A stretch of 64,000 bases of DNA from Anaeramoeba ignava BMAN (taxonomy: Eukaryota; Protista; Anaeramoebae): assembly GCA_028826165.1 (NCBI GenBank), contig JAPDFW010000141.1:56901-120900 (forward strand), given 5' to 3'. A program made the translations under genes and the position numbers. Position 1 is the stretch's first letter. Each line of letters opens with the position of its first letter. Shown piece by piece: positions 1 to 64,000 of this stretch. The notes beneath the pieces are model-generated. The model did not search any database. It saw only the letters and a list, made by a program, of their open reading frames with translations, and had not been told where the DNA came from.

Positions 1-60
1 TTTCAATTTCAATTTCAATTTCAATTTTAATTTTAATTTTAAAATTCCTATTTTTGAATT

Positions 61-1194
61 TTAATTAAAATTCGAACTCCAAAAATTTTGTTGTCTTGTT
101 TGAACTTTTCGGAAAACATTTTGAAAAGGATTAACTTTAGCTAATTTAAAATAATTAAAATTAAAATTAAAATTAAAATTAAAATAATAAATAATAATTT
201 TGATTAATAAACGAACATGTATTTGTTGATTTTTCTGGTTGTAAAACACCATTAACAGTTATATTAGAATCAGTTTTTTTTTGAATTTTTGTTCCACCTC
301 CAATTACACCAGTAATTTTACCTAAAAAAAAGAAATTAAAATAATAAAAATAAAATGAGAACCAAATTAAAATTAAAATTAAAATTGAAATTAAAATTAA
401 ATTTAAAATCAATATTGAAATTATAATTAAAATTAAAATTAAAATTAAAATTAAAATTGAAATTAAAATTTAAATTTATAATTAAAATTAAAATTAAAAT
501 TAAAATTATAATTAATATTAAAATTAAAATTAAAATCAAAATTAAAATTAAAATTGAAATTAAAATTAATATTGAAATTATAATTAAAATTAAAATTAAA
601 ATTAATATTTAAAATTAAAATTAAAATTAAAATTAAAATTAAAATTAAAATCAAATTTAAAATTAAAATTAAAATTTCATATTAAAATTAATATTTAAAT
701 TTATAATTGAAATTAAAATTTCATATTAAAATTAATATTTAAGTTTATAATTAAAATTTACCAGTTTTTTTTACTGGTTTTTTTTTCTCAGTTCCAAGTG
801 ATAAATCTACAAGAGAATCAACACCATCCCAAATAGAAGATTTTTTTTTTGGGTTTTCATAAGTTTCATTTTTTTCTTGAATTTGAACTTCCTGTTGAAT
901 ATTTGAATTATTTTGTTGAATTGGTTTAATAGGTTGCATTGGTTGCATTGGTTTCATTGGTTGTATAGGTTGCATTGGCTGCATTGGTTGCATTGGTTGA
1001 TATGGTTGTGTTTGATGAATTTGTTGCTCTTTATGATTCACTGTTTTTTCCTTTTTATTACTTTTTGATTGATTTTTTCTTCTTGGTTCAAAACTCTCTT
1101 TGCGTGCTCGAGGATTGAAATCATTATCTGGGTCTTGTTGTCTTGTTGTTTTATTTGTTCCTTCATATTGAACTCCAAATGGATCGAAATCCAT
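61..1194 (-). CDS. Low-complexity endocytic/trafficking adaptor-like protein resembling an epsin/EpsinR tail; predicted exons 1194-762, 321-217, 140-61
   Basis: ORF 751..1194 joins the frames of ORFs 179..412 and 61..252 through two phase-1 GT-AG introns (ACTG|gtaaat...tag|GT; ACAT|gttcgt...tag|CT). It carries DPF, DFNPR, QPM repeats, W...LVDLSL and NPF motifs. No ENTH domain seen. Confidence 0.55.
330..760. repeat. (AAAATT)n microsatellite filling an intron
   Basis: Visible tandem hexamer; source of the spurious ILIL/NFNF ORFs. Confidence 0.9.
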
Positions 1195-1444
1195 ATTAAT
1201 AATTTTTTTATTATTATTATTAAAAAAAAAAAGAAAATGAAAAAAATGAAAAAAATGAAAAAAAAAATTTAATAAATAATTTAATTGGGAAAAATATTTT
1301 TTTTCTTCTTTTTTTTTTTAAATTAAAAAAAAACCCCAAAACAAAAACAAAACAAAATTAAAAACAAAAACAAAAACAAAAACAAAATTAAATTAAAAAT
1401 TAAATTAAAAATCCAAAAATTAATTTTTTGATTTTATTTATTTA

Positions 1445-3908
1445 TCAATTTTTATTATTAGGTATTTCAATTCCCTTTATAATTTTTGATTTCTCTCTTT
1501 CTTCTTTTGTCATTAAATGACCAATTCTTGAATCAATTTCCAAAATTTGGAATTGAGGAATTTCTGAAATTTCTTGAATAGTTGAATGAAAATCATGCAA
1601 TTTCCCAGTTTTTGCTTCATATTTTAATGTTTCTCCTTTTGCCCAAGGATCATAAAGCAAAACTGATTGTTGTTTTTGATTTTGACTTCTAATTTCAACA
1701 TATCCTACAATACTTCTACTGTGTCCTGAATGTTGTAAAATCAATGGTGGTATTTCTTTATCTTGTTGTCTTGTGATATAATAATTTTTTACATAATCAA
1801 ATAAATAACTATGTTCTAAAATTTGATCTCTTTTTGGAAATTCATATATTTTGATTGGAATTCCAAAAAATTGAAAAAATGTTGCAAATTCAGTTGTTCC
1901 AATCCATGTATTTTTTCTTGATAAATAATTTAATGCTTTTGCTCCTTCTGGATCAAATCCTTCTCTAAATTTTTACATGAAATATTTAAATCAAAATTAA
2001 TATTTATATTAATATTTAAATTAATAATTAAATTAATATTTAAATTAATAATTAAATTAATATTTAAATTAGTATTTAAATTAATATTTAAATCAATATT
2101 TAAATCAAATATTTAAATTAATATTTAAATTAATAATTAAATTAATATTTAAATTAATATTTAAATTAATATTTAAATTAATATTTAAATTAATATTTAA
2201 ATCAAATATTTAAATTAATATTTAAATCAAATATTTAAATCAATATTTAAATCAAATATTTAAATCAAATATTTAAATCAAATATTTAAATCAAATATTT
2301 AAATCAAATATTTAAATCAAATATTTAAATCAAATATTTAAATCAAATATTTAAATCAAATATTTAAATCAAATATTTAAATCAAATATTTAAATTAATA
2401 TTTAAAATTAATATTTAAATTAATATTTAAATCAATAATTAAATCAAATATATAAATCAATATTTAAATTAAATATATAAATCAAATATTTAAATTAATA
2501 TTTAAATTAATATTTAAATTAATATTTAAATCAATATTTAAATTAATATATAAATCAATATTTAAATTAATATATAAACTAATATTTAAACTAATATTTA
2601 AATTAATATTTAAATCAAATATTTAAATTAATATTTAAATTAATATTTAAATTAATATTTAAATTAATATTTAAATTAATATTTAAATTAATATTTAAAT
2701 TAATATTTAAATCAAATATTTAAAATTAATATTTAAATTAATATTTAAATCAAATATTTAAATTAATATTTAAATTAATATTTAAATCAAATATTTAAAT
2801 TAATATTTAAATTAATATTTAAATCAAATATTTAAATCAATATTTAAATTAATATTTAAATTAATATTTAAATCAATATTTAAATTAATATTTAAATTAA
2901 TATTTAAATTAATATATAAAATCAATATTTAAATTAATATATAAACTAATATTTAAATTAATATTTAAATCAAATATTTAAATTAATATTTAAATTAATA
3001 TTTAAATCAATATTTAAATCAAATATTTAAATCAATATTTAAATCAATATTTAAATTAATATTTAAATTAATATTTAAATTAATATTTAAATTAATATAT
3101 AAATTAATAATTAAATCAAATATTTAAATTAATATTTAAATTAATATTTAAATCATATTTAAATTAATATTTAAATCAAATATTTAAATCAAATATTTAA
3201 ATCAAATATTTAAATCAAATATTTAAATCAAATATTTAAATCAAATATATAAATCAAATATTTAAATCAAATATTTAAATCAAATATTTAAATTAATATT
3301 TAAATTAATATTTAAATTAATATTTAAATTAATGATTGATTTACTTCCAAGATTTTTTAATTATATCTTGAAGTTGAGAAATAGATGAAATATTTAAATG
3401 GTGTGAATCAAATATTTCTTTATAAACTGGATAATTATATAAATGAGTTAGCATCATCTGAATATTTTTATAACCACAAGCCCAACCATAATCACTTTTA
3501 GTTGATTGAAAATGATTTGTATTTGTACTAAGAAACATTGTACAATCTGGTTGGGATTTTTGATCTTTTTCATAAGTATTTTTCATCATTTCAAGAATTC
3601 CAGAAGTTATAATAGTTTCTTTTGGAAATGATTTTGGATTTAAAAATGATCCAAAATTTTTAATTGAATTGAAAAATTTTCCAAATTCATTTTTATTTTT
3701 ATTTTTATTTTTGATTTTTATTTTGATTTTGATTTTGATTTTGATTTTGATTTTGATTTTGATTTTGATTTTGATTTTGATTTTGATTTTGATTTTGATC
3801 TTGATTTTGATCTTGTTGTGATAATTGATGAGCTAAAAGATGAGATTCAAGTTCTGATAAAGGAACAAATGAATAACATAATTCACAAAAAAATGTGTCT
3901 TTATCCAT
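1445..3908 (-). CDS. ZUP1: ZUP1/ZUFSP-like deubiquitinase (peptidase C78) with N-terminal UBZ-type zinc finger; exons 3908-3345 and 1964-1445
   Basis: Motifs CELC..SHLLAH, DYGWACGYKNIQM (catalytic Cys), GFDPEGA, WIGTTE, LQHSGHSRSIVG (His) and LLYDP (Asp). Intron TGGAA|gtaaat...tag|AGAA. One frameshift near 3700 in an A-rich run is probably a sequencing error. Confidence 0.85.
1980..3335. repeat. 12/13-bp tandem array (TTAATATTTAAA / TCAAATATTTAAA) forming the ZUP1 intron
   Basis: Visible tandem array between the predicted splice sites. Confidence 0.9.
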
Positions 3909-4078
3909 ATTTTTATTATAAAAAAGAAGAAAAAAAAAGAAAGAAAAAAATGAAAATTAAATTTTTTTTTTTGTTTTTAAATTTTTTTTTGTATTTGTTT
4001 TTATTCTTAAAATTTTAAAAATAAAAAATTTCATTTTTATTTTTTCTTTTTTCTTTTTCTTATTTTTAATAAAAAGAA

Positions 4079-7000
4079 ATGTTAGAATTTATTGAAGAAA
4101 CAAAAACAGAAACAAATTCAATATTAAATAAACTTTTACAAAGTATTGAAAAAGAAGAAATTGAAGAAATTGAAAAAATCATTTCGGAACATAAAAAAGC
4201 AGAAAACTTAACTGAACCACTTAATCTTAATACACCACTTCATTTTGCATGTAAATTAGGAAAAAAAGAAGTTGTTGAATTATTTTTGAAATATGAAGCT
4301 GACGTAAATTTTCAAAATGATGATAATCAAAATTGTTTGCATATCGTGACTATGAATTCAAATTCACCTCAAATAATTAATCTTTTATTATCAAAAGGTG
4401 CTCAGATTTTTAAGGATAGATTTGGTAATTCTCCGTTAATTTATTCTTTATCTCGGAATATTAATCTTGAATCAATTAAATTACTTCTTGAAAATGGTGG
4501 AAATATTAATGAAACTGTAAATAATTTTTGAAATGAATTCAAAAGAATATTAAATTGAATTGAATTAAATATTGAATTGAATTGAATATTGAATTGAATT
4601 GAATATTAAATTAAATATTGAATTGAATTGAATATTAAATTGAATATTGAATTGAATATTGAATTAAATATTGAAATGAATATTGAATTAAATATTGAAA
4701 TGAATTGAATATTGAATTGAATATTGATTTGAATTGAATATTGAATATTAAATATTGAATTGAATATTGAATTGAATTGAATTGAATATTGAATTGAATT
4801 GAATATTAAATTGAATATTTAATTGGAATTGAAATGAATATTGAATGAATATTGAATTGAATATTAAATTGAATATTGAAATATTAAATATTGAATTGAA
4901 ATTGAATTGAATATTGAATATTGAAATGAATGAATATTGAATTGGAATTGAATATTGAATTGAATATTGAATTGAATTGAAATCAAAATTAAATAAATAT
5001 TGAAATTGAATTGAATATTTGAAATTGAATTAGGTAAAATTGAATATTAAGTGAATATTGAATATTAAATTGAATATTGAATTGAATATTGAATATTAAA
5101 TTAAATTAAAATTGAACAAAATATTTGAATACAAATTAAATATTAAATATGAAAAATTGAATTAATTGAATGAATGAATTGGAATTGAATTGAATATTGG
5201 GAATTGGTGAATTGAATGAATTGAAAATTGAAATTGAATATTGAATATTGAATCGAATATTGAATTGGGTGAATATTGAATATTGAATCGAATGAATTGA
5301 ATTGAATCGAATTGAATATTGAATATTGAATTGAATATTGAATATTAAATTGAATATTGAATTGAATATTGGTGAATATTAAATTGAATATTTGAATATT
5401 GAATCAAAATTGAAATGAATATTGAATATTGAAATTATTGAATTGAATATGAATATGAATATTGAATATTGAATATTGAATTGAATATTGAAATTTGAAA
5501 TTGAATATTGGAATTAAAATAAAATTGAATATTGAATATTGAATTGAATATTGAAATTGAATTGAAATTGAATATTGAATGAATTGAATTGAATATTGAA
5601 TTGAATTAAATATTGAAATTGAATATTGAATTGAATATTAAATTGAATATTAAATTGAATTGAATATTGAATTAAATATGAATATTGAATATTTGAATTG
5701 AATTGAATATTGAATTGAATATTAAATTAAATTGAATATTTGAATATTGAATTGAATATTGAAATTTGAAAAATTGAAATTTTTAATTGAATATTGAATT
5801 GAATATTAAATTAAATTTGAATTGAATTGAATAAAATTGAATTTGTTGGATTTTTTAATATTAAATTTGTTTAATTTTTTAATATTAAATTTGTTAATTT
5901 TTAATATTAAATTTGTTAAATTTTTTAATATTAAATTTGTTGGATTTTTTAATATTAAATTTGTTAAATTAGGATAAGAAAAAAACTCCCTTGTTATTTA
6001 TCGCAATCACAAAAACAAAAGATATTGAAATTTTAAAATATCTCATTTCAAAAGGTGCAAACCCAAAAGAAATTAACAAAGATGTATCCCTTCTAGAATT
6101 AGCAATACTTTCTCATTCATCAATAGAAATCATTCAATTCCTCATCAATTTAGGAATAGATCCAAAAAGAAAATCCAGAAAAGGATTTGATTCTCTATTC
6201 CACGCTCTTAAAAACAAAAGCGAATATGAAGTTATCAAATTATTGCTTTCATACGGATTTGAAATTATGCCAAAAGACTTAAACAGAGATACACCAATCC
6301 AAAATTGTATAAGATCCAAAACAGAAATCAAAATATTAGAATTGCTTTTATCTCACACAACAAAGGAAGAAATTGAGAATTATCCAAAAGAAAATTTAAT
6401 TCAGTTTGCTCTTTCATGCAATGCATCAATCGAAGTTATTGAAAAATTGATTAGTTTTGGTGTGCCAATTAACGTAGAACATCCAACAAAAGGAACAGCT
6501 TTAAGACAAGTCTTTGAAAGGCAACTCGAGAAATCTTATATTAAAATATTGCTTGAAAATGGAGCCTTGGTCAAAGAACCCAAAAATGACGAAGAAACCA
6601 AACAAGCTTTGCAATCAACTCTTCACTCAATCATCAAATCCACTTCTGAAACTTCCTTTGTGGATTTACTACTTAAAAAAGGAGCAGTTGTTTCATCAGA
6701 ACTTATTCCAGATGCATTAAGAAATTTCCCAATGTTCGAATACATTTGCCAATTCGCGCAGCCTGATATCAAATGGGAAAACTACACATACCAATTTTTC
6801 ATCTTTAGTAAAAAAAGAACTTTGGAAGAAGTCAAGTTTTTTGCTTCACTCTTCAAAGATATCAATGTAATCGATGATACAGAACGCACACTTCTTCATT
6901 ATGCTTGCAGAAACAGGTATTTCACACCTGAAATGCTGGAGTTTTTGATTTCAAAAGGCGCAGATATAAATAAGATTAATGATTCAAGAGATACTCCTTT

Positions 7001-8172
7001 CCAATTATTTTTAACTAGCAACACACCCAAATTCTATGAAAAACATGTTGAACAATGCAAAGAAATGATCCAAATTTTTTTGAAAAACGGAGCAAAAGTG
7101 AATATAAGAGATAACGAAAACGGAAATCATGTTCTTCATCAAGCAGGTTGGTATGGATGTCTAAATCCTGAAATATGGAAGATGCTAATTCCTCATTTGG
7201 GTATTGATTAAAATCCACAAAAACAAAATCCAAAATAGATTTATTCATTAATTTTATAAATTTTTAGAATGTCTTGACCCTTTAAATAACTATTTCCAAA
7301 CTCCTCTTAGATTATATCAATTCATCTTCAAAACAAATTCAATGACAAACGAAGACCAAAAAAAATCTTTTCCAGAAATGATAAAATTCCTCCAAAAATA
7401 CCAATCTTATTCAAACGACTTCCTCAAATTATTGGAAAGACAAGAGTTCTGCGATCTCGAAGTGGAGTTTATTTGCGGAACAAAATACTCTTTCCACAAA
7501 TTAATCATTGGAAAAAGAATTGGGAAAGAAAACATCCCCAAATTCGCCAATTTATGCAAAGAAAAAACAAAACAAGAAATGGATTTTATAATAAGATGGA
7601 TTTATTCAGGATTTTTTAATGATGAAAAATTCAGAGAAAAACAAATTGAAGAGTATTTTTTGTTTGTGGAAAATGGAGGAGATACTTACAATGCATTTGA
7701 TAACGCATATGAACTAATTCTTAATCAAGACGAGAAAGCCTTTACAGAAATTTTGGAAACACTCACAAAATTGGATATCATCAAAACAAAAGAGGAAATG
7801 AAATCAAAATCGGAAACATCAGGATTTATTAATGAAATGAAGAATTTATATTTGGAAGATGAAAGTAAAGATTTCATAATTGTGTCAAACAACGAGGAGA
7901 TCAAGGTTCACAAAACAATTTTACTTGCAAGAAGCGAGCTGTTTCGAGGCATGTTTTTATCAGTTACAGATGACACATCCAATAAAGTGAGTGATTATAG
8001 TGGAAAAAGCACTCAGGCAATAAAGCAGTTGATTAGGTTTCTTTATTGTGATAATTTTGATGGGAATCTTTCTGATGAAGTTATTGAAGATTTGGAAGAG
8101 CTTTCTATTTATTATCAATTAAATCAAGAATCAGAATTTTTGGATTTTCTTGAATTAAAAAAAGAAAATTAA
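4079..8172 (+). CDS. Ankyrin-repeat + BTB/POZ protein; exons 4079-4516, 5973-7200, 7268-8172
   Basis: TPLHFAC/LLHYAC ankyrin repeats. C-terminal BTB (KDFIIV..EIKVHKTILLARSELFRGMF) preceded by a split BTB-like segment. Frame-consistent introns GAAACT|gtaaat...ag|GAT and TTGG|gtattg...tag|AA. Confidence 0.85.
4545..5840. repeat. Degenerate (ATTGA/ATTGAAT)n array inside an intron
   Basis: Visible tandem repeat. Confidence 0.9.
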
Positions 8173-8540
8173 AATTAAAATTCATTTATAAAATTAAAAT
8201 TAAAATTCATTTATAAATTAAAATTAAAAATTAAAATTAAAATTAAAATTCATTTATAAAATTAAAATTAAAATTCATTTATAAAATTAAAATTGAAATT
8301 AAAATTAAAATTGAAATTAAAATTAAAATTAAAATTAAAATTAAAATTAAAATTAAAATTAAAATTAAAATTAAAATTAGAATTAAAATTAGAATTAAAA
8401 TTAAAATTAAAATTAGAATTAAAATTAAAATTAAAATTAAAATTAAAATTCATTTATAAAATTAAAATTGAAATTAAAATTAAAATTGAAATTAAAATTA
8501 AAATTAAAATTAAAATTAAAATCAAAATTAAAAATTAAAA
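8170..8540. repeat. (AAAATT)n intergenic microsatellite
   Basis: Visible tandem hexamer. Confidence 0.9.
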
Positions 8541-8666
8541 AGTGAAAAATTTCTTTTCTCTCTTTTGAAAGTAAAATTTTTTTTTTGCTTTTGAAATTTT
8601 TTTTTTTATTTTTTTATTTAAATCTTTTTTTTTTGGTTTTTAAATTGAGAAAAACAAATTAGCAAA

Positions 8667-11600
8667 ATGTTCGATTCTTACAATTCATATGATCCAAAAA
8701 GAGAGAAGAAAATGGATGTTTGGAGAGCAATAAACGAGCAAAACAAAGAATTTCTGAATAACATTCAATCCTTTTTCGGAATTGACATAAAAAACCATTA
8801 CAGTCAATCAACACTTCATTATGCAAGTGATTGCAGATGTGAGCAAGAAATTTATGAAATTTTACTCGCTAAGGGAGCAGACGTCAATTCGAGAGACGAT
8901 CAACGAAGAACACCACTTCATTCTGCTTGTAGCGGAGGTGTCAGTGTCGGTATTGTTGAATTGCTTATAAACAACGATGCGAATGTCAATGCCAAGGACT
9001 CTTACGGACAAACACCTCTCCATCTTGCTTGCTCAAACCGCAGCAGTGGCGAGTTGGTTGCGTTTCTTCTTCTGAGCGGTGCCAATGTCAACGATGCAGA
9101 TTCTGATGGAAAAACGCCATTGATGTATGCTCTTGACTACAGTCCTGACAACAACATCATCAACTTACTTCTTGACAAAGGTGCCGACGTTAACATGAAA
9201 ACGCAGGGCAACATAACTGCTCTTCATTTCTGTTGCATGTCATATTCTTCAACAGTGTCAAAAGAGGTTGCCAAAAAACTGATCCAAAAAACCGAAAACA
9301 TTAACGCCGAAGACCAAAGCAAATACACACCGCTTCATTATGCCTGCAGTTCACAAAGCAACTCAATGCTCGCAGAGCTTTTGATCGAGGCAGGTGCTGA
9401 TATCAATGCCAAAACAGACTACCTGCAAACGCCACTTCATTTGGCATGCACTTCTTCGCAAATGATCGATGTGATCAAACTCCTGATCCAAAAAGGTGTT
9501 GACATTAACGCCAAAGACGATTCACAACGAACCGCTCTCCACTATTATGTTCAAAACGAGCCAAAAATTGAGATTGTCAAACTGTTCATTGATTCTGGAG
9601 CTGATCTAAACGCGCTTGACTCAAGCAATATGACACCAATGCAATGTGCCTGCGAGTACAATACAGACGTCAAAATTATAGATCTTCTCATCACAAGTGG
9701 CGCCAATCTTCAGAACACAGGAGACACCGATGCGCCTAGAAGATCCGCTTTGCATCAAGCTTGCGATTATGACGCAAAATTGCCTGTTGTCAAATTTCTC
9801 GTCAACAAAGGTGCCAATGTCAATGAACTTGATGAAGACGGAAGAATCCCACTTCATTATGCTTGTTTGAGTAATTGCGACATTAGCATCATCAAATTCC
9901 TCGTTTCAAAAGGATCAAAGATAAATACTCCTGATCGAGAGGGAAACACTCCATTCATGTACTCGTTGATGAGTGCTTACGACAAAAGGGACACTCCCAA
10001 ATTTTTACTCAAAAAGGGAGCAGATGTTAAACTGGCAAACAACGAGCAACGAACACCACTTCATTATGCATGCGAACTTTCAGAATCGTTTGAGCTTGTC
10101 AAAGCCATCGTCAACAAGAAAGCAGATGTCAACGCCAAAGACAACTACCAAAAAACACCTCTTCACAGCGTTTTCTACTACGGCAGCGAACGTAATCTCA
10201 ACACGGTCAAATTTCTACTCTCGAAAGGAGCAGACATCAACGCCAAGGATTCGGATCAGATGACACCTTTCCATAATGCGTGCCAATCCACAATAACAAA
10301 GGAAATGATGCAGTTGTTGATGAAGTACAAACCAGATGTCAATGCCAAAAGCAGCGAAGGTATGACTCCACTTCACATGATGGCGTACAACCAAGAAAAC
10401 ACTGAGATCATGAAGATACTCATCAACGCCGGAGCAGATGTCAATGCCGAAGACAACGAGAAACGCAGACCACTGCATTTGGTTAGCTCATCGAATTGTC
10501 TTGAAATGATGAAGATTTTGATCGAGAAAAAGGCGGAAATCAACGCGAGAGATCAGGATCAAAAAACACCTCTTCATCACGTGTGCCAAAGTTGGGCAAC
10601 AGAGGAAATGGCGAAGTATTTGGTCGAGAAAGGCGCAGAAGTTAATGTTTTTGACACTGACAACAACACACCTCTTTTGTATGCGTGCATGTCAAACATG
10701 ACAGAGATTATCAAGTTTCTAATTGGGAAAGGAGCAGATATCAATGTCTGCAATACAAACGACAAACGAACACCACTCCATTATATTGTATGCGAGAACA
10801 ATGTCGAACTTGTGAAGATGGTAATCAATGACAAAACAGACATTAACGCTCGTGACATTGAAAACCGAACACCGTTGCATCACAGTCTAAACTACAACTC
10901 CAACGAGGAGATTGTGAAGATTCTTCTCGATCTCGGCGCAGAAGTCAACGCCAAAACCCTTGAAGATCAAACACCGCTTTTTGTTGCTCTTTATTCTGAT
11001 GCGAAACTTCCTGTTATCAAGCTTCTTGTCGAGCGTGGCGCAGAAATCAACACCAAAACAAAAGACAACCAAACACCTCTCCACTACGCATGCCAGTATC
11101 ATCCGCCCGAAATTGCCGAATACCTCCTTGAAAAAGGCGCAGAAGTCAACGTGCGAAATAACGATGGACACACACCACTTGCATATGCTTGTATGTCAAC
11201 AAACCGCGCTGTCATCAAGCTTCTTCTTTCCTACGACGCAAACATCAACGAGATCAATCGCGATGAGATCAACGAGGATATCGTCTACTTATCCAAGATT
11301 TACTACTCTGTCATCGATGACACAAACGAGCTCCTCAAATCAGGAAACTTCTCCGACTTCGAAATTGAACTCAATGACTTGTCAAAAGTTCCTGTTCATA
11401 AATTCTTCATTTTCACAAGACTCGGTATTTCTGATGAAAAAGACCCGCTTTTCGAGAAATTCATCAAAAACTGCAAGGAACAAAACAAGCGCATCGCAAA
11501 CTTCGCTCTCAATTTCCTTTACACTGGATTCATCCACTTCGATAAGTACAAAGAACGCGCAGAAACCATTCTTGAGGACAAAGCTTCCATCGATTACTAC

Positions 11601-12161
11601 AACAGATCCTACGAAGAGCAGAACGAAATGCGCGAGAAAGAGCGCGAAGAAAAGCTACTCGAAGTTGAAGAGCAGGATGAAATGAAACAGTTCTTCGCCA
11701 AAATTGGTCTGGATGAGCAATGGATCAAATCCAAACAGGGAAGAAGAGGTCTTCTCAAGGATTTCAAGCGCTTGTATGAAGACCAATCCTCAAAAGACTT
11801 CACTATCATCTCCCACGACAAAGAAATCCTCGTCCACAAACTCATCCTCATTATCCGCAGTGGTTTATACAAAGGAATGTTCCTCAATGTTGTTGACGAT
11901 TCAAACAAAGTCAACGACTATTCCGATAAGTCTTTTGAAGCACTTAATGACTTGATTTACTTTATTTATCACGATGAACTTCCTGATGGAACCACAAAGG
12001 AAATTATGGAGGAATTGAATGATGCAAAGGATTATTATCAACTCAATGAAAATTCCTATCTTAACATGAATTTACTTGATTTGATCTCCAAAAACACTGA
12101 AGCAATTGATGAATCAGATCATTACCGAAGAGACGATTCATCCTATGATTCAGATTTTTAA
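8667..12161 (+). CDS. Intronless ankyrin-repeat (about 24 repeats) + BTB/POZ protein, 1164 aa
   Basis: Continuous ORF of 34-aa TPLHYAC..GADVNAKD repeats, then SDFEI..VHKF and KDFTII..VHKLILIIRSGLYKGMF BTB segments. Confidence 0.95.
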   Translation: MFDSYNSYDPKREKKMDVWRAINEQNKEFLNNIQSFFGIDIKNHYSQSTLHYASDCRCEQEIYEILLAKGADVNSRDDQRRTPLHSACSGGVSVGIVELLINNDANVNAKDSYGQTPLHLACSNRSSGELVAFLLLSGANVNDADSDGKTPLMYALDYSPDNNIINLLLDKGADVNMKTQGNITALHFCCMSYSSTVSKEVAKKLIQKTENINAEDQSKYTPLHYACSSQSNSMLAELLIEAGADINAKTDYLQTPLHLACTSSQMIDVIKLLIQKGVDINAKDDSQRTALHYYVQNEPKIEIVKLFIDSGADLNALDSSNMTPMQCACEYNTDVKIIDLLITSGANLQNTGDTDAPRRSALHQACDYDAKLPVVKFLVNKGANVNELDEDGRIPLHYACLSNCDISIIKFLVSKGSKINTPDREGNTPFMYSLMSAYDKRDTPKFLLKKGADVKLANNEQRTPLHYACELSESFELVKAIVNKKADVNAKDNYQKTPLHSVFYYGSERNLNTVKFLLSKGADINAKDSDQMTPFHNACQSTITKEMMQLLMKYKPDVNAKSSEGMTPLHMMAYNQENTEIMKILINAGADVNAEDNEKRRPLHLVSSSNCLEMMKILIEKKAEINARDQDQKTPLHHVCQSWATEEMAKYLVEKGAEVNVFDTDNNTPLLYACMSNMTEIIKFLIGKGADINVCNTNDKRTPLHYIVCENNVELVKMVINDKTDINARDIENRTPLHHSLNYNSNEEIVKILLDLGAEVNAKTLEDQTPLFVALYSDAKLPVIKLLVERGAEINTKTKDNQTPLHYACQYHPPEIAEYLLEKGAEVNVRNNDGHTPLAYACMSTNRAVIKLLLSYDANINEINRDEINEDIVYLSKIYYSVIDDTNELLKSGNFSDFEIELNDLSKVPVHKFFIFTRLGISDEKDPLFEKFIKNCKEQNKRIANFALNFLYTGFIHFDKYKERAETILEDKASIDYYNRSYEEQNEMREKEREEKLLEVEEQDEMKQFFAKIGLDEQWIKSKQGRRGLLKDFKRLYEDQSSKDFTIISHDKEILVHKLILIIRSGLYKGMFLNVVDDSNKVNDYSDKSFEALNDLIYFIYHDELPDGTTKEIMEELNDAKDYYQLNENSYLNMNLLDLISKNTEAIDESDHYRRDDSSYDSDF

Positions 12162-12287
12162 TCAAAATTCATTTAAAAAATTTTAATTAATAATGAAAGT
12201 CTTTATTAATTTTGATGAATTCTTCTCAAATAAAAAAAAAACATTTTCATTTTCATTTTCATTTCCTTTTTTTTTTAAACATAAAAA

Positions 12288-13486
12288 TCATTTTTCTAAA
12301 TGTGAAAGTTTAAATTCTTCATCTGATCCCAATTTGTCATGCGCATCATAAGATTCATTCATAACTTGTATTAAAGGTTCTCTTTCAATAACAGCAATAG
12401 AATCCGATTTGGAAAAAAGTGAGAATAATCTTGTGCGAACTTTTTTCACTGTAAATACAAAGATAATGCAATCAAAAAATCCTTGTGTTGATAGAAACAA
12501 AGCTTGAAGAAAATCAAGTGCTGGATAATCTTTTGGGTTTTTCTGGAACATTTCCCTTCCTCTTTTGACTGAGGTGGGAATTATAATCAGAATGTAAACA
12601 ATCGGAATCAATGACATTCTTATTTGTGTTTCTAAATTTTTTTGTGATTGTTCCTTCACTACAAAGTTTTGTAACCGAGAAATTTCTTGAAATACAACTC
12701 GAATTTTGAATACTGTATAAAAATAAAATATGAGAGAGATGAATAGAAAAGACCACCAAACAAAGTAATGTAGTTCTGTTAAATAAATTTCCTTAACCCA
12801 ACACCTTTTATTTTATTTTATTTTATTTTATTTTATTTTATTTGAATATTTTATTTGAATATTTTATTATTATTTTTATTTTGTTTTATTTGAATATTTT
12901 ATTTAAATATTTTATTTTAATATTATTTTATTATTATTTTTATTTGAATATTTTTTTATTTTAATATTTTATTTGAATATTTTATTATTTGAATATTTTA
13001 TTTTAATATTTTATTTTAATATTTATTTTATTTTGTTTTATTTGAATATTAAGAAAATCACCAATAAGTCTTCTCTTTGGGTTCAGGTGTTGCAAATACT
13101 TTTAAAATAATATTATTATTTTATTATATATAACCCATTAAAATATATATTTTAAATATTTGATATACTCTATTCAAAATTTGGTCAGAAACATTTCGTG
13201 TGATTTTAAGTGTTGTTATAATTGAAATTGCTGCATTCCAATATCCAGTCATTGGAACAAAACAAGCAATAATAGCAGGTTGAAAAACACAAATTCCATG
13301 CACATAATGCCCTGGAAGTGTGTAAACTAATGCAGAAAAAAGATCATATATAGATAAAACAAATACTAATTTCCGATAAAATGTTCTTAATTCTGGAAAT
13401 TTAAAATGAACAAATATTATAATTATTGAACCTAATACTCCCAGAAATGCTCCAACAAGATCTGGGAAAAATATTTGAAAAGACAT
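12288..13486 (-). CDS. 7TM G-protein-coupled receptor, cAMP-receptor (CAR/GCR1)-like
   Basis: TM1-3 in 13124..13486 (LRTFYRKLVFVLSIYD, C-x-x-Q). YW|CWV is spliced across an intron at about 13061-12805. TM6-7 follow (LIPIVYIL, QGFFDCIIF). The TM4 region near 13100-13135 needs a 35-nt intron or an indel. Confidence 0.8.
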
Positions 13487-13549
13487 AACTAAAAAAAAAA
13501 GGAAAAAAAAAATGAAAAAAAATTAAAAAAATTCAAATTAAAATTTTTT

Positions 13550-15200
13550 ACTATTTTGCAATAAAATTAATTAAGAAATAATTTTAAAAAAGAATTTATT
13601 ATTAATATTAAATTAATATTATTAAAAATAAAGAAATAAATTTAAAACAAAAATTAGATAAAAATTTAATTTAATTTTTAATAATTTAATTTATTATTTT
13701 GCAATAAAATTAATTAAGAAATAATTTTAAAAAGAATTTATTATTAATATTAAATTAATATTATTAAAAATAAAGAAATAAATTTAAAACAAAAATTAGA
13801 TAAAAATTTAATTTAATTTTTAATAATAATTAATTTATTATTTTGCAATAAAATTAATTAAGAAATAATTTCAAAAAGAATTTATTATTAATATTAAATT
13901 AATATTATTAAAAATAAAGAAATAAATTTAAAAACAAAAATTAGATAAAAATTTAATTTAATTTTTAATAATAATTAATTTATTATTTTGCAATAAAATT
14001 AATTAAGAAATAATTTTAAAAAGAATTTATTTTAATATTAAATTAATTATTATTAAAAATAAAGAAATAAATTTGAAACAAAAATTAGATAAAAATTTAA
14101 TTTAATTTTTGATTATAATTAATTTATTATTTTGCAATAAAATTAATTAAAAATAATTTTAAAAAGAATTTATTATTAATATTAAATTAATATTATTTAA
14201 AAATAAAAGAAATAAATTTAAAACAAAAATTAGATAAAAATTTAATTTAATTTTTAATAATAATTAATTTACTATTTTGCAATAAAATTAATTAAGAAAT
14301 AATTTTAAAAAGAATTTATTATTAATATTAAATTAATATTATTAAAAATAAAGAAATAAATTTAAAACAAAAATTAGATAAAAATTTAATTTAATTTTTA
14401 ATAATAATTAATTTATTATTTTGCAATAAAATTAATTAAGAAATAATTTTAAAAAGGATTTATTATTAATATTAAATTAAATATTATTAAAAATAAAGAA
14501 ATAAATTTGAAACAAAAATTAGATAAATATTTTATTTAATTTTTAATAATAATTAATTTATTATTTTGCAATAAAATTAATTAAGAAATGATTTTAAAAA
14601 GAATTTTTTATTTTTGTTTTTCTAAATTAAAAAATAAAAAGAAAAAGAAAAATCGAATAAAAATTTCAAAAACAAAATTAATAAAAAATATTTTATTTAA
14701 AATTAATTTTATTTAATTTTTTTTATAATTTATTAATTTATTATTATTTTGCAATAAAATTAATTAAGAAATGATTTCAAAAATAATTTATTATTAATAT
14801 TAAATTATTGTTATTAAAAATAAAGAAATAAAAATAATTAAAATATTTTATTATTTTATTTAATTAATTTTTAATTATAAATTAATTTATTATTTTGAAA
14901 TAAAATTAATCAAGAAAAATAAAATTTTAGTAATTAATAAATAATTTAAACATTTAAAAATAAAGAAATCAAAAATTGAAATAAAAAAATTAAAAAAAAT
15001 TTAATTTAATTTATTTTAATAATAATTTTAATTTATTATTTTGCAATAAAATTAATTAAAAAATAAATATAAATTTTTAAATCAAAAATTAATTATTTAT
15101 TAATAAAAATAAATTTGAAACAAAAATTAGATAAATATTAAATTTAATTTTTAATAATTAATTAATTTTAAAATTTTATTTTAAAATTAATCAAGAAATG
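13550..15200. repeat. About 143-146 bp AT-rich tandem satellite, about 11 copies, degenerating rightwards
   Basis: TTTTGCAATAAAATTAATTAAGAAAT recurs near 13554, 13697, 13840, 13986, 14130, 14275, 14419, 14564 and onward. Confidence 0.9.
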
Positions 15201-15319
15201 ATTTTAAAACTTTTATTCTATTTTTTCATTTTTGTTTTATTAAATTAAAAATAAAAGAAAAAATCAAATAAAAATTTCAAAAACAAAATTATAAAAATAA
15301 AGAGAAAATGTTAATTAAA

Positions 15320-16045
15320 ATGTAAAATAATTTATTTATATAATTTATAAAAAGAATTTATTATCTAAATTAATTCAAAATTGATTTTTAAAAATAAATA
15401 TAAATTTAAATCAAAAAAAATTAAATTTAATTAATTTTATTTCCAAAAATAAAATAATTTTAAATAATATTAAATAATAATATTTAATTAAATTTTAAAG
15501 TATAAATTAATTTTGAAATAAATTAATAATATAAAATATAATTTTATTATTTAATTTTCTTATTAAATAATTAATAAAATAATTTAAACATTTTTAATAT
15601 AAATTTAATCAAAAAATTAAATAATAAAAATTAAAATTAAAATATAAAATAATTTATTTATATAATTTATAAAAAGAATTTTATTATCTAAATTAATTCA
15701 AAATTGATTTAAAAATAAATATAAATTTAAATCAAAAAAATTAAATTTAATTAATTTTATTTCCAAAAAAATAAAATAATTTTAAATAATATTTAAATAA
15801 TAATATTTAATTAAATTTTAAAGTATAAATTATTTTGAAATAAATTAATAATATAAAATATAATTTTATTATTTATTTTCCTTATTAAATAATTAATAAA
15901 ATAATTTAAACATTTTTAATATAAATTTAATCAAAAATTAAATAATAAAAATTAAAATTAAAAATGTAAAATAATTTATTTATATAATTTATAAAAATGA
16001 TTTTATTATCTAAATTAATTCAAAAATTGATTTAAAAATAAATAT
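15320..16045. repeat. About 322-bp tandem duplication, about 2.2 copies
   Basis: TAAAATAATTTATTTATATAATTTATAAAAA recurs near 15323, 15645 and 15967. Confidence 0.85.
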
Positions 16046-16049
16046 AAAT

Positions 16050-19000
16050 ATGTTAAAATTAATAATGAAGAAATTAAAAATGAAGAAATATTTAGATATT
16101 ATTATTAAAGAAAATTTCAAATTTTTTTGCTTCAAAAATGATTTGAAATTGTTGATTTTATTCAAGAAATAATTATTAAAACAATTTAGAAAATTGAAGA
16201 AGATTATTATTATCCAATAGTAAATTATTTTATTTGATTTTAAATTTTTTTAATTCAAATTCCAAAATAATTTATTTATTTATTTAAAAAAGGGAATACA
16301 ATAGAATTTATCAAATAAAAACTCTCAAAAATTTATAAAATATTTCCTTATATTCAAAAAAAAATAATTTTGAAAATGAAACTTATTATATTAATTGAAT
16401 AAAATTATGAAACAAAATTCCCAAATCAAAAATCAAAATTGATACATTTTCTCTACAAAAAAGAAATCTAACAATAAATTTCAATTATCAAAAAACAAAT
16501 AATTTAAATTATCAAATTATTTACAAATTGAAATGAAATTCAAACAAAATTATAATCAACAAAATAAATATATCTCTTCATAATATTTAAAAGAAATCAA
16601 ATCAAATTTACATTAATTTTGATTATGAAAATTTAATTGCAAAAACAAAAAAAAATAATAATAAAAGAAAAAGGAAATCAAATTGATAAATATTCAAGTT
16701 TTCACCTTTGTATTAAACCAAAAAAAAAATTCACCAATAACATTATATCTCTTTTCTCAATTCAAAAATAATACAATAAAAAAAATATATATTTCAGTTG
16801 ATAAAATTGATATTAAAACAGAATCTTTGAATAGAAACACAAAGAAAATAGATTGAATCTAATTGAAAAAGGATTTGAAATCAATAAATCAAATATCAAG
16901 ATAAAACCAAATATTATTATGGAATATTTTACAGAAGAAAAAGAAAAAGAACTTAAAATGGATATTTTAAAACAATTCTACATTTCAAAATCAAAAAAAG
17001 AATTTAACATAAAACAAACAATAATAAGCTTACTGTATTTTCATAATCTATTTATTGATATTATAAAGAAAAACATTTATATTCTCTTTTTAATGTTATT
17101 TCTTATTCGAAAAAGAAGAAGAAGAAATTTGTGGAATTAAATTAATAACCAAAATATTTCCTTAAAAATCTATAATTAACACATGAAATATTTTATTAAT
17201 TCTTATTTGTTTCTCCTGTTTTTTGATAGATCTTATTACAGAATTCATTTTAATATTTGAACTAAATGAAAACTATTGATATTTAACATTATTGGATATT
17301 TTAAAAAGAAATTTAAAAGAAGAAAGAAAGAAAGAATTTTATTTAATATAGATTTTTCTATTAAGAAAAATAGAATAACAATTAAGAGATAATCCACAAA
17401 TTGAAACATTTACAATAAAAAGAAAAGAAAATATTCTTGATTTCCAAAATATTTCAACACTTATTTGATCTTTTAATATTGAATATACAACAATTTTCAT
17501 TCATTTCCCTTTCAAAAACAAACTTTCTAACTGTTTACATCATTACAGAAATATTTTCTTCCACTTTAATCAATATTTCTCAAATCTCACAATTTTTCAA
17601 GATTATTTTATTTTATTTATATTATGAAAAGAAAGAAGAATTTGAATTATTATCAACAACAAAAATATCTATCTTACATATATTCAACAATTTAATCCAT
17701 AAACAGAAATACTTATTTCCATTTTTATTATTTCAAGAATTTATGAAAATTATTTAAATATCTTCAATTTACTTTTGCATTGGAAACACTTGATACATAT
17801 ATTCAATAACTTAAAATAATAATTTGAATATTTATTTATTTCTTGAATCAAAATATCACAAATAAACAATTAACCAAATATTGAAATTATGAAAATTTTT
17901 CCATTTTCTTGAAACTGAAAAAAAAGATAAAATCAAAATATATTTCTTGAATATTTTTTTTTTGAATAAAAAATTACTGATATCAATGAATACTTATTTT
18001 CACAAATCTTCACAAAATATTTCTCCTTTTATTTGTAAATATCAATTATTCAAAATACACACAAAAAGAATATTTTCCACAAATATTTTGAAATTGATGA
18101 TTAATTACAACTTTTTATATTCTAAAACAAAATTAACAAAATTCAACAACATTTTTGAATAATTTATATATCCTTTCTTTAGAAATATTTCCAATTTCCA
18201 GAATATTATTTATTTCCATTTCAAAATTATTATTCAATTATTTTCTTCAAGAAAAAGAATATTAAATTAAATTGAATTGAATTGAAAATACATTTCTTAA
18301 TAATTTCAATAATATTCACAAATTCTTTATTTATTTATTTCAAGGAAATATACTTCTATTTAATCTATTCAAAAAAATATAACAGATATAACTCAATTTT
18401 ATCAATAAATTTAATTTAATTTAATTTAATTTAATTTAATTTAATTTAATTTAATTTAATTTAATTTAATTTAATTTAATACAAAATTATTCTTCATTTC
18501 TCCAAAATAATTGATAAAATTACAAAATTCCTAATCATAAATATTTATTAATCATTCCATTTTGAAGAGATTTCCATTAATATCAAACAAGAAAACTCTT
18601 TTTCAAAATATTAAATTCAATTTCAAATCCAATTTAAATTCACAAAATTCTAAACAATAACAAGTTATTTCTGTTCATTAATCTTAATTATTTAACAACA
18701 ACAAAAAAATTATTTATAAATTCTAACTTCTTTAAAATTGAGAAATTAAATCCTTATTGGAAAAACAAAATGAAACAAATGAAAATAATCTTCAAAATCC
18801 CAAAATCACTTTTAAATTTCAATTCTCTTTACTTAAATATTGGAAAATGATATAAATATCAAAATTCTAACTCTTATTGAATTTATTATTTAAATCAATT
18901 TAATCAAGAAATATTCAAAATTCTTTTTAAAAACATGATATCTGTTCATTTACTTAATCCAAAATATAATCCAAAACAAATTTGATTTCAAAATATTTCC

Positions 19001-19560
19001 AAATTCACAAATATTATAGAGATAAATCAATTATTATATAAATACTCAACAAATCTTCTTTAAAATATTTATCTTCAAATTTTGGAAGATTTTATTTAAT
19101 TCTACTTTTGAATAACTTTGAAAAAACTATTTATTATTTTATTTATTCATTCCTTTCTTTTTTATTCAACAAAATTTCCAAATTTATTTCCTTTATAAAC
19201 CTCAAACTCAAATCAAAACATTTCCAAAAAAAGAAATATTTCTTGATTTTTTATTACAAAATATAAAATATTCAAAAATTTTCTTTTTGTTAATAGAATT
19301 AATATTTAAATTCCAAAAAAAAAATAGATAGAATTAATATTTAAATTCCAAAAAAAAAATAGATAGAATTGAATTGTTTTGATTTAAAAATTATTATTAA
19401 ATTATTTCCAAAAAAAAAATAGAAAGAAATTCAATATTTAAATAGATTTAATTTATTTATAAATTCTTTCAAAAAATATTTTAATTGATTTTTATTTGGA
19501 AAAAATAAATAAATTTAGTTAAAAAAATTCAAAATTATGATTAAGAACAATTTTATCAAT
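16050..19560 (+). pseudogene. AT-eroded coding-like relic of unknown identity (possibly a transposable element)
   Basis: Higher complexity than its flanks, with short broken ORFs (16853, 17437, 17947). No recognisable motif. Confidence 0.35.
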
Positions 19561-19779
19561 TTTATTTCATTTTTGAAAAAGAAATTAAATAAACAATTTG
19601 TTTTGAAATTTATTCAAAACTTAATAAATAAGAAATTTTCTTTTTTAATTTCTTTTTTTCTTTTTCTTTTTTTTAATTAAAAATAAAAACAAATTTTTCA
19701 TTTTTTTTCATTTTTTTTTCACAAAAAGTAAAACACAAAGAAATAAAAATTTAATTTATAATTTATTTATATTTATTAT

Positions 19780-21340
19780 TTTACACATAAATTATTTATC
19801 TAAATTATTTAAATAATCAAAATATTTATAAATTATTAATTAATATTATTTAATTTTAATTTATTTTTTATTTATTAAAAAAAAGGAAAAACAAATTAAA
19901 AAATTAAAAAATAATTAAATTAAAAATATTAAATTATTATTTTAAACATAAATTATTTATCTAAATTATTTAAATAATCAAAATATTTATAAATTATTAA
20001 TTAATATTATTTAATTTCAATTTATTTTATTTATTAAAAAAAAGGAAAAAAAACAAATTAAAAATTAAAAATAATTAAATTAAAAATATTAAATTATTAT
20101 TTTAAACATAAATTATTTAAATAATCAAAATATTTATAAATTATTAATTAATATTATTTAATTTCAATTTATTTTATTTATTAAAAAAAAGGAAAAAAAC
20201 ACAAATTAAAAATTAAAAAAATAAAAAAATTAAAAATTAAAATTAAATTAAATAAATTATTTTATCTAAATTATTTTTAAATTAAATCAAAATATTTATA
20301 AATTATTTATTAATATTATTTAATTTCAATTTATTTTATTTATTTAAAAAAAGGAAAAACAGAAAACAAAAAGAATAAAAATTAAAATAAATTTAAATTT
20401 AAAATATAAAAATATTTATAAAATTATTTTTTACACATAAAAATTATTTATCTAAATTATTTAAATAATCAAAATATTTATAAATTAATTAAAAATTTAA
20501 TTTAATTTATTTTATTTATTTAAAAAAGGAAAAAAACTATTAAAAATTAAAAATAATTAAATTAAAAATATAAATTATTATTTTACACATAAATTATTTA
20601 TCTAAATTATTTAAATAATCAAAATATTTATAAATTATTTATTAAAATTATTTTAATTTCAATTTATTTTATTTATTAAAAAAAGGAAAAAAATAAATTA
20701 AAAAAATTAAAAATAATTAAATTAAAAATATTAAATTATTATTTTTAAACATAAATTATTTATCTAAATTATTTAAATAATCAAAATATTTATAAATTAT
20801 TTATTAATATTATTTAATTTCAATTTATTTTATTTATTAAAAAAAAAGGAAAAAAATAATTAATATAAAAATATAAAAATATAATTTTACTCATAAATTA
20901 TTATTTAATTTATTTAAATCAACAAAAATATTTATAAATTATTAATTAAATTTAATTTTAAATTGTTTTATTTATTTGAAAAAAAGAGCAAAAACAATAT
21001 TTAATTAAAAAAGATATAAAATATTATTTTAAACATAAATTATTTATCTAAATTATTTAAATAATAAAAATATTTATAAATTATTTATTTAAATTTATTT
21101 TATTTATTTGAAAAAACAAAATAGAAAACATCAGACAATAAAAGTAAGTGATTTATAAATATATAATAATTATTTTAAACATAAATTATTTAAATAATAA
21201 AAATATTTATAAATTATCAATTAAAATTATTTAATTTTTATTTATTTTATTTATTTAAAAATATAAAAATATTATTTATCTAAATTATTTAAATAATCAA
21301 AATATTTATAAATTATTAATTAAATTTATTTTATTTATTT
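19780..21340. repeat. About 150-165 bp AT-rich tandem satellite, about 10 copies
   Basis: ACATAAATTATTTATCTAAATTATTTAAATAATCAAAATATTTATAAATT recurs up to the start of the BTB gene. Confidence 0.85.
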
Positions 21341-21356
21341 GAAAAAAAAGGGAAAA

Positions 21357-23740
21357 ATGAATCAAAACCAAAACCAAAACGAATTACAAAAATTTAAAGA
21401 ATTTTTAATAAAAAAACATCAGAAACAAATTTTATCAATATTTAATAAAAAAAAAACATCAGATATCCAAATTTATTGTGGAATTGATAAAAGAATACTT
21501 TATTGCCATAAATCCATTTTGACTGCTCGTTCATTAACTTTTTTAACCAAAATTTTTGAAAAACAACAGACAAAATTAACATTTAATAATTTTCATTCAA
21601 ATATTGTTACACCAATAATGGAATATATTTATAGTGGAGAATTATCTTTTAATAAAGAAGAATTTGATAAATATTGGGAATTTGCTAATCAAAATAAGTT
21701 AAATGATGTTAAAAAACAAATTGAACTTGAAATGAAAGAATATCTACAACTTGATAATATTGCTATCATTTATTTCAAAAGTCAAAACATTTCATCTAAA
21801 TTTCTTATTGAAAAATGTGAAGAATTTATTATTCCAAATATTCAACAAATTATTCAAAGATTTGATTTCAAAAATTCACAACTTGAACAAAATATCAGTT
21901 TTGTTGGATTAATTTCCTTACATCAATCAATTCAAAACAAATTTCAATTATTACAACTTTTTCAACAAAAATGGAAAGAAAATTCCCAAGAAAACATTTA
22001 CAAATTATTACAAAAACAAAAGAAAGAAGGATTAAATCGAAATTCATTAATTAAATTAAACCAAAACGAAACTATTAATTCTCAAGAAAAAGAAGAATAT
22101 TTTGATAATGATAAATTCTTTTCAATTTTATTCACACAAATTCAACAAACACAAACATTTAATTTTCAACAATTTCAACAAATCAAAAAAAAATCATTTA
22201 ATTTAAATGAAACCAAATCCATTTTATTAAATTCAAATATTGAAGAAGAACTTAAAGAAGAAGACAAAAGAATAATATCTTATTATAACTTCAATGCAAT
22301 TAAATATCAAACAGAAAAAAGAATTGAAGAAAAAAAAGAACAAATTAAATCAGAAACAAGAAAATTAAAAAGGAAAAAAGAAAAAATTGAACAAATGAAA
22401 CAAAAACAAAAACAAGAACAAAAACAAGAAATTACTCAATCATTAGATAAAGCAAAAATTTATTTTACAAAACTTAAAAATTCAATTCAAGAAAATGATA
22501 AAGGTATAATTTTTTTCAATTTTAAAAATAAAAACAAAAATAAAAACAAAAACAATTTTATTTTATTTAAATTATTTATTTAACAAAAATAATAGATGAA
22601 ACAAAAGAATTAATGAAAATTGATATTTCTTTAATTTTTGAATCTATGAATAATTTTCCAACAAATGAATTTATTCAAGAAAATTGTTGTTTAGCTTTAA
22701 GAAAATTTACTGATAAAACAAAAGAGAGTAAAAACTTTTTTACAAAAACAAAAATTAAGTTTTTAAATTTAGATTTTATTTATTAACAAAAAAATCTTTT
22801 TAATTTTATTATTTAAATTTTCTTTCTTTCTTTTTCTTTTTGTTTTTACAAAAAAAAAAACCAAAACAAATAATAATTATCAATTTAAAATAGGAATTTC
22901 ATTTAATTTACCAAATTTAAATGGATTTAATTTAATTATCAAAGCAATGAATAATTTCCCATTTAACAGATTTCTTCAACTTCAATCTATTTTAATTATT
23001 ATTAATATTGGAAAAGAAAACGGTAAATTCAAAATTAAAAATTAAAAACAAAATAAATTAATTTTCATTTTTTTTTTGAAATATAAAAAATAAAAAAGAA
23101 AACAAAACACAAATTGAAACCAATTCTGGAATTGATACAATAATTTCAACAATGGTTAATTTTACAGAAGATAAAGAAATTTATAACAAAGGAATTGAAG
23201 CTTTAGGAGTTCTAGGTTTAGAAAAAAAAGGTAAATTTCTTTTCATATTTATTATTTCACAAACAAAATACAAAAATTATTTTGATTGGATATAAATTTA
23301 TTTCAATTTGAAAAACAAATATTAATTTATTTTTATTAAATTTCATAAAACAAAATAGAGATTCAAAAACTATTCAAAGAAAAGAAAAGTAAAATTAATT
23401 AAAACAACAAAACAACAAAATAATTTTTTTATTAAAATCTTTCTAAATATAAAAAACAAATATAAATACAATTTAATTTAATTTAATTTAATTTAATTTT
23501 ATTTTTGATTTAGAAATTGTTGAAAAAAGAGATGAAATAAAATTAAAACCATTAAAGGAGGAATATAGAAAATCAAAACCTGTAAATAATACAACAAAAA
23601 TTTATTTAATTTAATTTAAAAATAAATTTTTCTTTTTTAAAAATTAATTTTTATTTCTTTTTCTTTTTTCTTTTATTTTATTAGGGGAGAAAAGGTTCGT
23701 TTTTTTATTAATTCATTTCAAAATATAAAAATATAAAAAT
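21357..23740 (+). CDS. BTB/POZ + coiled-coil + ARM-like repeat protein; exons about 21357-22503, 22596-22727, 22894-23022, 23099-23230, 23359-23388, 23514-23581, last exon uncertain
   Basis: BTB motif [27 protein letters not shown]. Downstream exons have canonical AG/GT and a consistent phase, each encoding one ARM-like unit ([19 protein letters not shown]; [12 protein letters not shown]; [11 protein letters not shown]). Confidence 0.75.
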
Positions 23741-25254
23741 ATAATTTATTTCTTTTTATTTCAATTTTCAAAAACTTCATATTATTTCATAAACAAAAAA
23801 AATTCAATATTTTCTCTCTATCATAATTATTTTCTCAAATCATAATAATTCATTTTTTTATTTCATTATTTTTCTTTGCCAAAAAAGAAAGAAAACAAAA
23901 TTTTTTTAATTTAAAATTTAAAACTAACATAATATTTTTCATTTTTTTGCATTAATAACTATTTTCTTTATTTTTGCCATTTTGGAAAAAAACAAACATA
24001 TTTTTTCTTTTCTTTTCTCTTTTCTTTTTCTTTTTTATTTTGGGAATTAAATTAAATAAGATTTATTAATTTCAAAAAAAAATTGATTATTATTATTGAT
24101 TAATTTAATTTAATTTAATTTAATTTAATTTAAAAATAACAAATTATGATTTTTTATTATTATATTATTTTCAAAATTTGAGAAAGTTGATAATAGAAAC
24201 ATTTATCAAATTAATTAAATTCCTTTTGAGAAAATTGAAATGATTAAATTTAAATTAATAATAAAAATAAAAGATTAGAGATATATTTATCAAAAAAAAA
24301 AACTAAATAATTCTTATATCAAAAATTATTTGAAAACAAATTTGAAAATAAAGTTTGTTTTTTTTTCTTTCAAAATTTTATTATTAATTATTATTGATTA
24401 GATAAGAAATTAATAGAATTCAAGAATGAAGAAAGATTAACAAAAAACAAAGAGATATTTGATTTCTTTTTTTAATAATTATTTATTTTTATCAATAATA
24501 ACTAAATTCAATTCTTTTTTTTATAATAAAAAAAATTGATAAAAAATTAAAGAAATAAAAAATAGATATTTATTTGATAAAATTAAATTTTCTCTTTTTG
24601 AAAAAAAATTGAAATCAATAATAATAATAATAAATATAATACTTTCTCTAATCATTTATTTTCCCAATTTATTTATATTTTTCTTTTTTTTGATTAGGAT
24701 ATAATTAATTTAAAATAATTTTTGTTTTTTTTTGATTATTAAATCTAAATTAAATTGTTTTTAATAACAAAAAATTTTAAATCTATTTTATTATTTGGAA
24801 ATTTATTATTAAAAATCAAAAATATAAATTCAATTTGAAAATTAATTTATTTATCAAAAAAATTTTTTTATTCATAATTCATAATCCAGATAATATCTTT
24901 ATTATTTTCTTTTTCCCATAAATAAATAAATAAATAAATTTTGTTTTTCATTTTTGATTTAATGAAAAATTAAAAAGAATGAAGGAAATAAAGTAAAATT
25001 TCTAAAGAAAAATTGATAATTATAATTATTATTATTTATTCATTCTTAATTTATTATTTTTCAATTCCTTTTATTTTAATTTCAAAAAAAAAACACAAAT
25101 TTAAATTAATTAATTTTGAGTTAATAAAAAATTTAATTTATTCTTTTTTAGTTTTTATCAATTCAAAAAAAAAACAAATTATTTAATTTAACAAATTAAT
25201 TCTTTTTAACTAATTTTAATTTATTCTTTATTTATTTTTTTTATTCAAATTTAG

Positions 25255-25350
25255 GAAACTTTATTTCATTACTTTTCAAAAAAGAAACCAATTGATTTTG
25301 AAATTTTCCAAATTTTATTCAAAAAAAGATCTGAATGGAATAAACAAGAT
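25255..25350 (+). pseudogene. Isolated 96-nt phase-0 ankyrin-repeat exon (degenerate)
   Basis: ttag|GAAACT...CAAGAT|gtattt encodes ETLFHYFSKKKPIDFEIFQILFKKRSEWNKQD (32 aa). Confidence 0.65.
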
Positions 25351-25539
25351 GTATTTATTTTTATTTAATAATAATAATAATTAATTTTAAAAAAAATTTA
25401 ATAATTTTGATTATTTTCAAATAAATTTAAATTCAAATTTATTAATATTTATTTTTATTTTTATTAACAAAAGAAAATTCAATTTTAATTTATTTTAAAA
25501 TTATTGAATTTTTTTTCTCAAAATTTATAAAAATAAAAT

Positions 25540-28330
25540 AAAAATCGGGAAGTTTTTTCCATTTGATTTTATTTTGTTGGAATTGAAAAAAAAATAATAA
25601 GAGCAGATAATCAACAAATTAAGAATTATCTGAAACCAATCTCAAATTTATTTTATTTCCCTTTTTTTTCTGAGATTATAAAAATTGAATTATTTCTTTT
25701 TCTGATTTTTTATTACAATTTCCTTTTATTATCTTCCTTTTTTTTCCATAAAGAAGATATTTATTTTCTTTGATTTTGATTTATTATTTAAAATAAAAAA
25801 CAGAATTTAAATTTCAAAAATTAGAAAATTTGTTTTTCCCAAAATTGAAAAAAAATTACCCTTAGAAGAAATTCACAATGAAAAAAAAAGAATTACTTAA
25901 TCTCTTTAATCCTTTTCATTTTTTTTGGTTGATAATAACGAATTAATTTTGTGGAAAACATAATTTCAAAATGAAAAATATTTTGAATAAAAACATTTGG
26001 ATACTTTTCTCAATTTCACATATTTTCATTTCCTTTTTTTTTTTTACAAAATCAATATCATTATTTCTCCCTTATGTGAGAAGAAGAAAAAAAATTATAT
26101 TGAATTATAATATTGAAATTTTGAGATAGATTTGAGAGAAAAAGGAAAAAAAAAGATTTTATTTTTTGAAAATTTCTTTCCTTCCTTCATTTCATATAAT
26201 TATCTTTTCGATATCTTTGAAAAAAATTCCATTTAAATGAAGTAATAGAACATTAAAGTGATAAAAATTTCATCTTAAGAGATTCTTTGAGTTAAAAAAT
26301 TCATAATCAAAATATTCTAATTTGTTATCTATTTTTCAAAAATTTTTATTTAAACATAAAAAAAATTTGATGGATAATTTTCAATTCCTTTAGTTGAATG
26401 AAATAATCAAAAAATTCATCAACCAAAAAAAAAACAATCATTTCCATTCCTTTTCTATTATCTCTAAAATAATTTTCAAGTTTTCGAGTTACTTCTTCTT
26501 TTTTTTGTTCATTTTTTTTGTAATTAATATTTATTTCAAGAAAACATGAATTAAAATAACAGAAATATATCCTAAATCTAATTAATCTTGATTTAAGATT
26601 CAGAAAAAAAAGAATATGAATGAATGAATGAATAAATAAATAAATTTTCAATTCTTATTTACAATGAACTTTTTAATAAATTTAAGATTAATTTATTTAT
26701 ATCTTTTTTTGAAAATAAAGATTGATTTTTTTATGTAAATATTTCTTTTCTTTTATTATTGAATGAATTTTTATAAAAATTTGTTTTAAAAGAAAGAAAT
26801 TTGAATATTTTCAATTCAAAAAAAATAAATAAAAAGAATTAAAATGTAAAATTTGATTCAAACATTTTAATTATTCATATTCTCATTATTTTTGGGATTC
26901 ATTTAAATCATACTTCAAAATTAAGGAGGAAACAGAAAAAATTATGAAATGAAGAATATCCCTTTTTTCATCAAGAATTTTATTCTATTTTTATCAACAA
27001 ATAATCAATAAATCAATAAATCAATAGATTTATGATGAATATTAATTAAGAAAAAAAGAAAAATAAGAAATAAGAAATAACAATTTTTTTCAGATTATTT
27101 GATTAATGTTACTTATTATTTTGGTTTTTGAGAACTTACTTTTCTTCATTTTTTCTCTTTTTTTTTTGATTATCATTTATTTTTTTTTCCATTTTGAATA
27201 TTATCTTGATTTCTTTTTTTTCATTATTGTTGTTATTATTATTATTCTCCAAAAATTCATAAAAATTATCATTTTCAATGAAACTTTCAAATATGAAAAT
27301 ATATTTATTTTGTTAATTATTCACTTAAATATTTGATATTGAAGAATTTTTTATCAAAATTTATTATTTATATTTAAGATATTTCAACTTCTAATCTTCC
27401 ACTTTTCTTCCATTAATTTGAAAGAAAAATATTTTTTTATTTTTATTAATCAATTAATTTCCCTCATCTCATACTTTGATAATTTACTTTAATTCATTTT
27501 TTTTAAAATTTCTGTTAATTATTCTTATAAAAAATGAGGTTCATTAATTTCATCAATTATAAAGAGTAAATTTTACTTTAATTCTGAATAATTAACTAAT
27601 CAATTAAAAAAAAACTTTTTAAAAATTTTGAATAATTGAGAGAGATAAATTATATATCAATTTTGAGAATAAATAAAAATTCAATAAATCATCTACAAAA
27701 GATTTTGGAATGTATGATAATTTTTTTTTGTAATTTTCAATAAGTATTGGGAAATTGAATTATTATTTTTTTATGATTTCTTTCATTTATAAGACTATCT
27801 GTTAATTGTTTTACTTCCTTTTCTAACTCTTGATTTATTGATATATCTTCTTTATTCTTTTTTGGATTTGTAAAGAAAATAGATTATATTATCATTATCA
27901 TTATTATTTTGAAGAGAGATTTTATCATGAACAAATAAAATAAAATTGAATAAAATTGAATACATAAAAATTATCCAAAATTTTGAAAAGAAGAGAATTA
28001 TTCTCTTATTTTTGAAATTAACAATAAATAATTTCCCTAATAATTCTTTTATTTTTTTTTCATTTTTTTTCTCAAAGTTTTAATCCCATTTTTTAATCAA
28101 AATTCCCAAATAAAAATTTAAGTTCAATTTTTTTTTGATTGATTAATTTTTTTTCTCCAGTTGATTTTAATTTAAATAATTAAAGGAAAGATTTATCAAT
28201 AATCTATTTCAAATAAACAATATAAATTTTTTTTTCATTTTTATTTTTTGAGGAAATTTTTTATTTAATAAATCAATAAATCTGAATATTGAAAGAATAA
28301 ATTTCTTTTACAAAGTGAAATAACTTCAAA
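25540..28330 (-). pseudogene. Eroded coding/transposable-element relic, unidentified
   Basis: Broken ORF pieces such as IVFFLVDEFF (Walker-B-like) in 26346..26651; no intact frame. Confidence 0.25.
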
Positions 28331-28841
28331 AGTGATTCTTTTTCTTTTTTTTACAGAAATATTATTTATTTTTCATGTTCATATTTTGAAAAGAAAATAA
28401 AATACAATAATAAATAATAAATAAACATTATTTTTCTTTTGGAAATATAATTTAATTAAAAAATAATATCAAAATAACAAATTATTATTTTCTAAAATTA
28501 AAAATAAAATTAAAATGAGGAATAATATTTTTATTTCAAAACCCAAAAATTAATTTATTTTTTTTTAAAATTAAAATGAAATAACAATTCTTTTTACAAA
28601 AATCAAAAACAAAAATCTAAATTATTTCAAAATCATTTCAATTTAATAAACAACTTTTTTTTTGAATTTAATTAGATTAGATTAATTAGATTAATTTTTA
28701 TTTTTACAAATTCAAATAATTTGAAAATAATTTTATCCTTTCCTCTTAAAAATTAAATTAAAATTATTTTATTTAAATAATAAATATCAAAAATAATCAA
28801 TTTTTATTTTGAATTGAATAATATTAAATTATTTATAATAG

Positions 28842-28955
28842 GAAGTAAAAATAAATCAAAATCAAAATTTACTTTTTCTTTTTTCTTTTTGAAAAAAATG
28901 AATTATTTATTGAATGAAAATTTGTTTTTATTTTATTTTGAAAAAAAAATAGTAT
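28842..28955 (+). other. Two candidate 3-nt microexons: GAA (28842-28844) and TAT (28953-28955)
   Basis: aatag|GAA|gtaaaa and aatag|TAT|gtaaaa, 108 nt apart. Confidence 0.55.
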
Positions 28956-29119
28956 GTAAAAATAAACATTTTTTTTGTGATTTTTCTTTTGAATAAAAAC
29001 AAAAACAAATTTCCCAAATAAAATAATATTTATTTAGTTCATTTGAAAAAAATAATCTAAATTTAATTTTAATTTAATTTAATTTAATTTGAAATTGGGG
29101 AAATATCAAATAAGATTTT

Positions 29120-32100
29120 GATTTTTGATTTTATTAAGAAAATCATAAGTGAGATTTCTACATGTTTTTTTTATGTTTTTTTTGAAGTAATTTTGATAAA
29201 AGAAAATAAAGGAAAATGGAATAATTCATTTTTAAATTAATTTTTATAATCATATTCTATTTAATCTTTCAATTAAGAATAATCTATCAAATAATCTGTA
29301 TAATATTCTGATTATTCTTTTCATTATTTTGATTCTAACTCTAATTCTGATATCTTTGTTAATTAATATTTCCAAATATTCTTTGTATCCTTTCTTAGAT
29401 TTATTTTCTTTGTTATAATTTATTTTCTTTGAATCTTTCTTTCTTCTTTGAATTTGTTTTTATTTTTGAATTTGTTTTTATTTTCAGAATTATCCTTGTT
29501 ATTTATCTTATTAATTTTATTATCATTATTGAATTTGATTTTGAATTTGATTTTCTTCATTATTTCTCATTTTCTATTCATCTTTCTTATATTATATTCT
29601 ATTTCTCATTAACTATAAATTATGATATAATTTCAAATATCTTCTGAATATATTCTATTGTTTATTTTTTCATATATTTACCTTCTGTTAATTTCTTTTA
29701 TTAGTTTTTTTTTGTTTATTTATTTAATTGAATGAATTGATTTTTATTCATTTATTTCTTATTTCTTGATAAATTTAATATTTACAAATAAAGAAAATAA
29801 TTTAATATTTCTTTTCTTTTCTTTAAATAACATAGATATATTTCATATTATTATTTTTTTCATTTAATAAGTATATTTATTGATTCCATTTATGAAAATT
29901 ATTAATTTTAGAAGAATAATATTTTTTTGATATTTTAGATATTTTTTTATTCTTTGATTTTTTTTTGGTTTATAATTTAATTATTTCTAAATAAATTATT
30001 TTTTTTTCTATCCTTGATTCATTCTAATTTCTTTTTATCTTTCTAAAAAATAAATATTCTTTGAATTATTTTGAAATATTTTGTATTCCTTATTTCTATC
30101 TTATTTATAAAGATTGAATATAATTTCTTGAATTAAGATTTTCTAATTTTATTTTAATTTTTCTATTATTTTCTATCTTCTTATATTTATTTGAATTATG
30201 AAATTAGAAATGTTTATTTCATTCCAAAAAGTCAAAATATATGAATATAAATTAATTTTTTTAAATAAACTTGATTTAATATGTTTATTAACAATTAAAT
30301 TTATTCTTTGATATTATTTCTTTTTTTATTATTAATAATAATATTAGGGTTTTTGTTACATAATATAATTATGTAAGAATTGTTATTTTATAAATAATTA
30401 TTTTATAAATGATTTGAAATATTATTTAAATTGATTATAAACCTTAATTAATTAAAAAATTGTTTTTTCTTGAATTTTTTTCGAATATTATTTTCAATAT
30501 ATTTATTTGAATTAAGAATAATTTCAAGATATTTAATATTTCCTTTTTATTTTTATTTTTATTTTTATTTTTATTTTTATTTTTATTTTTATTTGATTTT
30601 AATTCATAATAATTTTCAAGAATTGTTATTAATATTATTTGAACTTTAAATACAATTTCTATATATGAAAATTTTTTTATATCAATATAATCATATAATC
30701 AATAATAAAATTTTATCTCTTCAATAATAAAATGATTAATAATTCCAAATATTAAAAAAAGGGATAAATAATATTTCTCTTTCTGATTTATTCCATATTT
30801 ATTTACCTTATAATATTTATTTAAGAAGTTTTAAATAATAATAATAATATTGATGAAATTTGATAATAATTTTTCTAATTAATTTTCTAATTAATTATAT
30901 CAAAATATTTTTGAATATTTATATTTATTATATAAGGTTATTTTATTTATATTAATTTATTTTTGTAACTTTAAAATTTCTATTCTTATATTCATTATTT
31001 TTCTAAATCCAATTTATTTATACAAGATATATTCTCATAATAATTTAATTTATTCAAATATTCTTTTCAAAAATAATAAATATTCTTATTAATAAATTGT
31101 TTATAGATAAACATAATTCTTCTTGAAAACATTTAATTTATTACTTTTGGATTCATATTCTTTATTTATTCTTTCATTATTCTGTTTATTTATTTAATAA
31201 ATTGATAATAATAATATTTTTGAATTTTCTTTTTTTCAATATAATATAATATAATATAATAATTTTTGATAAATTTTTATCTTATTATATTCATAAATTG
31301 AACTATTTCTTGAATTTTAAATTATTTTTATTAATTTATTATAAGGAATTATTTATTTAATTTATTTAATATCAAATTGTATGATTATTATTTTATTTTC
31401 TATTTCATTTTATTTCATTTAAATATTGATTCTTTAACTTGTATTTTAATTTCATTAATAAGTTATTTAAATTATTTTTTATTTATTATTAAATATAATA
31501 TCTTTTTTCTTTTTCTTTTCATTTCAATTCATTAATTTATTTATCTATTTTTTATTATCTATTTTTTATTCCTCAAAATATTTTTTATCAATATTATTTA
31601 CTTTTTTTTTTTGAATTAAATTATGTTAAATTAATTCCAATCTTAATTTTTTTATCTATTTATATTTATATTTATAAATTTTCTTTTCTTAAATTTATTA
31701 TCTTTTATATTTCTAATTATTGAAATATTGAGAATTGATTTCTGATTTAAATTTTTTTTTTTGATTTCTCAATTCTTCTCATTATTATATCTTGAAATTA
31801 TTATTTTATTAATTGATAATATTTCTTTTTCTTTTTCTTTTCTTTTCTTTTCTTCTTGATTAATATTTATTTTTGTTTTTAAGATAATTTTTATTTTTAT
31901 TTTAATTTTTGATTTTCAAAAAAAAATGATTTATATTTCTTATTACATTATTTTGAATATTAAATATGATTTGAGTATTAAATCACAAATGTTTTTTTTT
32001 TCAATTTTATTTATTTATTTGATTAAAATATCCTCATCTTATTATATATTTTTATTTCCTTTCTTAATTTTTTTTCAATTATTTGATTTATTTTATTCAT

Positions 32101-33572
32101 AATTTGATATTGATTTATATATTTCATATATTCTCTAATAACATTTAATTCTTCTATTTTAATTTATATTAATATTTTTATTATAATTGTTAATTTATTG
32201 AGTATATTTACTTATATATATATTTATTATTTGATAAATATTTTTATTCCTATTTGATTTATTTCTTAAATTAATAATAATTTTTAAAAATATATTCTTT
32301 TTCTCAAATATATTTCTTGTATTATGGAAATTGTTATTCTTTATTTTAGAAATATATTTTTAAATTTATTTCTAATTTTTTTTTTGAGTTTTATTTATTC
32401 TATTTAATTCATTAATATTAATAAATAAATTATATTTTAAATTTAGAATTGATTTATTTTTGTGAATTTAATTCATTTTATTATTTCAATTTTCTTTCTT
32501 TTTAATATTTTTAAATAAATTTTGAATATTTTTTTTATTTGATATTTTATTCCTTTCATTTTTATAATTTCAAAAAGAGTTAATATATTATTTTTATTAT
32601 TTTGAATAATTCCTAATAGATGAAAATTGATAATATTATTAATAATAATTTCAAATATATTAAGAAATGATTTTCTGATAATTAATTTATATAAATTTAA
32701 AATTTGTAATATCTTGTTTTAATTAATTTTTAATTTAATATTTTTGAATTTCTATATTTAATTTGATTTTTTTTCTTTAAATTTATATCTATTTCCTAAT
32801 TTTATAAAATAAGAAAAAATTTTGATATTTCTTGTTATAAATTATTTATTTATTATTTTTATAAATTTTTAAATAAGAATAATTAACACTTTTATTTATA
32901 AATTATTCAAAAATCTTTTTATTTTTATTTGAATAATTTTAATTTAATTTAATTTAATTTAATTTAATTTAAAGAATTACTTTTTTTTGTATTATTTCTT
33001 TAATCTTATTTAAAATAATATTATTTCTCATATTTTTTTTATTGATTAGATTGAATATTTTCAATTTCTTTCTTTCTTATTAATTAATTAAATTTAATTT
33101 TTTTGATAAATTATTTTTATTATTTTGATTTTTTTTTTCAAATTGAATTTATCTTGTTTTGTAATTATCTCTTATCTTAGATATTTTAACTAAATAAATC
33201 TAAATATAAATATAAATATAAATATAAATATAAATATAAATATAAATATAAATATAAATATAAATATAAATATAAATATAAATATAAATATAAATATAAA
33301 TATAAATATAAATATAAATATATAAATATAAATATAAATATAAATATAAATATAAATATAAATATAAATATAAATATAAATATAAATATAAATATAAATA
33401 TAAATATAAATATAAATATAAATATAAATATAAATATAAATATAAATATAAATATAAATATATTCCTCTTTTCATCTTATTATTTATTCCTTTATAATCT
33501 CTCTATCTTTCATAACCTTAAAATATAAATCTATATTATTATTATTTCTCTTCAATTAATCTTTAATAATTT
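29120..33572 (-). mobile_element. AT-eroded, uninterrupted copy of the APE-RT non-LTR retrotransposon (copy C)
   Basis: Colinear with 37165-39265 plus 42878-44050 (29128~37164, 31288~42941, 32291~43931). Possible TSD AATAAGATTTT at 29109-29119 and 33573-33583 (weak in such AT-rich DNA). Confidence 0.85.
33200..33460. repeat. (TAAATA)n microsatellite
   Basis: Near-perfect hexamer array. Confidence 0.95.
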
Positions 33573-33847
33573 AATAAGATTTTAATATATTTATTAAATT
33601 AAATTAAATTAAATTAAATTAAATTAAATTAAATTAAATTAAATTAAATTAAATTAAATTAAATTAAATTAAATTAAATTAAATTAAATTAAATTAAATT
33701 AAATATATTTGGAAATTAATGGAAAATCTTAATAAATATACAAAATTTCCCTAATTTAATTATTTTATTTTTTTTTCAAAAACAAAAAACAAAAAACAAT
33801 TTAAATCTAATCTTTTCTTTTTAAATTAAAAATAAATAATAAATTAG

Positions 33848-33850
33848 AAA
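33848..33850 (+). other. Candidate 3-nt microexon AAA upstream of an ankyrin exon
   Basis: attag|AAA|gtaatt, 183 nt before the exon at 34034. Confidence 0.5.
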
Positions 33851-34033
33851 GTAATTTTATTTATTATTTTATTTTGATTTTCAAAAAAAACACAAAAAAT
33901 ATTATTTCAAAAAAAATTATAAATTTTTTTAATTTTAAATAACAAAAAAAAATATAAGAGAAAATTATTTAAAATATAAATTAAAGAGAAATTTATTTTT
34001 TAATTTAATTTATTATTTCAAAACAAAAAAAAG

Positions 34034-34129
34034 TGGTCTCCAGTTCATTATTTATGTAGGAATGAATCAATTACATTTGATATGATTAAATTATTAGTTG
34101 ATAATGGAGCTAATTTTAAATTAAGTGGA
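34034..34129 (+). CDS. Isolated intact 96-nt phase-0 ankyrin-repeat exon
   Basis: aaag|TGGTCT...AGTGGA|gtaagt encodes [32 protein letters not shown] (32 aa). The rest of the gene is not resolved. Confidence 0.8.
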
Positions 34130-34469
34130 GTAAGTTTTTAATTAATTAATTAATTTATTTTTTTTTTCAAAATATTATTTTTATTGATTTTATAAGAAGA
34201 TATTTCATTTCCATTTTTAAATAAACATAAACATAAACAAAAACAATATTTTTATTTCAATTATTTTATTAATTAAAACAAAACAATTTTGAATTTTTTT
34301 TTAAAATTAATAAGAATATAATCAAAAAAAAAGAAATAAATTTTAATTATAATTTTAATTATAATTTTTATTCCAAAAAAAAATCAAAATAATATTAATA
34401 TTTATTATTTGATTATTATATTTCAATTTATTTTAATCAAAAAAAAATAAATTCAATTTCAAATTCAAT

Positions 34470-34605
34470 TTAATATTCAATTATTTCGGCTGAGGGCTCG
34501 CAATTGTATTTTCTTAATAAAATTTAATTAGAAAATAAAAGAAAATTTGTTTTTGTCTTTTTCGATTTCTTGAGGTCATTTCGGCCAACTTTCGGCTATC
34601 TATCA
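34470..34605. mobile_element. Diverged terminus related to the end of the Sola-like element
   Basis: TCAAT-TA-TTTCGG-N11-CAATTG and GATTTCTTGAG match TCAAT-G-TTTCGG-N11-CAATTG...GATTTCTTGAG at 59332-59381. Several TTTCGG motifs are present. Confidence 0.45.
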
Positions 34606-35379
34606 AAAAATCAACATAAATTATCATTCAAAAAAAAATTCTAATTAAAACTTAATATTTTTCTCTCAAGTTAATGAATCGAAATTCTCAACAAAGACTT
34701 TTTTTCTTTTGAAAATTATGTCTCAATTCTCGAACCTCTTTCTATATATTTTTTAGATATTATTTTTTCCATGAATTTTATTATATTTCTTTTTTTCTCT
34801 TCAATTTAGTTCCTGAATTATTCAAGAAGCTTATTATAATGTGTTTATTTTCCTCTTTTTTTCCTCTTTTTTCTTTTTATTATTCATTTTCCTTTTATTT
34901 TATTCATTATTTATTAATTTTTCATTTTGATATTGTTTTTAATTTTTATTTTAATTCAGTTTTTTGCTTTAATTTTAATTTTCATTTTGATTTTTCTTAT
35001 GAAAGATTGAATAAAATCAAAAACTTTTTTTTTTAGATTTTTTTTTTAAAAATTTTTTTTTGAATTTTTTTTTTCATTTTTCATTTCACATTTCTTTATT
35101 CATTTTAATTTATTTGTAATAAAATGAATCTCTCTATCAATATTAATGAGTTCTTGCAATTAGTTGTTGGTATTTCGAATTCATTTGGATTTCTTATATT
35201 TTATTTCGATTATGAAAAATTTCCCAAAAAAAAAAAGATTTTTTTTCTTCCTTAAACGTTTGTTGCTTTTGGATTAGTTTTAAAAAAGTATCATTTAATA
35301 TTAGGAAATTGAATTTAATGTAGTTTGAATCGAATTTTAAGATCAAGAATTGAAAAAAAATTAAAGAAAAAAAGAATCT

Positions 35380-37160
35380 CAATTTCAATTTTATTTCAAT
35401 TTTATTTCAATTTTATTTCAATTTTATTTCAATTTTATTTCAATTTTATTTCAATTTTATTTCAATTTTATTTCAATTTCAATTTTATTTCAATTTTATT
35501 TCAATTTCAATTTTAATTTTATTTCAATTTTATTTCAATTTTATTTCAATTTTATTCCAATTTTATTTCAATTTTATTTCAATTTTATTTTAATTTTATT
35601 TTAATTTAATTTTATTTTTATTTCAATTTTTTATTTTATTTAATTTTATTTTAATTTTATTTTATTTTAATTTTATTTTAATTTTATTTCAATTTTATTT
35701 CAATTTTTATTCAATTTTTTTTTATTTCAATTTTATTTCAATTTTATTTCAATAATTTTATTTCAATTTTATTTCAATTTTATTTCAATTTTATTTCAAT
35801 TTTATTTCAATTTTATTTCAATTTTATTTCAATTTTATTTCAATTTTATTTCAATTTTATTTCAATTTTATTCCAATTTTATTTCAATTTTATTTCAATT
35901 TTATTTCAATTTTATTTCAATTTTATTTCAATTTTATTTCAATTTTATTTCAATTTTATTTCAATTTTATTTCAATTTTATTTCAATTTTATTTCAATTT
36001 TATTTCAATTTTATTTTGATTTTATTTCAATTTTTATTTCAATTTTATTTCAATTTTATTTCAATTTTATTTCAATTTTATTTCAATTTTATTTCAATTT
36101 TATTTCAATTTTATTTCAATTTTATTTCAATTTTATTTCAATTTTATTTCAATTTTATTTCAATTTTATTTCAATTTTATTTCAATTTTATTTTAATTTT
36201 ATTTCAATTTTATTTCAATTTTATTTCAATTTTATTTCAATTTTATTTCAATTTTATTTTAATTTTATTTTAATTTTATTTCAATTTTATTTCAATTTTA
36301 TTTCAATTTTATTTCAATTTTAATTTTATTTCAATTTTATTTCAGTTTTTATTTCAATTTTATTTCAATTTTATTTTAATTTTAATTTAATTTTTATTTC
36401 AATTTTTATTTCAATTTTATTTCAATTTTATTTCAATTAATTTTATTTTAATTTTATTTCAATTTTATTTCAATTTTATTTCAATTTTATTTCAATTTTA
36501 TTTCAATTTTATTTCAATTTTATTTCAATTTTATTTCAATTTTATTTTAATTTTATTTCAATTTTATTTCAATTTTATTTCAATTTTATTTCAATTTTAT
36601 TTTCAATTTTATTTCAATTTTATTTCAATTTTATTTCAATTTTATTTCAATTTTATTTCAATTTTATTTCAATTTTTATTTCAATTTTATTTCAATTTTA
36701 TTTTCAATTTTTTATTCCGATTTTATTTTCAATTTTATTTCAATTTTTTCAATTTTATTTCAATTTTATTTTAATTTTTTTTATTTCAATTTTATTTCAA
36801 TTTTATTTTCAATTTTATTTTTTAATTTTTATTTCAATTTTATTTCAATTTTATTTCAATTTTATTTCAATTTTATTTTAATTTTATTTCAATTTTATTT
36901 CAATTTTATTTTAATTTTATTTTAATTTTATTTTAATTTTATTTCAATTTTATTTCAATTTTATTTCAATTTTATTTCAATTTTATTTCAATTTTATTTC
37001 AATTTTATTTCAATTTTATTTCAATTTTATTTCAATTTTATTTCAATTTTATTCAATTTTATTTCAATTTTATTTCAATTTTATTTCAATTTTATTTCAA
37101 TTTAATTTTAATTTTAATTTAATTTTATTCAATTTTATTTTAATTTTATTTTAATTTTAT
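35380..37160. repeat. (ATTTTATTTCA)n 11-mer array
   Basis: Visible tandem array. The same unit occurs at 60290-61900 and in reverse complement at 49370-50400. Confidence 0.95.
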
Positions 37161-39265
37161 TCCGATTTTATTAAGGAAATCTCAAGTGAGATTCCTGCAT
37201 GTTTCTTTTGTAAGTAATTTTGAAATGAAAAATAAAAAATAAAAAATTTAAAAAATTTAAAAGAAAAGTAAGTGGAACACCTCATTTTTCGACTATATTT
37301 AGTCACTCTCTATTGAGTTTACCAAGGAAGAAGAATATGGAACATAATCTGTATCATATTCCGATTCTTCTTCCCATGACTTTGTTTCTGATTCTGAACT
37401 TGATTCAGATATTTTCGATAATTGATATTTCCAAGTTTTCTCTGGATTTTTTCTTAGATTTCTTCTTCTATTACTACATTTTATTGTCTTTGTTTTTTTG
37501 CTCTTTTTCTTTTTCTATTTCTATTTTTATTTCTATTTCTTTTTCTCTTTCTTTTTTTTTGGTTTGTTTTTATTTTCATTTTTATTCTCATTATCATTTT
37601 CATTATTCATGTCACTTTGTTGTTGATTTTCATTTTGATTTCTTTCTTCATTTTCAATATTCTCATCATCTATCTGAATTATATTCTCATCCATTATAAT
37701 TTCTGATCTAATTTCAAAAGCTTTTTGAATATATTCTATAGTTTTGTCATATATTCTCTTTCTGCTAATTTCTTTCATTAATTTAATTGTCTGTTTTATT
37801 GGATGTATTGATTTCAACCATTTATTTCTTATCACTTGATACATTGGGCATTTCCAAAGAAAATGATCCAATGTTTCTTCTTCTTCTCCACAACATGGAC
37901 ATTTCACATCACTATTTCTCATGTGGTGGCTATATGATTTAAGTCCATTTGTGAATATTCTTAATTTCATTAATATAGTACTTTTTTGATATTTTAAATA
38001 TGTTTTTATTTTTGGTTTTTTAGGTTCTAATTTAGTAATTTCTGAATAGGCTATTGTTTTCCATCCTGAATTGATACTCATTTCTTGGTGCCTTGCTAAA
38101 AATAAATATTTTTGAATGATTTTCAAGTTTTGATTTTCCCATATTTGATCATTTCTCTCTCTCTCATTTGTGAAGATTGGACATAATTCTTTAAGTTCTG
38201 ATTTTTCAATTTTATCTAATTTTTCTCTTATTTTCCACCTACGTATATTTATTTGTGTTCTGAAACTGGGAGTATTCGTTTCATTCCGAAAAGTAAGCGT
38301 AGGTGAATGAAAGTTTATTTTCAAAATTGATTTAATATGTTTATTTACCATTAAATCCATTGTTTGATATTGTTTCTTTCTGAGTATTAATGCCTCTGTA
38401 CCATAATATAGTTGTGGAAGAATTGTCATTTTATAAATTATAATTTTCAAGTGATTAGAAATTTGGTTGGATTGTATTATAAATCTCAATTTTTGAAAAG
38501 TTTTTTCACATTTTTTCTATATTATTTTCTATATGTTTCTTTGCATCAAGTATAATCCCAAGATATTTAACATTTCTTTTTTGTTTTGTTATTATAGTTT
38601 TATTTTTATTAGGTCTTAATTCATAATTTTCAAGAATTTATAATATTGATTGAACTTTAGTTATGACTTTATTATAAGAATTTTTTACTAATAGTATCAT
38701 ATCATCAGCATACATTTGGATATGATCAACCCTTAGTTTTATTTTTTCAATTATAAAGTGGCTGACCATTCCAAATATTAAAGGAGATAATGGATCTCCT
38801 TGATAGATACCACATCCATTTCCCTTATAATATTCATTTAATAGTTTTTTAATATTATTATTGCTGATGAATTTATTAATAACTTTTCTAATTAATCCAT
38901 GATCAATAATATCAAAACATTTTTGAATGTCTATACTTATTATATATGGTTCTTTTATTTCTTTCAATTTCTTTTGTAACTCTAAGACTGCTATTCTTGT
39001 ATCCATCATTTTTCTAAAACCCATTTGTTGATACGAGATGTATTCCCATATTGGTTCAATTTCTTCAAATATTCTTTTCAAAAATATTCTCACTAAATCA
39101 TTATTTATAGATATTGGACGATAATTAGAGATTTGGTTAGGATCCCCTTGTTTAAATATAAGCACCATTCTTCTTGAAAGCATATATTTTATTACTTCTT
39201 GGTTGGGATCTCTTATCCATTCTCTCATCATTCTGTTTACTGATTTGGTAAATTCATAATATTTT

Positions 39266-42200
39266 ATTTATTTTTCTTTCGTTTTTCAAAATTTTTTTGG
39301 AAAATGATCAAATGAGGAAATCTGTTTATTTTTGCAGATTCCCCCTTTATGTCTTTAAATTTCATTATAAGATTAATTGATAATTATGGTCAATATGAAA
39401 GAACTAATCAAGAACACTTCCTTGTTGAAGAACCTCGAAAAGCTGCAAAAGAGAGAAGGAGAGCGATCCGAAATGGAACTAAGATTTCAATTTCAATTTC
39501 AATTTCAAATCATTTTAAGAGAATTATTAATGGAAAAGTAGACATCTCAAATTCCTAAATCCGATGACTTTAGAGAACTTTTTGAGTAAGACAATCTTGA
39601 ACTTATTGAAGAGGAAAGCGAAGGTGTAAATTTCGACTTAAGAAAAGAAAGAGGAACAGTTAATTTAACAGATAATGAATAATTCGATCAAGAAGAGGTA
39701 ATTCATTGCAAGACACTCGACTCTGAAAATTGGCTCAAACTTCCATTATCTTGAAATTAGACAAAGAAAATAATCTCATTACTAATAAGGAGAAACTGAA
39801 ATATGTTACTGAGGAAATCAAAGGAGCAATCTTCAAAGAATTAAATGATCTTCATAAATCCAAGATAATTGAAGCTGATATCCGTGAATTCTTACTCAAA
39901 TCTACTAACTATACTTACTTGGAAAACGTATTGGGATTATAATACTCTTCCAAAAAGAAATATTCAAGAATTCCAAAATGAGATAATAAAATATATTCAA
40001 GAAAGAAGAATGATCTTTATTTACAAACAAGGAAACCCTGAAGAAATCAAAAACTACAGACCCATTTCAATTAATAACTCAACCGCTAGATTTTTCTTGA
40101 AACGAATCCTTGAGGAAATTGAGCATGTTTGGGAAAAAAATCAATTCAAAACAAATTGGATTTAGAGAAAAAACTTAGACTCAATGATATTGGTATTAGA
40201 ATTAAAGAAAAATATCAATACTTCAATCAATCCATTCGTAGTCTCAATTTACATTGAAAAATGTTTTAATATGGTAGATCACAGAATCATTAGAAAAGTA
40301 ATAAAAAAATTCATAGTAAACATTCATTTGAAAAAATTTCTAATCAATTATTACAAAGGGAATTCATGTGATATCTATAAAGGTGACCTTCTGACTCTGA
40401 TAATTTTTGCAATGGTGAGTCATTTCATTACCATGGAAATTGAACCATATGTAAAATATATCCAAATGTATGTGGATGATCTCATAATTTTAGTGGAAGA
40501 AACAAAAATATTGCATTAGAAAAAATCAAAATAAAACAATCATAAGTAAGAAACTATATAAAATTAAATATCTTGGAATTATACTAGATCCTCGAAAACA
40601 TATTCAACACAATTTTGAAAAAGCAAAAAATAACTTCACAAGATTGAAAAATATAATGAGCCTATTCATAAATAATCACCTAAAAATGAAAATATATAAA
40701 ACAGTAATTATTCCCAAAATCATTTATGGAACAGAAACATTAATATTTACACAAAAGGAATATCACCAAATTGATACATTGATTAATCCACAAATAACTC
40801 AAAATTTAAGGATAAACCGTCATACTCCTGTAAAAATATACAGAAATGAAACAAATACACCAGATTCCAGGACTCAGATAAATATCAGAAAATGGAAACT
40901 AAGGAAAAAATTGGGAGATATAGATAGGGAATATCTTCAAGAATTCTGCATAATAGACTCCAATTTACAAGAAAAAGTATATAAAATTTGGGGAAAAGAA
41001 TATCTAAAATATATCCAAAATTATCTACTAATTCAAAGATTACAAGACATGAAAGAATCAAAAAGCTGGAAAACCAAGGAGTAATTTGAAATAATAAAGG
41101 AAGAACCTAAGTTACTCAAAATGAAACCTTACCTAGAATATTCACAAAGTTCAATAATCCTCAAACTAAGATCATTCACAAACGGATTAAATCGATATAT
41201 CTAAAACATGAAAAATACTTCCAAAATATATCCATATTGTCAAAAAGAAGAAGAAAATCTCAATCACTTTTTATGGGTTTTTGAAGAATATACAATAATA
41301 AGAGAGGAATGAATTGAAAAAATAAAACCAATAAAGAATATAAATACATTGCTGAGAAAAATTGGAATCAAATGAATCTATGAAAAAACATTCAAGTATA
41401 TTAAAGAATATTTACAAATCTGATCCCAATTTACAAGAGAAAATGAGAATGTAAATCAAAATGAAAATGAAAATGAAAATGAAAATCAAAATGAAAATCA
41501 AAATCAAAATCAAAATGAAAATGAAAATGAAATTGAAATTGAAATTGAAAATCAAAATCAAAATCAAAATGAAAATCAAAATGAAATGAAATTGAAATTA
41601 AAATCAAAATGAAAATCAAAATGAAATGAAAGTGAAAATCAAATTGAAAATCAAAATCAAAATCAAAATCAAAATCAAAATCAAAATCAAAATCAAAATC
41701 AAAATCAAAATCAAAATCAAAATGAAAATCAAAATCAAAATGAAAATCAAATTGAAAATGAAAATCAAAATCAAAATCAAAATGAAAATCAAAATCAAAA
41801 ATCAAAATGAAAATCGAAATGAAAATCAAAATCAAATTGAAAAAATCAAAATGAAAATCAAAATGAAAATGAAAATGAAAATGAAAATGAAAATGAAAAT
41901 CAAAAAAAATCAAAATCAAAATCAAAATCAAAATCAAAATGAAAATGAAAATGAAAATCAAAAATCAAAATCAAATGAAAATCAAAATCAAAAATCAAAA
42001 TCAAAATCAATTGAAATGAAAATGAATGAAATGAAAATCAAAATCAAAATCAAAATCAAAATGAAAATCAAAATGAAAATCAAAATCAAAATCAAAATGA
42101 AAATCAAAATCAAAATCAAATGAAAATGAAAATCAAAATGAAAATCAAAATGAAAATCAAAATGAAAATCAAAATCAAAATCAAAATCAAAATCAAAATC

Positions 42201-42877
42201 AAAATGAAAATCAAAATCAAAATCAAAATCAAAATGAAAATCAATATCAAAATCAAAATCAAAATCAAAATGCAAAATCAAAATGAAAATGAAAATCAAA
42301 ATCAAAATCAAAATCAAAATAAAATTGAAAATGAAAATCAATATCAAAATCAAAATCAAAATCAAAATGAATATCAAAATTGAAAATCAAAATGAATATA
42401 AAATTGAAGATTATGATAATAAAGAATATCAATATGAGAGAAAAAGTGAATGGAAAATTGACAAATAAATAAAAAAACAAAAATAAAGATAATCAAATAA
42501 ACTTTCTAAGAGATAAAAGCAAAAAAAAAGTTCAAGAGAGATTATGAAGTGAATCTAAAAATGAACCTAAGAAAAAAGATAAAACTCAATTCTCAACTCT
42601 ATTCATATTATAATTTAGATTCTGAATCAGACTGTAGAGATGATAATGATTACACATCAGATTCAGAATACAACCCAGAATCAGTATCAGAAAAGGAAGA
42701 GTCATATAGTGAATCTGAAGAAGACATGAATAACGGCTGAGTGTGATGGGTAAACAATCTTCAATATCTAAATATAATCTTTTGAAATTTTTTCTTATAT
42801 TTGATTTTTATTTTATTAATTTACCAGCAATAGCTGGAGGATTTCTCTGGAGAAATCTCTTCAAATAAAAATAAAAT
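39266..42877 (+). mobile_element. Non-LTR retrotransposon copy B (related subfamily, degenerate), nested in copy A in the opposite orientation
   Basis: NYRPISINN, IEKCF, YVDD, KYLG and IIYGTE motifs. A-rich 3' tail. 15-bp TSD AATTCATAATATTTT at 39251-39265 and 42878-42892. Confidence 0.9.
41440..42400. repeat. (AAAATC/AAAATG)n expansion inside the 3' coding tail of LINE copy B
   Basis: Visible mixed hexamer array. Confidence 0.9.
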
Positions 42878-44149
42878 AATTCATAATATTTTGGATTTTC
42901 TCTTTCAATATCAAGATTTTGATACATTTCGATCTTATCATATTCACAAGTTGAACTATTTCTTGAGTTTTGAATTGTTTTTATTAATTTATCATGAGGA
43001 AATATTTGTTTGATTGATCTTATATCAGGTTCTATATTTATTATTTTATTTTCTATTTCTTGGAGTATTGATTCTTGAACTGGGATTTTAATTTTGTCTA
43101 TAAGTTGTTTAAATTCTTTTTCTTTTTCATTATTATTAAATATAATATCTTTTCTAGCTTTTGTTATTCTTTTCACTTCTGTCCAATAATTTGTTCTACT
43201 TTGATTATCTATTTCTATTCCTCTCATGGTTTCTCTCCACCTTTTCCTCAGAGCTTGTTTCCAATCATATTTACTTTTTGAGTCAAATTCTGTTAAATTA
43301 ATTCCAATCTCAGTTTTTGTATTTATATGAATGATACTTCTTTTCTTAAATTTTTCTTTTATATTTTTAATTGTTGAAATATTGAGAATTGATTTCTCAG
43401 ATGAATTTTGTTTTCTTAATTCTTCCATTATCATATCTTGGAATTGTTGTTTTGTTGATTGATAATATTCTTTTCTCTCTTCATTCAATATATTGATTTT
43501 CTGAATTGTAACTATCATTTTATGATCTTAGAGATTCTCTTCTTGATTAATATTTACTGTTTATGATAAAATTTCTCTATTTTGATTTTTGGCGCAGAAA
43601 TTATCAATATTTCTTATTACACTGTTCTCAGTATTAGGTATGATTTGAGTATTAAATCTGAAATGTTTTTCCATTTCTTTGTCTGTTTGATTAAAATCTC
43701 CTAATTTTTCAATGATACTATTTAATTGACTCATCATTTGAGATTGTGTTTCATGTCTCATATAGACTCCAATAATATTTAATTCTCCTATTTTAATTTG
43801 TATAATATCTTTATCTGGATGTTTTATTTCTTGAACATATTTTGATATACATTTTTTGATGATTATTGCTATTCCTCCTTGTGCTATTGTTCCATATCCT
43901 TGTTTCTCAAATGAATGATAATTTTCAAAATATATTCTTTTTCTCAAGTGTGTTTCTTGTATAATATAAATTGTTATTCTTTGTTGGAGGAATATTTTTT
44001 CTAATTTTTGGATCTTTCCTATTTTATTTAATCCATTGATATTGATAGGTGGATATATCTATGAAATTTTTTCTGAAGTTTTTTTTCATCAATAAACAAG
44101 CAAAAAAAAAACAAATCTAAATCATTTTTTTTCTTTTTGAAATTTTAAA

Positions 44150-44860
44150 GTGAGTAAAAGAGAGCAATCATATTGTGTTTGTGGTCATTGGTTTAAGGAT
44201 TATTGGAAGGTACGGGATAAAATATTAATTCCACTTGATTTTGAAAAATATGAATCGCCATTTATATTTCCAGGATGCTACAGAACCAATTATAGAATCG
44301 TAAGTATTATATGGAAAAAATCAGGAAAAGTGAAACAAAATCTAATCAAATGGAAAAAGAAGCAGTAAATAGATTTGGAGAAAAATGGAAAGATAAATTA
44401 TAATTAGACATGTTAATTCATGACAATTATAAAAATATCCAGGTATATTAGCCCAAAGTCTAAGAACAATTAGATGTTTCCTATTATGAAAAGAATATTC
44501 AACAACAAATGGAAAAAGCAGGGAAACAAATTTCATCATCAACTGGAAGGAGACAAACTATTGGGGTATTTACCCAGAGGAATGAAAAGAGTTTGAAAGG
44601 TATATAGAAAATATCTTAAATGATTCTTAGAAAATAATTAGTGAGTATAATTCTAATATTTATCAATTCTTTGTTAGTATCAAAAATAACCACATTCCAA
44701 AACAAATAAATTCTCCTCCCAATCCAAACTTTGCGTCAATATTATAGTACTGGGTCAGGAATTTCCTATTTGGAGAGAATTATGAATGGACAATATGAAT
44801 GAAGAATTCCTCAAGTTTTTTATAATATACCAAAGAGAAAAGATCAAAAGAAACAACATA
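44150..44860 (+). pseudogene. Broken coding-like segment of unknown identity
   Basis: ORF 44150..44368 (CVCGHWFKDYW...) continues in stop-interrupted frames; composition looks coding. Confidence 0.3.
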
Positions 44861-45039
44861 AAAAAATTCTTAAAAATTACAAAAAAACAAAAATCTTATT
44901 AAATGAAAAAAAAAATTAAATAAAAAAATTAAATAAAAGATGGTTTTTTCATTTTCCTTGAGATTTAATTATTTGGATTTGAATAAAAAAAAATTGAATT
45001 AATTCAAATCGAAATCGTAATCATTGAATTAAAAAAAAT

Positions 45040-45365
45040 TAGAAATGAAAATGAAAGTGAAAATGAAAGTGAAAGTGAAAATGAAAGTGAAAATGAAAGT
45101 GAAAGTGAAAATGAAAGTGAAAATCAAAATCAAAATCAAAATCAAATGAGAGTAAAAGTGAAAGTAAAAGTGAAAATGAAAGTAAAAGTAAAAGTAAAAG
45201 TGAAAGTAAAAGTGAAAGTAAAAGTGAAAGTAAAAGTAAAAGTAAAAGTAAAAGTGAAAGTGAAAGTAAAAGTGAAAGTGAAAGTGAAAGTAAAAGTGAA
45301 AGTAAAAGTGAAAATGAAAGTGAAAGTAAAAGTGAAAGTGAAAATCAAAATCAAAATCAAAATCA
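45040..45365. repeat. (AAAGTG/AAAGTA)n microsatellite just 3' of the transposase
   Basis: Visible hexamer array. Confidence 0.9.
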
Positions 45366-45394
45366 AATGAGAAGTCAAAATAATTGGATAAAAA

Positions 45395-48300
45395 TTAATT
45401 ATCTCCTTTATCCATCCCTTTATTGGGGCATTTTCTGGCATCATGAGTAGTGGAACCGCAAATTGAACATCTTCTAGGTTTTCTTTTTTTCATTCTTTTG
45501 AGATCTTCTTTTTGTTCTTCTGAAACTTTTTCAGGAGTACTTGCTCTTTTTTTCTGTTTTTTAGGTTTTTCTTCTGTTTTTTTTGAATTTTTTTTTTGTT
45601 GATATCGTTGATACTGTTGCTTTTGTTTCTTTTGTTTCTTTTGTTGACTTTGTTGACTTTGTTGACTTTGTTGACTTTGTTGGCTTTGTTGACTTTGTTG
45701 GCTTTGTTGGCTTTGTTGAATTTGTTGACTTTGTTGGCTTTGTTGACTTTGTTGAATTTGTTGGCTTTGTTGGCTTTGTTGAATTTGTTGAATTTGTTGG
45801 CTTTGTTGAATTTGTTGACTTTGTTGAATTTGTTGATTTTGTTGACTTTGTTGAATTTGTTGACTTTGTTGGCTTTGTTGAATTTGTTGATTTTGTTGAC
45901 TTTGTTGACTTTGTTGGCTTTGTTGATTTTGTTGCTTTTGTTGGCTTTGTTGAGTTTGTTGTTTGGCTTGTGGATCATTACTTGTATTAGGGTTAATTTC
46001 CTGTTGATTAGAAGGAATAGATGTTTCAATATTAGGTGGTTTTCCCTTTTGACTAGAATTAACTGGATAATGATATTGATTTGTATTATCAATAAGGTTG
46101 ATATTCTGATTCAAAAAATGATTTTTGTTATCATTAGTTCTATCAATTACATCATTCGTGCGATCTTTTTCATTATGACTATATGAGTAAACCTCAAATG
46201 ATTCCATTTCAATTTTGTTTTCATTGTTTTCATTTGTGTTTTCATTGTTTTCATTTGTGTTTTCATTGTTTTCATTTGTGTTTTCATTTGTGTTTTCATT
46301 TGTGTTTTCATTTGTGTTTTCATTTAAAAAATCGTTTTGGTTATAAATTTCGATTGATTCGTTGCTACTTTCTGTCTTCTTATCTCGTCTTGTATTGAAT
46401 GAGTGCTCGTTTGAAAATTCTATCTGTGGAGTTATTTTTTCTTCTAATACACCTAAAGGCCGTTGCTTGACTTGACATGTTTGCGTATTGTGGTCATATA
46501 AGATACCTTGAAGAGGTTTGATAATATCCAGTTTGAAACAAGTTAGCTCAGACACCAAATTAATATAATTTTGCGCTTTAGTATTGGCTAACGAATTTAA
46601 AAATTCAATAAGTGTTTTTAGTTCTAGAATGGACTCATTATACTGTTTCTTCATACGTGAAATGACCCCAAAATGTGAGTCGCAAATACTTTTTCCATGA
46701 TAACGGGTAAAGTATTTGATATTGATATCATAGTTTTCCCCAAATAATCGAAGGATTAATGCCACAACGGGATTATTCTTTATATGTCTCCCATTGTCGG
46801 ACCAGAATGAGATTGTTGTCACTTGAGGAGGAATCTCAATTAATTTCTTTAATTGAAGAAGGCAATTAATTGGATAAAACAAGTTTTGATCGCTATTCTC
46901 AATTACAAAATCATAATATCTTATGGTTGTCTTATGAAAGATTGTGGAAAAATTGAGTAAATTCCATTGTTTATATTTGAAATATTCTTTTTTCATTTCT
47001 GTTTTATGATAGCTTCTAATTTTGGAGGCGAAATCCATCACAACCACAAGTGTATAAGGATTGTCAATATCTGCATCATAATCATTTTTAATTTCATGTA
47101 TTAGTTCATCATGTTCTCTCTGATTAATAGGTTTCCCCTTCTGTTCAGCATTCCAACAAATGGGGCACTGACAATAACATTGTGTAGAAGATCTGATTAC
47201 AAAGTGCTTGTTTAAAATTTTATCAAAATTTTTGTATGAAATGTTTGTCTCATAGAAATATTTGAACCTCTCCCACAATTGAAGAATTGATAATTCTGTT
47301 GAAAATGTTCTTTTCTTTTTTGCTCTCGTATTTTCTGTGGTATAAGCCTTCAACAGTTCTGTGATTTCTTTTACAAGTGCAATATATATTGTATTTTTTG
47401 TAACTATTTTGTTCACTCTTTTTACTTGATTTTGTTTGCGTAATTTTTTTTCTTTCTTTTTTTTCTTGTTATTTTGATGCAACTCTGTCTGAATATGTTT
47501 TGTCAATTTAGATTTGGATCGGATTGTCAGAAATTTGTTACACTTCGTACACAAGATTTGGTCGTCAACAATTTTGAAACTTTTTTTTTGTGAAATTATT
47601 TGCTTTAAGGTCGATGATATATTTGCATTTCCATAATATCGTATGCATTCCATTTTTATAAAATTTTCTTCTTTTTTTACTTTATTTTCTTTAACAAAAC
47701 ATAGGAATTGATTGTAACAAAATTCTGAATCTATTTTTACTTTTTTATTATTAATAAAATAATAAGCTATAAGTTTTTTTTCTTTTCCAAAAACTTGTTT
47801 AAGATTTTGCTCAAATTCTTGGAATTTATGTGGTATTTTAAATGCTGAAAAATCATCTTGAAAGGAAATGCCCACTTCTAAAGATATAGGATCTGCTCTG
47901 TTTTGAGATGGATTTATTAATAAATTTTGAAATAAATTTAGTAATAAATTTTGAAATAGTTGTTCGTTTTGATTTTGATTTTGAATTTGAATTTGATTTT
48001 GATTTTGATTTTGATTTTGATTTTGATTTTGATTTTGATTTTGATTTTGATTTTGATTTTGATTTTGATTTTGATTTTGATTTTGATTTTGATTTTGATT
48101 TTGATTTTGATTTTGATTTTTATTTTGATTTTGAATTTGAATTTGATTTTGATTTTGATTTTGAAATTTAAATGGAAATTCGAGTTCATTGTGATTTTCT
48201 TTTTCACTTTCAAATGAATTTGGAAAGAGAAGTGGAGGCTCATTTTGGAATTTAAATGATTCCAATTGATTTTGATTGTCATTTTCACTTTCATCTTCAC

Positions 48301-48901
48301 TTTCATCCCTGAATAAATCTACTGATCGAGATTTATTTTCAATTTCATTTTCATTTTCATTTTCATTTTCATTTTCAAAAAAATCTGGAAATGAATTTTT
48401 CAATGGAAAATTGCTACGCACCAAATTTTGATTTTGACTTGGAATTCGACTTAGACGCGGGCTTGAAGTTTGAATTTGAATTGTACTTGGGGTTTGGATT
48501 TGAATTGGACTTGGACTTTGAAATGAACTTTGAAATGGACTTTGAAATGAACTTTGAAATGGATTTTGAAATGAACTTTGAAATGGACTTTGAAATGGAC
48601 TTTGAAATGGATTTTGATTTAAATTTTGATTTTGATTGAGATTTTGAAATGAATTTTGTAAGAGATCTTGAAATGATTTTTGTATCCAATTTTGGAATTG
48701 ATTCATAACTTGATTTTGATTTTGATTTTGATTTTGATTTTGATTTTGATTTTGATTTTGATTTTGATTTTGATTTTGATTTTGATTTTGATTTTGATTT
48801 TGATTTTGATTTTGATTTGAATTGTGAAATGGATTATGAAATGGATTGTGAAATGGATTTTGATTTAGTTTGTGGTGATAATTTTTGTCGTTTTGATTCA
48901 T
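45395..48901 (-). CDS. Sola-like DDD transposase, intact 1168 aa
   Basis: Candidate catalytic motifs VVMDFAS (~47035), FWSDNGRHIKN (~46800) and YHGKSICDSHFG (~46680). Upstream CYCQCPIC..H motif, C2H2 finger CTKC..KHIQTELH, C-terminal RRCSICGSTTHDARKCP knuckle, and N/Q-rich tracts. Confidence 0.8.
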   Translation of the reverse strand: MNQNDKNYHHKLNQNPFHNPFHNPFHNSNQNQNQNQNQNQNQNQNQNQNQNQNQNQNQNQNQNQVMNQFQNWIQKSFQDLLQNSFQNLNQNQNLNQNPFQSPFQSPFQSSFQNPFQSSFQSPFQSSFQSPSPIQIQTPSTIQIQTSSPRLSRIPSQNQNLVRSNFPLKNSFPDFFENENENENENEIENKSRSVDLFRDESEDESENDNQNQLESFKFQNEPPLLFPNSFESEKENHNELEFPFKFQNQNQNQIQIQNQNKNQNQNQNQNQNQNQNQNQNQNQNQNQNQNQNQNQNQNQNQNQIQIQNQNQNEQLFQNLLLNLFQNLLINPSQNRADPISLEVGISFQDDFSAFKIPHKFQEFEQNLKQVFGKEKKLIAYYFINNKKVKIDSEFCYNQFLCFVKENKVKKEENFIKMECIRYYGNANISSTLKQIISQKKSFKIVDDQILCTKCNKFLTIRSKSKLTKHIQTELHQNNKKKKKEKKLRKQNQVKRVNKIVTKNTIYIALVKEITELLKAYTTENTRAKKKRTFSTELSILQLWERFKYFYETNISYKNFDKILNKHFVIRSSTQCYCQCPICWNAEQKGKPINQREHDELIHEIKNDYDADIDNPYTLVVVMDFASKIRSYHKTEMKKEYFKYKQWNLLNFSTIFHKTTIRYYDFVIENSDQNLFYPINCLLQLKKLIEIPPQVTTISFWSDNGRHIKNNPVVALILRLFGENYDINIKYFTRYHGKSICDSHFGVISRMKKQYNESILELKTLIEFLNSLANTKAQNYINLVSELTCFKLDIIKPLQGILYDHNTQTCQVKQRPLGVLEEKITPQIEFSNEHSFNTRRDKKTESSNESIEIYNQNDFLNENTNENTNENTNENTNENNENTNENNENTNENNENKIEMESFEVYSYSHNEKDRTNDVIDRTNDNKNHFLNQNINLIDNTNQYHYPVNSSQKGKPPNIETSIPSNQQEINPNTSNDPQAKQQTQQSQQKQQNQQSQQSQQSQQNQQIQQSQQSQQIQQSQQNQQIQQSQQIQQSQQIQQIQQSQQSQQIQQSQQSQQSQQIQQSQQSQQSQQSQQSQQSQQSQQSQQKKQKKQKQQYQRYQQKKNSKKTEEKPKKQKKRASTPEKVSEEQKEDLKRMKKRKPRRCSICGSTTHDARKCPNKGMDKGDN

Positions 48902-49364
48902 TTGTGAAGAAATTAAAAAAAAATTTTTAAAATTTAAAATTAAAAAAAAATGAAAAATGAAAAAGAATTTATTTTTGCTTTTGTTTTGCTTTTTGATTCA
49001 TGTTAAAAATTTTTTTTTTTTAAAAAAATACTCCAATAACTTGTTTTAAATTGCTTCCTTTGAGTAGGGATTAACTTTAATGTTTTTGATCTCTTTGGAA
49101 TATTTTTTTTATTTTTTTTTTTCATTTTTTTTTTCATTTTTCATTTTTTTTTTCATTTTTCTTTTAGAGAGAACAAGAAGAAATAAAAACAATATCTCCA
49201 TAAGTATTAATGAGTTCTTGTGATTGTCTGTTGATATTTTGAATTAATTTCCATTTTCATATATTTTCGCTCGATTATGAAAAGATTTTTTTTCCTTCCT
49301 TGGATGTTTTGTGCTTTTGGATTGATTTCAAAAAGTATCATTTAAGATTCCAACAATAACAATG

Positions 49365-50545
49365 AAATAAAATTGGAATAAAATTAAAATTGAAATGAAA
49401 TAAAATTAAAATAAAATTGAAATAAAATAAAATTGAAATAAAATTAAAATAAAATTGAAATAAAATTGAAATAAAATTGAAATAAAATTAAAATAAAATT
49501 AAAATAAAATTAAAATTGAAATAAAATTAAAATAAAATTGAAATAAAATTGAAATTAAAAAAAATTAAAATAAAATTGAAATAAAATTAAAATAAAATTA
49601 AATTAAAATTAAAATAAAATTAAATTAAAATAAAATTAAAATAAAAATAAAATTAAAATTAAAATAAAAATAAAATAAAATAAAAAAATAAAATTGAAAT
49701 AAAATTAAAATAAAATTAAAATAAAATTGAAATAAAATTGGAATTAAATTGAAATAAAATTGAAATAGAATTAAAATAAAATTGGAATTAAAATTGGAAT
49801 TAAATTGGAATTAAAATTGAATTAAAAAATTAAAATTGGAAAATTGAAATGGAATTAAATTGAATTAAATGAAATTAAATTAATTAAAATGGAAAAATTA
49901 AAATAAAATAAAATAAAATAAAATTAAAATTGAAAAATTAAAAAAAATAAAATAAAATTGAAATAAAAATTGAAATAAAAATTAAAAAATTAAAAAATTG
50001 AAATAAAATTAAAAAATAAAATTGAAATAAAATTAAAATTAAAATAAAATAAAAAATAAAATTAAAAAAAAAATTAAAAATAAAATTGAAATTAAATTGA
50101 ATTAAATTGGAATTAAATTGGAATTAAATTGAATTGGAATTGAAATAAAATAAAATTAAATTGAAATAAAATTGAAATAAAATTGAAAAAATAAAAAAAA
50201 AATTGAAATAAAATTGAAATTAAAATAAAATTAAATTGAAATAAAATTAAATTGGAATTAAATTGAAATAAAATTGAAATAAAATTGGAAATAAAATTGG
50301 AATTAAATTGGAATTGGAATTAAATTGAATTGGAATTAAATTTAAAATTGAAATAAATTGAAATAAAATTGGAATTAAATTGAAATAAAATTAAAATAAA
50401 ATTGAAATAAAATTGGAATTAAATTGGAATTAAATTGGAATTAAATTGGAATTAAATTGGAATTAAATTGGAATTAAATTGGAATTGGAATTGAAATTAA
50501 ATTGGAATTAAATTGGAATTAAATTGGAATTAAATTGGAATGAAA
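49365..50545. repeat. Subterminal arrays (GAAATAAAATT)n and (GGAATTAAATT)n within the Sola-like element
   Basis: Visible arrays; the inverted counterpart lies at 60120-61925. Confidence 0.9.
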
Positions 50546-51344
50546 ATGATTCTAGGTAGAAAATGAAAAAATAGATAATTTTTGGATTTTTGATGTTAAT
50601 GATAAAGAACAGAATTTGTAGATACTATTTCGCAAATGTTTAATATAATTATTTTAAAAACTTGGTAAGTTTATCATAATCCTAAAATGTTAAAATGGAT
50701 AATGATTGGTTTCAAATCAATGATAAGGAAAAAATATGAAAAACAAGAAAAAAAAGATGAAAAAAGAAATTTTATCAAAATGAATGGAATGAAAAAAAAA
50801 CAATTTGTTTGGAAATTCATTCACAAAAATGGATTTTCAATTTAAATTAAAATAAAAAATAAAAAACTAAATAACTAAATAACAATGAAAAATCATTTTT
50901 GGGTTTTATAAAAATAAAGAATTAAAAGAAAAAAATTTCTAAAAATTAATTTAAATTTAAATGCAAATTAAATCGGGTTTATCCCTGAAAAAATGACTGC
51001 AAAATAATTAACAAAAAAAATAAAAAATTGTAAATTTTGAAAAAAAAAAAAAGAAAAATATCATTTGTAAATTGTTGTTTGATTAAAAATAAAAAGATAA
51101 TCTTTCTTTGGATAATGTAAATAAAAAGAAAAAAGCAAAATCTTTATAAAAATAGAATAAATTGATAACCAAAAATTAATGAAAATTCATGCAATTTTTT
51201 TATTCAAAAAAGATGAGTAATGTGTGTGATAAATTAATCAATTTGATTTCGGTTGACGTAAGGGTCAAAAAGGCTCATTTCGGCTCAAGAAATCCTGCTT
51301 GTGCCAATTGAGATAAAAGAACCGAAACATTGAGCGATTTACTC

Positions 51345-52365
51345 ATATTTATATTTATATTTATATTTATATTTATATTTATATTTATATTTATATTTAT
51401 ATTTATATTTATATTTATATTTATATTTATATTTATATTTATAATTATATTTATATTTATATTTATATTTATATTTATATTTATATTTATATTTATATTT
51501 ATATTTATATTTATATTTATATTTATATTTATATTTATATTTATATTTATAATTATATTTATATTTATATTTATATTTATATTTTATAATTATATTTATA
51601 TTTATATTTATATTTAGATTTATATTTATATTTATATTTATATTTTATATTTATATTTATATTTATATTTATATTTTATATTTTATATTTATATTTTATA
51701 TTTTTATTTTATATTTATATTTATATTTATAATTATATTTATATTTTATATTTATATTTATATTTATATATTTATATTTATATTTATATTTTATATTTTT
51801 ATAATTTATATTTTATATTTATATTTATATTTTATATTTATATTTATATTTATGTTTATTTATATTTTATATTTATATTTATATTTATATTTTATATATT
51901 TATATTTATATTTTATATTTATATTTATATTTATATTTATATTTTATATTTATATTTATATTTATATTTATATTTATATTTATATTTATATTTATATTTA
52001 TATTTTTATATTTTTATGTTTATATTTTATATTTATATTTACATTTTTATATTTATATTTATATTTATATTTATATTTATATTTATATTTTATATTTATA
52101 TTTATATTTATATTTTATATTTATATTTATATTTATATTTATATTTATTTTTATATTTATATTTATATTTATGTTTATGTTTATATTTTATATTTATGTT
52201 TATATTTATATTTATGTTTATATTTATATTTATATTTATATTTATATTTATATTTATATTTATATTTATATTTATATTTATATTTATATTTATATTTATA
52301 TTTATATTTATATTTATATTTATATTTATATTTATATTTATATTTATATTTATATTTATATTTAT
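51345..52365. repeat. (TATTTA)n microsatellite abutting the transposon end
   Basis: Hexamer array starting at the first base after ...TTTACTC. Confidence 0.95.
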
Positions 52366-52970
52366 TCTAATAATCAATTTTGTTTTCTTCTTACTTTTTT
52401 TTTAATTAAAAACAAAACAAAAAATTAAATGATTATTTATCTAAATTAAATCATTTTTATTTTTTATTCATTTATTTGATATTTAAGAAATTTTTGTTTT
52501 CTTTTCCTTTTCTTTTCTTTTTGATTTTTTTTTATATATGAATAATAAATGAATAAAATATAAAAATATTTTTTGATTAATTATTTCTCATTTAAATTAT
52601 TTCATTTTTTTTTACTTATAAAAATATTTATCAATAATTTAATTAAATTTAATTTAATCTTTTTTTTCAATTTTAATTTTTAATTTAAATTATTTACTTT
52701 TTTATAATATATAAGTAATAAAAATAATCTTTTTTTTTTTGATTAAAAAAAAATGGAAAATTATAATTAAAAAAAAATATCAAATAAAATTAATATCAAA
52801 TAATAATAACTTATGTATTTAATTATAAATAAAATTTTTTCAATTTTTTCTTTCAATTTAAATTTTATTTTCCAATTTTAAAAACAAAAAAAGTAAAATT
52901 TTTTTATTTCTTTTCATTATCTATTTCTCTTTTTAAAATTAATTAATTAATTTTGTTTTAATATTTTTAC

Positions 52971-55900
52971 ATACTATTTAAATATTATTAACAAATAATT
53001 AAAAAATATTTTTTTTTATTATTATTTCAAAATGTAAATTATTTTTAAATAATAATAATAATCAAATTATTTTTTTAAATAAAAAAAAATTTTAATATTT
53101 TACATCCTATTTTAATTTCAAAATAAAAATTAAATTTTTTTAGTATTAAATTATTATTATTATTAATCTATTTTTTTTACATCCTATTTTTTTAATAATA
53201 ATAAATAATTTTTTCAATTTTTTAAATATAAAAACAAAAATATAATTATAATTATAATTATAATTTTCTTGTTTTGATTTTTGATTTGAAATTTATTTTA
53301 CATTCTTTTTTTTTTAATTTTTTAAATAAAATTATTTAAAATTTTTTTTATTATTAGAGAAAGAGAAAAATATTTAAAATAATAAATAATAAATAAATTT
53401 TGTTTTTATTTTTTAATTTTATTATTTTACTGGCTAAAAAATTTTGTTAATCAAAAAAAAAATTAGTTTTTATTTTGATTTTTGTTTTTGTTTTTAAAAA
53501 TAAAAAAAGGAAAAATTTTAAATATTGAAATGATTAATAAATTAAAATATAAAATAAAAATAAAAGGATTTTATTACTTATTATTATTTATTATTAAATA
53601 ATAATTTTGGAAAAATAATTTATCAAAAACAAAATTATATTTTCTTTTTTTCTTTTTTTCTTTTTATTTTAGATTTGAAAATTTAATTAAAATTAAGAAT
53701 AAAAAATTGAAAAACAAAAGAAAATTTGTTTTTGTTTTTTGTAATTTATATTATTTTTATTATTATTAGGTATTTTAATTAAATTTTATTATTATTATTT
53801 AAATTTAAATAAAAAAGTAAATAAGAAATTATTTATTTCTCAATTTTTATTTTTATCTCTGTAAATATAAATAAATAAATTATTTACATTTCATTTATTA
53901 TTTTTATTATTTTTATTTTTCTTTTAAAAACAAAAAATTGATAATCAAAAAAAAATTAAATAAGATTTTCTTCTTATAAATAATAATAATAATATTTATA
54001 AAGAAAAAGAAATAATTTGATTTTTTATTTTTTTTTGAAAATTTTTGTTTTACTTAAAATATAAATATAGGAGAATTTATGATAATATTTAAAATAAATA
54101 TTTTTTTTTCACATTTCTTAAATTTATTAATAATATTAATAATAATATATTTTTTCTCTTAATTTCTTCTTTTTTTTAAAAAAATAAATCTCTTTTCAAA
54201 TTTGAAAATAAAAGATTTTTTTTTTCTTATTTTTTTTTGAAAGAAAAAGATTAAATTAAATTAGATTAAATTTGGGAAAAAGAAATGAAATTATATTATT
54301 TATTAATTTCTTTTTTTTTATTTATTTTTATTATTATGATTATTTATTAAAATAAATTATTTGAAAATATCTTTATTTGTAATTAATAAATTGATGAAAT
54401 ATTTTTTAAAAAAATTTAATTTGATTATTGTAAATTAAAAATACAAAAGAAAAAAAGAAAAAAAAAAAGAATAATTTAATATTCTTATTCTTTTTTTTTT
54501 CCACAAATTTATTTAAATTTAATAAAAATCTAATTTCAATTTTGTTTTTAAAATTTTTTGTTTTATAAAATAATTTAATTTATTTATATAAAATTTATTA
54601 TTTTCCTTCTTTTCTAAAATAAAAATGAAAGAAATGAAAGAAATGAAAGAAAACTTATTTAGATTTAATTTTTAATTCAATTCTTCTTTTATTTATTTAT
54701 TTTTTAAAAATTTAATTATATTTTTTTTTGGGAAATAATAAATAAATAAAAATAAAAATAAAACAATTTATTTATCCTAATTTAATTTGAAAAAAATTTC
54801 CTTTTTAATTTTAATATTTTTTTTATTTGATTTGATTTGAAAATTTCATTTTTATTTTAATTATTTATAAAAATAAAATTATTCAAAATATTTTATATAT
54901 TTATATATATTCAGAGAAATGTTATTAAATTATAAAACTTCAAAAAAAAAATAATTTATAATAATTTATTGATTTGATAAAGTAAAAAAAAATAAATAAT
55001 TTTATTTTAATTAAAATAAAATGGAATAATATTCATTTTGTTTTTCTTTCAGAATGAAATGATTTAATGATATTTATATATATTTGATTAAATAATAATA
55101 ATTTTATTCTCAAAAAAAAATTGGAGAAAAGAAAATAAAAATAACAAAAAATTTTAATTTTATTTTTATTATTATTTACATGCTATTTTAATTAATAAAA
55201 AAAAAGTAAAGAAAGAAATTATTTAATATTAATAAATTTTTTTGATATTTTTGTTTATTTGTTTTTAAATTAAAATTATAAAGTTAATTCAATTTATTTT
55301 CATTTATCTAACATAAAATAATATAAATAAAATATAAATATAATTATTAATATAAATATTAATTAAATCTAATTTCAAAAAAAAATAATTAATTTGATAA
55401 ATATTTATTTCTTTTTTCTTTTTTTTTTTGGATTATGAATAAATTTAAATTTAAATTAATAATAAATTATTATTGAAATAAAAAAATAAAGAAATAAAAA
55501 AGAAATAAAAGAGTTTTGAATAATTTCTATTTATTTATTTACTATTTTTTTTTTAAAATCAAAATTTGTTTAATTATTAATAATTATTTTTTTGTTTTAT
55601 TTTTTTGTTTTTTAGAATTTAAAGATATTAATTAGAATTAAAAAAAAAGAATAAAAAAGAAATTTGAATAAAAAATCCATTTTTTTCTTGTAAGAGATTT
55701 ATTTTATATTATAAATAAATGAAAAGAAAGAAAAATTCATTTTTTATTTTGAAATTTAAATTTGAAAAAAAAGAAAATAAATTTGATATTTTTATTTTTC
55801 TTTTTCTTATTGGAATTTAAATTAAAACAAAATTTAATAAAGAAAAATTGAATAAAATTTATTTTTTTCCTTTATTATTATTATTATTTTGAATAAAAAT

Positions 55901-56695
55901 TTCAAATAAATACATATTCATTCATCTTATTCTTTTGTTCTTTTTTTTCTTTTTAAATTTATTAAATTTATTAATATTATTTACAAATAAAGAAAATAAT
56001 ATTTATTCCTTAATTCATTTTAATTCATTTTAATTTTTAAAATTGAAATTAAAAATAAAAAATTATGATAAAAATGAAAATAATCAAAAAAATGAAATAA
56101 TAATAAATTATCTTCTTTTTTTTTAAAAATTTTTACAAAAGAAAAGACAAGATAATAATTTCAAATTCAAAAAATAAAATTGTTTTCTTTTCTTTTCCAA
56201 TTTAATTTAATTTAATTTTAATTTTAATTTTAAGAATTATTTTGTAAAACTTGTTGTTTTTTTTTTGAAAGAAAAAATAAAAAAATTTAAATATAAAAGA
56301 GAAAAGAAAATATTTAAAAAAAAATATAATTCAAATCTTTCTTTTTACATATTTAAATTTTATAAAATAATATCTAATAAATTTTTATTATTTAATTTTT
56401 ATTATTAATATTTTACAGGCTATTTTATTTAATTTTATTTATTATTCAAAAAAAAAGTTTTAGAAAAAAATTCAAAAATTTTTTGTTTTTAATTTCATAA
56501 ATTTTGTTTTCCAAATTAAAAATAAAATGGAAAATTAAATTATTAAATAAAATTTACCACCTATTATTATTATTATTATTATTAGATTTATTTTTAAAAA
56601 TAAAATTTTATTAAAATAAAAAACAATTTAAATTTAAAAAAAATATAATTTTGATTATTATTATTATTTTATTTTTTTTTGGAAATAATTACTCT
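52971..56695 (-). other. Chain of nine candidate 3-nt microexons
   Basis: Minus-strand (t/a)ag|NNN|gtaa at 56693 AGA, 56558 GTG, 56417 CCT, 55180 CAT, 53431 CCA, 53302 AAT, 53181 GAT, 53104 GAT and 52971 TAT. Neighbours within each cluster are 74-138 nt apart. Confidence 0.7.
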
Positions 56696-57399
56696 CTATT
56701 ATTTTTTATTTAAATAAATAAATAATTATTATTATTATTTTGAATAAAGAAAATTAAATTTAAATTTGATTTATTTAATAAAATTGGAAAGAAAAAGAAA
56801 AAGGAAAATAATTTAAATTTTCATTTCAAAAATAAATCAATCAATTATTTTATTTTTCTTTATTTAAATTTGATTTAATATTAAAATAATAATAATAATA
56901 TATTTATTTTTTCTAAGTAAATTTATTAAATAATTTATTCATTTTATTAATCTTGGGAAAAAAAGAAAGAATAAAAATTTTGTTTTGTTTGTTTTTGAAA
57001 ATAAAAATAATCCAAAATTAAATGTAAAATATAGATAATAAAAATATAAATTTTGTTTTTTTTAATTTTTTTATGTGTGTGATTTTTGAAAAAAAAGAAA
57101 AATTAAATAAAACTAATTTTCATTTAATTTCCATTTTCATTTTTCATTATCAAAAACAATAGCAAATAAATTTTATTTTTGAATTGAATTGAATTTAATT
57201 TAAATTTTTTTTTGTTTGGAAAAAAAAAGAAAAGAATAAAATTTTAATTTCTGAATTTAATGTTAATCTTTTGTTAAATAAAAATGAAGTGAATTAAATT
57301 TTGATTTGAATAGAAATAAAATTTTTGTTTATTTTATAAATATTTTTATTTGGAAGAAAGTATATATATATATATATATTGTTATTATTATGTTAAATG

Positions 57400-59250
57400 A
57401 GTCTCAATTTATTGAAAAAAAAGAAAGAAAATTTTTTTCATTTCTTTGAATAAAATATACATGTGGAAACTCAAATTTCCTATATTAAATTTATTTTCAA
57501 ACACAAAAAAAAACAAAAATGAAATCAAAAAAAAGAAATCAATAAAATTTTCATCTTTCCAAAAAAAAAATTAAATTATTAAGAAGAAATAGAAATTATA
57601 ATAATTTTTTATTTCAAAAATATTTTGAGATCTTAGTTCAAAATATATAATGAAAAATATTAATCAAATTATTATAATTTGGATAAAATATTTTATTTGA
57701 TGAAAGAGATTAGTTTTTCTTGATAATCCTCAATTATTAAATTTGTTTTCTTTTAGAAAAAAATTTCAATATCTAAATTGAAAAATTTTATATAAAAAAA
57801 TTCTAATTTATTAACTAATGTAAAACTTAATATAGATCATTTAATTTTTATTTAATTATTTTTTTTTAGATTTTTTTTAGATCAGGATAATAAGAGATTT
57901 ATTGATTTTTTTTTAAGAAAGAGATCATTTTATTAAATTAAATAATATTTTATAATAATCAAAAAAAAATCAATTTTCATCTTTTGTTTTTTTTCTTTGT
58001 TATTTAGATAATTAATAATTTACAAAAAAAAATTAAAGAAATGATATCTTCTTTTCTGAATAAAATTGATGAATTTATTACAGATATTTCCCTTTATAAT
58101 ATTCATAATTTGGATATTTATTTGATTAAAAATTATTTCATTTTAAGAAGTTTATTATTTTTTTTTCAATTCTTATAGGTAAATTTTTTAGTTTAATTAA
58201 TATTCATTTTTTAACTGAAAATCAATTTGAGAAAATAACTGTAGATATTGGAAAAGAAATTTTAATAACTTTTGAATATAATTTAAATTACAATAGAAAA
58301 GATAAGGAATTATTTGAAAAGTTGTATTTTTTTTTCAATAATTTAATAATAATTTATTTAGAAATGGATTTGATGAATATTCAATTACAAATTATTTGTG
58401 ATTTATCAAGAAAAGGTTTCAATATAATAAAATTAATAATAATTTTTGAATATATAAAAACTGGAAAAAACAATAATTTTTTTTTGATTCAATTCATATT
58501 TTGAGGAAAGAATATTTTAAAGGAATAAATAAGAATATAAAGAATAAATCAATAATTTTACATCTAAATGGAAAGACAAAATATCAATTTCTTTAATTGT
58601 TAATGATAAGGATAGAAACTCAATTCAATCATTATTAGATATTTAATTCAAATGTAAATTTAAACTGGATATAAATCATTATATTGAGAAATTTAAAAAG
58701 AGGTTTATAAATAAAAATGATTAAATTTTTTTATGTTTACAGAAAATTATATCATCTCTTTATTCTTGAGTCTTTATACTGTTTAAATAAATATTATTAT
58801 AACTCTCTTAAATTTAAAAACAAATTTTTTTTAACATCATTTATTATCATTATATATATTTAGAATATGAGAAGTGTTTTTTCTATACAAAATATTTTTA
58901 ATCTCAATAAAAATTGATTATAAAATAACTAAAGAAATAATAACTGAAAATAGAATTTGATTTGATTCTTGAAGATTTTTCCATTTTTTTTTGTGTAATA
59001 ATTTATCAATAAACTCTTGTAAAGAAAAAAATATTTTTTTTTTCATTATAAAACAATATTTTTGTCAAATATAATTAATTCACCAAAACAATTCAAATTT
59101 CAATTTATAATAATTATTTTCAAAAAGGGAAAAAAAAACCAAATGAAAAATTGAAGTTTTATAAAAAATGAATTTTATTGTATTACAAGAGAGAAACCAA
59201 AAAAAATGTATAAAATTTGAAAAAAAAAAACAAAAACAAAAACAAAATTT
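57400..59250 (+). pseudogene. AT-eroded coding/transposable-element relic
   Basis: Higher-complexity stretch with broken frames (58322..58504); identity uncertain. Confidence 0.3.
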
Positions 59251-59320
59251 TACAAGAATAAATTTTTTTTGAAATAATTTTTTTTTTGTTTAGTTTTGAA
59301 GTTTTCAATAAAAAAAATAT

Positions 59321-62300
59321 GAGTAAATCGCTCAATGTTTCGGTTCTTTTATCTCAATTGGCACAAGCAGGATTTCTTGAGCCGAAATGAGCCTTTTTGA
59401 CCCTTACGTCAACCGAAATCAAATTGATTAATTTATCACACACATTACTCATCTTTTTTGAATAAAAAAATTGCATGAATTTTCATTAATTTTTGGTTAT
59501 CAATTTATTCTATTTTTATAAAGATTTTGCTTTTTTCTTTTTATTTACATTATCCAAAGAAAGATTATCTTTTTATTTTTAATCAAACAATAATTTACAA
59601 ATGATATTTTTCTTTTTTTTTTTTTCAAAATTTACAATTTTTTATTTTTTTTGTTAATTATTTTGCAGTCATTTTTCAGGGATAAACCCGATTTAATTTG
59701 CATTTAAATTTAAATTAATTTTTAGAAATTTTTCTTTTAATTCTTTATTTTTATAAACCCAAAATGATTTTTCATTGTTATTTAGTTATTTAGTTTTTAT
59801 TTTTATTTTAATTTAAATTGAAAAATCCATTTTTGTGAATGAATTTCCAAACAAATTGTTTTTTTTTCATTCCATTCATTTTGATAAAATTTCTTTTTTC
59901 ATCTTTTTTTTCTTGTTTTTCATATTTTTTCCTTATCATTGATTTGAAACCAATCATTATCCATTTTAACATTTTAGGATTATGATAAACTTACCAAGTT
60001 TTTAAAATAATTATATTAAACATTTGCGAAATAGTATCCACAAATTCTGTTCTTTATCATTAACATCAAAAATCCAAAAATTATCTATTTTTTCATTTTC
60101 TACCTAGAATCATTTTCATTCCAATTTAATTCCAATTTAATTCCAATTCCAATTCCAATTTAATTTCAATTTAATTCCAATTTAACTCCAATTCAATTCC
60201 AATTTAATTCCAATTTAATTCCAATTTAATTCCAATTTAATTCCAATTTAATTCCAATTTAATTCCAATTCCAATTCCAATTTAATTCCAATTTTATTTT
60301 AATTTTATTTCAATTTTATTTTAATTTTATTTCAATTTTATTTCAATTTTATTCCAATTCAATTTCAATTCAATTTTATTTCAATTTTATTTTAATTTTA
60401 TTTTAATTTTATTTCAATTTAATTCCAATTTCAATTTAATTCCAATTTCAATTTAATTTTATTTCAATTTTATTTCAATTTTATTTCAATTTTATTCCAA
60501 TTTAATTTTAATTTTATTTTAATTTTATTTTAATTTTATTTTAATTTTATTCCAATTTTATTTCAATTTAATTCAAATTTAATTCCAATTTAATTCCAAT
60601 CCAATTCCAATTTAATTCAAATTTAATTCCAATTCAATTCCAATTTAATTCCAATTTAATTCCAATTTAATTCCAATTTAATTCCAATTTAATTCCAATT
60701 CAATTCCAATTTAATTCCAATTTAATTCCAATTCCAATTCAATTCCAATTTTATTTCAATTTAATTCCAATTCAATTCCAATTTAATTCCAATTTAATTC
60801 CAATTCAATTCCAATTTAATTCCAATTTTATTTTAATTTTATTTTAATTTTATTTCAATTTTATTTTAATTTTATTTTAATTTTATTTTAATTTTATTTT
60901 AATTTTATTCCAATTTTATTTTAATTTAATTCAAATTTAATTCCAATTTAATTCCAATTCAATTCCAATTTAATTCCAATTTAATTCCAATTTAATTCCA
61001 ATTTAATTTCAATTTAATTCCAATTCCAATTTAATTCCAATTTAATTTCAATTCTAATTCCAATTCAATTCCAATTCCAATTCAAATTTAATTACAATTA
61101 TAATTCCAATTCAATTCCAATTTAATTCCAATTTAATTCCAATTTAATTCCAATTTAATTCCAATTTAATTCCAATTCCAATTTAATTCCAATTTAATTC
61201 CAATTTAATTCCAATTTAATTTCAATTCAATTCCAATTTAATTCCAATTTAATTTCAATTTAATTCCAATTTAATTCCAATTTTATTCCAATTTAATTCC
61301 AATTTAATTCCAATCCAATTCCAATTTAATTTCAATTTTATTTTAATTTAATTCCAATTTAATTCTTATTCAATTCCAATTTAATTTCAATTTTATTTCA
61401 ATTTAATTTCAATTTTATTTTAATTTTATTTTAATTTTATTTTAATTTTATTTTAATTTTATTTTAATTTTATTTTTATTTTAATTTATTTTTAATTTAA
61501 TTTTATTTCAATTTTATTTCTATTTTATTTTAATTTTATTTTAATTTTATTTTAATTTTATTTCAATTTTATTTTAATTTTATTTCAATTTTATTTCAAT
61601 TTTAATTTCAATTTTATTTTAATTTTATTTCAATTTTATTTCAATTTTATTTCAATTTTATTTCAATTTTTAATTTTATTTCAATTTTATTTTAATTTTA
61701 TTTCAATTTCAATTTTATTTCAATTTTATTTTTAATTTTATTTCAATTTTTATTTCAATTTTATTTCAATTTATTTTATTTCAATTTTATTTTAGTTTTT
61801 ATTTTAATTTTTTAATTTTTTCAATTTTATTTCATTGTTAATTTTATTTCAATTTTTATTTTAAATTCAATTTTTATTTCAATTTTTTTTTTATTTTTTA
61901 TTTTAATTTTATTTCCAATTTTATTTCATTGTTATTGTTGGAATCTTAAATGATACTTTTTGAAATCAATCAAAAGCACAAAACATCCAAGGAAGGAAAA
62001 ATCTTTTCATAATCGAGCGAAAATATATGAAAATGGAAATTAATTCAAAATATCAACAGACAATCACAAGAACTCATTAATACTTATGGAGATATTGTTT
62101 TTATTTCTTCTTGTTCTCTCTAAAAGAAAAAAAATGAAAAAAAAATGAAAAATGAAAAATTTAAATAAAAAAATAAAAAAAATATTCCAAAGAGATCAAA
62201 AACATTAAAGTTAATCCCTACTCAAAGGAAGCAATTTAAAACAAGTTATTGGAGTATTTTTTTAAAAAAAAAAAAATTTTTTTAACATGAATCAAAAAGC

Positions 62301-64000
62301 AAAACAAAAGCAAAAATAAATTCTTTTTCATTTTTCATTTTTTTTTAATTTTAAATTTTAAAAATTTTTTTTTAATTTTAAATTTTAAAAATTTTTTTTT
62401 AATTTCTTCACAAATGAATCAAAACGACAAAAATTATCACCACAAACTAAATCAAAATCCATTTCACAATCCATTTCATAATCCATTTCACAATTCAAAT
62501 CAAAATCAAAATCAAAATCAAAATCAAAATCAAAATCAAAATTCAAATCAAAATCAAAATCAAAATCAAAATCAAGTTATGAATCAATTCCAAAATTGGA
62601 TACAAAAATCATTTCAAGATCTCTTACAAAATTCATTTCAAAATCTCAATCAAAATCAAAATTTAAATCAAAATCCATTTCAAAGTTCATTTCAAAGTCC
62701 ATTTCAAAGTTCATTTCAAAGTCCAAGTCCAATTCAAATCCAAACCCCAAGTACAATTCAAATTCAAACTTCAAGCCCGCGTCTAAGTCGAATTCCAAGT
62801 CAAAATCAAAATTTGGTGCGTAGCAATTTTCCATTGAAAAATTCATTTCCAGATTTTTTTGAAAATGAAAATGAAAATGAAAATGAAATTGAAATTGAAA
62901 ATAAATCTCGATCAGTAGATTTATTCAGGGATGAAAGTGAAAATGAAAGTGAAAATGACAATCAAAATCAATTGGAATCATTTAAATTCCAAAATGAGCC
63001 TCCACTTCTCTTTCCAAATTCATTTGAAAGTGAAAAAGAAAATCACAATGAACTCGAATTTCCATTTAAATTTCAAAATCAAAATCAAAAATCAAATTCA
63101 AATTCAAAAATCAAAAATTTAAAAATCAAAAATCAAAATCAAAATCAAAAATCAAAAATCAAAATCAAAATCAAAATCAAAATTTAAATTTAAATCAAAA
63201 ATCAAAATCAAAATCAAAATCAAAATCAAAATCAAAATCAAAAATCAAAAATCAAATTCAAATTCAAAAATCAAAAATCAAAACGAACAACTATTTCAAA
63301 ATTTATTACTAAATTTATTTCAAAATTTATTAATAAATCCATCTCAAAAACAGAGCAGATCTATATCTTTTAAGTGGGCATTTCCTTTCAAGATGATTTT
63401 CAGCATTTAAAATACCCATAAATTCAAGAATTTGAGCAAAATCTTAAACAAGTTTTTGGAAAAGAAAAACTTATAACTTATTATTTTATTAATAATAAAA
63501 AGTAAAAATAGATTCAAATTTTGTTACAATCAATTCCTATGTTTTGTTAAAGAAAATAAAGTAAAAAGAAGGAAATTTTATAAAAATGGAATGCATACGA
63601 TATTATGGAAATGCAAATATATCATCGACCTTAAAGCAAATAATTTCACAAAAAGTTTCAAAATTGTTGACGACCAAATCTTCTTGTGTACGAAGTGTAA
63701 CAAATTTCTGACAATCCGATCCAAATCTAAATTGACAAAACATATTCAGACAGAGTTGCATCAAAATAACAAGAAAAAGAAAGAAAAATTATACAAACAA
63801 AATCAAGTAAAAAGAGTGAACAAAATAGTTACAAAAATACAATATATATTGCACTTGTAAAAAGAAATCGACAGAACTGTTGAAGGCTTATACCACAGAA
63901 AATACGAGGCAAAAAGAAAAAAACATTTTTCAACAAATTATCAATTCTTCAATTGTGGGAAAGGTTCAAATATTTCTATGAGACAAACATTTCATACAAA
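59321..64000 (+). mobile_element. Sola-like DNA transposon copy 2 (runs off the window)
   Basis: Starts atat|GAGTAAATCGCTCAATGTTTCGG; reverse complement of 51344 to about 47240. Confidence 0.85.
62414..64000 (+). pseudogene. Transposase of copy 2, frameshifted as assembled and truncated by the window edge
   Basis: N-terminus nearly identical to 45395..48901. Many 1-nt indels after about 63090, which may be low-coverage sequencing errors. Confidence 0.75.

Follow-up and report, generated by a model that had tools for sequence, protein, structure and literature searches.

Two described kinds of very small exons come closest to the structures reported here. The micro-exon genes (MEGs) of Schistosoma mansoni and other flatworms contain exons of 3-81 bp (PMC10526429), and isolated ultra-short microexons of plants and animals, 1-15 nt in length, are real, conserved and systematically misannotated (PMC8831610, PMC7821500). 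Our subject is a set of exons of one codon each, arranged in chains, in the genome of Anaeramoeba ignava BMAN; the literature search returned no description of one-codon-exon chains for Anaeramoeba. The window analyzed, i.e., the whole stretch of 64,000 nucleotides to which the positions below refer, is part of contig JAPDFW010000141.1 (positions 56,901 to 120,900, forward strand; assembly GCA_028826165.1).

The A. ignava chains resemble the MEGs in the many consecutive frame-preserving tiny exons, and MEG products are known to be variable and MEG exons to be missed by gene finders. However, the A. ignava exons are uniformly of 3 nt, up to 14 of them in succession, and stand between ordinary 96-nt ankyrin exons; their introns are mostly of 54-140 nt, whereas MEG introns span kilobases; and the predicted products, from a free-living anaerobic protist, are ankyrin-repeat proteins rather than the small secreted proteins of parasites. 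In a Schistosoma-type MEG, moreover, most of the coding sequence resides in microexons and isoforms arise by their skipping, while in A. ignava the ankyrin cores are ordinary exons. As to the microexons of plants and animals, these occur singly or in pairs per gene, in contrast to chains encoding whole loops.

Two further systems share some traits with the chains. Recursive splice sites (ratchet points) also present an AG near a GT within long non-coding DNA and could permit stepwise removal of an intron; there, however, the AG abuts the GT and nothing is left in the mRNA, while the mRNA of an A. ignava paralogue keeps the three letters between AG and GT, and no site with zero spacing was found in the region 52400-57400 of the window. 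Introners and other intron-generating transposons likewise yield many short, similar-looking introns close together, but within an A. ignava chain the introns form no detectable sequence family, and in the window the units do not align as copies of one element.

One-Codon Sites in the Window

A scan of the window for the motif WAG-NNN-GTAA returned, on the minus strand, the very nine sites, coordinates and triplets included, that the first-pass annotation had listed from the letters alone. In the order of the minus strand, these are AGA (Arg, 56693..56695, aatag/AGA/gtaatt), GTG (Val, 56558..56560, aatag/GTG/gtaaat), CCT (Pro, 56417..56419, aatag/CCT/gtaaaa), CAT (His, 55180..55182, aatag/CAT/gtaaat), CCA (Pro, 53431..53433, tttag/CCA/gtaaaa), AAT (Asn, 53302..53304, aaaag/AAT/gtaaaa), two GAT triplets (Asp, 53181..53183 and 53104..53106, both aatag/GAT/gtaaaa) and TAT (Tyr, 52971..52973, aatag/TAT/gtaaaa). 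The putative introns between them measure 132, 138, 1234, 1746, 126, 118, 74, and 130 nt, the two long ones preceding CAT and CCA, respectively, and the lengths within the two clusters equal those reported earlier. A recount of the triplets also agreed with the annotation: 9/9 are sense codons, with 10 G/C per 27 bases. No match to Rfam and no tRNA was detected in the window.

Between 52400 and 57400, WAG is found exactly 3 nt upstream of 9/18 GTAA sites on the minus strand (the annotation had counted about 19) and of 0/14 on the plus strand, as had been claimed. At spacings from 0 to 15 in the same region, WAG-N(k)-GTAA has no match on the minus strand except at spacing 3, and a single match, at spacing 9, on the plus strand. 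In 2000 dinucleotide-preserving shuffles of 52400-57400, the mean number of sites was 0.15 (sd 0.38, maximum 3) vs. the nine observed, so that the anticipated peak at k=3 does rise above shuffled controls. In the whole window there are 18 sites vs. 7.1 +/- 2.2 expected, a number reached in 0/100 shuffles.

Genome-Wide Signal and Paralogous Loci

The peak at k=3 recurs across the A. ignava genome, where WAG-N(k)-GTAA is found 7774 times at k=3 vs. 3825 at k=4, the excess of WAG-NNN-GTAA amounting to roughly 3,900 sites; for the stricter ATAG-N(k)-GTAAAA the counts are 89, 314, and 33 at k = 2, 3, and 4, respectively. One-codon exons appear to number in the thousands in this genome. The sites are strongly co-oriented in the paralogous loci: 57 lie on one strand of C61:320-340k and 32 on one strand of C20, with 0 on the opposite strand in both cases. 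On the sense strands of C61 and C20, the spacings from AG to GTAA have one peak at 3 (64 and 32 sites) and a further one at 96 (13 and 6 sites); the antisense strands show no peak in these spacings. In the paralogues, 96-nt ankyrin exons alternate in frame with runs of 3, 7 or more one-codon exons, and Pfam Ank_3 is matched by 16/18 of the family 96-nt exons. An exon of 32 aa together with three codons gives the 35-aa period of homologues whose repeats are encoded contiguously. Both the motif statistics and the architecture of the family are established by the present analysis.

None of 130 triplets (96 from C61 and C20, 22 from C73, and 12 from the window) is a stop codon. Since base composition predicts a share of stops of about 11%, such an outcome is improbable (P about 1e-7). 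A single TGA site was seen, in the C108 copy only, and the window has no site at that position. The residues most commonly encoded by the C61 and C20 triplets are K, N, G, E, and D. The public gene models that were examined omit the one-codon exons, and the published proteome therefore partly lacks the loop residues.

A Paralogue with Transcript Evidence

The decisive observation comes from P0127, an A. ignava Trinity/TransDecoder ORF in EukProt (contig c20457_g1_i1). When the exons of the locus G000:C73 (C73:176533-178590) were compared with this ORF one by one, in turn, all 131 of its residues were accounted for by three ordinary exons and two uninterrupted runs of 3-nt exons, the first of 14 and the second of 8, which together reproduce P0127 residue by residue in genomic order. 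In the mRNA of this paralogue 22 one-codon exons are spliced, and the one assembled transcript, in which all 22 are present, constitutes the whole of the RNA proof. The proposal of the first-pass annotation, in which a gene segment is written with one codon to each exon, is thereby borne out for the gene family, as is the presence of such triplets in the transcript of a paralogue. Its other version, an alternatively spliced pool of codon cassettes, finds no support, because the only transcript found includes every microexon. A search for protein homologues with P0047 and P0127 as queries returned only the queries themselves and no transcript ORF of the chain in the window. The sequencing runs matching the stretch were DNA-like except for one of unknown kind, and no RNA run was among them; poly(A) RNA-seq of A. 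ignava BMAN was used in PMC11550330. An AlphaFold model of P0127, built without an alignment, had a pLDDT of 40; it is unusable and was not taken as evidence.

Runs of 8 and 14 exons of 3 nt, backed by a transcript, far exceed what is usually demanded of exon- or intron-definition models, and 3 nt is less than the footprint of the factors by which the two splice sites of such an exon are recognized. A. ignava may thus be regarded as a natural system for studying how the spliceosome copes with minimal exons.

Organization of the Window Copy

The chain of nine lies in a 7.5-kb block of about 92% A+T on the minus strand (block B, 51866..59319), present in at least five copies in the genome. Counting indels, the identity among the copies of block B is about 94-96%, while substitutions alone give 98.4%; the full block that includes the chain is at least 13 kb long and has at least five near-identical copies. 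Comparison with the copies indicates that block A (28748..34486, plus strand) belongs to the same gene unit, of which it forms the upstream part. Four other copies (G000:C79, C108, C25, and C42) keep the collinear layout, with block A on the strand of block B and directly upstream of it, at a distance of about 400 nt, while in the window the two are 17 kb apart and oppositely oriented. The C25 copy runs to the end of its contig inside block B, and in the C42 copy block B is shortened.

Block A contains a 96-nt ankyrin-repeat exon of 32 aa (34034..34129, plus strand; Ank_3 E = 7e-4), nearly invariant among the copies, which in intact copies precedes the chain. Just upstream of it is a 3-nt exon AAA (33848..33850, plus strand; AAA/AGA/AGA/GAT/GAT in the copies), and at the other end of the block are the 3-nt exons GAA (28842..28844) and TAT (28953..28955), both on the plus strand, which form a pair found in many copies. 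Of the ankyrin-like exons, the first one is at 25255..25350 of the plus strand and belongs to the type ETLFHYFSKK... of the family (tblastn E = 5e-8 to a C61 exon). In the sister copies C79, C108, and C42, the chain is placed between two family ankyrin exons of the same strand; in the window, the upstream ankyrin exon (34034-34129) is found 17 kb off on the other strand, and the downstream one is absent.

Block B of the window is bracketed by inverted, transposon-rich repeats. The left arm (44000..51355) contains a 1168-aa ORF (45395-48901, minus strand), and the right arm (59310..64000) begins exactly at the cut upstream end of block B; the inverted pairs I1-I3 are 92-94% complementary. As block B has been cut at both ends by transposon insertions and is inverted relative to its upstream exons, the window copy is most likely a broken paralogue, and probably a dead fragment.

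Proposed Structure of the Gene

Taking these data together, we consider it very probable that the nine sites are one-codon exons of the A. ignava ankyrin-repeat gene family, spliced either now or formerly; for the chain of the window as such, we infer splicing, present or past, from its likeness to the chain of C73. In this family the core of each ankyrin repeat is encoded by one 96-nt exon, and each residue of the loop between repeats by a 3-nt exon of its own, the flanking introns being short, of roughly 90% A+T, starting with GTAAA(T/A) and ending with (A/T)AG. Each intron should be removed singly by the spliceosome, by way of intron definition; with the introns removed one by one, the codons would therefore be joined in genomic order. 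In this case, the chain of the window copy would spell R V P H P N D D Y, a long loop between the repeat exons WSPVHYLC... and YTPLHDLC.... The introns of this chain are, however, longer than those of C73 (74-138 nt and two of 1.2 and 1.7 kb vs. 54-89 nt).

Variation among Copies and Alternative Explanations

Within the chain, some triplets are constant and others are not. AGA is the same in five copies and the second GAT (53104..53106) in three, while GTG reads GTG/TGG/GTG/TGG/TTG, CCT reads CCT/GCT/GCT/GCT/ATT, CAT reads CAT/AT/TTT/CAT, CCA reads CCA/AAA/CCA, AAT reads AAT/AAT/GAT, the first GAT (53181..53183) reads GAT/AAT/TGG, with the AG deleted in the second of these (C79), and TAT reads TAT/GA/TTT. 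The triplets are about five times more variable between copies than other columns bearing G/C, which in turn exceed the A/T columns about 10-fold in variability. Conservation is seen in the splice-site Gs, 0/17 of which vary vs. 16.5% of the other G/C-bearing columns, and in the ankyrin exon, with 3 differences in 384 nt compared. That both vary less than the G/C columns of introns suggests selection after the copies arose. The C79 copy has two triplets of only 2 nt and has lost one AG to a deletion, which fits either decay or indel errors of the assembly.

The alternative to be taken most seriously is that the one-codon exons are former ones, with every copy of block B, that of the window included, now unspliced pseudogene debris in which the fast change of triplets is mere decay. 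The window copy has indeed been cut and inverted by transposon DNA, the unit contains introns of kilobase length and a degraded LINE, the copies lie near contig ends amid repeats, and the shortened triplets and the lost AG of C79 point the same way. However, the constancy of the ankyrin exon and of the splice-site Gs, beyond that of the G/C intron columns, speaks against debris, and decay alone leaves the about fivefold excess of triplet variation over the G/C columns unaccounted for. We regard this explanation as possible, though on balance doubtful. Erosion of the RIP type, if taken alone to explain the variability of the triplets, was rejected on account of the same excess.

Given the fast turnover of just these codons between near-identical copies, one may ask whether the architecture serves to diversify the protein. 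In the long loops, the one-codon exons might form a diversification system, in which single codons are swapped, perhaps via microhomology-guided copying from other microexons or some other targeted process; the codons would be replaceable singly, because each stands alone between the same conserved flanks (AATAG and GTAAA). We put this forward as a speculation, rather unlikely at present. If it were true, paralogues 98% identical would nevertheless be unlike at most loop codons, exon skipping might widen the variety still further, and the diversifying loops would parallel, in nature, the designed ankyrin binders whose loop positions are randomized.

Returning to the origin of the sites themselves, one could suppose that each unit is derived from one small mobile element (MITE, introner or retroposed intron), of which it is a copy, and that the triplets are target-site or junction filler. 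The units do start with GTAAA and end with ATAG, in the manner of introns, the triplets resemble variable junction letters, and the entire block is repeated in the genome. The idea of repeat-derived flanks, already raised in the first-pass annotation, is correct for the 7.5-kb block as a whole, which is a segmental repeat, but fails for the intron-like units, which are mutually dissimilar: their likeness is 0.273 vs. 0.286 +/- 0.014 after shuffling in the window and 0.304 vs. 0.291 +/- 0.012 in the C73 chain. Moreover, the unit ends have no inverted repeats, there is no stop codon among the triplets, and the triplets of the paralogous chain are present in a transcript. This explanation is largely refuted and, in our opinion, very improbable. 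Transposon excision footprints, Helitron or IES ends, and concatemers of introns made by template jumping of a reverse transcriptase were dropped as well. Finally, chance due to base composition, or an assembly artefact, might come to mind for extremely A+T-rich, low-complexity DNA assembled from long reads, but is refuted, with hardly any probability left to it, by the shuffles (nine sites vs. 0.15) and by the paralogues, as the spacing, strand bias, and clustering are found again genome-wide and the same flanks occur in five independently assembled copies.

Motif statistics and splicing of one-codon exons

Between window positions 52300 and 57500 the minus strand carries nine (a/t)ag|NNN|gtaa sites (AGA 56693, GTG 56558, CCT 56417, CAT 55180, CCA 53431, AAT 53302, GAT 53181, GAT 53104, TAT 52971), at the same coordinates as in the first-pass annotation. 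The distances between them are 132, 138, 1234, 1746, 126, 118, 74 and 130 nt, and re-measurement left the short ones, within the two clusters, unchanged. In 52400-57400, GTAA occurs 18 times on the minus strand and 14 times on the plus strand, with WAG three nucleotides 5' of it in 9 of the minus-strand cases and in no plus-strand case, in agreement with the initial count by eye (about 9 of about 19, none on the plus strand); at the other spacings from 0 to 15 there are no matches on the minus strand, and the plus strand has a single match, at spacing 9. Dinucleotide-preserving shuffles of the region (n = 2000) gave 0.15 +/- 0.38 sites and never more than 3, versus 9 observed, so that the proposed sharp peak at spacing 3 is present locally, and it is also seen in the whole window (18 sites versus 7.1 +/- 2.2 expected). 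Because of these counts, the spacing and the shuffle results, the nine-site pattern is real and far from chance.

The enrichment, which the first-pass annotation had proposed to look for genome-wide, extends over the 42.8 Mb assembly, in which the window occupies the end of contig C142: ATAG-N(k)-GTAAAA occurs 89, 314 and 33 times at k = 2, 3 and 4, and the looser WAG-N(k)-GTAA 7774 times at k = 3 versus 3825 at k = 4, a surplus of ~3,900 sites. The genome-wide list contains further WAG-NNN-GTAA clusters, at C1:1179549-1181535 and C1:1324394-1325612. The Anaeramoeba ignava genome is reported to have 80.65% A+T overall and 91.86% in introns (PMC11550330), and the composition of the window agrees with these figures; the best protein matches are from A. 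ignava, and the exons of one of them, P0074 (KAJ5069235.1), are identical to exons on contig C108.

As to the splicing of such chains, the evidence comes from a paralogous locus, C73:176533-178590, which matches one of the profile hits, the EukProt entry EP01156_Anaeramoeba_ignava_P022275. This is not a genome-based model; its name (c20457_g1_i1.p2, tagged "ORF type:complete") is in the style that TransDecoder gives to ORFs on Trinity transcript contigs, which suggests that it is RNA-derived. Exon-by-exon comparison accounts for 131 of its 131 residues in genomic order: 48 nt from an ankyrin exon, 14 consecutive 3-nt exons (TCA ATG AAA CCT GAT AAA GAT TTT AGT GCT AGT CCA AGA TTT, spelling SMKPDKDFSASPRF), a 96-nt ankyrin exon, 8 more 3-nt exons (GTT GAT TCT GAA TGG ATT AGA GGA, spelling VDSEWIRG) and a last exon of 183 nt. 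Every exon has AG and GT borders, and the introns are 54-89 nt long. Therefore chains of one-codon exons really are spliced in A. ignava, as judged from one transcript-derived ORF. The idea of one codon per exon is thereby upheld in a paralogue, while that of an alternatively spliced pool of codon cassettes is not, as this single transcript skips none of the 22 one-codon exons.

The data do not support a reading of the intron-like units as arrayed copies of a small mobile element, because the units of one chain resemble each other no more than shuffled sequence does; resemblance to MITE or repeat copies had been named beforehand as evidence against the exon reading. Ratchet-type recursive sites would need spacing 0, and the region has none. 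The shuffles, and the reappearance of the pattern in copies that were assembled independently, rule out chance or assembly artefact.

Architecture of the gene family and place of the chain

The family consists of ankyrin-repeat genes in which 96-nt repeat exons alternate with chains of 3-nt exons. At C61:320-340k all 57 sites share one strand, and so do all 32 at C20:66-76k. The spacing from AG to the next GTAA on the sense strand of these loci has sharp peaks at 3 (64 in C61, 32 in C20) and 96 (13 and 6, respectively), and the antisense strand has no spacing peak. The 96-nt exons, as read from the C61 and C20 sequences, specify ankyrin repeats that follow the pattern xTPLHYLCxNxSITxEIIKLLIxxGANFNLxx, with 16 of 18 matching Pfam Ank_3. 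Between them stand one-codon exons in runs of three, seven or more, every one of these small exons having its own intron of ~60-100 nt. A 32-residue exon plus three codons makes a period of 35 residues, which is also found in homologues with uninterrupted repeat coding. The triplets encode mostly K, N, G, E and D. That they are all sense codons, first noted for the nine sites, now holds for 130 triplets (96 at C61 and C20, 22 at C73 and 12 in the window), none of which is a stop; with ~11% stops expected from base composition, the probability of this is ~1e-7.

The chain in the window lies in a block (51866-59319, minus strand; block B) copied on contigs C79, C25, C108 and C42, the copies being ~94-96% identical counting indels and 98.4% by substitutions only. 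In these four copies block B follows, ~400 nt downstream and on the same strand, the sequence represented in the window at 28748-34486 (plus strand; block A), which contains three one-codon exons (GAA, TAT, AAA) and an ankyrin exon (34034-34129). The nine sites would make up most of a loop of 12 codons that links two ankyrin repeats, because the chain in C79, C108 and C42 runs past block B with TAT, TAT, GAT and then reaches an ankyrin exon, YTPLHDLC...GADFHIQI. In the compact C61 paralogue, the loop that separates its two most similar repeats (MSPIHYLCRN..., followed by HTPLHDLC...) is spelled by seven microexons, and exon similarity suggests that this loop occupies the same position in the gene. 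Block B of C108 carries a ~1.5 kb insertion, lacking in the other copies, at the point matching ~54137-54141 of the window.

Variability of the triplets

Among the five copies of the block A/B unit (window, C79, C25, C108 and C42), pairwise substitutions amount to 28% (20/71) in the triplets, 1.6% in introns, 0.8% in 12-nt flanks and 1.1% in the AG/GT dinucleotides (Fisher p = 2.5e-19 for the triplet excess), and the ankyrin exon differs at 3 positions in 384 nt. Part of this variability is the generally higher variability of columns bearing G or C: outside the triplets, such columns in block B are variable about ten times more often than A/T-only ones (16.5% versus 1.7%), in keeping with strong G/C-to-A/T pressure on these repeats. 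Triplet columns with G or C (11/14 variable, 79%) are still about five-fold above the other G/C-bearing columns, and none of the 17 splice-site Gs varies. Several triplets have two or three changes inside one codon, which would be compatible with a codon-replacement mechanism. In other parts of these copies, the short-loop one-codon exons are conserved. A steady framework with steady splice sites and fast loop codons is the pattern that would be expected under selection for loop diversity. In C79, two triplets appear as 2-nt variants and one AG is lost, which may be due to decay or assembly error.

Condition of the copy in the window

The copy in the window is most likely a broken paralogue, regardless of the state of its sister copies, because block A breaks off at 34486, next to repeat DNA unrelated to it, the usual 400-nt junction with block B is absent from the window, as is the downstream ankyrin exon, and block B, which faces block A rather than pointing away, is flanked by a pair of inverted transposon-rich arms, one reaching to 51355 and the other starting at 59310 (92-94% complementary). 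Insertion of transposons and a later inversion between these two arms would account for this arrangement. The arms, ~7 kb each, carry two copies, in inverted orientation, of an ORF (45395-48901, minus strand; 62414-63187, plus strand) of 1168 aa that is rich in N/Q repeats and ends in a C-terminal CCHC zinc knuckle; it has no Pfam match and probably represents a transposon. Both arms also contain long arrays of an 11-nt tandem repeat (AAATTGAAATA-like; 49285-50300 and 59987-61600). Non-LTR reverse transcriptase fragments occur on both strands at 37533-41084 (RVT_1, E = 1.6e-22; weak zf-RVT match), and (TATAAA)n arrays at 33190-33460 and 51330-52400.

Gene models and related systems

The expectation that gene finders would miss 3-nt exons agrees with the public A. 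ignava models of the family (P0002, P0012, P0016, P0020, P0047 and P0074), which either have a 32-residue period, with one repeat exon fused straight to the next, or continue into introns (e.g., GVKQ... past an exon end), and therefore lack the loop residues of each repeat. Full-text literature searches returned no papers that connect Anaeramoeba and microexons; among described systems, the micro-exon genes of flatworms and the ultra-short exons that occur in isolation in plants and animals come closest. New here are the transcript match at C73, the placement of an AT-rich "junk" stretch as the long loop of an ankyrin gene, and the hypervariability of triplets between copies.

In sharp contrast to this AT-rich split family, an ankyrin-repeat ORF of 1164 aa at 8667-12161 (plus strand) is unbroken and has no one-codon exons. 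It may have been acquired from outside, belong to a different family, or be symbiont-like. Its DNA, at ~42% G+C, is far richer in G+C than the remainder of the window, and further ankyrin-like matches lie beside it from ~4230.
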